A stretch of DNA of 64,000 nucleotides, from IMG/VR virus record IMGVR_UViG_3300043468_001049. One strand, given 5' to 3'. Below, in pieces: positions 1-64,000 of this stretch. The DNA is from an uncultured virus (IMG/VR IMGVR_UViG_3300043468_001049). Lineage: Duplodnaviria; Heunggongvirae; Uroviricota; Caudoviricetes. The position numbers and the translations under genes were made by a program. The notes below the pieces were generated by a model. That model saw nothing but the letters and a program-made list of their open reading frames with translations, did not search any database and was not told the origin of the DNA. Within the stretch, counting starts at the first letter, position 1, and the number at the start of each line of letters is the position of its first letter.

Positions 1-11
1 CATTTCGTAAG

Positions 12-296
12 ATGGACTGGTCTAATCCCGAACATCAACGAGCATTTTTGCAAGGATTATTCGGCGCATTTTCTAAAGGTGGTGGCTCTTTCTCGCATTC
101 CAGTGATGATTATGGTTCATATGTGATTCAATATCGTCGTCATGGAAGTTGGATTGATGGTCCAGGATCAAACGATGAGCGCATTGCTGAATCGATGTTC
201 GATAACTTCATTGCGAATGATCCACGTGGCGAAAATCGATGCCGTTTGGTTTATAAAGTCAATGGTCGTGTTGATCAAGTTTTGAGTGTGAATTGA
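12..296 (+). CDS. hypothetical protein (may extend upstream of the window)
   Basis: 94 aa ORF on the coding strand of the region; no recognised motif. Confidence 0.55.
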   Translation: MDWSNPEHQRAFLQGLFGAFSKGGGSFSHSSDDYGSYVIQYRRHGSWIDGPGSNDERIAESMFDNFIANDPRGENRCRLVYKVNGRVDQVLSVN

Positions 297-498
297 TGAA
301 TATCACAAAGATCATAATGTCGTTAGAACCAAAACAACAAACGTTCATCAATCGAAAATCTAACTTAACATTACAAAATCATTTGAGTACGATTCGCTCT
401 ATCGCGCATCACATGAGCAATAGAAAATTTAGAATCAACAAAATCTCACCAAGCATCTACACAAATAAGTGTGGTGCATTAATCACTCGAGTCAAATA

Positions 499-756
499 AT
501 GAATCGTCAATGGCGTCTTGCTGATAAAAACAATCATTACTATCATCAGTCTCACAATGGATTGATTGTAGGTCATGCATACAACGTTGTTCATACGATT
601 GTTTGGGGTGCAAAGATTCCAATCAATGCTGCTGAGGAATTGATCCTCGGTCAGTATGTTGAATTAGAATATGCTAAACGAGCAATTGAAGAGTATTGGG
701 AAGAGAAAGATCGAACATTAGAGGTTCCGCATGAATATCTTTTATCTAAATCGTGA
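499..756 (+). CDS. hypothetical protein
   Basis: ORF track 469..756; ATG at 499 (MNRQWRL) is the more plausible start; overlaps the next gene. Confidence 0.55.
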   Translation: MNRQWRLADKNNHYYHQSHNGLIVGHAYNVVHTIVWGAKIPINAAEELILGQYVELEYAKRAIEEYWEEKDRTLEVPHEYLLSKS

Positions 757-1279
757 TACAAAAGTCTGCGCTCAAGAGCATTGCGACAAACATGTCGTAA
801 AGATGATCGTTGAGTATGCGCAATTGATGTCAACTGCTCATCGCATTCTAGATGGCAATCACTATTTCGACAAAAGCAAAAATAATCGAAAGATTCATCG
901 CTGGAAGTTAGATCAGTATCGTGAAGGTACGATGTATCATGCAGTGAGTTGGAATCATCCCTCGGCTATTTGGGTTCGCGAGTCTTTCGATCACTATCAA
1001 TGGCTCTGGAATATGGCTTCTGAACTCTGTCAGGAATATCGTCATCGTTATGGTGGCGCAAATGATAAGCAGCACAAGTCCTCGCTAGTCATTCAGAAAC
1101 TCAGTTTTGCTCCTGATAACATTCCTCGAACTGGAATCTTTTCCGAGCCACCACAAGCCATGCCAGAGGATGTAAAGGTTCCTGGAGACTCGATCACTGC
1201 ATATAAAAACTATTATCGAGTCTACAAGAAACGTTTTGCTAAATGGACCAATCGCGAGGTTCCTTCGTGGTATAAATAA
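731..1279 (+). CDS. pyrimidine-dimer DNA glycosylase (DenV/endonuclease V-like) family protein
   Basis: N-terminal MNIFYL..CAQEHCDKHVVKMIVEYAQLMSTAHR, NHPSAIW and PQAMP..K motifs typical of this phage family. Confidence 0.75.
   Translation: MNIFYLNRDTKVCAQEHCDKHVVKMIVEYAQLMSTAHRILDGNHYFDKSKNNRKIHRWKLDQYREGTMYHAVSWNHPSAIWVRESFDHYQWLWNMASELCQEYRHRYGGANDKQHKSSLVIQKLSFAPDNIPRTGIFSEPPQAMPEDVKVPGDSITAYKNYYRVYKKRFAKWTNREVPSWYK
1271..1278 (+). promoter_or_regulatory. T4-type late promoter TATAAATA
   Basis: exact TATAAATA followed by AGAGG and ATG at 1284. Confidence 0.7.
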
Positions 1280-1283
1280 GAGG

Positions 1284-1901
1284 ATGAAGAAATTCCTCGA
1301 TTATCTACAAGAAGAAACCGCGAAAGCCCATGGGCTCCATGTATTCGACGTGGACGATACTCTTTTTCACACGACTGCCAAGATCCGTGTGATGAAGGGA
1401 AAGAAACAAGTCGCTTCTCTTTCTAATTCAGAATACAATACGCACAAACTTCCAGATGGTCATCACTATGACTTCTCGGAGTTTCGTTCTTCAGAAAAGT
1501 TCGATACTGAATCAAAACCAAATCAGCGTATGATTCAGAAGATGAAGCAATTGCACGACAAAACAAAGAAGGCTGGCGGCAAAGTCATTATCAATACCGC
1601 TCGCGCTGACTTCGACGATAAAGATCGTTTTCTAGATGCTTTCCGCAAGCACAAAGTCGACATTGATAATATTCATGTTCACCGTGCAGGTAATATGAAA
1701 ACTTCAGGCACTGTTGCTGATAAGAAAGCATCAATCATTCGCAATCAAATTCAAAAGGGAAATTATAAACATGTTTCTCTTTATGACGACAGCGAACAAA
1801 ATCTCAAGTCATTTTTAGATTTGAAGAAAGAATTTCCGCACATTAATTTTAATGCGCATCACGTGAAGCCAGATGGAAAGTCCAAACGTTACACTGGGTG
1901 A
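1284..1901 (+). CDS. HAD-superfamily phosphatase-like protein
   Basis: FDVDDTLF motif I, TAR motif II, YDD motif IV; start re-assigned to ATG 1284 after the RBS. Confidence 0.75.
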   Translation: MKKFLDYLQEETAKAHGLHVFDVDDTLFHTTAKIRVMKGKKQVASLSNSEYNTHKLPDGHHYDFSEFRSSEKFDTESKPNQRMIQKMKQLHDKTKKAGGKVIINTARADFDDKDRFLDAFRKHKVDIDNIHVHRAGNMKTSGTVADKKASIIRNQIQKGNYKHVSLYDDSEQNLKSFLDLKKEFPHINFNAHHVKPDGKSKRYTG

Positions 1902-1904
1902 TAT

Positions 1905-2234
1905 ATGCCAATTTATGAGTTTGTGAATACAAAGACAAAGAAACTTGAAGAACATTCAATGTCTATTTCTGCCTACGATCAGTTCAAGGCAGATAATCCG
2001 CATCTAGAAAGATATTACAGCGAACCACCATTGTATAGTTACAGTGGCACTGGTGATTTTGCAGGAAAGAAAACCGATAACACTTGGAAAGAAGTCATGA
2101 GCAAGATTGCTGAACAGAATCCTCGCTCGCCTCTTGCTGATAAAGTTTTGCGCAAGGACACCAAGCGCATTAAGACTGATCAAGTGTTAGAAAAGCATCG
2201 TAAAAAGCAAGCCGCTGCTCGAGCAGGGAAGTGA
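1905..2234 (+). CDS. conserved T4-like hypothetical protein (FmdB-like N-terminus)
   Basis: MPIYEF...NPHLER pattern often found upstream of phoH in T4-like phages. Confidence 0.6.
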   Translation: MPIYEFVNTKTKKLEEHSMSISAYDQFKADNPHLERYYSEPPLYSYSGTGDFAGKKTDNTWKEVMSKIAEQNPRSPLADKVLRKDTKRIKTDQVLEKHRKKQAAARAGK

Positions 2235-2241
2235 GGGGGTT

Positions 2242-2997
2242 TTGAGCAAGAAGAAAAATGGAAACACTAACACTTACATCGAAATAACGTCGGAAACTAC
2301 GGAGAAAAAGCCACCGCGAATCAAAGCAGCGGAATTGAAAAAGTTCGAACCACTCACACCAAATCAGGCAAAATTCTTTGAAGCCTATGCTCGTGGAGAT
2401 TACTTCACGATGCTCTGTGGTTCAGCAGGTACTGGTAAATCATTCATTGCATGTTACAAAGCAATTGAAGAAGTTCTTGATCGCTCATCACCATTTCATC
2501 GCATCGTGATTGTTCGCTCTGCTGTTCAGTCTCGTGATCTTGGATTCACTCCAGGATCCGTAGAAGAAAAGATGAGTTTGTATGAACAACCATATATGCA
2601 AATCTGTCATACGCTGTTTGGTCGTCGTGATGCATATGACGCAATGAAGGAATGCGGTCGTATTGAGTTTATCTCTACTAGTTTCATTCGTGGTATGAGT
2701 TTCGATGATGCTGTGATCATCGTCGACGAATGTCAGAATATGACTTGGGAAGAATTGACAACAATTATGACTCGTGTTGGTCATCGTTCTAAGATCATCT
2801 TCTGTGGCGATTACAAACAGACAGATTTATATCGCAATACCAAGGACAAGAGTGGACTTCGAAAGTTCCACGAAGTTGCCAAGACTATGAAGTCGTTCAC
2901 CAATATCGAGTTTACGACAGAGGATATCGTCCGCAGTAGTCTTGTCAAGGACTTCTTGATTGCTGTTGAGAAATACGAAAGACAAGAAAATACTTGA
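2242..2997 (+). CDS. phoH: PhoH-family ATPase
   Basis: GSAGTGKS Walker A, LGFTPG..EK, RGMSFD, IIVDECQN, TRVG, GDYKQTD motifs. Confidence 0.93.
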   Translation: MSKKKNGNTNTYIEITSETTEKKPPRIKAAELKKFEPLTPNQAKFFEAYARGDYFTMLCGSAGTGKSFIACYKAIEEVLDRSSPFHRIVIVRSAVQSRDLGFTPGSVEEKMSLYEQPYMQICHTLFGRRDAYDAMKECGRIEFISTSFIRGMSFDDAVIIVDECQNMTWEELTTIMTRVGHRSKIIFCGDYKQTDLYRNTKDKSGLRKFHEVAKTMKSFTNIEFTTEDIVRSSLVKDFLIAVEKYERQENT

Positions 2998-3022
2998 CTT
3001 TTACTTGACTTTGTTATACAAT
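2994..3022 (+). promoter_or_regulatory. sigma70-type promoter
   Basis: TTGACT(2994)-17 nt-TACAAT(3017). Confidence 0.65.
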
Positions 3023-3055
3023 AGACTATGTCGGTTTTGATAGAGATACTTTATA

Positions 3056-3742
3056 ATGTTTAACCATATACACCATGATTTCCCCAAACTCTTGCAAGAG
3101 AACGTCGACGGCACTCGCTGTTATGTAACACCAACAGGGGAAAAGTATCCTTCTGTCACGACAGTTCTTTCTGATTATGGGAAAGAAGCAATTCTAGAAT
3201 GGCGCAAGAGAGTCGGTGAAGCCAAAGCAAACGAAGTCTCTCGCAAAGCCACCACTCGAGGGACTAGCGTCCACAAAGCACTCGAGATGTATCTTAAGAA
3301 TGAGGACATCTCCTCTCTCGAAATGTTGCCGAACGTCAAGTCTCTTTTCGTTCGAATGAAGCAAGAAATAGATGCAAAGGTCAATAACATCCATTGCTTG
3401 GAAGATCGTTTGTTCTCTCACGAACTCAAACTTGCTGGAACCGTAGACTGTATTGCGGAACATAACGGCATTCTTTCTGTGATCGACTTTAAGACTTCCG
3501 TTCGCCTCAAGAAGAAAGAAAACATCGGCAACTACTTTATGCAAGCCGCTGCCTATCGCCAGATGTTCTACGAGATGACTGGTCTAGATGCCAAGCAAGT
3601 CATTATTCTGATTGGTGTTGATACGGCGAACTTTTGCCAAACTCTTGTCGTAAAAGAGGATGAGTTAGAACTCCACAAGCAAGAATTACTGAAATACATC
3701 GAGGCATATCGAACCAAGAATAATTTGCCCTTGCTTGCGTAA
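3056..3742 (+). CDS. PD-(D/E)xK exonuclease
   Basis: YPSVTTVL, RGTSVH, AGTVDCI, IDFKTS and Q..AY motifs; usual position after phoH. Confidence 0.85.
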   Translation: MFNHIHHDFPKLLQENVDGTRCYVTPTGEKYPSVTTVLSDYGKEAILEWRKRVGEAKANEVSRKATTRGTSVHKALEMYLKNEDISSLEMLPNVKSLFVRMKQEIDAKVNNIHCLEDRLFSHELKLAGTVDCIAEHNGILSVIDFKTSVRLKKKENIGNYFMQAAAYRQMFYEMTGLDAKQVIILIGVDTANFCQTLVVKEDELELHKQELLKYIEAYRTKNNLPLLA

Positions 3743-3753
3743 TGTAGTACAAT
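3725..3753 (+). promoter_or_regulatory. sigma70-type promoter
   Basis: TTGCCC(3725)-17 nt-TACAAT(3748); GGAG RBS before ATG 3777. Confidence 0.5.
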
Positions 3754-3776
3754 ATATCTGTCTTTTGGAGAATTAA

Positions 3777-4178
3777 ATGAAATGTATTCCTGTTATAATT
3801 GCAAGCCTTCTTCTTGGCTTCTCAAGCACCGTCGCAAACACCCAAAGTACGGAACAAGTGTTGGGTGCAATTGCTGGCGGCGCACTTGGCAGCACTATTG
3901 GAGACGGTGATGGGCAAAAGGCTGCTACAGTCATTGGAGCCATTATCGGTTATCGTATGGGTGAGCGTGTATTGCGTTCTGATGAACATCGTGATTTTAT
4001 GAGATTGGATCAAAATGATTTTCGTCGCTGGTGTCGTTCTGAAGTTCCGCATCGCTATGAGCAATATTCAAATCTTCGTGATCGATGGATTGCTGGATGC
4101 GTAACTCGTTTACAACGTCAACAACGCGAACTTGAAAGACAAGCATTTGAGGATGGATTAAATGGATCTGCCAATTAA
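3777..4178 (+). CDS. glycine-zipper (2TM) exported/membrane protein
   Basis: signal-like N-terminus; GAIAGGALGSTIGDGDGQKAATVIGAIIG. Confidence 0.75.
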   Translation: MKCIPVIIASLLLGFSSTVANTQSTEQVLGAIAGGALGSTIGDGDGQKAATVIGAIIGYRMGERVLRSDEHRDFMRLDQNDFRRWCRSEVPHRYEQYSNLRDRWIAGCVTRLQRQQRELERQAFEDGLNGSAN

Positions 4179-4326
4179 TATTGATGAATTGCGTGATGTT
4201 GTAATTGCTCTTCAAAAAGACAATCAACTTGAACTTGCTGATCGCCTCAAACTTGTTGAGCAATTAATTATCGAAGGCAAGCCATACAAGAAAATTCTTC
4301 GCGAAGAGTATGGGATTGTGGCGTGA
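4162..4326 (+). CDS. small hypothetical protein (54 aa, not in ORF track)
   Basis: MDLPINIDELRDVVIALQKDNQLELADRLKLVEQLIIEGKPYKKILREEYGIVA*; fills the gap and its stop overlaps the next start (GTGA). Confidence 0.65.
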   Translation: MDLPINIDELRDVVIALQKDNQLELADRLKLVEQLIIEGKPYKKILREEYGIVA

Positions 4327-4676
4327 CTTTTGATCAAATCATTTGGACGTTTTCCCTTTGGGCTTTTTTAATCGGAACTGTCTACGCTCTCACAGGATGG
4401 CAAAAAATTATTGATTGTTACCACATGTGGTTCACTCGAGAATATTGGAAGCCATATAATATTGTTGAGGCTGCAAGTTGGTTCGCAAAAGCAATCATTA
4501 TTATTCCTGGGCTCGTATTTGGAATACAAATCTGGTGGCTCTATTTTTTTGCTTTGCTAACTAGTTTGACATTGATTTGGGCATCAAATGAAAAACTTCT
4601 CCCAACATTGGTTGGATTTAACACTCTTTGGGTTTGGTTGGCAGTTGCAGTTATCGTACAAAATTTAATCAATTAA
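4323..4676 (+). CDS. multi-pass membrane protein
   Basis: 117 aa with several hydrophobic segments. Confidence 0.7.
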   Translation: MTFDQIIWTFSLWAFLIGTVYALTGWQKIIDCYHMWFTREYWKPYNIVEAASWFAKAIIIIPGLVFGIQIWWLYFFALLTSLTLIWASNEKLLPTLVGFNTLWVWLAVAVIVQNLIN

Positions 4677-4708
4677 TTTTACCTATCATTTCGATTAAAT
4701 TAATTTAT
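4672..4708 (+). promoter_or_regulatory. candidate OxyR (LysR-type) binding site
   Basis: ATTA-N7-CTAT-N7-ATTA-N7-TTAT, same spacing as the OxyR consensus ATAG-N7-CTAT-N7-ATAG-N7-CTAT, upstream of ahpC. Confidence 0.5.
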
Positions 4709-4796
4709 CGCAAAAACGATGAATTGTAGTAGCATTTTGCATATATACGTTTGTGTATAGGTTTCGTATAGGTTTTCATTATACAGGAGTTTGAAA

Positions 4797-5381
4797 ATGA
4801 ATAGAATGAAGACAGTTGGAGATAAGGTAAAGAATTTCGCAGTTACTGGTGTCAAGCCAGGAGCATTGACGCCAGATAATGCTTTTGAAACGATTACAGA
4901 TCTTTCTTTTGAAGGTAAGTGGAAGGTCGTTGTGTTTTATCCAAAGGACTTCACCTTTGTTTGCCCAACAGAAATCGTTGCCTATGATAAGTTGAATTCA
5001 GACTTTGCTGACCGCGATGCGGTTCTTTTGATCGGTTCAACAGACAACGAGTTCTGTAAGTTGGCATGGAAGAATGCTCACGAAGATCTAAAGAAAACCA
5101 CTTGCTGGTTCTTTGCTGATACAGCACGCGACCTTGAAGATGTTTGGGACGAAGATACACAAAGTCTGGTTCAACAACTTGGTGTATTCTACAAGCCAGC
5201 AGGTGCTGCTCTTCGTGCAACATTCATTGTCGATCCTGACAATATCATTCAGCATGTGACTGTGAATAATCTAAACGTCGGACGCAATCCAGAGGAAACA
5301 CTTCGTATCCTCGATGCTTTGCAGACGGGTGAACTTTGCCAGTGCAATCGTCAGGTTGGTGAAGCAACTCTCTCAAAATAA
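4797..5381 (+). CDS. ahpC: peroxiredoxin AhpC
   Basis: FYPKDFTFVCPTE peroxidatic motif, GRN..E.LR, C-terminal GELCQC; AGGAG RBS at 4785. Confidence 0.95.
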   Translation: MNRMKTVGDKVKNFAVTGVKPGALTPDNAFETITDLSFEGKWKVVVFYPKDFTFVCPTEIVAYDKLNSDFADRDAVLLIGSTDNEFCKLAWKNAHEDLKKTTCWFFADTARDLEDVWDEDTQSLVQQLGVFYKPAGAALRATFIVDPDNIIQHVTVNNLNVGRNPEETLRILDALQTGELCQCNRQVGEATLSK

Positions 5382-5396
5382 AGGAAAGAAACTTAA

Positions 5397-5645
5397 ATGA
5401 AAAAACTAATCATTGGATTGATGATGTTATCTGCGCCAGCGATGGCTCAAGATCGTGTGGCTCAGTATGACTTTGACAAGGACGGCAAAGTTTCATTTGA
5501 AGATGTAAATCGTTATTGCACAGTATCAAAGGGTCTCTTTGATCGTGCTGATAAGGATGGTGATGGCTTTTTAACAAATGCAGAAATGCGTCAAGCAAGA
5601 CGTTATTTGTTTGATCGCTGCATGGAAGTACCAAAGGACGCTTAA
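5397..5645 (+). CDS. exported EF-hand protein
   Basis: signal peptide (MKKLIIGLMMLSAPAMA); two EF-hand loops DFDKDGKVSFED and DKDGDGFLTNAE. Confidence 0.8.
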   Translation: MKKLIIGLMMLSAPAMAQDRVAQYDFDKDGKVSFEDVNRYCTVSKGLFDRADKDGDGFLTNAEMRQARRYLFDRCMEVPKDA

Positions 5646-5648
5646 TTT

Positions 5649-5801
5649 ATGTCTAACAAACAAGTCGATCATGTTTGCATTATTTGCGGATGGAAGTATG
5701 ACGGTAGATATGGAGATTGGGAAAGTTTAACTGATGACTTTGAATGTCCAGAATGTCGCTCAGAGAAAGACTTGTTTGAAGAGAAGGAGATAAAAGAATG
5801 A
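5649..5801 (+). CDS. rubredoxin (50 aa, not in ORF track)
   Basis: MSNKQVDHVCIICGWKYDGRYGDWESLTDDFECPECRSEKDLFEEKEIKE*: CxxCG.xY...W..L.DD..CPxC...K..F; stop overlaps the ahpD start (ATGA). Confidence 0.85.
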   Translation: MSNKQVDHVCIICGWKYDGRYGDWESLTDDFECPECRSEKDLFEEKEIKE

Positions 5802-6310
5802 ATTGGGTCAATGTAGTTAAAGAAGGTCTACCAGATTACGCAAAAGATACAAAGTTGAATCTTGATGCAGTGTTACTTCGCAGTTCCCTTGACCCATTGG
5901 TTGCGCAAGGATGCGCACTTGCAGCAGCATTTGCCGCAGGTAATTCTCGATTAGCAACAGCAATCGACGCAGAGTTCGAGGACCGTAAGGAAGCGGACGC
6001 TGCGTTGACTGCTGCTGCAATTATGGCTCAAAATAATGTTTGGTATCCATACGTTGAAATGGCTGATGATCCTGCGCTTAAAGGATTGCCTGCATTACTT
6101 CGTATGAATGGAATTATTAATCACGGTGGCACTTCAAAGGTCAATTTTGAAGCATATTCTCTCGCTGCCTCAATCGTAGGCAAATGCCACTTCTGTGTAA
6201 AGGCGCACTATGATACTCTCAAGAAAGAGGGTATGACAGTTGAGCAACTCCGCGACGTCGGTCGTATTGCTGCAGTTGTCAATTCAGTCGCAAAAGTTCT
6301 TGCTGGCTAA
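5798..6310 (+). CDS. ahpD: alkylhydroperoxidase AhpD
   Basis: LPDYAKD.KLNL, MAQNNVWY, E..SLAAS..GKCHFCVKAH. Confidence 0.92.
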   Translation: MNWVNVVKEGLPDYAKDTKLNLDAVLLRSSLDPLVAQGCALAAAFAAGNSRLATAIDAEFEDRKEADAALTAAAIMAQNNVWYPYVEMADDPALKGLPALLRMNGIINHGGTSKVNFEAYSLAASIVGKCHFCVKAHYDTLKKEGMTVEQLRDVGRIAAVVNSVAKVLAG

Positions 6311-6345
6311 ATAATACTACCTTTTTCTATTATTGGGAGTATAAT

Positions 6346-6504
6346 ATGTCTGAAGTGAAACAATATCCATGCGCATGCGGACGCAGTCCAACTGGCTATT
6401 GCGTTGGCTTGCATGCAATGACAACTGAGCAGTACAAGAGATATCTTGAGGAGCAGCAGAAGTCGTTGAATGAGCAAACCAAACCACAGTTTCTAATTGA
6501 CTAA
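6346..6504 (+). CDS. CDGSH-type Fe-S-binding-like small protein (52 aa, not in ORF track)
   Basis: MSEVKQYPCACGRSPTGYCVGLHAMTTEQY...: CxCxxS-x4-CxGxH; GGGAG RBS upstream. Confidence 0.7.
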   Translation: MSEVKQYPCACGRSPTGYCVGLHAMTTEQYKRYLEEQQKSLNEQTKPQFLID

Positions 6505-6515
6505 AGAATAATATT

Positions 6516-6665
6516 ATGAAGATTGAAGTGAATGAAAATACCGTTGAAGTGCATGTTGACAAAGAAGTCAGGAAAGAATTGACTGAACTCGGCATCGATG
6601 TTGACAAAGAAATTCAACAAGGTATTGAGCGGGGTTTGTCTGGACAAGTAATAGATCAAAAATAA
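6516..6665 (+). CDS. small hypothetical protein (49 aa, not in ORF track)
   Basis: MKIEVNENTVEVHVDKEVRKELTELGIDVDKEIQQGIERGLSGQVIDQK*; fills the gap before the tmRNA. Confidence 0.5.
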   Translation: MKIEVNENTVEVHVDKEVRKELTELGIDVDKEIQQGIERGLSGQVIDQK

Positions 6666-6975
6666 TGGTTGTAAACTGACAACTAAAGGTGTTCTGGACT
6701 CGGGTTCGACCCCCGACATCTCCACCAAATGCCCATCACCTCTGCAGTAATGTACGTGATGGCTATCTGACGGGGATGAATTTGGCTTCGACAGGGCAAG
6801 TAATAACCTGACAGCAACCAGTGAGGCGACTGACTCAATCAGCGCAAAAAACGTAAATGCAAACGATGATTCATTTACACCTATGGCTCTCGCTGCCTAA
6901 TAAGCACATTGAGTACAAAGAGTTGACCGCTCGGTAACAGAAAGGTCTGGGGTGGTGGTGCGAACCACCACCCTT
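6666..6975 (+). ncRNA. ssrA: tmRNA, circularly permuted two-piece gene; tag (A)ANDDSFTPMALAA
   Basis: T-arm TCGGG-TTCGACC-CCCGA plus CATCTCC-A-CCA ending at 6727 lies upstream of the 5' end GGGGATG at 6772; G3.U pair in the acceptor stem; tag ORF 6859-6900; outer ends approximate. Confidence 0.92.
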
Positions 6976-6981
6976 TTCTTT
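6950..6981 (+). terminator. rho-independent terminator
   Basis: GGGTGGTGGT-GCGA-ACCACCACCC followed by TTTTCTTT. Confidence 0.85.
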
Positions 6982-7007
6982 CCACTGCAATAATGGAGAC
7001 TCGAAAC

Positions 7008-7646
7008 ATGAATGCAGTAGATATATTACATAATGTTGAAAAATATTTTGATCGCAATCACAATTTGTTCTGTATGTGGGGTGGATTATTCTGCCTAATA
7101 TTTTTCGGAATCTTTATACCATACAGAATGTTAGCAATACAAGAAGCATCCCTGACTGCTCAACTGTCAGCATATCAAACTCAGAATACATATCTTGCTA
7201 CCCAAGTCAATGATATGTCTCGCGAGATGAAATTCTTGCAACTCAGTTATGACGAAAAGCAAAAAGTCATGCGAGAGGTCGATTGCCTTGCGAAGAACAT
7301 TTACTTCGAAGCAAAGGGCGAACCACGGGCTGGTAAAATTGCAGTTGCTGAAGTGACGATGAATCGCGTCAAGAGCAAGCAATTCCCTCGTTCTGTTTGT
7401 GGTGTCGTCTATCAAAAGACTAAAGGTACTTGCCAATTTTCTTGGGTGTGTGAAGGCAAGAAAGCAATTATCAATCGTGCGGCATGGAAAGAGTCCTTGC
7501 AAATTGCAGAGACTATATTGATTTTAGACAGGAAGTATGGTATAATTGGATCTGCAAAGTATTTTCACGCAGATTATGTTGATCCTTCTTGGGCAGAAAA
7601 GAAGAAATTGATTCGCAAGATTGGCAATCATATATTTTATCATTGA
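7008..7646 (+). CDS. SleB-like cell wall hydrolase (Hydrolase_2) with N-terminal TM segment and coiled coil
   Basis: CLAKNIYFEAKGE...AVAEVTMNRV...FP.SVCGVVYQ...CQFSW, YFHADYV, IGNHIFY; start 7008 follows GGAG (6993 also possible). Confidence 0.88.
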   Translation: MNAVDILHNVEKYFDRNHNLFCMWGGLFCLIFFGIFIPYRMLAIQEASLTAQLSAYQTQNTYLATQVNDMSREMKFLQLSYDEKQKVMREVDCLAKNIYFEAKGEPRAGKIAVAEVTMNRVKSKQFPRSVCGVVYQKTKGTCQFSWVCEGKKAIINRAAWKESLQIAETILILDRKYGIIGSAKYFHADYVDPSWAEKKKLIRKIGNHIFYH

Positions 7647-7652
7647 GGTTCT

Positions 7653-8675
7653 ATGAGAATCATTGAAGACGTTAAGTTGGACTATAAAGATGTCCTCATC
7701 ACTCCGAAACGATCTAGTCTTTCTTCAAGAAGCGAAGTAAATCTAGAAAGAACATTTACTTTCAGAAGTGGCAATAGTTGGAAAGGTGTTCCAATTATTG
7801 CTGCCAACATGGATGGTGTTGGTACTTTCGAAATGGATTTAGAGTTCGCCAAACATAATTGTTTGGTTGCTTTGACTAAACATTATGGTGCGCCTGAATT
7901 AATTAGTCACTTTACGCGAAGATTAGATAGCACCATTTATTCTCTTGGCACTTCCAGTGAAGATTTAAAGAAATTCGATGATGTATACAATACCGTTGGA
8001 AATCGATACATGAGAGTTTGTATTGATGTTGCGAATGGTTACACACAAGCCTTTGTAAATTTCGTTCGCCATTTCCGCGACCGTTATCCTTATGTTGTAT
8101 TGATGGCAGGTAATGTCGTCACACCAGAAATGACAGAAGAACTAATTCTCGCAGGTGTTGACATCGTGAAGGTTGGTATTGGTCCTGGTTCTGTTTGCAC
8201 TACACGCAAAAAGACAGGCGTCGGCTACCCGCAGTTGAGTGCGGTTATCGAGTGTGCTGATGCTGCTCATGGTCTCAAGGGTCACATCATAGCGGATGGA
8301 GGGTGTTCCGTTCCTGGAGACGTAGTGAAAGCATTTGCTGCGGGAGCCGATTTCGTGATGCTTGGTGGAATGTTGGCAGGTCACAAGGAAGGTGGTGCAT
8401 CACCACTTGGTGGAAATAAATTCTACGGCATGAGTTCTGATACTGCAATGGATTTACATAATGGTGGTGTTGCTAATTACAGAGCATCTGAAGGCAAGAC
8501 CGTAGAGATTCCATATCGTGGCGAGGTGAAACTTACGATGCAAGATATTTTGGGTGGACTTCGTTCGGCATGTACTTATGTGGGGGCAAGTGAATTGAAA
8601 GAACTGAGCAAGCGAACTACTTTTGTTCGTGTGACTCAGCAATTGAACAATTCCTTGAGTGCATATGAGGTCTAA
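7653..8675 (+). CDS. guaC: GMP reductase
   Basis: [54 protein letters not shown]. Confidence 0.95.
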
Positions 8676-8679
8676 TAGA

Positions 8680-8901
8680 ATGGCAAGCCGCGAAGAAAAG
8701 AATAACTTCTCTATGATGATTATGAACTTGGCAATTTCAGAAAAGATTGATCATATGGATGCAATCACTTCATATTGTGAAAGAAATAATCTAGAAATTG
8801 AAGTTGCTGCTACACTAATTAATGATTCTCTTAAAAGCATCATTCAAGGTGAAGCAATGGAGTTACGATTCTTACCGAGATCAAGTAAGTTGCCTTTGTG
8901 A
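8680..8901 (+). CDS. 33: late transcription co-activator gp33
   Basis: MDAI..YCE.NN.EIE..A.LI...LK..I..EA..L..L pattern; synteny 33-59-32. Confidence 0.85.
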   Translation: MASREEKNNFSMMIMNLAISEKIDHMDAITSYCERNNLEIEVAATLINDSLKSIIQGEAMELRFLPRSSKLPL

Positions 8902-9491
8902 GTAATGTGAAGATAGAAAATTTTTTCCCCACATCAGTGTATGTGGCGGAAGATGTAGAACTGGCAGATATGATGCTGCCACTTGCGAAAAAATATCTCA
9001 GCGACGAAAGGTACGCAGCATCTACTATCTTCAAATACAAAAGCACATTCAACTATGACCCAAGTAAAAGTATTGGGAATTTAGAAGAATTTGGTTTATA
9101 TAATTCTTTTATATGCGATCATGTTCAAAACTTTAACAGAATTAAGGGTTATGATCTGATGAATATAAAATCAATCACAACCTTTGCGAGCGAAATGGTA
9201 AAAGATGACGAGCATCTGCCTCACTTCCACCCAAACTGTTCATACTCAAGTGTATTTTATTTGCAAACGCCCGAAGGATCTTCACCAATATGCTTTGATG
9301 ATTCTAGACCACATCATAGATTTATTAACAAACCAATCATAAGACATACCATGCATAATGCAAAGATATTCTCGATTCCTCCTAAAAAGGGAATGTTATT
9401 AATATTCGATGCATGGATTGAGCACTTTGTGCCGAAGAATAATTGCGCAGAAGGTAGAATTACTCTAGTCTCAAACATTTCAGATATTTAA
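8898..9491 (+). CDS. putative 2OG-Fe(II) oxygenase
   Basis: FFPT start, H.HPN...S.VFYL, P..G.LLIF..W..H.V, R.TLV.N. Confidence 0.8.
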   Translation: MSNVKIENFFPTSVYVAEDVELADMMLPLAKKYLSDERYAASTIFKYKSTFNYDPSKSIGNLEEFGLYNSFICDHVQNFNRIKGYDLMNIKSITTFASEMVKDDEHLPHFHPNCSYSSVFYLQTPEGSSPICFDDSRPHHRFINKPIIRHTMHNAKIFSIPPKKGMLLIFDAWIEHFVPKNNCAEGRITLVSNISDI

Positions 9492-9494
9492 ATC

Positions 9495-10097
9495 ATGAAC
9501 GGTTACGATTTGTATTGCATCTATCAAGCCATCAAGCTGCACTTCACGTCAGAGAGTTATAACTTCTTTCAATATGATGGCAAAACTCGAGTATCAGTAG
9601 ATGCATTTCAAAAACGTCGTGACAAGTTTCTATTCCACCGCCTTGCGCGGAAGTATCGCGACGATGAAATGGTTCCATTTCTGGTTGCTAATTTTGTACA
9701 CAGTGATGATAATTGGACCAAGTCATTGCTTGAAGACCAGGCTGAAGAAACTTATAGGGATTGGAAACGAACCACCGATTCCATGAGCAAAATCTATATT
9801 GAAGATTTACAAAAGATTTGCCCTGATCCGAAAGAGTTTAACAATCTATTTAAAGTTGAAGATGGACAATTTCCAAAATTGTTAGTGGCATTTCTCCAAA
9901 AAGATGTAACGATTGAGACTCTTGTGATTCTGAATAACATCTTCAACTTTATCCAAATTTGGGACAAGAAGATTTCAGATGATATCATCTATCCCAAAGT
10001 GTCAAGAAAGGTGCGCAAGTATGGTGCCTTCTTGAATGTGAACGTTGATAAGTATAAAACACTAACTAAAGATTATTTGGTGAATCATGCGCCTTAA
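9495..10097 (+). CDS. 59: helicase loader gp59
   Basis: Y..Y.AIKLHF....Y.FF.Y.GK, F.KR.DK..F..L, I.ETL.IL. Confidence 0.9.
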   Translation: MNGYDLYCIYQAIKLHFTSESYNFFQYDGKTRVSVDAFQKRRDKFLFHRLARKYRDDEMVPFLVANFVHSDDNWTKSLLEDQAEETYRDWKRTTDSMSKIYIEDLQKICPDPKEFNNLFKVEDGQFPKLLVAFLQKDVTIETLVILNNIFNFIQIWDKKISDDIIYPKVSRKVRKYGAFLNVNVDKYKTLTKDYLVNHAP

Positions 10098-10734
10098 GAT
10101 CTATCAATCTTTCTTCATGGGACAGCAGTTCGCTTCTCTAGATAAAATGTTCATTCCATATAACAATATGGCTAATGATAAACCAGAACTTCGAGAATAT
10201 CCAATCATACTTGATCTTTATTCTAAGAATAGACATTTTGATGGATATTGGGGGATGCTGAGTTGGAGATTTGCAGAAAAAACAAAAATTTCTGGCAAGC
10301 AACTCTATGATTCAATTTTAAATAATCCAGATTATGACGTTTATCATGTTAATCCATTTTTTGATGAGGTGACTAAATTTTCTAATCCCTTTACTCAAGG
10401 CGACTGTCATCATCCTGGAATGATTGATTTCACAAACCGTCTTTTAAACAAAATGGGATATGATATTGATATAAACAAAGAACATTTTGAAAAAGATAAT
10501 TTCATATATTGTTCTTACTACATTGGTAACAACAAATTTTGGGATCAATGGATTGTATTCTTAGAAACAGCAATCACAATAGCAAATAATGATCTTGAGT
10601 TAAATGCTTATTTGTATAATACAGGCACTAACTATAGAGAACGAATAACAATAAATTTTCCATTTGTTATCGAAAGATTGGTAAATTTATTTTTGTTCAT
10701 ATATAAAAGTGAATACAAAATTAAAAGATTGTGA
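10087..10734 (+). CDS. hypothetical protein, possibly glycan-related
   Basis: AT-rich 215 aa ORF; WG.LSWRF..KT and F..ERL motifs seen in phage glycosyltransferase-like proteins. Confidence 0.55.
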   Translation: MRLKIYQSFFMGQQFASLDKMFIPYNNMANDKPELREYPIILDLYSKNRHFDGYWGMLSWRFAEKTKISGKQLYDSILNNPDYDVYHVNPFFDEVTKFSNPFTQGDCHHPGMIDFTNRLLNKMGYDIDINKEHFEKDNFIYCSYYIGNNKFWDQWIVFLETAITIANNDLELNAYLYNTGTNYRERITINFPFVIERLVNLFLFIYKSEYKIKRL

Positions 10735-10735
10735 T

Positions 10736-10764
10736 TTTACTTTTGAGAAAAAATGATATATAAT
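10736..10764 (+). promoter_or_regulatory. sigma70-type promoter for gene 32
   Basis: TTTACT(10736)-17 nt-TATAAT(10759). Confidence 0.65.
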
Positions 10765-10832
10765 AGTATGGTAATGATGAAAAAGTGGACAAGTCGATAT
10801 ACATTTAATACAACGCTATACGGAGAATACAT

Positions 10833-11732
10833 ATGAGTCTATCAAGTCTAAAGAACAAGAGTTCATCTCTTGACAAGTTGAAGAAAGCAGTTGAGCAATC
10901 TTCAGCAGGTAATGGTGGTGGCAAGAACGTCGATGAACGTTTCTGGCAACCTGAAGTTGATGCTGCTGGCAACGGATACGCAGTTGTCCGTTTTCTCGAT
11001 ACGCCAGCCGTCGACGGTGAGGATGGTCTTCCGTGGGTCCAGATCTGGTCACATGGTTTCCAAGGTCCAGGTGGTTGGTATATTGAGAATTCTCTCACAA
11101 CTCTTGGCAAGACCGATCCTGTTTCTGAGTACAACACTGTTCTGTGGAACTCAGGTATTGAAGCAAACAAAGAAATTGCTCGCAAGCAAAAGCGCAAGTT
11201 GACGTACATTGCAAACGTTCTTGTGATCTCTGACGCCAAGCGTCCGCAAAATGAAGGCAAGGTTTTCTTGTTCAAGTTCGGAAAGAAGATTTTCGACAAG
11301 ATCAAGGAGCAACTCGAGCCACAGTTTGCTGATGAGACTCCAATGAATCCGTTTGACTTCTGGAAGGGTGCAGACTTCAAGATCAAGATTCGCAACGTTG
11401 AAGGCTATCGTAACTATGACAAGTCGGAGTTTGCTGCTCCTGCTGCATTGTACAATGGTGAAGATGCGAAGATTGAGCAGGTTTGGAAGTCGGCTCATTC
11501 ACTCAAGGATTTCTTGAAGCCTGAAAACTTCAAGTCCTATGATGAACTCAAGGCGAAGTTGGATAAGGTTCTTGGTGCTGGTGGTGTTGCTGGTGCAACT
11601 GCCAAGCGAGTTGATGATGAGGAAGCAGCCGCTCCTGTCATTCGCTCTGCTCCAGCCAAGAAAGTAACTGCTGAAAATGTCAGCGTCGATGACGACGATA
11701 TGGCGTTTTTCGAGAAGTTAGCAGCAGAGTAA
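10833..11732 (+). CDS. 32: single-stranded DNA-binding protein gp32
   Basis: DERFW.P..D..GNGYAVVRFL, HGFQGPGGWYIENSLTT, FGKKIFDKI, YRNYDKSEF; acidic tail. Confidence 0.97.
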   Translation: MSLSSLKNKSSSLDKLKKAVEQSSAGNGGGKNVDERFWQPEVDAAGNGYAVVRFLDTPAVDGEDGLPWVQIWSHGFQGPGGWYIENSLTTLGKTDPVSEYNTVLWNSGIEANKEIARKQKRKLTYIANVLVISDAKRPQNEGKVFLFKFGKKIFDKIKEQLEPQFADETPMNPFDFWKGADFKIKIRNVEGYRNYDKSEFAAPAALYNGEDAKIEQVWKSAHSLKDFLKPENFKSYDELKAKLDKVLGAGGVAGATAKRVDDEEAAAPVIRSAPAKKVTAENVSVDDDDMAFFEKLAAE

Positions 11733-11760
11733 TTTCAATTAGAAAACCGTAGATGTTTTC

Positions 11761-11786
11761 AGGGGGACTTCGGTCCCCCTTTTTTT
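11761..11786 (+). terminator. rho-independent terminator with C(UUCG)G tetraloop
   Basis: AGGGGGAC-TTCG-GTCCCCCT-TTTTTT between convergent genes. Confidence 0.9.
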
Positions 11787-13524
11787 ATCCCATATTCATA
11801 TTAGCATATGTTGCTGGATGATCGAACTCTTGAGCCAATAAACGATTGAATGTGTTCTCTTGATTATGCACTTCAATATTCTTTTTAGTAGAAGGCACAG
11901 GAATGACTTGCGTATTGTTGATTTGATTTACTGTCTGAGAAGGAATCTCAACTCTATCAGCCGATTGAATTTCAATTCTCTTTTGATTCATGTCAACAAT
12001 TTGCTGACCTTCTGCTGGCTTTGGTGGAGAAAGATTTAAATCCGTTTTTGAGATTGGTTTCAGTCCAGCAATCTCTTTTGCTTTATCAAGTTTTATCTTA
12101 AGAGAAGGATCATCAACAGCCATTCTCTCTAATTCTTGAAGAGTATATGCACCATACTTTGGAACTTGAATTGCTGTTGCGATGTCTTGAACAGACCCCT
12201 TTGATATATTCTGAATGGCTTTATTTCCAGATTCTTTTAAACTAAAATCAAGAGAGTCAAATATACCCATAGTTGGAATTGTTGCTAATCCTAATAAACC
12301 TGCAGCACCCAATAATCTTCCACGAAGCGGTAAAGGAATTTTTTGAAAAACATCTTTTATCTTTTCTGGGATTTTCTTTTTTCCACCATCTGGTGTAGGT
12401 GGTGTTGGTACTGGAGGAGTTGGAGTTGGGACTCTGTTGTTTCTTCCTGGAAGAAAAGTTGGGAAATCAAATCCATTATTTGACAATAAATCAGGATTAT
12501 CTCTAAACACTCTCTTCAAAGCATCATATAAAGTTGCATCAAGTGCTTTTTCCATGGCTCTTTGGAGAATGGCTTGCTGCTCATCAGCCTCTAAATCGAA
12601 GACGCTGTTTGGTTGTTTTTTAATGAGCGATTCTTTTAAATCCTTGACGAGCAATTCCATATCTTTTTTACGAAACATACTTTCTTCTTCAAGTAAAACT
12701 TTAATTTGTTCTACAATTGAATCAACTTCTGGATCTCCTCCAGTGAAGCGAACTGGCTTTAAGTTAGTCTCGCGAGATAGACGTTTGATTTCTGCGTCTA
12801 ATTTTCTTTGAATCTTTTTACTTGCAATTTTACCAGCAGTGCCTGTCTTACTTTTCTCATATAATTGTCTGCCTGTAGGAGCATCTGGATAATAGAGATA
12901 TTCCTTCCCTTCTTCATCAGCAACAGACAAAGGCTTCATTTGTTCTGGAATCTTTTCAAGGGATCCTCTACCTTTTGCTAGTGCTGTCAATGCATCATTT
13001 ATTGTTCCGACTAAATTATCAGCAATAGATTTAACACGACGATTTGTTGATGAGACTTCTTGACTTACCTTATCAACAGCAACTGATAAACCCATGATTG
13101 AGGATTTAATTGGCTCAAGTGCATCATTAAGTTCTTTCTTTAATCTTTGCGGTGAGAGAGTCTTTTTCTCTTTTTGTTTCTTTACACCAAACTCCTCTTC
13201 AAGAGTTTTCTTTGCTTGTTCGATTTCTTCTTTTGTATATCTTGTTTGAAATCTTTCTCTAACAATTGCAGTTAGATCTTTATTCCCAAAAACTGCTGCG
13301 GCAACAAAACGTAGAGTTTGAGATGTTGCAGTATCTTTTTTACCTGAAGCAATTTCACGGAGTTTCTTTTCTCTGCGAAATTCTTCTCGAGATCCAGTGT
13401 ATTCACTAAATGACTTCTGTGCCTCTGGACTGTAGATGTCTGATTCTACAGTCTTGACCTTCTTTTTAAGTTGATCAACTGTTTCTTTTAGTTCTTCAAT
13501 TTCTGGATCTGTTTTCTTTGCCAT
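11785..13524 (-). CDS. helical tail/baseplate protein, candidate tape measure (gp29-like)
   Basis: 579 aa coiled-coil-rich protein directly downstream of gp26-gp51; call rests on position and size only. Confidence 0.45.
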   Translation of the reverse strand: MAKKTDPEIEELKETVDQLKKKVKTVESDIYSPEAQKSFSEYTGSREEFRREKKLREIASGKKDTATSQTLRFVAAAVFGNKDLTAIVRERFQTRYTKEEIEQAKKTLEEEFGVKKQKEKKTLSPQRLKKELNDALEPIKSSIMGLSVAVDKVSQEVSSTNRRVKSIADNLVGTINDALTALAKGRGSLEKIPEQMKPLSVADEEGKEYLYYPDAPTGRQLYEKSKTGTAGKIASKKIQRKLDAEIKRLSRETNLKPVRFTGGDPEVDSIVEQIKVLLEEESMFRKKDMELLVKDLKESLIKKQPNSVFDLEADEQQAILQRAMEKALDATLYDALKRVFRDNPDLLSNNGFDFPTFLPGRNNRVPTPTPPVPTPPTPDGGKKKIPEKIKDVFQKIPLPLRGRLLGAAGLLGLATIPTMGIFDSLDFSLKESGNKAIQNISKGSVQDIATAIQVPKYGAYTLQELERMAVDDPSLKIKLDKAKEIAGLKPISKTDLNLSPPKPAEGQQIVDMNQKRIEIQSADRVEIPSQTVNQINNTQVIPVPSTKKNIEVHNQENTFNRLLAQEFDHPATYANMNMG

Positions 13525-13525
13525 T

Positions 13526-13744
13526 TTATCTCATACGTTTCTTTATTGCTCTATCAGAGGAAGATTTTTCTTTTTGCTGTCGTATTCTTTCGTTTTCTTC
13601 TTCAACGTGCTTCGCGACTAGAGAAATATAAGTCTTTCTTTCCCATGGCAGCATCGATTCTAATTCATGTAAAGAATAATTATGATACTGCATCAACGAG
13701 AAGTTGTTGAGGAAGTAACTCCTCAAACTCTCTTCACGAAGCAT
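13526..13744 (-). CDS. 51: baseplate hub assembly catalyst gp51
   Basis: NFSLMQYHNYSL.ELE.M.PWER..Y. Confidence 0.88.
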   Translation of the reverse strand: MLREESLRSYFLNNFSLMQYHNYSLHELESMLPWERKTYISLVAKHVEEENERIRQQKEKSSSDRAIKKRMR

Positions 13745-14460
13745 TATTCGAAAAAATCTAGAATACCCTCCAGAACAACATCATGTTCTTTCTTACATCT
13801 TGGACATTCAACCTTTCCTGTATAACTCAATTTTGGAATGTTATCAAAAAAGTTCTTAATTCTTCCAAATTGTTCTTGACTCAAACTGTTAATGAAATCG
13901 TCAAATTCTTTTTCATCAACATCACTCACAGGATAAGTTTGCTCTTTATCAAAAATAAATTCCGTGCACTCACGAATGATCTTAATTACCAAATCTAAAT
14001 CTCTTTCTAACTGAATCTTCTTAGCAGTTTCGAAAGTAGGATATTTCATCTTAATGCCAATATTGTCAGTCAACTGCACTACTGGATTCACATTTCCCAT
14101 CTTCGTTGTAACTTGAAGAAGGTCCACCTCCAAATCCATTTCAGCACCACACTTTCTTTCATCAACAACGTTTTGACAGACATAGGTGATTTCTACCTTT
14201 TCACCCATTGATCTTGCTCGAAGATTTAAAAAAATATTCTCAACTTCGAACATTGGCAATCTATCAAGATCAATTTCTTCCACTAAACAATTATTGATGA
14301 CTTGTTTAATCGTATCAATAATCATCTTATGTTCGTTAGATTCTAATGCCATAATAAGAAGTTTTTCTTCTTTTACAACAAAAGGTCTGAAGCGTACATC
14401 TTTGTTTTCTGATTTAAGGTGCACACTATAAATTGGCAAATCAATTTTTGGTAAAGCCAT
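13744..14460 (-). CDS. 26: baseplate hub subunit gp26
   Basis: MALPKI..P.Y, FRPFVVKEEKLL, LRARS.GE, MKYP, LEG..DFF. Confidence 0.92.
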   Translation of the reverse strand: MALPKIDLPIYSVHLKSENKDVRFRPFVVKEEKLLIMALESNEHKMIIDTIKQVINNCLVEEIDLDRLPMFEVENIFLNLRARSMGEKVEITYVCQNVVDERKCGAEMDLEVDLLQVTTKMGNVNPVVQLTDNIGIKMKYPTFETAKKIQLERDLDLVIKIIRECTEFIFDKEQTYPVSDVDEKEFDDFINSLSQEQFGRIKNFFDNIPKLSYTGKVECPRCKKEHDVVLEGILDFFE

Positions 14461-14473
14461 AACTATTCCTCAA

Positions 14474-15388
14474 TTATATACCTTCATTTGCAATCATTAT
14501 TTCGTCTACAATCGCTCTAAAATTATTTCTACTTTCTTCGTTTGCTCTAGTGATCTTTCTTTGATGTTCTCTATTTTCTACAGAAAAGAGATCGCCAGTG
14601 CTAATCAAATTAAATCTTGGCTGCTGAAGATTGATCGTATGCTGTTGCTGCAGATCTAGATATTCAGCCTCATCATTTGTTTTAAGAATTTCAGATTTCC
14701 AATAACGATAGGTTAATGTCACCTGCAATCTGTTTACTGCATCATCACCCCAGTTAGTTTGAAGCGGAGCAACTGAAACAGGATATGCTTCTAAGAGATG
14801 GCACATGAACATTGCTTGATTCAATTCGTTATACTGAGTAATCTGAACTGTACAAACATAATCTTCTCTATACTTAAAGTCAAAAGAGTATGGAGTATTG
14901 ATAATACTCATCCAAGTTTCAAAGATTTGTTTTTGAATTAGATTGTTATCGCACAATAATGTTAACGTCACATCTCCATAAGCACTCATATATGGACTTT
15001 TATAACTTGGTCCGTAAATTCTGGCGTCTGAAGTGATCAACTCTCTTCCTGGAAACTCTGCCTGCTCGCATTTAAAACTGAGAAGATTTGAGAAATCTTG
15101 TTGATTTAATTCTGAGAATAGTTTTTGTAGTTGAAAGTCAACGATAAATCTATTGCTTCGAGAAAATCCAGTAACACGATTTCTAGCCAGAAAACCTGAG
15201 ATACTAGAGAAATTTTCGTTTCTGCCTTGAGTAGTAAATTCTTCTAATCCATCAGATGTTACTGGAACATCTTGAACAACATCAGCGGCTAATGCAGCAG
15301 AATCGCTTTGTTGTTCTACGCTACCAACCGTTGTGCCATTTGTTGAATTGATGGCTGATTGAGAAATTGGTCTTACTGGATCTTCCAT
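14474..15388 (-). CDS. 54: baseplate tail-tube initiator (gp54/gp19-like)
   Basis: R.NRF.V, CE.AEFPG, FE.W...I, L.EAYP.SV, L.VT..YRYW. Confidence 0.7.
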   Translation of the reverse strand: MEDPVRPISQSAINSTNGTTVGSVEQQSDSAALAADVVQDVPVTSDGLEEFTTQGRNENFSSISGFLARNRVTGFSRSNRFIVDFQLQKLFSELNQQDFSNLLSFKCEQAEFPGRELITSDARIYGPSYKSPYMSAYGDVTLTLLCDNNLIQKQIFETWMSIINTPYSFDFKYREDYVCTVQITQYNELNQAMFMCHLLEAYPVSVAPLQTNWGDDAVNRLQVTLTYRYWKSEILKTNDEAEYLDLQQQHTINLQQPRFNLISTGDLFSVENREHQRKITRANEESRNNFRAIVDEIMIANEGI

Positions 15389-15936
15389 TACGTTTTATAC
15401 ACCATCTTTTCGGTTGGCAAAAATATTGCAGTTTCCCACTGACTAGGCTCAATATAAATTAATGACGAACGAATATGAGAATAAAGATATCGCTTCACGC
15501 ATGGCTCAATCATATTAAATCTTCTTGATTTAGACAATAAATCATAAGATAATCTAAATCTTGTAGTATCGTCGTATTTATCGTTGTTTATAAAATCCTG
15601 CAGACGATCTAATAATAGCAGACGAGTGTATGGATCAATAAAGTGTAGATTCAATCCGAGGAATCCATCTGAATACATTTCCATCGGAAGAACGAGTGGG
15701 AATTTATCCCAAACTGGAAGTTTATCTTTATATTTCGGATCGTAATGGAAGAAATACATTCTTCCCACGAATGCACGAGGGGAAATTCTGTTTGCATCGT
15801 TTAGAATGTTCGAACGATTTGATGGAATTTTAAGTTGAGATATCTTACCGAACAACCATGCTCGAGCATTTTGAGATCGAGGCGGGAATCCCGCTGCGGT
15901 CATTTCAGATTTTAATTTATCAAGTAGTGATGGCAT
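15388..15936 (-). CDS. 2: DNA end protector gp2
   Basis: GRMYFF.YDPK.K..LP.WD.FPLV, GLNLH, CVKRYL. Confidence 0.92.
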   Translation of the reverse strand: MPSLLDKLKSEMTAAGFPPRSQNARAWLFGKISQLKIPSNRSNILNDANRISPRAFVGRMYFFHYDPKYKDKLPVWDKFPLVLPMEMYSDGFLGLNLHFIDPYTRLLLLDRLQDFINNDKYDDTTRFRLSYDLLSKSRRFNMIEPCVKRYLYSHIRSSLIYIEPSQWETAIFLPTEKMVYKT

Positions 15937-16370
15937 CAGATACCTATTTCTTGTTCCGTGATTAATTTAAAGGTCCAGTTACGATCTTTACAATACTCTG
16001 ATGCAGCCTTCCATTTTGCTTCGTTTACACCCCAAGTCATAACTTCGGTGATATATCTTCGTGTGATCTTAGATTTCTTTACTGGTGGTTTAGTCTGACT
16101 TTTAGGTTTTACTTCTAAAATCATTGACTCCACAACTCCAGTTCGATTTTTTATCTTAACAAAGAAGTCTGGAAAGTATCTATGCCAGCGATTATCAACA
16201 GGCGATAAATACGGAATAACGATTTCTTCATTTGACCATTCGATCACACTTGGATTTGTGTCCAAATGCACCATGACTCGGCGTTCCCAGAGACTTCTGT
16301 ACCAGATGTTCGTAGGATCACCTAAATATTTATTGGTATTTTTCGGACTAAATTTTCCACTGTAAGCCAT
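15936..16370 (-). CDS. 4: head completion nuclease gp4
   Basis: AYSGKF.P.N..KY.GD...I.YRSLWE, WSNEE..IPY, HRYFPDF, EVKP, N.AKW. Confidence 0.93.
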   Translation of the reverse strand: MAYSGKFSPKNTNKYLGDPTNIWYRSLWERRVMVHLDTNPSVIEWSNEEIVIPYLSPVDNRWHRYFPDFFVKIKNRTGVVESMILEVKPKSQTKPPVKKSKITRRYITEVMTWGVNEAKWKAASEYCKDRNWTFKLITEQEIGI

Positions 16371-16374
16371 CAAC

Positions 16375-16382
16375 TATTTATA
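16375..16382 (-). promoter_or_regulatory. T4-type late promoter
   Basis: TATTTATA on + strand (TATAAATA on -), just upstream of gene 4. Confidence 0.75.
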
Positions 16383-16392
16383 GGACATTTTA

Positions 16393-17589
16393 ATGGCAGG
16401 ACCACTCACTCGAAGCAGTACAGGACCAGCAAAAAAAGAACGAGAGTTAGTTTTAGCTGAGCGACCAAAACAATTCGATGGTCCATTAAAGGCATTGGAA
16501 ACGTTTGAAGAAGGCGCAGAAGTTCTGACATATCCTCAAGATTTAGGTAACAACAATCAATTTAAGTATGTGATGAGATTGTTGATTTTTCGTCAAATAC
16601 GAGATGTGAATGCTGTACCAATTATAACTCCGAATACACTAGATTTTTCTAGAAAAGCATCCCAAGAAGGGAGGCTTAGAACAGATATTGTAAATCCTAC
16701 AACAGTCACTGCAGTACTTGCAGGAGCTGCAGGTGCAGTAGTTGGAAGAGTTGTTGAAGAATTTGCCTCAAAAGGTTCTCGAGCTTCTGGTGCTTTAAAC
16801 GCTGTGGGGGATGCTGCTGTCTCTGCAGCGCAACTTACAGGTGCATTTGCGGTCGCAAATGCATTTGATTCTGGATTTTCTGGAAGTCAAAACGTAGTTA
16901 CTGATCCACTCTCATATATTAATCTTTATATGCCAGATGGTCTCAATTTCGTTGATCGTCATGATTACGATGCTGTTTCTGTCACAGATGCTCTTGGTAA
17001 TTTGGGAGTTTTAGGGACAGGTTCTGTTACAGAAATTGGAGCTCGTTTGGGTGAGAATGCTCGAATTGCTGGTGTGCAATTGTTGGGGCAAAACATTACT
17101 GACTTGGCTCTTTATAACTCTGGATATGCATTAAATCCTCAACTTCAAGTATTGTTTAAGGGAAGTAAGAATAGAGAGTTTGTCTTTACCTTCAAATTTG
17201 TTCCAAGAAATGCGAATGAAGCGGAAACAATTGAAGGCATAATTCGCACGCTTCGCTATCATGCCGCTCCAAATTATCAAAGATCAGGTGAAGATGGATT
17301 GGCAGGAACTTTTTTTGGTGTTGGCGTAGGTGCAACAGACAATTCAAGATACTTTATTCCACCATCTCAATTTGAGATTGAATTTTTAGTAATGACGAAT
17401 GGCGCAGCGATACCGAATACAAAAATGCCAAGAATCGCTCAGTGCGTGCTTACAAATATTGACGTCAATTATGCTCCAAGCGGTCAATTTTCTGCGTATG
17501 AAGATTTTCAGCCAGTTGAAACCCAAGTCCAATTGACGTTTACTGAAACAATCATCCTCACCAAAGAAGATATTCAGGCTGGATACTAA
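16393..17589 (+). CDS. 48: baseplate tail-tube cap gp48
   Basis: YP.DL, I.LYMP, NP..QVLFKG...R.F.FTFKF.PRN..EA, CVLTN.DVNY.P, LTF.E. Confidence 0.85.
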   Translation: MAGPLTRSSTGPAKKERELVLAERPKQFDGPLKALETFEEGAEVLTYPQDLGNNNQFKYVMRLLIFRQIRDVNAVPIITPNTLDFSRKASQEGRLRTDIVNPTTVTAVLAGAAGAVVGRVVEEFASKGSRASGALNAVGDAAVSAAQLTGAFAVANAFDSGFSGSQNVVTDPLSYINLYMPDGLNFVDRHDYDAVSVTDALGNLGVLGTGSVTEIGARLGENARIAGVQLLGQNITDLALYNSGYALNPQLQVLFKGSKNREFVFTFKFVPRNANEAETIEGIIRTLRYHAAPNYQRSGEDGLAGTFFGVGVGATDNSRYFIPPSQFEIEFLVMTNGAAIPNTKMPRIAQCVLTNIDVNYAPSGQFSAYEDFQPVETQVQLTFTETIILTKEDIQAGY

Positions 17590-18473
17590 TGTCATATTTT
17601 TCCAATTTTCCCAAAATGTTATATTCAACATCTTTGGGTGTTGCAAATCCGAAAGCAGTCACAAATATAATTGCAAAGGTTAATTTTCTTTCTGAGAGTA
17701 TTAACAATACGAGCATCTTTTACAATTATTCTGTAAAAGACGGAGAGCGACCAGAAGATATTGCATATAAAATGTATAAAGATCCAAAAAAGCATTGGAT
17801 CATTTTACTGTCGAATAATATTTTAGATCCTCAATATGATTGGGTCTTAAGCACAAATCAATTAGAAGATTATATTAATAAAAAATATAGTTCAATAACA
17901 TTTAATCTGGATCCATCTGAATCATATACCTCAAGTTACACGGTCGGCGAAACAGTATATCAGGGAAGTTCTTTAGATAAGGCAGATTGCGTTGGAACAG
18001 TTGTTGCTTATAGCAGCGGAAATAAAACACTACAAATTAAATTTGCAGACCAAGTTTTCGCAAATAACGCAAATGTAACTGGCGCAACTTCAAATGTGAC
18101 TCATAAAGTTGTAGGAATGACTTATAATAATGATGGATATAATTGGGCTTCAAATACAACTTATTATTCTTTATTGACAGAAGTTGCATCAAATAATTAC
18201 GATGGTAAAAAGACAACAACCAAATATCAAGTAACTGCAAAAGATTATAATTGGGAAACTGATTCTGTAATTGATAAAAATGTGAACATATCGTATTCAA
18301 ATACCTATAATCTAGTTGATGGATCAACTTTAACAGTCGACACTACTATTGCTCCTGTAACTTATTATGATTATGAATTAAATCTAAATGAAGAAAAACG
18401 AAGCATCATTATTATTAAACCAACATTTGTTCCATCAATAGAGAACGAGTTGCGCAGATTGATGAGATCATAA
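17589..18473 (+). CDS. 53: baseplate wedge gp53 (LysM-like) with an inserted domain
   Basis: YFSNFP, Y.VKDGERPE.IAY..Y.D...HWIILL.N, YE..LNE.KR.I. Confidence 0.9.
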   Translation: MSYFSNFPKMLYSTSLGVANPKAVTNIIAKVNFLSESINNTSIFYNYSVKDGERPEDIAYKMYKDPKKHWIILLSNNILDPQYDWVLSTNQLEDYINKKYSSITFNLDPSESYTSSYTVGETVYQGSSLDKADCVGTVVAYSSGNKTLQIKFADQVFANNANVTGATSNVTHKVVGMTYNNDGYNWASNTTYYSLLTEVASNNYDGKKTTTKYQVTAKDYNWETDSVIDKNVNISYSNTYNLVDGSTLTVDTTIAPVTYYDYELNLNEEKRSIIIIKPTFVPSIENELRRLMRS

Positions 18474-18474
18474 T

Positions 18475-19767
18475 ATGGCGACTAATATTGAAACAACAAT
18501 ATTTGATATTACTTCGATATCAATCGTAAGTCCATCAATTGGAACTGTTGATCTAAAAGACTTTAAGTTTACTGTAGAGGATTTTAGTATCTACGAAAGC
18601 ATTTATAACAGCGTTGTTTCTGGACACTTACTAATTAAAGATGCATCTAATCAATTGTCTAAATTGTGTTTATCAGGCACTGAGTTTCTTTATATCAATT
18701 TTATGAAAGCAGAAGGTTTGGCGCCATACGAAAAGGTGTTTCGAATCTATAAAATTTCTGATGTAACTCTAAAGAATAATACAACAACATTGACCTATAG
18801 AATTGACTTTTGCTCAGAAGAGTTTTTACTTGATCATCAAATTAGAATTTCAAAGTCATACAAAGGGTTTTATAATTTTCAAATTGCTGCAGATATTTTA
18901 GTTAATTATCTTGGAGTTTCTCCAGAAAGAGTGACTTTAGAACCAACTGTTCTTCCTCATGATGAGTTTATTATTCCAAATTTAAAACCATTTGAAGCAT
19001 TGAATATGCTCACAGCATTTTCACTCAACAACAATTTAACCTCAGCGTTTGTATTTTTCGAGACCGTTTCTGGTTATAAATTTGTAAGTTTGGAGTCTTT
19101 GATACAGGCTGATGATGCTCGAACCATTTATCTTCGTCCCCAAAATGTAAGTAATGAAACTGATTCTTTAGCAGGAATAGACTACATCAGCGATTTTAAT
19201 ATTTCTCAGTTATTCAATGTGTTGCAAACAATGTCAACTGGTGGTTATGCATCATCAATGTTAAAAATGGATCTAATCAAGCAAGATGTGCAAACAGCAT
19301 TCTCAGATCCAGCATCTTCAACACCTGTCACAACGTTGAATGCATTTTTACCAATGAATGACGCGAAAAATAGATTTAATGATAGAATAATTGATGCTTC
19401 AGCATATCAAAGATTCTTCACTAACGTAAAAGGTGGATTAATTGACAAGATTATGTTGCAAAGAGCGCATCAATTTTCTCTTTTAAATAACTATACAATG
19501 CAAGTTACAATGGCTGGCGATACAAGTTACGAAGCAGGTCAAGTGATCAGCGTTGACTTTCCATATCTGCAACCAATTAATGAAGCAGAAGAAACTCAAG
19601 TAGATCCATACAAGGCAGGTCGCTATCTTCTTACTGCCGTTCGCCATCGAATTCTTAACAATAAATACATCTGCTATCTTGAATTATGCAAAGATTCAGT
19701 TCTACAGCCATTCCCTTCTGCTGTTGCTGATGATTCTCAACTCTTAACATCTGCTAGATTATCATGA
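18475..19767 (+). CDS. baseplate hub protein (gp27-like)
   Basis: IYESI, L.G.E, P...P, FVFFET..GYKF.S.E.L, G.YL.TAVRH; located between genes 53 and 5. Confidence 0.7.
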   Translation: MATNIETTIFDITSISIVSPSIGTVDLKDFKFTVEDFSIYESIYNSVVSGHLLIKDASNQLSKLCLSGTEFLYINFMKAEGLAPYEKVFRIYKISDVTLKNNTTTLTYRIDFCSEEFLLDHQIRISKSYKGFYNFQIAADILVNYLGVSPERVTLEPTVLPHDEFIIPNLKPFEALNMLTAFSLNNNLTSAFVFFETVSGYKFVSLESLIQADDARTIYLRPQNVSNETDSLAGIDYISDFNISQLFNVLQTMSTGGYASSMLKMDLIKQDVQTAFSDPASSTPVTTLNAFLPMNDAKNRFNDRIIDASAYQRFFTNVKGGLIDKIMLQRAHQFSLLNNYTMQVTMAGDTSYEAGQVISVDFPYLQPINEAEETQVDPYKAGRYLLTAVRHRILNNKYICYLELCKDSVLQPFPSAVADDSQLLTSARLS

Positions 19768-21989
19768 GTAAATTTCGAAAAGACTTTATCGGATTAGATG
19801 GATTTCAGTGGTGGTTCGGTGTGGTTGAAAACCGAAACGATCCATTATTGCTTGGAAGATGTCAAGTTCGCATTTATGGAATACATTCTCCAAATTTAAC
19901 TGATATTCCATCAGCAGACCTTCCTTGGGCTTTGCCAGTCCATTCACTAAACAATCAAACCTTCTCAACACCAAAAGAAGGTGATTATGTTTTTGGATTC
20001 TTTATTGATGGATCATATGCGCAACAACCAGTAATGATGGGTATTGTTCCTGGAATTCCTGAGTCAATGACTGATCCAAATTCTGGATTTGCTGATCTTA
20101 GAACCCCAGAAGAAATTGCAAATTCACCAAAAAGAACAAGATCAGTTGAGTATGCTACAGATGGTACTGGCGCAACTCTTGAAGAATATACTGATGAAGA
20201 AGAATTGTCGGCATTAAGAAATCCATCTGCATTTCAAATTGGTTTTCCAACAAATAGCCCACTCGCAAGAAACGAGCAGGTAGACGAAACAATTCTTTCT
20301 GCCAAGAAAGCATCAGTTGTCACTGTTCCAATTTCAGAAGAAAACCAATGGAAAGAACCAGATCCTGCATATGATGCAGAGTATCCATTCAATAAAGTTT
20401 GGGAAACAGAATCTGGTCACATTATGGAGTTTGATGATACTCCAGGATCAGAGCGTGTTCATATTGCACACAGATCTGGAACATTCCAAGAAATTTATCC
20501 TTCTGGAACTAAAGTCGAAAAGATTGTAAAAAACAATTATAAAATTGTTTTCTCTGATCATCATGTTTACATTAAGGGGCGTGTAAATCTTACCGTTGAA
20601 TCAAATGTAAACATGAAGGTCTATGGACATGTTAATCTTGAAGCCCACAATGACATCAATGCTAATGTTGCTGGAAGTGTGAACTATACTGTCGGCGGTG
20701 ACTTTAATGTGAAGGCTGAGAATATTAATCTTGAAGCCAACAGTTATATCAATCAACTTGCAAATACTGGCGTGTTTATTACTGGCAATGGAGATGACGA
20801 CGACGGCGGTGTGTTCATAGTTGGAGAAGGTTCAGTTGGACTTCAGGGTGGAGAAGTTTCAGTTCTTTCTACAGTTGGAACTACGATAACTGCAGGTATT
20901 GACATTTCATTGACTGCTGGTGGATTTATCGCTGCTCAAGCTGGCGGTGCAGTTAGCATTCAAGCAGGGGCGCAATTTAATGTTCTTGCTGCTGGTACTG
21001 CGGCAATGACAGCAGCCACAGTCGGATTGAATGGAGCGGTTATCTCTCTCACCTCTGCTGGTCTTGTGAATTTGCAGGGTACAGTTGTTGGTGTTGGTGC
21101 AAGTCTCGTTGCTCCATTACAAACGTTCACAACATTCCCACCATCTCCTATAATTGGTGTTCCAATCCCAGGAATTCCAGCTGGGGAAGTAATTCCTGCC
21201 TCACCAACAGGATTAGGCGATCCACTTGAATTGCTCGAATATAACGATCCTCCTGTGTTCTTTGAGAAGAGCCCAAGCGTTCGACTTCCTCCAGATCGAG
21301 CTGCAGATATTGAACAACAGATTCTAGAATACGTTAAGAATCCAAACTCCTTCTATAATGAAGACGCAGATCGTGGTGATGTGAAGTCGAATTATCAAGG
21401 AACACCAGATACAAGCGGATTTGGTGATTCGTTAATTAATCCAAATAATCCAAACATCGATGATGCTTCAGATTTGGCTGCTTGGCTAGAAGAACAATTA
21501 TCAAAGACCAGTTCAGGCGGCTTCTGGTTAGAAACTGGAATGAGTGGAGGAGATTCAAATCCAAACATTATAAACATCTGGAAAGATCTAGGATTTGGAA
21601 ACAGAGCTCCATGGAACACCGACCAAACCGCATGGTGTATGGGCTTCATCAACTATGGTCTCAAACAAAATGGATACCGTTTCGTCCAAACTGCAAGAGC
21701 GTTTGACATTCGAGATCGTTTGTCAGATTTCGGCGCAACTCAGGTCATAAATCCAAGCGAGGCAAGACCTGGAGATATCGCTCTTTGGAAATATAGTCAC
21801 GTCAGCTTTGTCTATAAAAACAATAATGGTGCCCTTTCGTTTGTGGGTGGAAATCAAAAGAGTCGCAGCAGCGTTGGTGGCTCTAAGAATAATCCTTCGC
21901 AGGGTGATGTAAGTATCTCTTGGCAAAATGGTTATTCGTCTCCAGGAGATGGAACTTTGCTCGGAATCTTTAGACCTGTAAAAGTCTAA
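19764..21989 (+). CDS. 5: baseplate hub/spike gp5 with C-terminal cysteine-peptidase (CHAP/NlpC-like) domain
   Basis: WWFGVVENRNDPL.LGRCQVRI.G OB-fold, ETESGH..EFDDTPG.ER, beta-helix repeats, C-terminal TAWC.GF...HV.FV...GGNQ. Confidence 0.92.
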   Translation: MSKFRKDFIGLDGFQWWFGVVENRNDPLLLGRCQVRIYGIHSPNLTDIPSADLPWALPVHSLNNQTFSTPKEGDYVFGFFIDGSYAQQPVMMGIVPGIPESMTDPNSGFADLRTPEEIANSPKRTRSVEYATDGTGATLEEYTDEEELSALRNPSAFQIGFPTNSPLARNEQVDETILSAKKASVVTVPISEENQWKEPDPAYDAEYPFNKVWETESGHIMEFDDTPGSERVHIAHRSGTFQEIYPSGTKVEKIVKNNYKIVFSDHHVYIKGRVNLTVESNVNMKVYGHVNLEAHNDINANVAGSVNYTVGGDFNVKAENINLEANSYINQLANTGVFITGNGDDDDGGVFIVGEGSVGLQGGEVSVLSTVGTTITAGIDISLTAGGFIAAQAGGAVSIQAGAQFNVLAAGTAAMTAATVGLNGAVISLTSAGLVNLQGTVVGVGASLVAPLQTFTTFPPSPIIGVPIPGIPAGEVIPASPTGLGDPLELLEYNDPPVFFEKSPSVRLPPDRAADIEQQILEYVKNPNSFYNEDADRGDVKSNYQGTPDTSGFGDSLINPNNPNIDDASDLAAWLEEQLSKTSSGGFWLETGMSGGDSNPNIINIWKDLGFGNRAPWNTDQTAWCMGFINYGLKQNGYRFVQTARAFDIRDRLSDFGATQVINPSEARPGDIALWKYSHVSFVYKNNNGALSFVGGNQKSRSSVGGSKNNPSQGDVSISWQNGYSSPGDGTLLGIFRPVKV

Positions 21990-21997
21990 TATAAATA
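21990..21997 (+). promoter_or_regulatory. T4-type late promoter
   Basis: TATAAATA upstream of gene 25. Confidence 0.7.
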
Positions 21998-22021
21998 TAA
22001 AAACAAATTTTAGAGTAAAAA

Positions 22022-22414
22022 ATGGCAGCAGAAGAAAGAGCATTTTCTGATCTAGATTTAAATTTTACGAAACATCCGATTACAAAAGATGTTGCTCGTA
22101 AAACTGGGTATAATGCGATTATCGCTTCTTTAAAGAATTTAATTAATACTAATTTCTACGAAAGACCATTTAATCCAAAATTGGGAAGCAATATTCGCGG
22201 TTTACTGTTCGAACCATTAGATCCGTTAACAGGAACTGTTCTACAAAAAGAATTGAAAATTCTTATTGATAACTATGAACCAAGAGTTTCTGTGAGAGAT
22301 ATACAAGTAGTGGCTGATTATGATAGAAATGCATATCAAGTTACTTTAACATTTTTTACGGTTAATTCTACTGAACCACTCAGAACAGTATTATTTTTAA
22401 ATAGGTTGAGATAA
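22022..22414 (+). CDS. 25: baseplate wedge gp25
   Basis: SDLDLNF..HP, NLI.T...ERPF.P..GS, YEPRV. Confidence 0.93.
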   Translation: MAAEERAFSDLDLNFTKHPITKDVARKTGYNAIIASLKNLINTNFYERPFNPKLGSNIRGLLFEPLDPLTGTVLQKELKILIDNYEPRVSVRDIQVVADYDRNAYQVTLTFFTVNSTEPLRTVLFLNRLR

Positions 22415-24498
22415 TGTCAGCAAACTTAGAAAGTAAATTGATTGTTTCAAATCCAGACTTTAATGCGATTCGAAGCAACTTAAAAGATTTTTTGCGAGCT
22501 CAAACCACTTTTTCGGATTATGATTTCGAAGGTTCTGGTCTTTCTAATTTGATCGATCTGTTAGCGTATAACACTCACTATATGGCTTTCTATGCAAACA
22601 TGATTGCAAACGAAGCCTTCTTGGATACAGCCTCACTTCGTGATGCAGTAGTTTCTCACGCCAAGATGCTTGGATATACTCCAACTTCTGTAACAAGTGC
22701 ACGTGCAAATGTGAATCTAACCTTCACACAAGCAAATAATGCGGCTGTGGCAAATTTAACATCTCTCACGATTCCAAGATTTACAAAATTTGCTGGAATT
22801 TCTTTAAACGGAGTCAACTATACATTCACGACTCTTGAAGAAAAAACTGTAACAAAAGCCAATTCAGCATTTACATTCTCCAATCTCGAGATTACTGAAG
22901 GCAAACCAATAAACATTGTCTTCACTTATAGTGCGCAAAATAACCCACTACAACAATTTACAATTCCTGATCCAGATGTTGATACGTCAACACTAGAAGT
23001 TATTGTTCAAAACTCTGCTGCCGACTTAACTCAAAAAACATATACGCTTGCTCTAGATGCAACTGAAGTTTCAGCAAATAGCGCAGTTTATTATCTTGAT
23101 GAAATTAATGATGGAAAATATCAAGTATACTTCGGTGATGGTATTTTAGGTAAACAACTTTCAGATAGCAACATTGTGATTTTGAGTTATTTGAGAAGTA
23201 AGGGTGCTGATTCGAATAAGACAAATCAATTCACACTAATTGATTCAGTTGGAACATTAACAAGCGGAACAGTTGTGGTCAACGATGCTGCTCAAGGTGG
23301 CACATCTGCAGAATCTATTAATAAAATTAAATTTACTGCGCCAAAAGCATTTGCTGCAAGAAATAGAGCAGTCACAAAAACAGATTATATTTCTCTAATT
23401 CAACGCGACTATCCTTCTCTTGAAGCAGTCAACGTTTGGGGTGGTGAAGAAAATGATCCACCAGTTTACGGCAAAGTCTTTATTTCTGCAAAACCTGCTT
23501 CTGGCTACGAATTAACAACAACAGAAAAACAATATATTTTAAATGAGGTTGTTGCCCCGTTAAGCATGGTAACTGTAACACCAGAATTTGTTGACCCAGA
23601 TTATAATTATTTGAATCTAAGTGTTAAAGTTACTTACGATCCAACTGCAACAACGAAAACTCCAGGTCAGATTGTAAGCTCTGTAAAATCAGCTGTGTAC
23701 AACTTTGCAAATACAAACCTTGACAATTTCAATTCATACTTCAAAGTTTCTCGTTTGACAAGAGAAATTGATAATATCGAAACTGCAATTTTAAGTAACG
23801 AAATTGACGTTACAATTGAGAAAAGACTTGAACCAATTCTTGGCGCAACACCAAGAAACTATACTTTGAAATATTATACGCCACTAAAGAAATCAACTAG
23901 CGGAAATAGAATTCGCTCAACTCCAGCATTTACTGCATATGACAGCGAAGATGTTGTTCGTCAGGTATTCTTCGAAGAAGTGCCCCAGTCAACAACAGGC
24001 ATCTCATCAATAACCATTAAAGCAGGTGGTTCAGGATTTACTGTTGCTCCAGAGATAAGAATCACAGGCGATGGCTATGGAGCAGCCGCAACAGCAGTAA
24101 TTACAAACGGCAAAATCACCTCTGTAAATATTACAAATGCTGGCTCAGAATATACAACAGCAGTTGTGAAAGCATATGACTCTGATGGAAACGAATTGAC
24201 AAGCGTTTTACTTGAAGCAGTTATTCAGAATAGCGTCGGTAAACTTCGAACATACTATTTCGATGACAATCAAATTAAAACCATTCTTTCTGAAGATGCT
24301 GCAACAGTAGATTATGCTGCTGGAACAATCACACTTCAAAACTTCTCACCACTTGATATTAGAAATACTTTAAAAGTTCTTAAGTTCTATGCAATGCCTG
24401 AGAATAATTTGTTCAGTTCAACAAGAAGTTCAATTATAACAGTTGATCAAGAAGATGCAGCTGCAATCACTGTCGACGCTATACCTGTAACAATCTAA
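22414..24498 (+). CDS. 6: baseplate wedge gp6
   Basis: DYDFEGSGLS.LIDLLAYNTHY, FGDG.LG, RAVT..DY, WGGEEN.PP.YGKVFIS. Confidence 0.95.
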   Translation: MSANLESKLIVSNPDFNAIRSNLKDFLRAQTTFSDYDFEGSGLSNLIDLLAYNTHYMAFYANMIANEAFLDTASLRDAVVSHAKMLGYTPTSVTSARANVNLTFTQANNAAVANLTSLTIPRFTKFAGISLNGVNYTFTTLEEKTVTKANSAFTFSNLEITEGKPINIVFTYSAQNNPLQQFTIPDPDVDTSTLEVIVQNSAADLTQKTYTLALDATEVSANSAVYYLDEINDGKYQVYFGDGILGKQLSDSNIVILSYLRSKGADSNKTNQFTLIDSVGTLTSGTVVVNDAAQGGTSAESINKIKFTAPKAFAARNRAVTKTDYISLIQRDYPSLEAVNVWGGEENDPPVYGKVFISAKPASGYELTTTEKQYILNEVVAPLSMVTVTPEFVDPDYNYLNLSVKVTYDPTATTKTPGQIVSSVKSAVYNFANTNLDNFNSYFKVSRLTREIDNIETAILSNEIDVTIEKRLEPILGATPRNYTLKYYTPLKKSTSGNRIRSTPAFTAYDSEDVVRQVFFEEVPQSTTGISSITIKAGGSGFTVAPEIRITGDGYGAAATAVITNGKITSVNITNAGSEYTTAVVKAYDSDGNELTSVLLEAVIQNSVGKLRTYYFDDNQIKTILSEDAATVDYAAGTITLQNFSPLDIRNTLKVLKFYAMPENNLFSSTRSSIITVDQEDAAAITVDAIPVTI

Positions 24499-24499
24499 T

Positions 24500-27346
24500 A
24501 TGTCATCACAGAATAGACTTTCAACACTCGTAGAATGGCAACTTCCTGACTTTATTCGTCGGGATCATCCATTGTTCGTAGAATTTTTGCAAAAGTATTA
24601 CGAATATCTTGAAACGCCAAATTCTCCTGTTTACGAATTAAAGAGATTCTCTGATAACTATGATGTAGATAAAGCCAGAGAAGCATTTTTACAATATTTT
24701 AAAAATAAAATCATACCTTCTTTTCCTGATTCTACAGAGTTGTCAACAGAAAGAATTATTAAGGCTGCGCGCGATTTTTATGCAAAGAAAGGTACTCCTG
24801 ACTCATTTAAATTTCTTTTCAGTGCTTTATATGGTGCAGAATTAGAAGTATTTTTCCCAAAATTACAAATTTTAAAAGCATCTGATGGTAAATGGATTCT
24901 ACCTCAAGCATTTCGTTTAACGCTTACTGGTGCAAATCTTTCTCTTGATTTAAATTTAATTGAAAAGCGAAAAGCATATGGCAGCATTTCCAGAGCGAGC
25001 TGTATTGTTGAAAGCGCAATAAGAACAATTGATAAAAGCACCAACAATGAAATTGTTGAAATTTATGTTTCAAATGTAAATCGTGCATTTCAAAATGGTG
25101 AAGATCTAGAAATAGAGTATCTTGACATTAATGGCGCGACTCAAACATTCTCAGAAAAGATTATTGGTGCACTTTCAAATATTCAAATTACTCAAAATCG
25201 TCGCGGCACAAGATATCTAACAGGTGACCCAGTTGTGATTAATGGTGGTTTGGATACCACATCAACTACAAAAGTAAAGGCTGTTGCAACTGTTGGGAAT
25301 GTAACCACAGGTTCAATTGATTCTGTCACCGTATTAAATCGCGGATATGGATTTAGAACATTTCCAAATTCTTTAGTTGATATTGTAACAGCAAATGGCG
25401 TTGGTGCAAACGTAATTGTTGCTTCGGTAGACACAGCAAACAATATTGAAATTCCTTATAACATTGATGCAATTTTATACAAAAAAGATACTTTATTAAA
25501 TGCTGCAGACTATGATTTTGATAATGTTGCTTCAGCAGACATTAATACAACCATTATTGATGCATTAACATTTGAAAAAATAAACGTTTATCCAATACTT
25601 ACAATGAGTGTTGTAAATGGCGGATCTTTCTTCAGTGAAGAGCCAACTTTAGATGTTGTTTCTCTATTCGAGAGTGATTATTCAGAAACAAATGGCAACC
25701 TATTGTTAAGTCCAGGCTCATTTAGTACATACAATGCATCAAATTCTTCCATTAAATTTGTTGGTGGTGGGTTTTCTAGTGTGAATGATTATTACAATGG
25801 ATGGAGAATTTTACTTGAAAAACAATATAGAACAATCATAGATTATGATGGTGCAACTAAAACTGCATTTTTAGATAGATCGTTCGAAGTAAATATAAAT
25901 TTAACCAATATTCTCACTAAAAATCTTTATCTTGATTCCCGCCCATCAACTAAATCTATGGGCTATATTGCTCACGTTGAAGTATTAAATGGTGGAAGTG
26001 GATATGATAGTGGCGATACTCTTTCACTAGCTGGAACAGGTTATGGTGCTGTCCTCAGCCCAACGATAACAGGTGGTTCATTTACTGCAGTTTCAGTATC
26101 AAATCGTGGTGAGGGATATGTTGAACCGCCAACAGTAATCGTAAATACATCAACTGGTAGTGGGGCATTATTTAAAGTTTATGTTCTTGGAAATGGTGAG
26201 GAATTTGATGTTGTAACTGGAGACATTGGTCAAGTCAGAGACATTATTCTCTCAAATCGTGGATCAGATTATGTTTCAGCACCAAATGTATCACTAAAAG
26301 TATATGACATTTTAATTTCTCCTCTTGGTGGATCTGAAGTAATTCTCGAGAATGATATTGTATATCAAGGTGTAAATGTAAATACAACTACATTTAGAGC
26401 CATCGTTGATGAATATTATCCATCTAATAATATTATCAGAGTTTTCAATTATTCTGGTTCTATAAACGTAGCACAAAATCTTGTTGTTTATAAGACTGAG
26501 ACAGCAGCACAAACAAACACCTTCATTCAAACTTCAACGATTGGAGGTAAAACGTATCCATACAAATATGGTGACGGCAGAGCCAGAGCAACAGCAGAAT
26601 TTTTAAATGGTCTTATTCGCTATAACGGATATTATCTAAACACCGATGGACAATTAAGTTCTGATAAGAGATTACAAGACGCTAAGAGATATCACAATTA
26701 TTCTTATGAATTAATCTCTGATCGCTCTTACACTGAGTATAGTAAAACTGTTCTTGAGAGTTTACATCCTGCAGGCGCATCACTACTTGCTGCGCATATG
26801 ATCAAAACAGATTTGCAGGTCTCGCAGCTTTCTAATATAAATGTTCATACACTCTATACAAATAGTAATAGTTTAATCACGAACTGTAACGTTGGATTTA
26901 ATGCAGCTATTGTTTCTGGAAACACAGGCAGTGACTTTGATTTGCTTGCAAATATTGGTGATATTATCATAATTAATTCTGGTAATGTGTATCGCTCTTT
27001 TGCAAAGGTGATCACTTCGTTTACCAGCAACACTCAACTAAATATAGAGAGCCCTTGCGTTATTGTTGGTGAAGGTCGCGGTAAAGTTACAGCAAACCTC
27101 AATACACTTACAATTAGCGGCAATTCAAACTCTATTGTACAATTCATCACAGTAGACGACGAACTTAGAATAAACGTAAATAATTCTATCTTGGTTAAAA
27201 CGATTAATAGTATTTCTGGCAATGTAATTACTCTCAACAGCAATGTGGGTATTACAACGACCAATACAAATCTTGTTTACTTCGTTTATCCGAAGTTAAA
27301 CGCAGTAAGTTACAAAATAGTCAGTACGACTGACGAATTCTCTTAA
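24500..27346 (+). CDS. 7: baseplate wedge gp7-like
   Basis: QLP.FIR..HP.FVEFL..YYE, KGT..SFKFLF, LQD...Y..YSY, HPAG; lies between genes 6 and 8. Confidence 0.8.
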   Translation: MSSQNRLSTLVEWQLPDFIRRDHPLFVEFLQKYYEYLETPNSPVYELKRFSDNYDVDKAREAFLQYFKNKIIPSFPDSTELSTERIIKAARDFYAKKGTPDSFKFLFSALYGAELEVFFPKLQILKASDGKWILPQAFRLTLTGANLSLDLNLIEKRKAYGSISRASCIVESAIRTIDKSTNNEIVEIYVSNVNRAFQNGEDLEIEYLDINGATQTFSEKIIGALSNIQITQNRRGTRYLTGDPVVINGGLDTTSTTKVKAVATVGNVTTGSIDSVTVLNRGYGFRTFPNSLVDIVTANGVGANVIVASVDTANNIEIPYNIDAILYKKDTLLNAADYDFDNVASADINTTIIDALTFEKINVYPILTMSVVNGGSFFSEEPTLDVVSLFESDYSETNGNLLLSPGSFSTYNASNSSIKFVGGGFSSVNDYYNGWRILLEKQYRTIIDYDGATKTAFLDRSFEVNINLTNILTKNLYLDSRPSTKSMGYIAHVEVLNGGSGYDSGDTLSLAGTGYGAVLSPTITGGSFTAVSVSNRGEGYVEPPTVIVNTSTGSGALFKVYVLGNGEEFDVVTGDIGQVRDIILSNRGSDYVSAPNVSLKVYDILISPLGGSEVILENDIVYQGVNVNTTTFRAIVDEYYPSNNIIRVFNYSGSINVAQNLVVYKTETAAQTNTFIQTSTIGGKTYPYKYGDGRARATAEFLNGLIRYNGYYLNTDGQLSSDKRLQDAKRYHNYSYELISDRSYTEYSKTVLESLHPAGASLLAAHMIKTDLQVSQLSNINVHTLYTNSNSLITNCNVGFNAAIVSGNTGSDFDLLANIGDIIIINSGNVYRSFAKVITSFTSNTQLNIESPCVIVGEGRGKVTANLNTLTISGNSNSIVQFITVDDELRINVNNSILVKTINSISGNVITLNSNVGITTTNTNLVYFVYPKLNAVSYKIVSTTDEFS

Positions 27347-27363
27347 CGGAGAGATAATATAAA

Positions 27364-28743
27364 ATGGCGAGTTATGCAATCTTAACTAAAAATTTCGGTG
27401 TTTTAAACGCCCAGAACTTCGAGCGTTTAACAACTGGGGCATTTGCAAATTGCTACGTCGCGATTGGTCGTCAAAGCGACTGGTCGGGTGGTGATGTTGC
27501 TGCTGCTCCTGTAGACACTTCAAACAGTTTCTATCGATTCTGGGACACCATGATCGGTATGAAGAAAATCACTGCTGCTGACATGAATTTAGTTGTTCCA
27601 CGTGTTGATTGGGAAACAGGAACAACGTATATTGAATATAATCAAGATACTCAAATGTTTGCAAAAGCCAATACTGCAAATGTTGCGTATGATAACAAAT
27701 TTTATGTGAGAAATACGCGAGATCAAATCTTTAAATGTTTGTTCAATAACAACAGTGGATCATCTACTGTGATGCCAGAAATTAATTTAGATGGCCAACT
27801 TCCAGAAAATGCATTTGTTGAAACATCAGATGGATACAAATGGAAGTATTTGTATACAATTCCACCTGGACTTAAAGAAAAGTTTTTCACAAATCAATAT
27901 ATGCCTGTTGTGACAGAGGCTATTGTCACAAATAATGCTGTTGATGGTCGTCTTGACATCATTAAGATTACTGCAAATGGTGCTGGTTTTTATGCGAATG
28001 CAAATTCAAATAGTTATAGCATCGTTTCTATTAGTGGTGATGGATCTAATGCAAATGTGACTGTGAAGGTTACAACTACTGCCCTTCTTGGTGGTAATTT
28101 GAGCGGATATAATATTATTTCTGCAGGTAACAATTATACCAGAGCCACGCTCAGTTTGACCGACCCTATCAAAGTTCCTGGAACTGCAAATGGCACATTA
28201 ACCGCAGTTATAGGTCCTCCAGGAGGACATGGCTCAGATGTAGCGCAAGAATTGGGTGCATCTAATTTGATGCTTTGCGTTCAAATTGAGGGTGATGAGG
28301 GTGGAAAACTTCCAATTAATGGATTAAACACATTTAGACAGATTGGCATTCTAAAAGATCCTCTATTAGCCAACTCTGCTTTTGCGTCAAATAACGTATA
28401 CAGAACGACAACAGCTCTCGGCATTTCAGCTGCAGTCACTCCAGCATTTAGTTTGAAAGAAACAATCTATGTTGGAACTTCTCTTGCAACCGCGACATTT
28501 ACTGCAGTGGTTGAAAACTATGATAGCGCAAATCTTGTATTATATGTAAACAATACAACTGGATCCCTCACAACTCCAGCAACGATTGTGGGGAATACTT
28601 CTGGAGCAATTACTAGCGTTTTAAGTCAAACTGCTCCAGAAATAAAGAAGTTCTCAGGGGATCTACTATATATTGAAAACAGCGCAAATATTTCTCGATC
28701 AACTGTTGAAACTCAACAAGTTAAACTTACGCTCAGATTTTAA
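27364..28743 (+). CDS. 8: baseplate wedge gp8
   Basis: VVPRVDW..G, FKCLFN, DGYKWKYLYTI, PPGGHG.D...ELGA, FRQIGI..DP, SGD.LYIEN. Confidence 0.9.
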   Translation: MASYAILTKNFGVLNAQNFERLTTGAFANCYVAIGRQSDWSGGDVAAAPVDTSNSFYRFWDTMIGMKKITAADMNLVVPRVDWETGTTYIEYNQDTQMFAKANTANVAYDNKFYVRNTRDQIFKCLFNNNSGSSTVMPEINLDGQLPENAFVETSDGYKWKYLYTIPPGLKEKFFTNQYMPVVTEAIVTNNAVDGRLDIIKITANGAGFYANANSNSYSIVSISGDGSNANVTVKVTTTALLGGNLSGYNIISAGNNYTRATLSLTDPIKVPGTANGTLTAVIGPPGGHGSDVAQELGASNLMLCVQIEGDEGGKLPINGLNTFRQIGILKDPLLANSAFASNNVYRTTTALGISAAVTPAFSLKETIYVGTSLATATFTAVVENYDSANLVLYVNNTTGSLTTPATIVGNTSGAITSVLSQTAPEIKKFSGDLLYIENSANISRSTVETQQVKLTLRF

Positions 28744-28753
28744 GGTGTAACAG

Positions 28754-31700
28754 ATGGATTTTAATGTAGAACCGTTTTATGACGATTTTGAGGCTTCCAA
28801 CGGAGCCAAAGATCAGAATTATATGAGAGTATTATTCCGTCCTGGATATGCAGTTCAGGCACGTGAACTTACTCAAATTCAGTCCATCGTTCAAAATCAA
28901 ATTAAGAGTTTTGGTGACCATATCTTTAAAGACGGTTCTCCAGTTTACGGTGGGCAAATTACTCTTGATACAAACGCAAACTATCTTAAACTTCAAACAA
29001 CCTATAACGGAATTGACGTCGAAGCTGCAGATTTCGCAAATACCGTAATCTCAAATAGTTCTGGCACTTCGAAAATTCGAGCAAGAGTTGTTTCAGTAGA
29101 TGAAACTCAAACACAGCCAACATTGATGGTTCGCTATCTTCGCGGAAATCAATTTGCGAATGGCGACGTCATTCAAGCAACAACCACGCAAGGAACAACG
29201 TTTGCTCAATTATCTGCTGATAGTGCTTCTGGTAAAGGCTCAGTTGCCTCTATTGACGAAGGTATCTTTTATGTTGATGGATATTTCGTTAAAGTTAGTC
29301 CGCAAACTATCGTTTTAGATCCATATGGTAACACACCAACATATAAAATTGGTCTTGAGATCGACGATAATATTATTGATGAGTCTGAAGATACAAATCT
29401 TTTAGACCCTGCGCAAAATTCATTCAACTATCAGGCTCCAGGTGCATGGCGTTATCAATTTAGATTAAATCTAGCAAAACGAGAACTCACATCTGTTGAC
29501 GATGAGAAGTTTTTTGAACTAGTTCGTGTTGAAAACGGACTCATCACAAAACAAGTTCGTTATCCAATTTACTCAGAACTAGAAAATACTCTTGCTCGCC
29601 GCACTTATGACGAATCTGGCGACTATACAGTTCGCCCATTTGGTGTTTCTCTTTCCGCAAACACAGCATGTAATGATACATTTATTATTAATGTTGAACC
29701 AGGAAAGGCATACGTTAAAGGGTTTGAATATGAGTTTGCTGGAACGCAAAAAATTGAAGTAAACAAAGCCAGAACAACAAATACATCAACAGATTACGAT
29801 CTTTCAGTTGAGTATGGCAAGTATGTTTATGCGAATACGATCACTGGATCTTCTTCAGGATTGTTTAATATCGCTAAACTCGATGTGATTGATCTTCACT
29901 GCGTCCCTCAAGTAAACGTATCAGTTTCAACTATTGATGCATATAATACAACTTATATGGGTTATGCGAGAATTCGCAACTTTAGAAGAGACAGTTCAAC
30001 AGAATATCTTGTGTATCTAACTGATATTAATCTTGTATCAAATACCGTAACTGCAGCAGCAACTGCTGTAAATGCAAACTCTATTGTGTTCCCTGCAGGA
30101 TACTCTGATCTAAATGATGCATACGCTAATGTAAGCGTAAGAGTGTTGAGTGGTGGTGCAAGTAACGTATCTGCTGGCGATGTTCGTAAGATCGTAAGAT
30201 ATGATGGTGCTACAAAGACTGCATTTACAGATTTAAACTTTACTGCACTCATCGGTAGCGGTAACACAGTTTCTCTCTTGTATAGCACAAAAGATATTGA
30301 TTCATTGGTTGAAGCACCTGCTGCAAAGACATCTTATAATGTTAAGATGAATATCTCGAATAGCAGTAAAGATATTACAAATGCAACAATCATCTCTGAT
30401 GAAAATAGAGATTCATTGTTGTTCATGCTACCAGATAATTATGTTTCTTATGGATCAATCACCAATGCTGACTTTAATAGCATGAAGGTGTTTGAAGATA
30501 AGTCATTCACTTCAAATGGTCAGTTAGCACTAACTCTTGCTGGCAATGAGACATATGGTTATGGTTCAGATGGAAGTTTCTTATCTGCAACCTCAGCAAA
30601 TGCTAACATTATTGTAATGGTCAAATCTCTTGGAACTGCATCAAACGTTGTAGTTGGTCAAATATTGAATTTAACTGCTGCGGTGGGTCCAGGTGGTGGC
30701 GGTCGTGGAGTTGCTGTTCGTAGAGATTCATCAACACAATTGACAATTTTCAGTGGTGAATTGGGAACATTTACTGCAGACATTTATGCTGTAGTGAAGG
30801 TCAATGATTCAGAATCAGCCACAAATAATCGTAGAACAAAAACGATTCGTGGAAACGCTGCAAACACTACGCTTTTAGCAACCGATAGTTATCTAAATGC
30901 TACACAAGTTACAGGTTGCACATCAGTAAGAATTGACACGACAAATGGTCATGTTTGGTTTACAAATACCAGCTTTATTAATAAAACTCCTGGTGGCAAT
31001 AACTCACTATTCATTCCAGACGTTTATAAGATCATAAAGATCTATGATTCTGGAAGCGGAACTCAAGAACCAACAGCAACAAATGCAATTGATATTACGA
31101 GTCGTTTCTATCTAGATTCTGGTCAAACTCTTGGAATGTATGATCATTCTAAGATTGTATTGAAACCAGGTGCCTCTGCCCCACGAGGACAGACTGTTGT
31201 GATGTTGCAATATTATGAACATTCATCAGCAATTAATGGATACTTTGATGCAGATTCTTACCCATCGGCTCAATATGCAAATGGAACAATTCCAACGTTC
31301 ATAACTTCTGATGGAACAACATATAATCTTCGTGATGCGATTGACTTCCGCCCTACGAGAGATATTGGAACAAGTTCGAGCGTTGCTTCATATACCTTTG
31401 TTGGTATGAAAAATCCAATGCCAGATGATCCAATGGAATTGACATATTCATATTATGTTCCACGTGTTGATAAACTTATTTTGACAACAGAAGGCGAATT
31501 TAAAACTCTCACTGGTGTTGCGGGTAAGTATCCAATTCCTCCTGTGGATACAGAAGATGGAATGACATTGTTTAGAGTTGACATTCCTGCATATACTGCA
31601 AATGTTAACAGCATCAAACTTACAAAGGTAGACAATAAGCGTTATACAATGCGTGACATTGGAACGCTAGAAAATCGTATTCGCAATATTGAATACTACA

Positions 31701-32302
31701 CCTCATTGAGTATCGCTGAGAAAAAAGCAACTGATGCTCCAATTTTGTACGAAGATAATGCTACAGAAAAGGAAAAGTATGGTATTGTTGCAGATAATTT
31801 CACAGGATTTAATGTTGCTGATACGTTAAATGCAGACTTCAAGTGCTCTTTAGAAAAGGGTAAACTTTCTGCTTATAATAATTTGAAACATATTCCTCTC
31901 GAAGTTAGCACAATTGGTGCAAATACTAAGAGAAATTCAAAAACTGTTTCGCTTGATTATACAGAAGAAGTTATTGTTCAACAAACAACAGCGACTGCAA
32001 ATGTGACTGTTCAGCCATATTTGTATGGAACATTTATTGGGCAATTAACTCTTTCGCCACAAAGCGACAGCTGGTTCTCTGAGAATCAAGCACCAATTCC
32101 TGTATCTCCAACATCGCCAGTTCCAACAATTGATGCGCCTGTTCCAGTTGTCGGTCCGCAAAATACAATTACCACAAATCCACGTAATCCATTTGGATTT
32201 GCACCAATTGTCTTGACTCAAGAGGATTGGTTCCGCAGAGGTGGCGGTATGGCAAATGCGTTAAATAGAGCGCAGGAACGAGTAGAAGAATTAGCACCGT
32301 AG
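28754..32302 (+). CDS. large virion structural protein (DUF4815/VrlC-like, N-terminal part)
   Basis: FNV.P.YDDF, VLFRPGYAVQARELTQ.Q, LARRTYDESGDY, KRYTMRDIG.LE.RI..IEYYTSLS. Confidence 0.85.
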   Translation: MDFNVEPFYDDFEASNGAKDQNYMRVLFRPGYAVQARELTQIQSIVQNQIKSFGDHIFKDGSPVYGGQITLDTNANYLKLQTTYNGIDVEAADFANTVISNSSGTSKIRARVVSVDETQTQPTLMVRYLRGNQFANGDVIQATTTQGTTFAQLSADSASGKGSVASIDEGIFYVDGYFVKVSPQTIVLDPYGNTPTYKIGLEIDDNIIDESEDTNLLDPAQNSFNYQAPGAWRYQFRLNLAKRELTSVDDEKFFELVRVENGLITKQVRYPIYSELENTLARRTYDESGDYTVRPFGVSLSANTACNDTFIINVEPGKAYVKGFEYEFAGTQKIEVNKARTTNTSTDYDLSVEYGKYVYANTITGSSSGLFNIAKLDVIDLHCVPQVNVSVSTIDAYNTTYMGYARIRNFRRDSSTEYLVYLTDINLVSNTVTAAATAVNANSIVFPAGYSDLNDAYANVSVRVLSGGASNVSAGDVRKIVRYDGATKTAFTDLNFTALIGSGNTVSLLYSTKDIDSLVEAPAAKTSYNVKMNISNSSKDITNATIISDENRDSLLFMLPDNYVSYGSITNADFNSMKVFEDKSFTSNGQLALTLAGNETYGYGSDGSFLSATSANANIIVMVKSLGTASNVVVGQILNLTAAVGPGGGGRGVAVRRDSSTQLTIFSGELGTFTADIYAVVKVNDSESATNNRRTKTIRGNAANTTLLATDSYLNATQVTGCTSVRIDTTNGHVWFTNTSFINKTPGGNNSLFIPDVYKIIKIYDSGSGTQEPTATNAIDITSRFYLDSGQTLGMYDHSKIVLKPGASAPRGQTVVMLQYYEHSSAINGYFDADSYPSAQYANGTIPTFITSDGTTYNLRDAIDFRPTRDIGTSSSVASYTFVGMKNPMPDDPMELTYSYYVPRVDKLILTTEGEFKTLTGVAGKYPIPPVDTEDGMTLFRVDIPAYTANVNSIKLTKVDNKRYTMRDIGTLENRIRNIEYYTSLSIAEKKATDAPILYEDNATEKEKYGIVADNFTGFNVADTLNADFKCSLEKGKLSAYNNLKHIPLEVSTIGANTKRNSKTVSLDYTEEVIVQQTTATANVTVQPYLYGTFIGQLTLSPQSDSWFSENQAPIPVSPTSPVPTIDAPVPVVGPQNTITTNPRNPFGFAPIVLTQEDWFRRGGGMANALNRAQERVEELAP

Positions 32303-32314
32303 TAGGTTTAAAAC

Positions 32315-35020
32315 ATGTTCGACGAATTTCCATTTAATTTTATATTCAATCCAAACCTAATCAATGGTTTGGATCCAAATGCGTTTTCGCCAGTTGAGCA
32401 ATCTAACGATCCAAATATCGTTACTCGATTTATTCGCGCAAACGAAGTTGTGTTTGTTGGCACATCGTTAACACCAGATAAAGTTCCTAACTTTTTCTTA
32501 GATGATGCAGTTGTCAATAATTTTGTACAGAAGTCAAATAGACTAGAATTAAATGCTGCAAATAACGCAAGCATCTTCGTTCAAGGTGAGGGCATTGTTG
32601 ATATTACAACAAATGCATATGCTCGTGTTCTTGCAAGCTCGAATAATATTCTATATTTGAATCAAAACTTTTTAACTGTGAATATCGCTGCTTATGGTGC
32701 CAACTCACTAAATGACAATGATTATGCTGTAAATGATATTGTTATTCAGAGAGCCAGTGGAACAAGTGGTGTAACAACTTTCCGTGGTCGCGTTCAATAC
32801 TATGATCGTGCAAATGGTGTTCTTGCCATCTCTCCTTCTGATGGTGCTATGAATGCATATGGTGCTGTGGCAAATAGTGTTATTTCAAAATTGAACAGTG
32901 CAGTTCTTACAAATGCTGCATCATTCATTCGCGGAAACACGTTTAGAGCTGGCAACAGAGTTCGTGGTGCTGCGAATGTGTCAAATACTGGATTGATTGT
33001 TTCTCTTGATCATGCTTCTGGTGTTTATACTGCAGCAAATGGCACCAACACTCTATCAATTCTTGTTCAAGCCAACTCAATTAATTCTGTTGGAAACACT
33101 CTTATCATCACTTCTGGAACTGGACAAAACACTGTAAGAGAAATTCTTGCAGTTCATGGTACGAATCATAATGAACTTCGTCTCAATGCTACAGTTACAT
33201 TGAGTTCAAATTCTAAGTATACATTTGGCACTCACGTGGTTGATGAATTTGGTCGCATCACTGGTATCTTTAATATTCCAGAAACTGAAAGTGCTCGATT
33301 CCCAGCAGGTGAGCGTATCTTCACAATCACTGATACGGAAGGTGCTCAAAATAACTTCTTCTCAATGCGTGCAACTGCGACATATAATGCAGTTGGTGCG
33401 CCACCAGTTATTCCACCACCTGTATTTGTCCCACCACCTGTTCCACAAAGAAGAAGAGATCCTCTTGCTCAAACATTCTTTACGCCAGAAGTTGATGTGC
33501 AAGTAAATGGCGCGCCTAAATTTAATTATGGCATTTATGTGTCATCTGTCGACTTGTTCTTTGCTGGTAAGCCAATTCTAGCAGATCTTCAACTTCCTAT
33601 TACAGTTGAACTTGTAACTGTGGTGAATGGAATTCCAACACAAAATGTGATTGCTGCTAAATCAGTAGAATGTCGTGATGTTAAAACGTCATTGATTCCA
33701 GATGCATCAAATACCAGCACAATTACCAACTTTAAGTTTGATGATCCAGTATATTTGGAACCAGAAACAGAATACGCTATTGTTGTGAAGTCTGATTCTC
33801 CAGATTACTATGTGTTCATCTCTGAACTCGGCGGAAGTGTTCTTGGTGCAAATCCACCACGTCGTGTTTCTCAGCAGCCATATCTTGGCTCATTGTTTAA
33901 ATCACAAAACTCATCAACGTGGACACCAATTCAAAATCAAGATTTGATGTTCCGCATTAAGAAGTGTGTCTTTACGCCAAATACTGGTGGCACGGTATTG
34001 TTTAAACCACAAAATCAATTTGCCAATGTGAATATTGATTCTATTTTGATGCACACAACACTGTTAACAAAGAAACCAACAGTTGCAAACTTTAAGTTTA
34101 AATCGAACAACGTTTCTAACGTACAAGATGCTCAGTTCACCTATATTCCTGTCAATTCACGATATAGTTTTGGTGCTGATTTGTTGACATCAACCGCAAC
34201 ATCAAATCGCCGTCGTCGAATTATAGAGGGTGATACAGGATCATTTATTGCTGGTGTTGATTTAAATACGACAGACGCAGACGTATCGCCAATTGTAAAC
34301 ATTGAGCGCATCAGTGCTGTTGCTTATGAAAACGATATCAATGATGGAAGTATTTCAAATACTGATATTAGCATTACTTCTGTTGGAACGCATACTGACG
34401 CTGGTGACATTACAGTTACAATTTCTGCTCCAGATTTAGCAGATGGCATTCAAGCAAATGCATATGTTTCTGCTCTATCTAGCAATGGTGTTAGCACAAT
34501 TATTGTTGACAATTCAGGTTCTGGATATATTACAACTCCAACGATTACTTTCTCAGAGGCTGTAGCATCATCAAATGCAACCGCTGTGATTGCTGGTGAA
34601 ACAGGATCTTCTGGCGGTAATATGAAGGCTCGCTATATCACGAAACAGATTAGTCTTGCTGACGGATTTGATGCAGGTGATCTTCGTGTTTATATTGACG
34701 TCAATCGTCCACGTGGAACTAATGTTCACGTCTATTACAAAGTTAAATCAGCATCAGATCCTGAAAACTTCGAGTTGAAGAAGTGGAAGTTGATGAATAA
34801 GGTTCTTGATACCTATTCTGCAGATCAGAGCGAGGTTATTGAACTCGAATTTAGACCAAATCTTGAGAAAAACGTTCTTTCATATGTTGAGAATGGCGTT
34901 GTATATCCTCTTGGTGGTACGTTTAAATACTATGCTATTAAGATTGTGATGTCCGCTGCAGATCCAACTGTTGTTCCAACAGTTCTAAACTTTAGAGCAA
35001 TTGCAACACCATCAGGATAA
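32315..35020 (+). CDS. virion structural protein (DUF4815-like, C-terminal part)
   Basis: DPLAQTF, VDLFF, F.FDDPVYL, QPYLGSLFKSQNSSTW, YITKQI.L, final R.IA. Confidence 0.8.
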   Translation: MFDEFPFNFIFNPNLINGLDPNAFSPVEQSNDPNIVTRFIRANEVVFVGTSLTPDKVPNFFLDDAVVNNFVQKSNRLELNAANNASIFVQGEGIVDITTNAYARVLASSNNILYLNQNFLTVNIAAYGANSLNDNDYAVNDIVIQRASGTSGVTTFRGRVQYYDRANGVLAISPSDGAMNAYGAVANSVISKLNSAVLTNAASFIRGNTFRAGNRVRGAANVSNTGLIVSLDHASGVYTAANGTNTLSILVQANSINSVGNTLIITSGTGQNTVREILAVHGTNHNELRLNATVTLSSNSKYTFGTHVVDEFGRITGIFNIPETESARFPAGERIFTITDTEGAQNNFFSMRATATYNAVGAPPVIPPPVFVPPPVPQRRRDPLAQTFFTPEVDVQVNGAPKFNYGIYVSSVDLFFAGKPILADLQLPITVELVTVVNGIPTQNVIAAKSVECRDVKTSLIPDASNTSTITNFKFDDPVYLEPETEYAIVVKSDSPDYYVFISELGGSVLGANPPRRVSQQPYLGSLFKSQNSSTWTPIQNQDLMFRIKKCVFTPNTGGTVLFKPQNQFANVNIDSILMHTTLLTKKPTVANFKFKSNNVSNVQDAQFTYIPVNSRYSFGADLLTSTATSNRRRRIIEGDTGSFIAGVDLNTTDADVSPIVNIERISAVAYENDINDGSISNTDISITSVGTHTDAGDITVTISAPDLADGIQANAYVSALSSNGVSTIIVDNSGSGYITTPTITFSEAVASSNATAVIAGETGSSGGNMKARYITKQISLADGFDAGDLRVYIDVNRPRGTNVHVYYKVKSASDPENFELKKWKLMNKVLDTYSADQSEVIELEFRPNLEKNVLSYVENGVVYPLGGTFKYYAIKIVMSAADPTVVPTVLNFRAIATPSG

Positions 35021-35021
35021 T

Positions 35022-35246
35022 ATGAAAATTAAAGTTAAAGATAGAAGTGATCTTGTTCGAGATTCGCAAACAATGGCAATCTTGAATGTTGACAAAAATG
35101 TATTAAATAAAGATCTTCTATATAAACAAAAAATGCGTCGAGAAAAACAAGTCGACGAGGCGATAAATAAACTAGAAAATGATGTAAACGAAATAAAAGG
35201 TAATCTGAATAAAATACTTCAGATACTTGAGACTAGAGGTCCGTAA
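35022..35246 (+). CDS. small conserved T4-like protein
   Basis: KVK....LVRD..T.AILN plus C-terminal coiled coil; ATG 35022. Confidence 0.7.
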   Translation: MKIKVKDRSDLVRDSQTMAILNVDKNVLNKDLLYKQKMRREKQVDEAINKLENDVNEIKGNLNKILQILETRGP

Positions 35247-36670
35247 TGGCTAATGCAAATATTTCAACAGTTGTCGTAACCAACACCTTTGATGAGTGGC
35301 GAGTCGCTACAAATGATTTGATTGCAGATCGTAACACTTTACGAAATACAAATTATGTCAAAGATGGCGGTAATTATGCGATCGCAAATGGCGTTTTAAG
35401 TGTTCAAAAAGACGGTGGTGGTACTGTTTTTTCTGTTGCGAATGACGCTTCAATTAGCGGTAATGCGACCATCAACAGATTAACTGTTACAACAGGTATT
35501 AATGCTGCAGTGATAAATGCAACAACTGCAGTAAATTCAACATCATTCATCACAACAGCTGGATTAAATGTAACGAATCAGGCTAACCTTGCGCGAAATC
35601 AGGCAAACGCTGCATATGATATTGCAAATACTGCCAGAGATCAAGCGAACACTGCGCGTGATACCGCAAATACTGCCTCTGAAACTGCTAGTATTTCTGC
35701 AAATAGTGGTTCTACTTTAACCAGTAAAAAATTAAATTTCATCAACACTTCAAGTATTCTTGTGAGTGTCACTGATGCATTAGACGGAAATGCAAATATT
35801 TCTCTTCAAACGAGTTTTGCAAGTCCTAGTGATGCGTATGATCAAGCAAACACTGCTCGTAATACTGCGAACGCTGCCTATGAAGCCGCAAATACTGCTG
35901 GTGGCGGTGCTCCATATGATCAAGCAAACACCGCCCGAGATCAAGCAAATACGGCACGTACACAAGCAAACACGGCACGCGATCAAGCGAATACTGCACG
36001 TGATACAGCGAATATTGCATATGGACAAGCCAACAGTTCATATGATCGAGCAAATGGTGCCTATGGTCAGGCTAACGGCGCATACGCTCATGCGAACATT
36101 GTTTATGCTCAAGCCAACACTTCCTATGACCAAGCGAATACTGCATATAATCAAGCCAATACTGCTCGCACTACTGCAAACGATTCTTACAGTCAAGCCA
36201 ACACAGCGCGTGATCAAGCCAATACTGCTCGAACCACAGCCAATGATGCTTATGGTCAAGCAAATACTGGAAGCACTCAAGCAACTGCTGCTAGAGATCA
36301 AGCCAATACTGCTAGAGATCAGGCAAATACTGCTCGCAATACAGCCAATGGTGCATATGGACAAGCCAATGGTGCATATGCTCAAGCAAACACATCAGCA
36401 AATACAGTTCGTGTTTCCGCAAATCTTGGATCCACATTATCAGCAAAACAACTTAACTTTAATAATACATCAACAATTCAAGTGAATGTATTAGACGGTG
36501 GTGGTGATGCTGCTGGAAATGCAAATGTAACATTCTCAGTAATTGGTGGTCTCTTAAGTGCAAATGCATGGAAACATGCAACAGCAACTTATGATAGCGC
36601 CAACGTATACATCTCTGCCACTGCACCTGCCTCTGGAAATCAAAAGGGTGACATCTGGATTCAATTTTAA
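35246..36670 (+). CDS. fibre protein with ANxAxxQ heptad repeats
   Basis: TNTFDEWR..TN N-terminus, ANTARDQ/ANGAYGQ heptads, C-terminal P.....GDIWIQF. Confidence 0.75.
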   Translation: MANANISTVVVTNTFDEWRVATNDLIADRNTLRNTNYVKDGGNYAIANGVLSVQKDGGGTVFSVANDASISGNATINRLTVTTGINAAVINATTAVNSTSFITTAGLNVTNQANLARNQANAAYDIANTARDQANTARDTANTASETASISANSGSTLTSKKLNFINTSSILVSVTDALDGNANISLQTSFASPSDAYDQANTARNTANAAYEAANTAGGGAPYDQANTARDQANTARTQANTARDQANTARDTANIAYGQANSSYDRANGAYGQANGAYAHANIVYAQANTSYDQANTAYNQANTARTTANDSYSQANTARDQANTARTTANDAYGQANTGSTQATAARDQANTARDQANTARNTANGAYGQANGAYAQANTSANTVRVSANLGSTLSAKQLNFNNTSTIQVNVLDGGGDAAGNANVTFSVIGGLLSANAWKHATATYDSANVYISATAPASGNQKGDIWIQF

Positions 36671-36682
36671 TTAAGGTGCAAA

Positions 36683-37246
36683 ATGGCTCTTAAAATCTGG
36701 GACAGCACAGAATGGAAAATGGCGTCTCAAATCAAAGTTTGGGATGGCACCACTTGGCAAAATGGCTCTCAGGCTAATGTCCATGTTTGGACTGGCACAG
36801 CATGGCAAAAAGTTCATCCTGGCGTAGAATTAGATGCAACAATTGGATATTCAGTTTTCACCACTGATCCTACAGATGCTGGGAGTGGTGGTAATGCTCA
36901 AGCCAGAGTTAATATTTTTGCAAACGGAAAAATTCAAACCTTTGAATCAACATCAATATCAGGAACTGTAAGAACATCAAGTGCTGATTGGTTGCTAACA
37001 GGAACAAATTCTGATTATGATGTTTATGTTGCAAATTTTGGCGGAGATAATTTAGAAAGTGGCAGCGGACCAGTTGATGGTACTCGCACAAGATTAAGTT
37101 CAGGTGTTGAATATTCTTTATTTATAAATTCGAATGGAACTAAAAGTTCTTCATTTGATATAATCATTTGCGCGAATAATTCAGCGACAGGCACCACAAT
37201 TCAAACAGCTCCAGTTTTTCTACAAGTTGATGTCGGTGGATTGTAA
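36683..37246 (+). CDS. small fibre-tip/adhesin-like protein
   Basis: N-terminal Trp repeats (KIWDSTEWK, KVWDGTTWQ, HVWTGTAWQ) directly after a fibre gene. Confidence 0.55.
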   Translation: MALKIWDSTEWKMASQIKVWDGTTWQNGSQANVHVWTGTAWQKVHPGVELDATIGYSVFTTDPTDAGSGGNAQARVNIFANGKIQTFESTSISGTVRTSSADWLLTGTNSDYDVYVANFGGDNLESGSGPVDGTRTRLSSGVEYSLFINSNGTKSSSFDIIICANNSATGTTIQTAPVFLQVDVGGL

Positions 37247-37259
37247 TTTAGAGTAATCA

Positions 37260-40200
37260 ATGTCTAATCTACTTACAATTAATACAAAAGGAATTTTATT
37301 TCCTGATGGAAGTTTTCTAGATACTGCGCAAGTTGGATCAAATCTCAACGTTGCAGCAAATGGCTCATCTATTGAGTTTACGAAATTTCTCAATTTTATT
37401 AATACTGATACAGTCACCGTTTCAGTAACTCCAAACACAGGTAATCCTGGATATACAAACGTTGCATTCACATCAACTGGTGGGGGTGGCGGTGGAGTGA
37501 GTGGTCCATCAGGTCCATCAGGTCCATCTGGACCAAGTGGTCCATCTGGAGCAGCATCAACAGTTTCTGGTCCGCAAGGCGCACAAGGTCCGTCTGGTCC
37601 ATCTGGCGCACAAGGTGCCGCATCTACTGTTTCTGGACCACAGGGTGCACAAGGTCCATCTGGACCATCGGGTGCTCAGGGGGCAGCATCTACAGTTTCT
37701 GGTCCTTCTGGTCCGCAAGGAACATCAGGTCCATCTGGTGCTGCCTCTAATGTTTCAGGTCCACAAGGTTCACAAGGTGTTTCTGGTCCCAGTGGTCCAT
37801 CGGGTCCATCTGGCGCTGCCTCTACAGTTTCTGGACCATCTGGACCAAGAGGTATAACTGGTCCGTCTGGTGCACAAGGCGTATCAGGTCCACAGGGAAC
37901 TGGTCCGTCAGGTCCACAAGGAACTCAAGGTGTTTCTGGTCCAAGTGGTCCACAAGGAGATCCAGGTGGTCCATCTGGTCCGTCAGGTCCACAAGGTCCG
38001 CAAGGTCCACCAAATGGTCCATCTGGTCCAAGTGGTCCACAAGGTCCTTCTGGTCCAACTGGTGACAAATATTCTACATCTAGTACATCGACATTTACGA
38101 TTGCTCAAAATATAAACATCACGATTACAGTCGGCACTGGTTTATCTTGGACGCCTGGACGTGGTGCTCTTATTCGACACGATGGATTTAACTTTATATA
38201 CGGAAGTGTTGAAGCATATAATCCAGCCACTGGTGAATTTACATTCTTCTCAGATCCAATTCTTGACTCTGCAGCAGGTGTAGGAAATTCATTTAGCAGT
38301 TGGAAAGTTGATGTTGCAATAATATTCTCAACAGTAGAAGGTCCTACTGGTCCATCAGGTGCTGCATCTACCATTTCTGGTCCAACTGGTCCGTCAGGTC
38401 CATCGGGTCCATCTGGCGCTGCCTCTACAGTTTCTGGACCATCAGGTCCGAGTGGTCCAAGAGGTGCATCAGGTCCATCTGGTCCATCAGGTCCACAAGG
38501 ACCAAATGATGCAGCATCAATCAATTACATCCAAGATGGCACAGGTGCTGTTAGCAGAACAGTTCAAGCAGGATTGAGAGATCGAATTAGTGTATTTGAT
38601 TTCATGACAACTGCTGAAATCACCGATGTTGAAAATAGATCGTTTACTCTTGATGTAACATCAAAAATTAAAGCAGCGATCGACGCTGCATCAGCACAAA
38701 GAAAAGATCTGTTCATTCCAGCAGGATTGTATAAGATCGTTCCAGCAACAGCATCTGAGTGGGCTGGTGGTGCTGCTGACTCTGGTCCAGTTTATGTTGC
38801 ATTTACAATACAAAATAATATGTCTATTGTTGCTGAGGAAGGTGCAGTATTTAAACTTGCAGACAATTTCTCAGTTGTTGGTGCTGTGAAAGCGCATGCG
38901 ATGTTCTTTACAAATGTCCCAACTGCAAATGTCTCCTTCTATGGTTTGACAATGGACATGAATGGAAATAACAATGATGGTATCGCGCCATTCCCTGGAG
39001 ACAATAATCCACAAATCTTTATTAGTGGTAAAACACCACGCTATTCTATTCCATCAAGAAGAGCAACAAGCACCTCAACCAACACAATTGGAACAGGATC
39101 AAAATCATTCACCATAGAAACTGGTAAAAGTTTTAGTGTTGGTGAAGATATTGGTATGTTAGTTGCTTCAGGAACTGGAGCATCATTATGGTCTATGCAT
39201 GGAACCGTCACATCGTATAATAGTGGCAGCGGTGCTCTAGTGGTAAATGTAACTCAAACTAGCATATATGGAGTTGGTCAAAGCGTCGGTGGAAGTTCTG
39301 GTGGCGCGCCTCGTTGGGCAATTGGTGATGGTATTGGAGCATATATTGACGATGTTGTAATTGAAAAGTGCATCTTCTTGAATAATATGGGTAAAACTGT
39401 TCTTGGTTGTGCTCAATTAGATGGCGCAACGAAAATAAAATTAGGAAAAAATTGGAAAGTTCTGAACTGCACATTTAAAAATAATGGTAAACGTGCTGCG
39501 GACCACTCAACATTTTACGGTATGGTTGATGATTTGACTGTAGAAGGATGTTCATTCACAGCAGATTCAATGTTCCCAAATGGTTCAACTGGACCATATG
39601 CTGATGGTGGTGGAACAATAACATGTGGTACACTTGTTGCGATTGAAACTCACGGAAGCAATCACAGATATAGTAACAATTTATTTGAAAATTACTATCA
39701 AGGATTTTGGATTGCCTCAAACGGAGCATTTGAAGCAAACAATATTGTAATTGCGCAAAATAATTTCAAAGTATTGACTTATGGAATGGGTTCGTATAGA
39801 CGCGAAGGTGGTCCAACAATTATTCGAAATGTGAATATTTCTGACAATACATTCATATATGACAATACTTCTAGCGCAGATGGCGTTCCTAAAGTGGGTG
39901 TTCTTATTGCTGAAGATGAAGAGATTGAAGATTGGAGCATCTGTAACAACATTGCTAGAAAAGAAGTGCCTGCTGGGCAATCAAATTATCAATCTTATTT
40001 TATAGGAATATTCACTGCACGTGTAAGCGGCGTGATGGATCGAATTGTTATTGATGGTAACTATTGCACTGGATTTGCTCGCGGCATTGTTTTGTATAGT
40101 GCTGTATCAGGAAAGAGTTTAGGAACAATTCGAATCACGAACAATACCATTTTAAATCCAAACACCACTTCATCATTCCCATCTGGTGCATATGGAATTT

Positions 40201-40949
40201 TGGCTTATACAACTGGTGGTGCATCTACAGTCAAAGAATTAATTATCGATAATAACTCATTTATTGATAATCGTGCTTCGCCACAAATGCAATATGGGAT
40301 TAGATTATCTGGTGATTGGACAGTTAATAATCTTTGGAGAGATGGGAACAAATACTATGGATCAACAGTAGCAGATTTTGATTCAACTGGAGCGGTTATC
40401 ACAAATACACGATCTGCAGATGGCGGTGGTGCAACTGGTCCGCAAGGCGCACAAGGTCCATCTGGTCCAACTGGTGCACAAGGCTCACAAGGACCAAGTG
40501 GACCAACATCAGGTGCTTCAAGCATCACGAATTTCACACCAACTTGGTATAATCAAGAATTTGGTTCTCCGCAAACAGCTGTAACGATTGGAAACGGAAA
40601 CAACGTTGGGTATTATAGTTTGAATGGAAATGAAGTTACAGTTGTCGCAACATTATTGTTGGGAAGTACAACAAGTATTGCCACCAAATCAACATCAGGA
40701 TATGTATATCTTGCATTACCCTTTGCCTCTGCTTATGCAGGATTAAGTTATAATGGTGTCTGGAGAATTTACGACGATAGTGTCGCTAAATTTTATAGTG
40801 GATCTGCGTTTGTCGATGGTGGTGGTAGTACTGTCTCTTTGGCTGTTGATAATGGTTTGTTCGTTCGAAATGCTGCAGGTTCTGAGAATCCTGTAAATTT
40901 TGCTGCGGGAGACGCATTGTCCGTGCAATTAACATATTTCAAGACATAA
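37260..40949 (+). CDS. collagen-like tail fibre/spike with pectin-lyase-like beta-helix domain
   Basis: long G-P-S/G-P-Q triplet runs; [16 protein letters not shown] tailspike neck; AAIDAA...LFIPAG.Y; Asn-ladder repeats. Confidence 0.85.
37495..38505 (+). repeat. collagen Gly-X-Y coding repeats (two blocks; a third near 40430-40510)
   Basis: ggtccatct/ggtccatca/ggtccacaa tandem units; identical 47-nt copies at 37794-37840 and 38397-38443. Confidence 0.9.
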
Positions 40950-40954
40950 TCAAC

Positions 40955-41010
40955 TTGATTTTGGCGTAAATTTAACGTAGAATATAGGGATGTTTCGATC
41001 CTTATAAATA
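40955..41010 (+). promoter_or_regulatory. tandem sigma70-type and T4 late promoters
   Basis: TTGATT(40955)-17 nt-TAGAAT(40978) and TATAAATA(41003). Confidence 0.6.
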
Positions 41011-41033
41011 TAAAAAAGATTTTTGGGATTACT

Positions 41034-42203
41034 ATGTCAGATTTAAATAAAACTTGGCTCCCTGGACCTTCGAGAGGAACGACTACCGTAACCTCTCCAG
41101 GAAACGTTACAATCCCATATGGTCGTTTTGTTGGTACAGTTTCAGGAAAGGGTGCTCCTGGAAACTCTCCAGTAACAGCAGGTTGGGTGACAAACTATAA
41201 CACCAATTATAATGTTGCGTATCCAATCGCCAATCAGCCGATCGCAAATCAGCCACTGGCGAATCAGCCAGCAACTGCTTGGACAACCAATTACAATACA
41301 AACTATAACACCAATTATAATGTTGCGTACCCAATCGCGAATCAACCAATCGCCAATCGTCCAATCGCAAATCAACCAGCAACTGCTTGGACAACAAACT
41401 ACAATACCAATTATAATACGAACTATTTCGTAACATATCCATTTGCTGGATTCGGTTTTGGACACTTCTCGTTTGGTGGAAATAATCCAGGTGTTTATTT
41501 CGTGAACTCTTATCGATATTGGACTTACGGTATCTATCAAAACCAAGCTGGTCCTCCAGGATATGTTCAAAGTACCAGTTACAACTTCGACGACTCTCAA
41601 TGTCCATCGCACTTTGCATTCGATCAAACAAATCCATTACAATATCAGTGGCACTGGGTTTACTTTCAATGCTGGCATCAATTTGCACCAGGAAATGCAT
41701 TCTTTTTCACAAATTACAATACAGAATATAACGTCGCATATCCTGTTGCAAATCAACCAGTGGCAAATCAACCAATTGCAAACCAGCCTATAACTGCTTG
41801 GACGACAAACTATAATACCAATTATAATACGAACTACAACGTTGCTTATCCAATTGCCAACCAACCAATCGCAACTCAGCCACTGGCGAATCAACCAATA
41901 ACTGCTTGGACGACAAACTATAATACAAATTATAATACCAACTACAATGTCGCGTATCCAATTGCGAATCAACCAATTGCAAATCAACCAGCCACAGGAT
42001 TTACTCCTGGAAACATTGGTGCTTCTGCTTCTGCTCTTGGTGTGACATTACCTGGCGGTGCAGTTGGTAATGTGATTGATGGTGGTCCAATTCCAGCGAC
42101 ACCAATTTCACCAACAACAGTAAGTTACTGGACTTACCCAGATAATTCAACATATCCTGTTACAGCCCCTTCTGGATCGGAAGTCGTAATTAAACTTGAA
42201 TAA
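41034..42203 (+). CDS. repeat protein (TNYN / PIANQ blocks flanking an aromatic-rich core), candidate virion adhesin
   Basis: repeat structure seen directly; late promoter; located in the fibre region. Confidence 0.7.
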   Translation: MSDLNKTWLPGPSRGTTTVTSPGNVTIPYGRFVGTVSGKGAPGNSPVTAGWVTNYNTNYNVAYPIANQPIANQPLANQPATAWTTNYNTNYNTNYNVAYPIANQPIANRPIANQPATAWTTNYNTNYNTNYFVTYPFAGFGFGHFSFGGNNPGVYFVNSYRYWTYGIYQNQAGPPGYVQSTSYNFDDSQCPSHFAFDQTNPLQYQWHWVYFQCWHQFAPGNAFFFTNYNTEYNVAYPVANQPVANQPIANQPITAWTTNYNTNYNTNYNVAYPIANQPIATQPLANQPITAWTTNYNTNYNTNYNVAYPIANQPIANQPATGFTPGNIGASASALGVTLPGGAVGNVIDGGPIPATPISPTTVSYWTYPDNSTYPVTAPSGSEVVIKLE

Positions 42204-42218
42204 TTAATTGAGAGTGGA

Positions 42219-42818
42219 GTGAATATTATGTTTAAGATTGATAAATTCAAAAGACAGTTTCCTAAATTCTGTCATGTTGAACAAGTCTTTTCTAAAGAAG
42301 AAGTAAAAAGAATTTATGATTTGGAAGATTTAGAAAAATTCCGAAGAGGAATGGTTGGATCTAATAATTCTGAAGGTGAGGTTAAACTCGAATCTCGAGA
42401 TTCTGAGATTATGTGGGTTAATCCTAATCATGAATCAGGTTGGATCTTTGATCGTTTTGCTCAAGTCTTAGCAAACGTGAACTATGATTTCTTCAATAGT
42501 AATATTAATCATATGGGTCCATTTCAATATACTCTTTATCGCGAAAATCAATATTATAACTGGCATGTTGATTCAGATTCCATGTATGCTGATTTAACTC
42601 GAAAAATTAGTGCAACAATTATGTTATCTGATGCTTCTGATTATGTTGGTGGTGAGTTCGAATTGATTGCAAATGGTAATGTGGAACAGCCAATAATGCT
42701 TCGACCAAATGCAGGTGATATTATTTTCTTCGCCTCTCACATGCCTCATCGTGTTCGAGCAGTTACACAAGGTGTGCGGAAATCGCTAGTGAATTGGATA
42801 TATGGACCATGGGATTAA
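42219..42818 (+). CDS. 2OG-Fe(II) oxygenase, prolyl-hydroxylase-like
   Basis: QYT.Y....YY.WHVD, RKIS..I.LS....Y.GGE, FF.S..PHRV..VT.G.RKSLV.W. Confidence 0.9.
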   Translation: MNIMFKIDKFKRQFPKFCHVEQVFSKEEVKRIYDLEDLEKFRRGMVGSNNSEGEVKLESRDSEIMWVNPNHESGWIFDRFAQVLANVNYDFFNSNINHMGPFQYTLYRENQYYNWHVDSDSMYADLTRKISATIMLSDASDYVGGEFELIANGNVEQPIMLRPNAGDIIFFASHMPHRVRAVTQGVRKSLVNWIYGPWD

Positions 42819-42828
42819 TGGATAAATT

Positions 42829-43575
42829 ATGGATCTCTCAAAGTTCACAAAACTCAAGTTTTGGTCAAATAACATCATTGAATTTTATTGTAGAAAAGAA
42901 TTCGAAGGTGTAATTCCTGAACCAAAACCAGCAGCGAAATACTTTCCAGAATGGTTTAAAAATCTAGAACCATACATTGCTGCTAGAGATAAAAGCAGTG
43001 GTGATAAAAGAATCATGACTGCGAAAAGATGTCTGCCTCTCATCGATGCAATGTCATTGGGTTTTGTTATCCCTCTTGCTGCTGATTGCCACGTTTTAAC
43101 AAATCATGACAATTCTCAAATACTTTTTAATGGATTGGCTGGATCATTCCCAATTATTGAATCTCATGATAAGCGACAAGTCGGAGGTCACAGCACAATT
43201 AAAAGAAATAATGGAGATGCTCTTAAATTCCTAAATTATTGGGTTGTGAAAACTGCTCCAGGATGGTCAAGCCTTTTTATTCCTCCGATTAATAATTTCT
43301 CACAGCCGTTTACCTGTTTAGGTGGAATGGTTGATACTGACAAATATACAAAAGAAGTGAATTTTCCAGCAGTTTGGCATGCTCATAATTTTGATGGAAT
43401 GATTTATGCAGGAACACCGCTTATTACTGTAATACCAATTAAAAGAAATATTTTTGATAAGAAACCTGTTATTCGAAAAATGACTAAAAAAGAACAAGAA
43501 ACTCATAATCAAATGAATCGAATTCAAAATAGTCGTCTTAGTTATTATACAAATGAGTTGAGGGTTAAGAAATGA
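42829..43575 (+). CDS. conserved phage hypothetical protein
   Basis: P.PA....PEWFK, T.KRC.P..DAM..G, W..KT.PG.S.LF..P, G.VDTD, GTPL...IP. Confidence 0.7.
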   Translation: MDLSKFTKLKFWSNNIIEFYCRKEFEGVIPEPKPAAKYFPEWFKNLEPYIAARDKSSGDKRIMTAKRCLPLIDAMSLGFVIPLAADCHVLTNHDNSQILFNGLAGSFPIIESHDKRQVGGHSTIKRNNGDALKFLNYWVVKTAPGWSSLFIPPINNFSQPFTCLGGMVDTDKYTKEVNFPAVWHAHNFDGMIYAGTPLITVIPIKRNIFDKKPVIRKMTKKEQETHNQMNRIQNSRLSYYTNELRVKK

Positions 43576-44357
43576 GATTTATTAAGTATTTTATGGGTGA
43601 TAATAATGACATTTTGGACAATGGCATTCATCCAAAAAAAGACGATATTGAGTTTATCTGTTTCATGGGTCAGGCTGCGTCTCATGAACAAACTCGAGTT
43701 AAACTTGCAAAAGAAGTCGACACAAAATTTAAAAAGTATCAAGTCGAAAAGCATGGATCGTACACCTTTGCTCAATGTCCAGGAATGTTAGATTATTCCC
43801 GTCTAGGATATATCATTCCAGCATGGACCAACTTTGAGTTCATGTACAACTCTGCAGGTGTAGAGATATTTGATGGAACAATCGATTCTAGAGTTCGCTC
43901 TAAAATTCCATTAAGAGGATTCGATCCAACTATTTTCGATGGCGCAATTAAAAACGACGATGGATCTAAAACTGAAATCTATAACATTCAAGCACCTTGG
44001 CATATTCGATGCAAGCCTGGAGTCCATATGATGATTATGCCTGCATTCTATCATAGCAATATTCTAGATGATTTTCATATCCTTCCAGGTGTTATTGATT
44101 ATGGTAGCGGATTTCATACGATTAATTTCTTAACTGGACCAAAGAGATATGGTCAGTTTAAGATTATGATGGGCGAGCCTCTATTCCACATCATTCCTCT
44201 CAAGAATGTCCCATTCACTGCTTCTTATGGACTTGTTGATAATTATAAAAATGTCTATAAAGAAGATGAGTTTTTTGGTAAAATTAAGAGTTTCTATAGA
44301 AAATTTTATTGCGGAAAGAGAAAATTCTCCTTACGAAAGGAGATGGGAGATAAATGA
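43572..44357 (+). CDS. conserved phage hypothetical protein, paralog of 42829..43575
   Basis: CPG..DY...GYIIPAW, PW....KPG, PG..D, GEPL..IIP align with the previous gene. Confidence 0.7.
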   Translation: MRFIKYFMGDNNDILDNGIHPKKDDIEFICFMGQAASHEQTRVKLAKEVDTKFKKYQVEKHGSYTFAQCPGMLDYSRLGYIIPAWTNFEFMYNSAGVEIFDGTIDSRVRSKIPLRGFDPTIFDGAIKNDDGSKTEIYNIQAPWHIRCKPGVHMMIMPAFYHSNILDDFHILPGVIDYGSGFHTINFLTGPKRYGQFKIMMGEPLFHIIPLKNVPFTASYGLVDNYKNVYKEDEFFGKIKSFYRKFYCGKRKFSLRKEMGDK

Positions 44358-45337
44358 AAACTATTTTCGTAAGCATTGCTTCATATAGAGATAAACTTCT
44401 TTTAGCAACTCTGAACTCATTAAGGCAAAATGAGTCTGGTCGAAATAAGATCGTTTATGGTGTTTTCGAACAGACCAAAAAAGAAGACAGTTTAGAGACA
44501 AAAGCACCAGAGTTGCTAGACAATGCTGCGATTCGATACAAAAGAATAGACCCAGAATATGCTGATGGAGTCGTCTGGGCTCGAGCAATCAACGCCATGC
44601 AGCACTATGATGAAGAGTTTTTCTATCAGATCGACTCTCATATGCTCTTTGATAAAGACTGGGATAACACTCTTTTGTGGGACTATCAACAAGCATCTAG
44701 GCTTGCAAATAACCCTAAAGTTATTTTAACAACAGGCACGAAGAATTTCGAGTATTTCTCAAATTATATCACAAAACATACACTAACTCGTGATATAACA
44801 GTGAATTTTAAGTATTGGCAATTTGATAAGGAATTATGTCTAAAGGTTCATGGTCCTTGGATTGCCGCGACTGATACTGTTGTTCCTGGAATCCATACGA
44901 TCGCAGGTAACTTTTTCGCACCTGCTACCTGGATTAAAGATGTCGGATTCAACACTAGATTGTTTTTTGAGTATGAAGAACAATATATGTCTCTTACATC
45001 CATATTGGCTGGATATAAAATCTATCATCAGAGAAAGATCCAATGCTATCATTATCTGGATTCTGCGAAATCAACAACTCGCCAAGAGAACGATCCAGTT
45101 CGTCCGTCGAAGATCTTTGACAATAAGAAGCGAGAGAAGGAGGAATTTATCAATTATATATACTCTTTAGGTGAGGAGAAACTTGAAGAATATCGAAGAT
45201 TGACAGGAGTTGATTATATAAATAGAAAATTAGAAGAGCGCGCAATCACCAGAACCGTTCCTCCAACAATTCCTGTTGATTGGGAATTGCCTCAACCACC
45301 AGAACCAGCAAAAGACGAAGAGAAAAATGAGCCTTGA
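44354..45337 (+). CDS. GT60-like GlcNAc transferase (Skp1-hydroxyproline/polypeptide GlcNAc-T family)
   Basis: TIFVSIASYRD, G..EQ, GV.WAR, E...QIDSHM.F...WD, AGNFF, F..EE. Confidence 0.82.
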   Translation: MKTIFVSIASYRDKLLLATLNSLRQNESGRNKIVYGVFEQTKKEDSLETKAPELLDNAAIRYKRIDPEYADGVVWARAINAMQHYDEEFFYQIDSHMLFDKDWDNTLLWDYQQASRLANNPKVILTTGTKNFEYFSNYITKHTLTRDITVNFKYWQFDKELCLKVHGPWIAATDTVVPGIHTIAGNFFAPATWIKDVGFNTRLFFEYEEQYMSLTSILAGYKIYHQRKIQCYHYLDSAKSTTRQENDPVRPSKIFDNKKREKEEFINYIYSLGEEKLEEYRRLTGVDYINRKLEERAITRTVPPTIPVDWELPQPPEPAKDEEKNEP

Positions 45338-46013
45338 AAATGATTTTAAAGAAGTATTTTCATATTCAATGCATGCTGGTGGTGGGACCAATCTAAATTT
45401 CGATGACATTGATAAAAATCTCTATAATACTCGAAAAATTGATCGATACTTTCTAGAAGGTATCAAGATCGACCCAAAGATCCACTCTACTCAAATGTTT
45501 TTAGCCAATAGTTTTTATTTTCTAGTGGCTGGAGAGATTGATATTAAATATCAAGACGGATCCGACGATCGCGTTTCTGGTTCTTATTATAATTCGAATG
45601 ATTGGGTTTCCTATAAAAAATTCTGGACTGAGAATAAGCCATGTAAGATTATTCCTTCTCAGAATGCATGTTTATATAAAATTCAGAGAATAAAAGAAAT
45701 ACAGAATGATTCGCCTCTCAACGATCTATCAAACTTAAATGTGATAGTTAAAAAAGTGAGTGCAGATAACGTTTCTTTCACTACAACAGGTAATAGCATT
45801 CTTCTAGTGTTTAATGCTAGCATGGAAGAATTTACTTTAAGAAATGAAACAATTGTGTTTAATACCTCAACTGAATCTGATTATTGCGAAATTCTTATTG
45901 ACAAGAATCCGCAGTTTATAAAATTTAAAAATTATTATAGATTCTCAGTTAACGGAAATTGCACATTTTCTACTGCAAACTCTTGTCATTTAGTTTTGTT
46001 GACACCAAAGTAA
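45327..46013 (+). CDS. hypothetical protein, possibly cupin-like
   Basis: ATG 45327 overlaps the previous gene end; FYFLVAGEIDI segment. Confidence 0.55.
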   Translation: MSLENDFKEVFSYSMHAGGGTNLNFDDIDKNLYNTRKIDRYFLEGIKIDPKIHSTQMFLANSFYFLVAGEIDIKYQDGSDDRVSGSYYNSNDWVSYKKFWTENKPCKIIPSQNACLYKIQRIKEIQNDSPLNDLSNLNVIVKKVSADNVSFTTTGNSILLVFNASMEEFTLRNETIVFNTSTESDYCEILIDKNPQFIKFKNYYRFSVNGNCTFSTANSCHLVLLTPK

Positions 46014-46029
46014 AGAATAGGAAAATAGC

Positions 46030-46368
46030 ATGGCAAGTCAAGTAGAATTATTTTGCGATCAAGGATCTACATTTTCCTACACGATAGATATTGCAAATGA
46101 CGACGGCACAAAAATTAATGTTGCTGGATATTCATTCTCATCATCTATTCGTAAATCATATTATTCAAATAAAGTTGCTGCGAATTTAACCGTGGCAACT
46201 ACAGACGCCGCAAACGGAAACGTTGCATTATCTATGAATGCAGCAACTACAGCAAACATTAAAGCTGGCAGATATCTTTATGACGTTAGAATGGTAGACA
46301 CATCAAATGTTGTTACACGTGTGATTGAAGGAGTCATTACTGTCTACCCACAAGTAACAAAGTCATAA
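46030..46368 (+). CDS. small virion structural protein
   Basis: DQGSTF, IRKSY, T..IKAGRY.YDV, RVIEG..TV.P.VT, typical of T4-like fibre-associated proteins. Confidence 0.8.
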   Translation: MASQVELFCDQGSTFSYTIDIANDDGTKINVAGYSFSSSIRKSYYSNKVAANLTVATTDAANGNVALSMNAATTANIKAGRYLYDVRMVDTSNVVTRVIEGVITVYPQVTKS

Positions 46369-46372
46369 AGAA

Positions 46373-48982
46373 ATGAAGGTAACGGTTGGATCAAATAGTA
46401 ATACATCATTCCAACCAGCAACAGACAGAGGTTCTGGTGCTGCCATAACTGTCAATCCACCTGCAGGTTCTACTGTTAAAATCTCAACAGTTGGTGGTGC
46501 TGGCACAGGACCTGCATACGATCAAGCAAACATTGCTAGATCTACTGCGAATAGTGCTTATGGACAAGCCAACGCTGCATACAATGCGGCAAATAGCGCC
46601 AAAGTCACGGTGTATGCAAATAGTGGTGCAGCCAACGCAACCACACAAAATATTAATTTTGTAAACACATCGTCGATTCTTGTCACAGTTGCAAATACAA
46701 ACGGAAATGCAAATATTTCGTTTGCAGTCACTGGTGCTGCTGCTGGTGATGCGTATGATCAAGCAAATGCGGCAAGAGACCAAGCAAATACAGCACTTAA
46801 TGTTGCTAATGGCGCATATAGTCAAGCCAACGGAGCATATGCCCAAGCAAATGGTGCTTACTCGCAAGCAAACGGAGCATATAATCAGGCTAATGGTGCA
46901 TATGCTCAAGCCAATGGTGCATATGCTCAGGCTAATGGAGCATACTCTCAAGCAAATAGTGCTTACAATCAAGCCAATGATGCATACAGTCAAGCGAATG
47001 CTGGATATGCAACTGCTAATGCGGCTTATGCGACAGCAAACACTAAATTAAGTTTATCTGGTGGTACAATTACAGGACCAATTAGTGGATTAGGAAATTC
47101 TAAACTAGACCTTACTACTTTCGGAGCCAACACCGCATATCTAACAACTACTGATAATGATTCTACTGCATTGTTTATGGGAGCGGTGTCTGCTGAGTTA
47201 TACGCTAATACATATGTTCAAATTAGAGCCAATACTGGAGGAGCATCACAAAACTGGACATTTGGTGCAGATGGTACATTAACATTTCCAGACACAACAG
47301 TACAAACTACAGCCTTTACAACCGAATTAACTAATGCAATCTCAAATACGGTATCAACTGTATCGACAATTGCAAATGCCGCATACGATAAAGCAAACAC
47401 TGCACTAGATATCGCGAACGGCGCATATGGTCAAGCCAACGTTGCGCGCACTACTGCAAACGATGCATATGATCAAGCGAATACCGCTAGAAACACTTCC
47501 AACAGCGCATATCTACAAGCAAATAATGCTTATGATACAGCCAATTTAAAACTTAATATTTCTGGTGGAACCATTAATGGTTCATTGAATATCAGTGGAA
47601 ATTTATTTGTTAGTGGCAACACATCATATATTAATGTTTCAACATTTGTTGTTGATGATGCATTAATTTATCTCGGCGCAAATAATACTCTTAGCGATGT
47701 TGTTGACATAGGATTTATTGGTGCGAAAAACAGTGGTCCATCAGTAACTCATACTGGTCTTGTTCGTGATGCTGGAGATGGTACTTGGTATTTGTTCGAT
47801 AATTTGCCAGATTCAGGTCATCAAAATAACGTAGTTGATTTTGCAAACACCACGCTTGCAACACTTCGAGCAAATATCGCTGCAAATAGTATTCTTTTAG
47901 TTGGAAACGTCGTTGCTACTCAAGCCAACTTAACTCTTGCGTTCAATCAAGCAAACACGGCGAGAACAACTGCCAACGATGCATATGGACAAGCCAATTC
48001 TGCTAGAGACCAAGCGAACACCGCTAGAGATCAAGCCAATACCGCCAGAAATCAAGCAAATTCAGCCTACGCAGATTCTAATACTCGAGTCTTAAAATCT
48101 GGCGATACAATGACAGGTCAATTGAACATCAGTTCAGGTGGCTTGATTGTTACTGGTAATATTACCACAACAGGAGCAAGTGGTGATATTAGTGGCGTTA
48201 ATACAATATATGCTGGAACTTTCTCAACAACTGCTGGGTTGAATGTAACTGCTCAAGCAGCAAATGCATACGATCAGGCAAATAATGCCAGAAATCAAGC
48301 GAACACAGCTCGCGATCAAGCGAATACCGCCAGAACAACGGCGAATGATTCTTATGGCGCAGCAAATACAGCAAACACTAATGCATTAAATGCTTATGCT
48401 CAAGCCAATGCCGCTTATGATGCAGCCAATAATGCTAAAATAACGGTATTCCAGAACAATGCTTCAGGAATAACCACTCAAAATCTAAATTTTGTCAATA
48501 CATCAACTGTAACTGTAAGTGTTCAGAATAGTAGTGGAAACGCAAATATATCATTCACCTCTATCGGTGGTGTTCAAGATTATTCTTATAATACGACTTC
48601 AACCTCTACCGAAACTGTAGATTCGTGGTCAACTACAGCCTTCCGAAGCGGTAAGTATCAAATTCAAGTCTCCAGCTCTGTGGGTTATTTGACTTGCGAG
48701 ATCGCTCTGCTTCATGCAGGAAATGTCACAAACATGTTACAGTATGGAAACGTTTCTATTGGTGCACCAGTTGGCGTATTCACATCGGATGTAAATAACG
48801 GTAATGTTCGTCTTCGATTTGCAGCAACCGACATTACGACAAGAATTAGATACTTCAGATCATTGTTAATTAATGATTCTGGATTCGACCCAGAAGTTCT
48901 CCCAACAGATCTCATGACTGGTATCGACACATACGATCTGATGGAAGTTCTCTACCTCATACCGACAGATCTAAATGCATAG
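46373..48982 (+). CDS. modular fibre protein with ANxAxxQ heptads
   Basis: heptad runs separated by KL..SGGTI.G and VLKSGDTMTG necks; C-terminal D.W....FRSGKY.IQ domain. Confidence 0.8.
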   Translation: MKVTVGSNSNTSFQPATDRGSGAAITVNPPAGSTVKISTVGGAGTGPAYDQANIARSTANSAYGQANAAYNAANSAKVTVYANSGAANATTQNINFVNTSSILVTVANTNGNANISFAVTGAAAGDAYDQANAARDQANTALNVANGAYSQANGAYAQANGAYSQANGAYNQANGAYAQANGAYAQANGAYSQANSAYNQANDAYSQANAGYATANAAYATANTKLSLSGGTITGPISGLGNSKLDLTTFGANTAYLTTTDNDSTALFMGAVSAELYANTYVQIRANTGGASQNWTFGADGTLTFPDTTVQTTAFTTELTNAISNTVSTVSTIANAAYDKANTALDIANGAYGQANVARTTANDAYDQANTARNTSNSAYLQANNAYDTANLKLNISGGTINGSLNISGNLFVSGNTSYINVSTFVVDDALIYLGANNTLSDVVDIGFIGAKNSGPSVTHTGLVRDAGDGTWYLFDNLPDSGHQNNVVDFANTTLATLRANIAANSILLVGNVVATQANLTLAFNQANTARTTANDAYGQANSARDQANTARDQANTARNQANSAYADSNTRVLKSGDTMTGQLNISSGGLIVTGNITTTGASGDISGVNTIYAGTFSTTAGLNVTAQAANAYDQANNARNQANTARDQANTARTTANDSYGAANTANTNALNAYAQANAAYDAANNAKITVFQNNASGITTQNLNFVNTSTVTVSVQNSSGNANISFTSIGGVQDYSYNTTSTSTETVDSWSTTAFRSGKYQIQVSSSVGYLTCEIALLHAGNVTNMLQYGNVSIGAPVGVFTSDVNNGNVRLRFAATDITTRIRYFRSLLINDSGFDPEVLPTDLMTGIDTYDLMEVLYLIPTDLNA

Positions 48983-48996
48983 GTCTTATAGGATTT

Positions 48997-49004
48997 TATA
49001 AATA
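48997..49004 (+). promoter_or_regulatory. T4-type late promoter
   Basis: TATAAATA upstream of ATG 49042. Confidence 0.7.
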
Positions 49005-49041
49005 TATCGTTGATTAAAACTAGAATTTAAGAGTACTCTAA

Positions 49042-52000
49042 ATGCCAACAACATTACAATTTAGAAGATACGATACAGCAAATATTGCCAATACAACTGG
49101 TGCTGTTGGTGAAATCTTCATTGATATGGATAAAGACACTATCGTTGTTCAGGATGGTGTTACTTCTGGTGGATTTCCTCTGGCTAGAGAGTCTGCTCTT
49201 ATTTCTGCATATGGTGGTGCTAATGCAGCCTACGATCAAGCCAACAGTGCTCGAGATCAAGCCAATACTGCCAGAGACCAGGCAAATACTGCTCGAACAA
49301 CCGCCAACGATGCGTACAATACAGCAAATACAAAACTTTCAAGTTCTGGTGGAACAATCAGTGGAAATCTTGTAATTTCTGGAAATTTAGAAGTTTTAGG
49401 AAATAGCACCACACTTAATGTTGAAACTCTTCTCGTTGAAGATAATGAAATTGTTCTAAATGCGAACGTGGTCGGCGCACCATCATTAAATGCGTTCATT
49501 ACGGTAAATCGCGGATCAAATCAAAATTCAGCTCTAGTTTGGTCTGAAGTTGGAATTGGGTATTGGGGTTGGTCTGACGGTGATGGAGTTATCTACTTCG
49601 ATTCGTTAAGAGCAGCCACTGTTGCAACAAATACTGCTCTTAATCAAATAAACGCAACAATTGTCAATGTTAACACAAATGTTGCCACAGTTTATGATCA
49701 AGCAAATGCCGCTCGCAATCAAGCAAATACGGCTAACACTAATGCGAGTACCGCCAAAGGACAAGCAGATATAGCTCGAGATCAAGCGAACGTTGCTCGT
49801 ACGACTGCTAATGATTCATATGGTCAAGCGAACACTGCTAGAGACCAAGCAAACACCGCACGCGATACTGCTAATGGAGCATACGACCAAGCAAATGGTG
49901 CGTATGGTCAGGCTAACGGCGCATATGCTCATGCAAATATTGTTTACGATCAAGCGAATACTGCTCGTAATCAGGCAAATACTGCGCGAGACACAGCAAA
50001 CGGCGCATACGATCAAGCAAACGCAGCATATGGCGACGCCAATACTCGAGTGTTGAAGGCTGGCGATACAATGACTGGTGCACTAAATGTACAGTCAAAT
50101 GTAACAGCTGTTGGATTCTTGAGCAGCAAAACAACTCTTCAAGCACCAAGCACCACAAACTTTAATGGTGAACGTGTTCGTCTTTATGACTTTAACGAAG
50201 CAGGTCACCCAAACTATGCAATTGGCGTTGAAACAAACTTTATTTGGAGTGGCACAGACGAAAATAACGGTCAAACTGGTTTCGCGTGGTATGGAAATAC
50301 TACACGAAATGCTATTATGCGTTCCAATGGTACGTTGCAATTAAGCAATACTGTTGAAGCAAAAGTTATTCGCGCTAATGGTACTGGCACTGCAATTGAT
50401 GCAAGTCAAGGTAACATTCTAACAAATGAAGTCACTGGTACGAAGTTTAAATTCCTTGCTGGTGCAAATACAGTAACTGTTGATGCCTCTGGTGCTCTAG
50501 CAAATTACACATTTAATCTACCGCCAACAGGTGGTGTTGCTGGTCAAGTGCTTGAAACAGATGGTAATGGAGACACTATTTGGAGCAGTAACGTTTATTC
50601 ATTGACGAATACAGTTTATGATCAAGCAAATACTGCTAGAAACCAAGCCAATACTTCCAGAGATCAAGCAAATACTGCTAGAGATCAGGCGAATAGTGCT
50701 ACTGTTATTGGTGAGAATGCATACGCTCAAGCCAATACAGCTCGAGATATTGCCAATGCATCTTATGGTCAAGCAAATGCTGCATATGATGATGCAAATA
50801 CCAGAGTATTGAAATCTGGCGATACGATGACAGGAACATTAAATGTCGCTGCGTCATTAATCACACAGAACATTGTTCCAAATCTAAATGTAACTTACGA
50901 CATTGGTACAGCTGATAAAAGATTCAATGATCTTTATCTTTCAAACAGTTCTATCTATCTTGGTGATGCAGTTCTAACTGCAAATGGTCCAGTTCTTGTT
51001 GTTTCTGGAATTGAAATTGATGGAAGTGGAAATCTAGTTGCTGCATTCGAGTCATATAATCAAGCCAATGCTGCCAGAGATCAGGCGAATACTGCCAGAG
51101 ATACTGCGAATGGAGCATACGGTCAAGCAAATGGTGCTTATGCTCATGCAAACATCGTATACGATCAAGCAAATACTGCACGTGACGCAGCTAATGCATC
51201 TTATGGGCAAGCGAATGCCGCTAGAGATCAAGCGAATACGGCTCGCGACGTTGCCAATGCATCTTATGGACAGGCAAACACTGGAAGCACTCAAGCAACT
51301 GCCGCCAGAGATCAAGCGAACGTTGCTCGTACAACTGCAAATGATTCTTATGGACAGGCGAACACTGCTAGAGATCAGGCTAATACCGCACGCGATACTG
51401 CTAATGGAGCATACGACCAAGCAAATACTGCTCGTGACACTGCAAACAGTGCTTACAATGCAGCAAATAACGCACAAGTAACTGTTTACGCAAACAGTGC
51501 TTCTGATGTCACAACTCAGAAAATCAACTTTGTTAATACCTCCACGATTACCGTATCAGTAACAAATAGTGCTGGGAATGCAAACATTGCATTCACGGCA
51601 ACTGGTGGTGCTGCTTACGATCAAGCCAATGCTGCTTACGATCAAGCAAACACTGCACGTAGTACTGCAAATGATTCTTATGGACAAGCAAACACTGCTC
51701 GCGATGTAGCAAATGCTTCTTATGGTCAAGCAAATACCGCCAACACCAATGCATTGAATGCTTATGATCAAGCAAATACTGCCAGAGACCAAGCGAATAC
51801 TGCTCGAACAACAGCTAATGATTCATATGCTCAAGCGAATACCGCTCGCAATACTGCAAACGACTCATATAGCCAGGCAAATACTGCTCGCAACACTGCT
51901 AATGATTCGTATGGACAAGCCAATACTGCTAGAGATACAGCCAATGGTGCGTATGGACAAGCGAATACTGCTCGTGATACAGCCAATGATGCTTATGGTC

Positions 52001-54435
52001 AAGCAAATACCGCTAGAGATCAGGCAAATACTGCTCGCAATACCGCAAATGGTGCATATGGTCAAGCGAACACTGCTCGTGATACAGCGAATTCTGGATA
52101 TGGGCAAGCAAACTCTGCGCGCGATCAAGCCAATACTGCTCGAGCAACAGCAAATGATGCTTACGGTGCAGCAAACACTAAATTGTCGACTTCTGGTGGA
52201 TCTATCAGCGGAGACTTGACAATTTCTGGTAATCTTGTTATTCAAGGTAATGCAACGACGATCAATGTCAGCAGCTTGTCAGTTAATGACTCTATAATTT
52301 TGTTGTCAGCAAATAGTACTGGTGACGCAGAGGATATTGGTTTTGTTGGACATTATACTAATGGCGCGACAAATACTCACGCTGGTTTCTTCAGAAAAGC
52401 AACAGAAAATCAATTTTATGTCTTTGACAATTATGAAACTGAACCAACAAATAATGTCATTGATATTGCAAATAATAATTTTAGAATTGGTAATGTTAGA
52501 CTTGGAATTTTAAATGCGAATAGCGTTTTGTTGCTCGGCAATTCAGTTGCAACTCAAGCAAATCTAACATTGGCTTACAATCAAGCCAATAGCGCAAGAG
52601 ACCAAGCCAACACCGCTCGCACGACTGCAAACGATGCATATGCAGAGGCAAATAGTGCGGAAACAATTGCGCTCAATTCATATGGTCAAGCCAATACTGC
52701 TCGCGATCAAGCGAATACTGCTCGTAATACAGCGAATTCTGGATATGGTCAAGCCAATACCGCACGTGACACTGCAAATGGCGCTTATGGTCAGGCTAAC
52801 GGCGCATATGCTCAGGCAAACACTGCTCGCGATCAGGCAAACACTGCTCGCGATCAGGCAAACACTGCTCGTACGACTGCAAATGATTCATACGCTCAAG
52901 CGAATACTGCAAGAAATACTGCAAATGATGCATATGCTGGTGCTAATACGGCAAATACCAATGCATTGAATGCTTATGCTCAAGCCAATAACGCTAGAGA
53001 TCAGGCAAACACTGCTCGCACTACAGCCAATGATGCTTATGGTCAAGCAAATACCGCTAGAGATCAGGCAAATACTGCTCGCACTCAAGCAAATACTGCT
53101 TACGCTCAAGCCAATGGTGCTTATGCCCATGCGAACATTGTTTATGCTCAAGCAAATACAGCATACGATCAAGCAAATTCTGCTCGTAACCAGGCAAATA
53201 CAGCAAGAGATACTGGCAACAATGCATACGGTCAGGCAAATACTGCTCGTGACCAAGCAAATACTGCTCGAACAACCGCCAACGATGCGTACATTCAAGC
53301 AAATTCAAATTACCAGCCAGCAGTCACAAGGCTGAATGTGACAAATAGTGGAACATCTGATTATTTGTTTGATCAATACTCAGGCGGTGATCCAACACTT
53401 TATGTCCGTGCTGGTGAAACTATTGCATTTAATTTAAACGTTTCAGGACATCCATTCTTAATTCGTGTTTCAAGTGGTGGAGCGTTATATAACACTGGAC
53501 TTACTCACGTTGCAACAAACGGAACTGTGTCCACTGAAGGCAGTGCTCAGGCTAAAGAAAGTGGAACATTATATTGGAAGGTTCCATATAACTTACTTGG
53601 AAACACTTACGTTTATCAATGTCAAGTTCATGCTGGAATGGTTGGCAATATTGTAATTGAACCACCTGGAACAATTGCATATGCACAAGCCAACGCTGCG
53701 TATGGGCAAGCAAACTCAGCCAGAGATCAAGCAAATACCGCTCGTACTCAAGCAAACACAGCACGCGATACTGCAAATGCTGCGTATGGACAAGCGAACA
53801 CGGCTCGTGACACAGCGAATGCTGCTTACGGCGCAGCAAATACAGCTGGTACAAATGCGCTAAACGCATACGAACAAGCAAATACCGCTAGAGGTCAAGC
53901 GAATACTGCTAGAGACCAAGCAAACACCGCTCGTACTCAAGCGAATACGGCTTACGGACAAGCCAACGCCGCCTATGGTCAAGCGAATGCTGCTTATGGT
54001 CAAGCGAATTCTGCTTATGGTGCAGCAAACAATGCAGTATTGAAGGCTGGCGACACCATGACTGGTGTGTTGGTTGTTCCAGGTATTCGTAATTCAGGTA
54101 ACTTGATTCTTGGTACTGTTGCAAATACAAATACCAATGGCGCCAATACATTGAATCTTGCTCAATCAAACTTCTTTACAAGAACTTTGACAGCAAACTC
54201 CACGATCACCTTCTCAAATGCTCCAGCAAGTGGCAACTCGCAGTCGTTCACGCTTGTTATTGTTCAAGATGGTGTGGGTAATCGCGGCATAACTTGGGCA
54301 AATACGATTTATTGGGCAGGTGGCGAAGTTCCTCCGCAAACTTTGACAGCAAACTACCGAGACGTTTGGCAGTTTGCGACATATGATGGTGGATCAACCT
54401 ACTTTGGAACTTTGGCTATTAAGGATGCACGCTAA
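49042..54435 (+). CDS. long fibre protein: Mtd_N-like N-terminus, heptad stalks, cupredoxin-like domain, C-terminal fibre domain
   Basis: LQFRR...GA.GEI.ID.DK...VV.DG.T.GG.PL; many ANTARDQ heptads; HPF...YQCQVHAGMVG; QDG.G.R.ITW...W.GG..P. Confidence 0.85.
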   Translation: MPTTLQFRRYDTANIANTTGAVGEIFIDMDKDTIVVQDGVTSGGFPLARESALISAYGGANAAYDQANSARDQANTARDQANTARTTANDAYNTANTKLSSSGGTISGNLVISGNLEVLGNSTTLNVETLLVEDNEIVLNANVVGAPSLNAFITVNRGSNQNSALVWSEVGIGYWGWSDGDGVIYFDSLRAATVATNTALNQINATIVNVNTNVATVYDQANAARNQANTANTNASTAKGQADIARDQANVARTTANDSYGQANTARDQANTARDTANGAYDQANGAYGQANGAYAHANIVYDQANTARNQANTARDTANGAYDQANAAYGDANTRVLKAGDTMTGALNVQSNVTAVGFLSSKTTLQAPSTTNFNGERVRLYDFNEAGHPNYAIGVETNFIWSGTDENNGQTGFAWYGNTTRNAIMRSNGTLQLSNTVEAKVIRANGTGTAIDASQGNILTNEVTGTKFKFLAGANTVTVDASGALANYTFNLPPTGGVAGQVLETDGNGDTIWSSNVYSLTNTVYDQANTARNQANTSRDQANTARDQANSATVIGENAYAQANTARDIANASYGQANAAYDDANTRVLKSGDTMTGTLNVAASLITQNIVPNLNVTYDIGTADKRFNDLYLSNSSIYLGDAVLTANGPVLVVSGIEIDGSGNLVAAFESYNQANAARDQANTARDTANGAYGQANGAYAHANIVYDQANTARDAANASYGQANAARDQANTARDVANASYGQANTGSTQATAARDQANVARTTANDSYGQANTARDQANTARDTANGAYDQANTARDTANSAYNAANNAQVTVYANSASDVTTQKINFVNTSTITVSVTNSAGNANIAFTATGGAAYDQANAAYDQANTARSTANDSYGQANTARDVANASYGQANTANTNALNAYDQANTARDQANTARTTANDSYAQANTARNTANDSYSQANTARNTANDSYGQANTARDTANGAYGQANTARDTANDAYGQANTARDQANTARNTANGAYGQANTARDTANSGYGQANSARDQANTARATANDAYGAANTKLSTSGGSISGDLTISGNLVIQGNATTINVSSLSVNDSIILLSANSTGDAEDIGFVGHYTNGATNTHAGFFRKATENQFYVFDNYETEPTNNVIDIANNNFRIGNVRLGILNANSVLLLGNSVATQANLTLAYNQANSARDQANTARTTANDAYAEANSAETIALNSYGQANTARDQANTARNTANSGYGQANTARDTANGAYGQANGAYAQANTARDQANTARDQANTARTTANDSYAQANTARNTANDAYAGANTANTNALNAYAQANNARDQANTARTTANDAYGQANTARDQANTARTQANTAYAQANGAYAHANIVYAQANTAYDQANSARNQANTARDTGNNAYGQANTARDQANTARTTANDAYIQANSNYQPAVTRLNVTNSGTSDYLFDQYSGGDPTLYVRAGETIAFNLNVSGHPFLIRVSSGGALYNTGLTHVATNGTVSTEGSAQAKESGTLYWKVPYNLLGNTYVYQCQVHAGMVGNIVIEPPGTIAYAQANAAYGQANSARDQANTARTQANTARDTANAAYGQANTARDTANAAYGAANTAGTNALNAYEQANTARGQANTARDQANTARTQANTAYGQANAAYGQANAAYGQANSAYGAANNAVLKAGDTMTGVLVVPGIRNSGNLILGTVANTNTNGANTLNLAQSNFFTRTLTANSTITFSNAPASGNSQSFTLVIVQDGVGNRGITWANTIYWAGGEVPPQTLTANYRDVWQFATYDGGSTYFGTLAIKDAR

Positions 54436-54467
54436 ATAAATTATAATTAACGATATGTGATTTTATT

Positions 54468-55481
54468 ATGAAGATACATGTACTTGCTATTCCAACCAAG
54501 CCAACTGGTTTAATGGATCGCATGGAAGCATTTTCCGTGCATGCCTACAAATACATTAAACATCTCTCACCTCATTTTGAAATGATTCATTATGGGCTTG
54601 AGGGATCTACAGTTGATTGTAGACATATTGATGTTGCAGCGCATGACAATAATGATCTTGAAAAATTCAATCGATCTGCTGCTCAAGCAATACAAAAGAA
54701 TAAATCGCCTGGTGATATTATTGCCTGCTTCTATGGCACAGAAAATCAACTGGCATGCGATTTAAATTCAGATTGTCAATCTCTTGAGCCATCAATTGGT
54801 TATAGAACCAGCTGTGTGTTTGCCAAATATAAAGCATTCACATCATACGCTCACATGCATATGTTTTATGGCGAGCGAAATATGGTAAACAACCCTTCTT
54901 GGTATGATACAGTAATTCCAAATCCATTTACTATTTCTGAATTCGATTATCAATCTAAAAAACATGACTACTATGTTTGCATGGGCAGAGTTGTTCCAGA
55001 AAAGGGTATACATTTGGCAATTCAAGCGACGCAACAACTTAATCGTAAACTTGTAATCGCAGGACCAGCAACAGATTTAAAACATTTAGGATACGATAAA
55101 ATTCCAGACCACGTTGAATTGGTTGGTTATCTAGAACCGAAAAAGAGAAATGAATTGCTTGGTAGAGCAAAGGCACTTTTAGGTCTAACTTATTATGTTG
55201 AGCCATTTGGAAATATGGTTATTGAAGCAAATTTGTGCGGCACTCCAGTAATTACAACAGATTGGGGTGCATTTCCAGAAACCGTATTTGAAGGAAAAAC
55301 TGGATATAGAGTTAATGATTTTAAATCGTTGATTCAAGCCATGATTAATGTTGAAAGCGGTGTAATGATTAATCCTCGCGATTGTAGATTTTGGGGAGAA
55401 AGATTCTCAGATGAAATCGTTCATGAAAAACATAAAGCCTATCTAGAAAAAATTATAACAAATAATTTTTATGCGCTCTAA
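54468..55481 (+). CDS. GT-B (family 4) glycosyltransferase
   Basis: MGRVVPEKG, EPFGNMVIEANLCGTPVITTDWGAFPE. Confidence 0.9.
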   Translation: MKIHVLAIPTKPTGLMDRMEAFSVHAYKYIKHLSPHFEMIHYGLEGSTVDCRHIDVAAHDNNDLEKFNRSAAQAIQKNKSPGDIIACFYGTENQLACDLNSDCQSLEPSIGYRTSCVFAKYKAFTSYAHMHMFYGERNMVNNPSWYDTVIPNPFTISEFDYQSKKHDYYVCMGRVVPEKGIHLAIQATQQLNRKLVIAGPATDLKHLGYDKIPDHVELVGYLEPKKRNELLGRAKALLGLTYYVEPFGNMVIEANLCGTPVITTDWGAFPETVFEGKTGYRVNDFKSLIQAMINVESGVMINPRDCRFWGERFSDEIVHEKHKAYLEKIITNNFYAL

Positions 55482-56220
55482 ACTATTTGTAATCACCTCT
55501 GTAATTGAACCGACTGCAGCACCATTAACATATAGTAATAGTCGCTCATTTTTTACAACGGAAGAAAGACTTCGGCAAACGTTTTCTACAGTAAATAGTA
55601 TTCAAAATGCTTTTCCTGATGCAAATATTGTATTGCTAGATGGCTCAAATACAAATTTCTCAGGATATTTTGGTTATATCAAAAACTTTAAATATGTCTC
55701 ATTAAAAGAAATAGACTCTGATGTTTGCGAGATTGTAAATAATCATAAACATAAATCATATTGTGAATGTCTTATGCTTAAAACATTCTACGAGAAATTT
55801 AAAGATTATATTCTTGAGCATGACTATACGTTTAAAGTTAGTGGAAGATATCTTGTTTTTGATATGAACAATCATTTGTTTACGGAAGAAAACAAAAACA
55901 AAATCTTTTTTAAGAATAAATTGATTCATGAATGGCAAGATTATTGGGGATATAATTACGTTGATCGGAGAGAGCAACAACAGAATAATAAGTTGTATCA
56001 ATACTCTACCGTATTATATGGATTTGGAACTCAACAATTAGATACTTTTATTGAGTTGCATAATAAAACGATTGATTTTTTATCTGATTCGAATAATCAT
56101 CATTTTGATATGGAAACATTATTCTATTTTTATATGAGAGATCATGAAGATAAAATAATCGAAACAGATTGGAGAGTTTCGGGATGGCTAGGACCGTGCG
56201 GAACATTTGTGTTCTATTGA
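55471..56220 (+). CDS. hypothetical protein, glycosyltransferase-like
   Basis: VITS, ERL.QT..T..SI, K...E, FK.SGRY motifs; AT-rich. Confidence 0.55.
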   Translation: MRSKLFVITSVIEPTAAPLTYSNSRSFFTTEERLRQTFSTVNSIQNAFPDANIVLLDGSNTNFSGYFGYIKNFKYVSLKEIDSDVCEIVNNHKHKSYCECLMLKTFYEKFKDYILEHDYTFKVSGRYLVFDMNNHLFTEENKNKIFFKNKLIHEWQDYWGYNYVDRREQQQNNKLYQYSTVLYGFGTQQLDTFIELHNKTIDFLSDSNNHHFDMETLFYFYMRDHEDKIIETDWRVSGWLGPCGTFVFY

Positions 56221-56229
56221 GGTAATATT

Positions 56230-56778
56230 ATGAAAGTAAATCTTATTATTGTAGACAATTTTTATATCAATCCAGATTCGGTTCGAAGTTATGCTCTTTC
56301 TCAGCCATTTGGAGTCATCGGAAACTACCCTGGAAAGAGAACTGCTCCTTATTTGGGAGATGATGTGAAAAATGCTATCCAATCAATCGTTTATAATGCA
56401 GGTGGAAAGGTTACAGATTGGCTAGAAAATAGTGGATATGATGGTGCTTTTCAAATTTGCACATCTCAAGATAGAACGTGGATTCATGCTGATACTTACA
56501 ATACTTGGGCTGGAGTTTGTTATTTAAATCCTGATCCACCACTATCCTCTGGAACGGCACTCTATCGCTATAAAGAAACGAAAGAGTATGTAAAAACAAA
56601 CAATGATTACGACGGATATGATTATACCAAGTGGGAGATGACCGATTATGTCTCTAACAGATATAATCGGTTAGTTTTGTATCGCGGTGCGCTATATCAC
56701 TGCTCTCATCACTATTTCGGCACTAATATTTACGATGGACGCCTATTCCAGACCTTCTTCTTCAATACAGAATTTTAA
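56230..56778 (+). CDS. 2OG-Fe(II) oxygenase-like protein (DUF6445-like)
   Basis: IVDNFY.NP, YPG.RT, WIHAD, W.GV.YL.P, GT..Y, YNRLV.Y....H, RL.Q.FF. Confidence 0.75.
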   Translation: MKVNLIIVDNFYINPDSVRSYALSQPFGVIGNYPGKRTAPYLGDDVKNAIQSIVYNAGGKVTDWLENSGYDGAFQICTSQDRTWIHADTYNTWAGVCYLNPDPPLSSGTALYRYKETKEYVKTNNDYDGYDYTKWEMTDYVSNRYNRLVLYRGALYHCSHHYFGTNIYDGRLFQTFFFNTEF

Positions 56779-56822
56779 ATTTGTAGAATCGACTAAATAT
56801 ATCGATAGCAGAGAGGTTTCAA

Positions 56823-57584
56823 ATGGCGCAGCCTTCCACACGCACAGAATTAAAAGACTATTGTCTTCGAAAACTCGGATTCCCAGTTATTGATATTAAC
56901 GTTGATGACGATCAGCTCGAAGATCGTATTGACGATGCATTACAACAATTTCGAAACTATCATTTCGACGGAATTGAGAGAACTTGGTTAGCGCACCAGC
57001 TAACCGCAGGAGATATTACGAACAAATATGTTCAACTTGCTGACTCTATTATCGGAGTTTCAAAAGTATTTCCATATACTGGATCTACTCAATCTTCAAC
57101 ATCATCAGCAGGATTTAACATTTTTGATATTAATTATCAGCTTCGTCTTAATGACTTCTACAATCTAACATCTTCTTCCTACACTTATTATGTCATTGCT
57201 CGCGAGCATCTCTCAATGCTTGATATGATTATTACAGGCGAATATCCATATACTTTTAACAAAGTAACTGGAAAATTAAATTTTCAAATTGATATGGATA
57301 ATCGATTTAAACCTGGAAACTACATGGTGTTTGAGTGCCTTAGAGTTGTTGATGCAGAAGCCTACAGCAAAGTTTTTAATGATCTTTGGCTCAAAGCATA
57401 TACAACTCAATTGTTTAAACGTCAATGGGGCGAAAACTTGAAGAAGTATGATAATTACGTTCTTCCAGGTGGTCTAGTTATAAATGGTCAGAGAATTTGG
57501 GACGAAGCATCAATTGAAGTTGAAAAACTCGAAGAAAAACTTCGTGATACTTACGAAGAACCAATTCCATTTTTAGTAGGCTAA
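56823..57584 (+). CDS. 13: neck protein gp13
   Basis: LKDYCLRKLG.PVI.INVDDDQ..DRID, KRQWG.NL.KY....LPGG. Confidence 0.93.
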   Translation: MAQPSTRTELKDYCLRKLGFPVIDINVDDDQLEDRIDDALQQFRNYHFDGIERTWLAHQLTAGDITNKYVQLADSIIGVSKVFPYTGSTQSSTSSAGFNIFDINYQLRLNDFYNLTSSSYTYYVIAREHLSMLDMIITGEYPYTFNKVTGKLNFQIDMDNRFKPGNYMVFECLRVVDAEAYSKVFNDLWLKAYTTQLFKRQWGENLKKYDNYVLPGGLVINGQRIWDEASIEVEKLEEKLRDTYEEPIPFLVG

Positions 57585-57585
57585 A

Positions 57586-58470
57586 ATGGCAACAAGTGTC
57601 TATTTTAATAATCAAGATGCAAGAACAGAACAATTTTTGCTTGAAGATTTGATCATTGAATCAATTCGAAATCACGGAATAGATGTATATTATATTCCAA
57701 GATATTCACAATCTTCTACTGATGAACTATTTGGTGATGATCCCGTTAAAACGTTCACTGGTGCATATAAAATGGAAATGTATCTTGAAACGTTTAAAGA
57801 TTATGAGGGCAACAAAGAATTTTACTCTAAATTTGGTTTAGAAATTCAAGAAACTGCTCGTGTATGTGTTGCTCGTAGAACATTTGAAAAGTATGTCACA
57901 TCAATTGTTGGTTCGCGCGCAAATACACCAAAAGAAGGCGATTTAATTTATCTTCCTGTTCAATTTAAATTGATGGAAATTAAATTCGTGGAAGAAGAAA
58001 AAAACTTTTTCCAGTTAGGTAAAGACGCTAAAAATCCATACATGTATGGGTTAACAGTTGAGGCGTTTAAGTATAATGGCGAATTACTTCAAACTGGTGT
58101 TGATGCAATTGATCGTATTGCAGATTTACAAGCTGTCACTGTCAATTATACAATGCAAGCTGGTGGAACAGGAACATATCAAGACTTTGAATGGGCATAT
58201 CAGGGGTCATCTCTTGCAACAGCCACAGCAAAGGGTGTTGTTGCTTCGTGGGACAAACCAACTCGTATTTTAGAATTGAGAAATATCAAAGGCTCGTTTA
58301 CAAACAACGTTGCAATAATTGGCGAATCGAGCGGTGCTTCTTGGATACACACCACTTCTGATCCAATGCAAAATGGAAATGACACAAGTATGCAAGATAA
58401 TTATCGCATGGAAACCGAAGCAGACAACATCATTGACTTCTCTGAAGTCAATCCATTTGGTGAACCATAA
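57586..58470 (+). CDS. 14: neck protein gp14
   Basis: EQ.L.EDLI.ESI...G.DVYY.PR, SKFGLEI, P.EGDLIY, DFSE.NPFG. Confidence 0.93.
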   Translation: MATSVYFNNQDARTEQFLLEDLIIESIRNHGIDVYYIPRYSQSSTDELFGDDPVKTFTGAYKMEMYLETFKDYEGNKEFYSKFGLEIQETARVCVARRTFEKYVTSIVGSRANTPKEGDLIYLPVQFKLMEIKFVEEEKNFFQLGKDAKNPYMYGLTVEAFKYNGELLQTGVDAIDRIADLQAVTVNYTMQAGGTGTYQDFEWAYQGSSLATATAKGVVASWDKPTRILELRNIKGSFTNNVAIIGESSGASWIHTTSDPMQNGNDTSMQDNYRMETEADNIIDFSEVNPFGEP

Positions 58471-59477
58471 TGTTTTCAAACGTTCATTTTTATCATCGTA
58501 TTACTCGAAAAATGGTTGTGGCATTCGGCACACTTTTTAATAATATTCGTTTGGTGCGCTATAATAAAGCAGGCACAACTGAGATTGAAAGAATTGTTGT
58601 GCCACTACAATATGCCCAAAAAGAAAAGTTTTATCAACGCATCACACAAGATCCTGAATTAACAAAAGAAGTTCAAATGACTCTCCCAAGAATGAGTTTT
58701 GAACTAACTGCAATTACATATGATCCAAGTAGAAAACGAAATTTATTTTCTGAAAGTTTTTCTGCTGAGTCAAACACAACAGTTAAGATTGTACGAACAA
58801 CACCATATAATTTTGAATTTACTTTATACATATATGTTCGTAATACAGAAGATGGAACGCAAATTGTTGAGCAAATTCTTCCATACTTTAATCCCGATTA
58901 TAATTTAACACTAGACATGGTTGGTCTTGCAGATCAAAAAGTTGATGTGCCATTCATTCTTCAAAATATCAATTACAACGTTGAAGATATTGGAGACGGA
59001 GAAACAACACGTGTTCTTGTATGGAGTTTAACATTTACTGCTAAAGGTTATATGTTTGGTCCAATTACATCTGCAAATGTTATTCGCAAAGTTACTGCAA
59101 ATACATACAATATGGTCACAGCAGATACTCAAGAATCTCAGCGTTTGCTGTATACTGCGAACACTGGCTTTGGAACATTTAAAATTGGTGAGTTGGTATA
59201 TCAAGGTGAGAGTTTATCAGCAGCAAACTCAACTGCATTTGTTGATGCTTGGGATCCAACATCATATAGATTAGTTGTCTCTGATGTTGCAGGAGTTTTG
59301 AAAGTTGGTCAAAATATAACTGGTGCAATTTCTAATGCATCGTATAATTTAACTTCATTTGGAGTAAATGATTATCAACTATTTAAACTTCAAATTACTC
59401 CAGATCCAACAACAGCAAATGCTCAAACTGCATTTGGGTTTGACGAAATTATTCAATATGCACCAAATATAACATGA
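58470..59477 (+). CDS. 15: tail sheath stabiliser/terminator gp15
   Basis: FYH...RK.VVAFGTLFNNI, VPL.YA.KEK, LPRMSFE, QI.EQILPYF.P. Confidence 0.93.
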   Translation: MFSNVHFYHRITRKMVVAFGTLFNNIRLVRYNKAGTTEIERIVVPLQYAQKEKFYQRITQDPELTKEVQMTLPRMSFELTAITYDPSRKRNLFSESFSAESNTTVKIVRTTPYNFEFTLYIYVRNTEDGTQIVEQILPYFNPDYNLTLDMVGLADQKVDVPFILQNINYNVEDIGDGETTRVLVWSLTFTAKGYMFGPITSANVIRKVTANTYNMVTADTQESQRLLYTANTGFGTFKIGELVYQGESLSAANSTAFVDAWDPTSYRLVVSDVAGVLKVGQNITGAISNASYNLTSFGVNDYQLFKLQITPDPTTANAQTAFGFDEIIQYAPNIT

Positions 59478-59890
59478 GTAAAATTGATCATAATTTATCT
59501 GAAGTTTTAAACACTGATTATATCCCCGTAATAGCTGAGGAACATAAAAGTGTTACTATTCATGAGCCAGACAGATCAGCTGATAATCCTGACGCTGACT
59601 ATTCTCGGGCTAATTATTACAATCTTATCGAAAAGGGTAATGAGGCTTTGGACGGCATTCTTGAAGTGGCGAAAGAATCGCAGCACCCAAGAGCGTATGA
59701 AGTAGCAGCAAACATGATCAAAAATCTCTCTGACGTTACAGAGAAATTGATGATTCTACAAAAGCAGCAACAAGAACTTCAACCAAAAGAATCAGCAGCA
59801 TCAACTAATATCAATGTAGACAAAGCAGTGTTCGTTGGCAGCACCGCTGAGTTATTGCGACAATTAAAGAATGAATCAAATAGCGGCTAA
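59474..59890 (+). CDS. 16: terminase small subunit gp16
   Basis: DY.R.NYY.LIEKG.EA, HPRAYEVA, FVGSTAEL. Confidence 0.92.
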   Translation: MSKIDHNLSEVLNTDYIPVIAEEHKSVTIHEPDRSADNPDADYSRANYYNLIEKGNEALDGILEVAKESQHPRAYEVAANMIKNLSDVTEKLMILQKQQQELQPKESAASTNINVDKAVFVGSTAELLRQLKNESNSG

Positions 59891-61505
59891 ACTGAAGCAT
59901 TATCTTGGCAATCCCAAGCTGAAGCGAGTTAACATGGCGATGAATCTTACGGAGGATCAAATCCGTGAGTTCGTCAAATGCGCTCAAGATCCAACATACT
60001 TTATCGAAAACTATGTTAAGATCATTACACTTGATAAAGGTTTCGTTCAGATTGAACTTTATCCGTTTCAAAAACAAGTTGTTACTGATATTAACGAAAA
60101 TCGTCGCGTGATTGTAAAGGCAGGTCGTCAGGTTGGTAAGACGACGATCATTGTAGGTTATATCCTTTGGTACATTCTATTCAATCAAGATAAAACTGTT
60201 GCGATTCTTGCGAACAAAGCCAGTACGTCAAGAGAAATTCTTGCTCGCATTAAACTCGCATATGAAGCATTGCCAATGTGGATTCAGCAAGGTGTGAAGG
60301 TTTGGAACAAAGGTGACATTGAACTTGAAAATGGATGTCGTGTGATTGCTAATTCAACTGCCTCTAGCGCAATTCGTGGTTTTTCTATTTCGCTTCTATA
60401 CCTTGACGAATTTGCATTCGTTCCAAGTAATATTGCCGAAGAATTTTTTACATCTGTTTATCCAACGATTTCTTCTGGTACGACTTCGAAGATTTTAATT
60501 TCTTCAACGCCAAATGGCATGAATCACTTTTATAAAATGTGGACCGAAGCCGTTGAAGGTCAAAATGGATTTACACACTGTGAAGCGAACTGGCGTCAAG
60601 TTCCAGGGAGAACTCAACAATGGGCAGATGAACAACGTCGCGTTCTTGGTGAACAAAAGTTTCTTCAGGAAATGGAATGCGAATTTATGGGTTCATCAGG
60701 AACTCTACTTTCAGCCGCTGCACTTAAATCTCTTGCGTTCGTGAAACCATTACATCTAACTGAAAATGGAATTAAGATTTATCAAGCACCGATCCCTCAG
60801 CATAATTATATGATAGTTGCAGACACCTCTCGCGGAAAAGGATTGGACTATTCCGCATTTAGTGTTATAGATGTTACAAGTATTCCTTATCGTCAGGTTT
60901 GTACATATAAAGATAATAATATAAGCCCTCTTGTGTATCCATCAATCATTAAACGCATGGGCGATTACTATAATCAGGCTTATGTTCTTGTTGAAATTAA
61001 TGACAATGGGCAGCAGGTAGTTGATTCTTTATTCGAAGATTATGAATATGAAAATATTCTTTCGACCGTTGATATAAAGGGGAAAACTGCAGTTACATGG
61101 GGCTATGGAAATAAATCATATCGTGGAATTCGAACGACGAAATCTGTCAAACGTTTGGGTTGCTCATTGATGAAAAACTTGATTGAGGGTGAGAAACTCA
61201 TTGTTCAAGATTTCGAAACAATCTCAGAGCTCTCAACTTTTATTTCGAAAGGAACGAGTTTTGAATCGGAAGAAGGAAGTCATGACGATTTAGTGATGAC
61301 TCTTGTTCTCTTTTCATGGATGACGAATCAACAATTTTTTGCTGACATGACGAATACTGACATACGACTTCGACTTCATGAAGAACAAATGAAACAGATC
61401 GAAGAGGAGTCTCTGCCCACATTTTTGGCTGGACATGTTGATGTCGACGAGGGTGATAACAGATTTGTCTCAGATGGATCAGTTTGGGATGTCGTAAATC
61501 GTTAA
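59871..61505 (+). CDS. 17: terminase large subunit gp17
   Basis: RQVGKTT Walker A, YLDEFAF Walker B, STPNG.NHFY, HDDLVM. Confidence 0.97.
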   Translation: MNQIAAKLKHYLGNPKLKRVNMAMNLTEDQIREFVKCAQDPTYFIENYVKIITLDKGFVQIELYPFQKQVVTDINENRRVIVKAGRQVGKTTIIVGYILWYILFNQDKTVAILANKASTSREILARIKLAYEALPMWIQQGVKVWNKGDIELENGCRVIANSTASSAIRGFSISLLYLDEFAFVPSNIAEEFFTSVYPTISSGTTSKILISSTPNGMNHFYKMWTEAVEGQNGFTHCEANWRQVPGRTQQWADEQRRVLGEQKFLQEMECEFMGSSGTLLSAAALKSLAFVKPLHLTENGIKIYQAPIPQHNYMIVADTSRGKGLDYSAFSVIDVTSIPYRQVCTYKDNNISPLVYPSIIKRMGDYYNQAYVLVEINDNGQQVVDSLFEDYEYENILSTVDIKGKTAVTWGYGNKSYRGIRTTKSVKRLGCSLMKNLIEGEKLIVQDFETISELSTFISKGTSFESEEGSHDDLVMTLVLFSWMTNQQFFADMTNTDIRLRLHEEQMKQIEEESLPTFLAGHVDVDEGDNRFVSDGSVWDVVNR

Positions 61506-61567
61506 AATCCTCCTTTTACTAAATATTCAGTAGATTTCTTAATTCTCCATTCATAGGAGCATAAAAC

Positions 61568-63277
61568 ATGGCTTTTCAAGTATCTCCTGGTGTTGTTACA
61601 TCTGAAGTTGATTTAACAACAGTCGTTCCAGCGGTTGCAACAACGACTGGTGCGTTTTGCGGTAATTTTAATTGGGGTCCAGCCGAAATTGCAATTGCAG
61701 TTTCCGACGAAAACAAACTGGTTGAGTTTTTCGGCAAACCAGACAATAATACAGCAGTTTCATTCTATACAGCTGCAAATTTCTTGTCATATGGCAGTGA
61801 CCTTCGCGTAGTTCGTGCAGTTAATGGAATAAACACTAATACTGCAGTTTCGAACTCAAGTTCAAATGTTCTCATCAAGAACGATGAAACATACTTCAAC
61901 ACCTACTACAACTCAAACAGTGCAACAGTTGGTGCATGGGCTGCACGTTATGCTGGCGCAAGGGGAAACTCTCTAAAGATTTCTGTTTGGGCAAATACAA
62001 ATACATCACTATTCTCTGCTTGGGCATATGCTCCATATTTCTCAAGTGCTCCAGGAACATCTACTTACGCTTCAAGTGTCGGTGGTTCAAACGACGAACT
62101 TCACGTTATCGTTGTTGACGAAGATGGATTGTTTACAGGAACTCAAAATACGGTTCTTGAAGTTTATCCATTCCTATCAAAAGCATCTGATGCCAAGGAT
62201 AGCGTTGGTAACTCAAACTACTATCGCGACGTAATCTATCGTCAATCAAAATACGTCCACTGGACAGATCACCCAGATACTGTAAACACTTCAGCAACAT
62301 GGGGTAAGAGTGCAACCAACAGAGCATTTAGCGATCTAGTCAATGTTACTGGTCTACACACAATATCTCTTGTGAACGGTACTGATGGTTATCCAGTTGC
62401 TGGAAACGTTCAAACAGGATATTCTAAGTTTGTGAATCCTGAAGAAATTGATGTATCATTAATTCTAACAGGCGATCACTCACCTGCAACGGTTCTCTAC
62501 GCAATTCAAACTGTCGCTGAAGCAAGAAAAGACGCAGTAGCATTCGTTTCACCAACACTCGCTAACTGCCAATCAACAACAGCAACAGACGATATCGTAA
62601 ATTATCGTAAGAATGCTCTTGCAAATGTCAGCTCTTCATACGCAGTGATGGATAGTGGTTGGAAGTATCAATACGACAAGTACAACGATGTTTATCGTTG
62701 GATTCCATTGAACGGTGATATTGGTGGTATTTGCGCAAGAACTGACGCTGTTCGTGACCCATGGTTCTCACCAGCAGGATCTGCTCGTGGTCAAGTCAAG
62801 AATATCGTAAAACTTGCTTACTATCCAACTTCAACACAACGCGACACTCTTTATAAGAATGCGATCAACCCAGTTGTAAGTTTCCCAGGAGAAGGAACGA
62901 TTCTCTTCGGCGATAAGACAATGCTTGGTAAGCCAAGTGCTTTTGATCGTATTAATGTTCGTCGCTTGTTTATTGTTCTAGAAAAAGCAATTGCGATCGC
63001 TGCACGTTCAAGCCTCTTCGAATTCAATGATGAATTTACAAGAGCACAGTTTGTCTCGCTTGTTGAGCCATTCTTGAGAACGGTTAAGGGTCGTCGCGGT
63101 ATCTTTGATTATCGCGTGGTTTGCGACACAACGAACAATACTCCAGAAGTCATTGACCGTAATGAGTTTATTGGAGATATCTACGTTAAACCAGCTAGAA
63201 GCATTAACTTTATCCAGTTGAACTTTGTCGCTGTAAGAACTGGCGTAGCCTTCGAGGAAATCGTTGGTAGAGCCTAA
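61568..63277 (+). CDS. 18: tail sheath protein gp18
   Basis: SPGV...EVDLT, WFSPAG..RG, GDKT.....SAFDRINVRRLF, KPARSINFI. Confidence 0.97.
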   Translation: MAFQVSPGVVTSEVDLTTVVPAVATTTGAFCGNFNWGPAEIAIAVSDENKLVEFFGKPDNNTAVSFYTAANFLSYGSDLRVVRAVNGINTNTAVSNSSSNVLIKNDETYFNTYYNSNSATVGAWAARYAGARGNSLKISVWANTNTSLFSAWAYAPYFSSAPGTSTYASSVGGSNDELHVIVVDEDGLFTGTQNTVLEVYPFLSKASDAKDSVGNSNYYRDVIYRQSKYVHWTDHPDTVNTSATWGKSATNRAFSDLVNVTGLHTISLVNGTDGYPVAGNVQTGYSKFVNPEEIDVSLILTGDHSPATVLYAIQTVAEARKDAVAFVSPTLANCQSTTATDDIVNYRKNALANVSSSYAVMDSGWKYQYDKYNDVYRWIPLNGDIGGICARTDAVRDPWFSPAGSARGQVKNIVKLAYYPTSTQRDTLYKNAINPVVSFPGEGTILFGDKTMLGKPSAFDRINVRRLFIVLEKAIAIAARSSLFEFNDEFTRAQFVSLVEPFLRTVKGRRGIFDYRVVCDTTNNTPEVIDRNEFIGDIYVKPARSINFIQLNFVAVRTGVAFEEIVGRA

Positions 63278-63319
63278 TCTAACGAAGATAAATAGATAAA
63301 GTTTCAGGAGAAATAAACA

Positions 63320-63829
63320 ATGCCATTTAATATTTCAGAATTTACTTCTACATTTACTGGTGATGGCGCACGTCCTAATCTGTTTGAGGTTCAAATCAAC
63401 AGATTAGGACCAAACTTTAACTTCTTGTGTAAAGCAGCGCAGTTGCCAGGTTCAACAGTTGGACTCGTTGAAGTTCCATACTTTGGACGTAATGTGAAAT
63501 ATGCTGGTAACAGAACATTTGCTGATTGGACTGTAACGATCCTCAATGATGAAGACTTTGCAATTCGCAATGCTCTTGAGTTGTTGATGCAAGATATTAA
63601 CAGTCACGAAGATAACTTGGCTGCTGTTCTAGCAGACGGTTATCAATTCGACGCGCTTGTGACTCAATATTCAAAAGTTGGTGCAATTATTAAAGAATAT
63701 CAATTTAGAGGAATGTTCCCAATTGATATTTCACCAATTGAATTGGATTGGGGCGCAAACGACACGATTGAAGAGTACCAAGTTACATTTGCATACCAGT
63801 ACTGGACTTCAGCAAGCAGCGCAACCTAA
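63320..63829 (+). CDS. 19: tail tube protein gp19
   Basis: GARPNLFEV, CKAAQLPGS, AGNRTF.DWTVT..NDEDF, FP..IS.I.LDW, F.YQYW. Confidence 0.95.
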   Translation: MPFNISEFTSTFTGDGARPNLFEVQINRLGPNFNFLCKAAQLPGSTVGLVEVPYFGRNVKYAGNRTFADWTVTILNDEDFAIRNALELLMQDINSHEDNLAAVLADGYQFDALVTQYSKVGAIIKEYQFRGMFPIDISPIELDWGANDTIEEYQVTFAYQYWTSASSAT

Positions 63830-63841
63830 TAGGAGGTCGCT

Positions 63842-64000
63842 ATGAGTTTCTTTAAGAGTCTTGTACGTCGTGTAAAGCGTACTGTAAAAGCACAAGTAAC
63901 ATCACAAGTTACTGGGTTTGTTGGAAGAGCAGCATCTAGTGTTACCAGTGCAGCAACATCTAGAGTGACGGGTGCTGTGAATTCTAGAATTGGCGGCACA
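63842..64000 (+). CDS. partial ORF running off the window end
   Basis: AGGAGG RBS at 63831 then MSFFKSLVRRVKRTVKAQ..., open to the end. Confidence 0.7.
   Translation, partial: MSFFKSLVRRVKRTVKAQVTSQVTGFVGRAASSVTSAATSRVTGAVNSRIGGT

Follow-up and report, generated by a model that had tools for sequence, protein, structure and literature searches.

Adhesins of the gp38 type (T2/T6/S16-like) are encoded by a small separate gene beside the fibre gene, and conserved repetitive motifs flank their hypervariable receptor-binding segments. The glycine-rich motifs of gp38 are arranged in a polyglycine-II sandwich, and gp38 is not known to have out-and-back arms. In the T4 long tail fibre protein gp37, a domain D10 is formed by residues 811–881 plus 1010–1026, and D11 is inserted into it; D11 consists of a stem (residues 882–931 and 960–1009) plus the receptor-binding tip, and the needle contains seven iron ions along its length (PMC6957217).

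Receptor-binding fibres determine the range of bacteria open to a phage; in T4-like phages, which abound in lakes and oceans, they are mostly unannotated. The closest described design to the protein considered here, P0001, is the gp37 needle, and the likeness is one of design, not of membership. P0001, as proposed here, shares with the needle a base built from both termini, an out-and-back stem and a tip placed in the middle of the sequence; both would be fibre modules of T4-like phages. With the gp38-type adhesins P0001 has in common the small gene beside a fibre gene and the hypervariable part framed by repeats, but it differs from gp38 in its predicted out-and-back arms. Extensin-like hydroxyproline-rich glycoproteins (PF02095) resemble P0001 in their short Pro- and Tyr-rich repeats, a likeness extended by the prolyl-hydroxylase-type oxygenase and the glycosyltransferase that are encoded beside it.

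P0001 is encoded in the IMG/VR record IMGVR_UViG_3300043468_001049, a complete virus genome of 172,991 bp, from which a stretch of 64,000 nucleotides (the window) was analysed. Genes of T4 type for the baseplate, neck, terminase and sheath are found in the window, and the sheath is nearest to those of Pelagibacter phage HTVC008M (53.6%) and Methylophilales phage Melnitz. With no psbA (PF00124) in the phage record and the sheath nearest to HTVC008M, a cyanophage label is not supported and the phage was taken to be a lake relative of the pelagimyophages. The P0001 gene is situated between VrlC-like genes (28754–35020) and gp13/gp14-like genes (56823–58470), directly downstream of a gene for a 1229-aa collagen-repeat tail fibre. 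The host recognition cluster of pelagimyophages lies at the corresponding place (PMC7029224). Judged by this position, the gene is in the presumptive host-recognition cluster of a T4-like myovirus.

The arms of P0001 and its relatives were parsed into two kinds of unit, Y4 (4-mers ending in Y, F, W or H) and P5 (5-mers starting with P), which were chained strictly from each base; Y and P in block series stand for these units. The features of the locus are as follows:

41003..41010, + strand: TATAAATA, a motif resembling T4-type late promoters, 24 nt ahead of the P0001 start codon
41034..42203, + strand: whole open reading frame of P0001 (389 aa), found once in the phage record of 172,991 bp
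41034..41174, + strand: N-terminal half of the predicted base domain (residues 1–47), beta strands in the AF2 model
41175..41438, + strand: arm 1, outward in the model (residues 48–135), 4Y 4P 4Y 4P 4Y by Y4/P5 tokenisation and tandem repeats
41439..41483, + strand: degenerate Gly/Phe units PFAGF GFGHF SFGGN (residues 136–150), read from the sequence
41484..41693, + strand: putative tip (residues 151–220), aromatic-rich, with C190 (41601–41603) and C213 (41670–41672)
41706..42002, + strand: arm 2, returning in the model (residues 225–323), 3Y 4P 4Y 4P 4Y 3P in sequence order, by tokenisation and tandem repeats
42003..42200, + strand: C-terminal half of the predicted base domain (residues 324–389, 66 residues), from AF2
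42219..42818, + strand: 2OG-Fe(II) oxygenase (Pfam, PHROGs)
42829..43575 and 43572..44357, + strand: two DUF6065 proteins (Pfam, PHROGs)
44354..45337, + strand: PF11397 GlcNAc-type glycosyltransferase (Pfam, PHROGs)

The motif TATAAATA corresponds to the T4 late-promoter consensus; it occurs 7 times in the window, where 4.0 occurrences are expected, and this count is not significant. On the + strand, those at 21990, 41003 and 48997 each precede the start of a structural gene by 25–45 nt. The sequencing runs listed for this DNA include no RNA dataset. P0001 is 100% identical on 4 other IMG/VR contigs, and Logan contigs from 4 lake runs cover positions 40900–42400, the main ones showing 0 differences; arm 1 is bridged in them by overlapping short contigs only, and all 4 runs are possible sources of this DNA.

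In a preliminary description of the sequence, two unit types (TNYN and PIANQ) were reported to alternate on both sides of an aromatic-rich core with two Cys. The block counts given there are right, with slight degeneracy of the units (TNYF, TEYN): arm 1 reads 2 TNYN, 3 PIANQ-type, 3 TNYN, 3 PIANQ-type and 3 TNYN (the last being TNYF), and arm 2 reads 2 (TNYN, TEYN), 3, 3, 3 and 3, followed by 2 PIANQ. The first Y4 token of arm 1, TAGW, is a linker. The core comprises 89 residues (136–224), 26 of which are F, Y or W (29%), and holds the sole two Cys of the protein, C190 and C213. Within the core, PFAGF GFGHF SFGGN may possibly form the innermost rung opposite FTNY NTEY NVAY, and Gly/Phe stretches resembling those of P0001 are found at the equivalent place in P0011, P0029, P0031, P0037 and P0066.

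At the nucleotide level, Tandem Repeats Finder returned a 108-nt (36-aa) unit in 2.1 copies at 41190–41416 (87% matches) and in 2.6 copies at 41709–41990 (82% matches), with sub-periods of 12 and 15 nt inside it. The arms of P0001 are thus direct copies of one 36-aa super-repeat. Comparison of the three full super-repeats gave 40 synonymous differences, 24 residue changes and 44 identities among 108 codon pairs, and about 10 of the 24 residue-changing pairs fall beyond the arm's end. Because 40 of the 108 codon pairs differ synonymously, the copies are considered to be old and to have been kept at the peptide level. Taken by itself, P0001 has a mirror balance (4/4 interior pairs equal) that is uninformative, since its interior blocks are equal-sized and any direct duplication of an alternating pattern would give the same result; the evidence on pairing was therefore taken from relatives.

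Searches of large protein collections returned 68 relatives plus 42 cluster representatives (best E-value 1.5e-99), all of them metagenomic and without names, and IMG/VR holds 24 loci with genes of the family. Full-length members share a common plan, in which a conserved N-terminal segment, an arm, a variable core, a second arm and a conserved C-terminal segment follow one another. The N-terminal segment conserves the pattern ..TW.PG..R.T.TF..PG..TIPYGR..G.VSG.G..GN and the C-terminal segment the pattern ..PGN.G....LGV.FPGG ... YPV.VP.GGQI.V.IE; Y29, G30, G38, G43, G336, P340 and G341 are invariant in the family alignments. The preliminary description had recognised no described family, and none was given by Pfam, PHROGs or NCBIfam for P0001 or by the literature (open-access full text and bioRxiv), where a description of the family was not found. 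No match in cultured phages was obtained by tblastn with the whole protein or its C-terminal 70 aa, or by megablast with an 8-kb piece from the baseplate region, and profiles of the N- and C-terminal base halves detected no second copy among all open reading frames of the window. The two-arm, unit-counted fold-back design proposed below for the fibre appears in no paper (open-access full text, bioRxiv) or family library found.

When arm 1 is read outward and arm 2 in reverse, blocks of one unit type stand opposite blocks of the other type with the same number of units, irregular series included. In P0004, for example, 3P 3Y 3P 2Y 3P 2Y outward is matched by 3Y 3P 3Y 2P 3Y 2P backward, and the same mirror matching is found in P0007, P0009, P0010, P0017, P0020, P0021 and P0028. 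A first set comprised 37 distinct patterns with 122 interior block pairs, of which 104 were equal (0.85), as against 50/118 in forward order and between 14/35 and 44/71 in shifted registers; with the partners permuted, the fraction averaged 0.47 and rose to 0.63 at most, and 0 of 2000 permutations reached 0.85. The set was enlarged with open reading frames from related loci to 122 distinct sequences, of which 69 were parsed, giving 51 patterns. Here 259/279 interior block pairs were equal in mirror order, compared with 141/272 in the forward-order control, and among the informative pairs, in which one side is not 3, equality was found in 93 of 113 (51 patterns). Shuffling within proteins (51 patterns) gave a mean of 180 and a maximum of 202 equal pairs, with 0/5000 shuffles reaching 259; these counts are not to be read as probabilities, because the patterns are phylogenetically related.

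Exact matching extends to the long relatives. In L012_7989 (849 aa), each arm is made up of 28 blocks, with 2s and 3s in irregular order, and 26/26 interior pairs are equal; relatives with 16, 20 and 22 blocks carry series that differ from one another and are equally exact. Blocks of 4 units are confined to P0001 among the members seen, and they stand 4:4 on both arms and for both unit types. The number of units per arm ranges from 7 to 74, with a Pearson r of 0.967 between the arms, which lie within 2 units of each other in 45/58 proteins. The expectation of the preliminary description that the copy numbers of the two unit types co-vary across the arms of homologs is borne out by these figures. 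A count based on regular-expression motifs and total arm lengths had pointed to arms that are only weakly correlated (Spearman 0.36; arms within 5 aa in 16/65); it was dropped because a divergent subfamily was mis-segmented and linkers of the TTWS type were counted as units.

The nearly identical P0009 and P0019 are set apart by a compensatory paired indel of 22 aa (3Y+2P) in arm 1 and 23 aa (2Y+3P) in arm 2. Since direct duplication cannot yield swapped and reversed series of this kind, antiparallel pairing of the arms would be their simplest cause. An ordinary tandem-repeat solenoid with a domain inserted in the middle, its mirror balance being a by-product of duplication, would agree with the direct copies of the 108-nt unit and the uniform counts in P0001. 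Relatives with irregular counts fit the mirror and not the direct order, and duplication cannot turn 2Y 3P into a mirror-placed 3Y 2P (P0004, P0007, P0010), which leaves the solenoid hardly credible. The fold-back reading is supported by these comparisons of family sequences.

Imperfections were found in 16/51 patterns, most of which stop at irregular tokens, and P0011 fits the mirror rule by eye once degenerate units are allowed. Truly unbalanced arms (in units) occur in P0002 (13 v 41), P0003 (13 v 22), P0006 (19 v 10), P0012 (28 v 12) and P0026 (16 v 12). P0003 and P0006 are near-identical proteins in which the imbalance differs, and P0002 and P0012 resemble deletion derivatives of balanced relatives. 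All five are encoded on contigs of 3–12 kb and may reflect mis-assembly or collapse of near-identical repeats. Among close relatives, one clean compensatory event stands against several one-sided events. In a residue-level analysis of covariation across the arms, mutual information in the true register was no higher than with a shift of two blocks; for this reason the code of the arms is taken to consist of unit type and number only.

Structure prediction with AF2, run on family alignments, gave P0001 pLDDT values of 90–95 for residues 11–40, 89 for residues 41–50 and 89–97 for residues ~321–389, and the same confident termini were obtained for the relative P0008 (299 aa). VIA alignments of 64–99 residues span residues 10..389 of the P0001 model as one domain. 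Both termini are thus confidently predicted to form one beta-sandwich base domain, in keeping with the earlier proposal that the N- and C-terminal segments meet at the base. The arms fell below pLDDT 50 in both P0001 and P0008, and the tip below ~55. Of the AlphaFold monomer check suggested in the preliminary description, then, the part concerning the joined termini held, while the arms gave no modelled stalk. A homotrimer prediction with three copies of P0008 returned a score of 0.00 with the fold of the partner uncertain, and has no bearing either way.

The best VIA scores (Z up to 5.3, within the noise range stated for the tool) were to assorted beta-sandwiches, jelly-rolls and phage tail domains. 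Foldseek gave no match at E 0.001 or better against the PDB or against BFVD. Among the weaker BFVD rows, Glycine-rich domain proteins of phages and giant viruses were aligned to the N-terminal strands over 31–54 columns (rmsd 1.7–5 Å, 20–39% identity, weak E of 0.3–3); at E up to 5, none of 32 members had a Pfam match to go with this likeness. The ESM Atlas entry of the P0001 sequence (model pLDDT 0.31) gave no usable match.

Comparison with gp37 was extended to sequence and composition. A family profile run against all PDB chain sequences returned two unrelated enzymes only (E 0.15–0.16), gp37 and gp12 were absent among the best 50 VIA rows, and gp37 was absent among the best 20 Foldseek rows. 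The base of the gp37 needle has a collar fold in common with gp12, gp10 and gp11. The iron-binding His-x-His along the gp37 stem has no counterpart in the P0001 sequence; of 69 members, one shows HxH in its parsed arms, and the arms of the family contain 22 His among 14,368 residues. At 88–333 residues, the family arms are up to six times longer than the stem stretches of gp37 (~50 residues). Further differences are that the stems of the P0001 family have two unit types with complementary block counts, unlike the T4 needle, and that P0001 stands alone, whereas the gp37 needle ends a 1026-aa fibre.

Median pairwise identity in the family is 0.53 for the N-terminal segment, 0.51 for the C-terminal segment and 0.22 for the core, and no Cys lies outside the core in any of 58 proteins; the suggestion of a hypervariable core in the preliminary description agrees with these values. 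The number of Cys per protein (n=58) is 2 in 37, 4 in 12, 6 in 3, 0 in 5 and 3 in 1, that is, an even number in 57/58, and C190 is conserved in at least 90% of 46 sequences. Such a pattern fits a fast-evolving, putatively disulfide-stabilised knob. L017_7989 and L022_248 are alike almost letter for letter in base and arms, and their tips are unrelated, one with two Cys and the other with none. The tip is an exchangeable cassette that has been swapped between these two proteins.

Taken together, P0001 is probably a late virion protein with fold-back antiparallel arms and an exchangeable tip, its most likely function being that of a receptor-binding fibre or a fibre-tip adhesin. In such a protein, the chain would start in the small beta-sandwich base and run outward as arm 1, the variable Cys-bearing tip would follow, and arm 2 would return antiparallel to arm 1 and complete the same base domain. 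The register would be set by the two unit types, n Tyr-ending 4-mers standing opposite n Pro-starting 5-mers, so that the stalk could alter in length only when both arms alter together; the tip would be the exchangeable, host-specific part. The mirror covariation is read here as physical antiparallel pairing. A period of 4 would hold one face of a beta-strand constant, with Asn on one side and Thr/Tyr on the other, and a period of 5 would need one beta-bulge per P5 unit, for which Pro is a natural site, five residues then spanning a register of four. If the bulged blocks alternate between the arms, the ribbon would remain straight and the arm lengths would stay close to equal. At 13–14 Å per unit, the stalk of P0001 (~20 units) would be ~25–30 nm long and that of a 74-unit relative ~100 nm; a ribbon of such length probably needs several chains side by side. 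Stalk length, as counted complementary blocks, and a swappable tip would in this family be readable from sequence alone. If the pairing is physical, P0001 represents a rare protein whose long-range fold is inferable from the covariation of repeat counts, and a simple scaffold of tunable length.

Pairing could also take place between chains, with arm 1 of one subunit lying on arm 2 of another in a swapped or intertwined oligomer. Mirror complementarity is expected alike for arms paired within one chain and for arms paired across identical chains, and the trimer of the gp37 needle builds its stem jointly (PMC6957217). The two termini of one chain are placed in one confident AF2 domain, though, which implies that the loop closes within the chain, and in loci with tandem paralogs an arm matches its own partner in 259/261 cases compared with 58/120 for the arm of the neighbour, a result with which homo-oligomers are still compatible. 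On this evidence, between-chain pairing is considered improbable.

The fold-back stalk may be real and the protein not a receptor binder; it might instead serve as a strut, sense in the manner of a whisker, measure length or help to assemble the neighbouring fibres. In line with such roles, the gene is single and small in this phage, and the conservation of the base points to docking on a partner that is itself conserved. Low identity and wholesale exchange of the tip are, on the other hand, the usual mark of host-recognition parts, and the gene lies in what seems to be the host-recognition cluster. A non-binding role is accordingly given a small chance, slightly above that of between-chain pairing, and the role of a receptor-binding protein or adhesin is regarded as plausible.

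Downstream, the cassette 42219..45337 (+ strand) begins 15 nt past the stop codon of P0001, and no terminator-like site was found between 42203 and 42219. It is hypothesised, from gene order, that the oxygenase and the glycosyltransferase might modify the Pro units of P0001. The protein would then be a candidate virion substrate for neighbouring genes of the prolyl-hydroxylase type and of the Skp1-type glycosyltransferase kind, which are usually filed as auxiliary metabolic genes. Modification could equally be thought of in an extended, largely unstructured Pro/Asn/Tyr-rich protein that is hydroxylated and glycosylated like extensin and forms no defined paired stalk. The low confidence of AF2 and ESM in the arms would agree with such a protein, as would the conserved cassette and a weak Extensin_1 match (E 0.0034). 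The match (PF02095) is compositional, reaching 17.6 bits against a gathering cut-off of 105 in 1/32 members, and P0001 is without Ser-Pro runs. Disorder offers no reason for block-by-block mirroring, for which the forward-order control is at chance level, and modification and a paired stalk are compatible with each other; an extensin-like protein is therefore judged very improbable, although less so than the solenoid.

Returning to the paired stalk, its fullest form can be put forward tentatively and is on balance doubtful. P0001 would in that case be a protein analogue of a nucleic-acid stem, a two-stranded ribbon of 7 to 74 rungs with a register of Tyr-ending 4-mers against once-bulged Pro-starting 5-mers; it would evolve by compensatory paired indels, carry an exchangeable host-range tip and have its Pro units hydroxylated and GlcNAc-ylated by the downstream cassette. 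The order oxygenase, DUF6065, glycosyltransferase was found 3' of the family gene or genes in 19/19 non-identical loci that reach that far, and two tandem paralogs of the family are present in 14/20 such loci.

An enzyme cassette is encoded downstream of the repeat gene (41034-42203, plus strand), which specifies P0001, the 389-residue putative fold-back fibre:

42219-45337, a 2OG-Fe(II) oxygenase, two DUF6065/phrog_7084 proteins and a PF11397 GlcNAc glycosyltransferase

The oxygenase was assigned by its match to PF13640, and its matches to NCBIfam PKHD-type hydroxylases were weak. The order oxygenase, two DUF6065 proteins, glycosyltransferase is kept in all 19 related IMG/VR loci that reach downstream. 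PF11397 is the Skp1 hydroxyproline GlcNAc-transferase family, and this would fit a putative pathway that combines proline hydroxylation with glycosylation.

The phage carries a single P0001-family gene, whereas two tandem paralogs (500-854 aa) are found in 14 of the 20 related loci (L006-L023). In L021, an additional oxygenase and DUF6065 pair lies upstream of the family gene. Clearly unbalanced repeat arms on either side of the variable tip were found in five metagenomic relatives (P0002, P0003, P0006, P0012 and P0026), all of them on short contigs; possible explanations are misassembly of the repeats, gene defects, or local pairing of the surplus blocks. Low-depth contigs, 90-95% alike to window positions 41190-41420 and 41900-42000, were present in the same lake-water runs and run on into PEAAR-type units; they are P0001-family relatives co-occurring in the same waters.

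The N-terminal half of the P0001 base domain (residues 1-47, window 41034-41174) was compared with BFVD by Foldseek, which gave many short, weak matches (31-54 columns, E 0.3-3, rmsd 1.7-5 Å, identity 20-39%). The matched proteins, from cyanophages, other phages and giant viruses, are named "glycine-rich domain-containing" or "virion structural". Pfam gave no support for the likeness to a glycine-rich domain among 32 family members at E up to 5.

Other fibre-like genes were located in the window as follows:

35246-36670, fibre-like protein, 474 aa, QANTARD/QANGAYA-type repeats
37260-40949, tail-fibre-like protein, 1229 aa, PF01391 (E 1.4e-17)
46373-48982, fibre-like protein, 869 aa, QANTARD/QANGAYA-type repeats
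49042-54435, fibre-like protein, 1797 aa, QANTARD/QANGAYA-type repeats

The 1229-residue protein contains collagen-type G-P-S and G-P-Q triplets in four stretches, the first position after glycine being proline. The other three consist mostly of their seven-residue repeats, with globular parts in between.

Two further kinds of feature were recorded:

21990, 41003 and 48997, plus strand, TATAAATA motif, 25-45 nt before three structural gene starts
41107-41987, minus strand, long antisense ORFs (116-197 aa) crossing the P0001 repeats

The window has 7 TATAAATA matches in all where 4.0 would be expected, which does not exceed chance. The antisense ORFs probably arise because the repeat DNA contains few stop codons.
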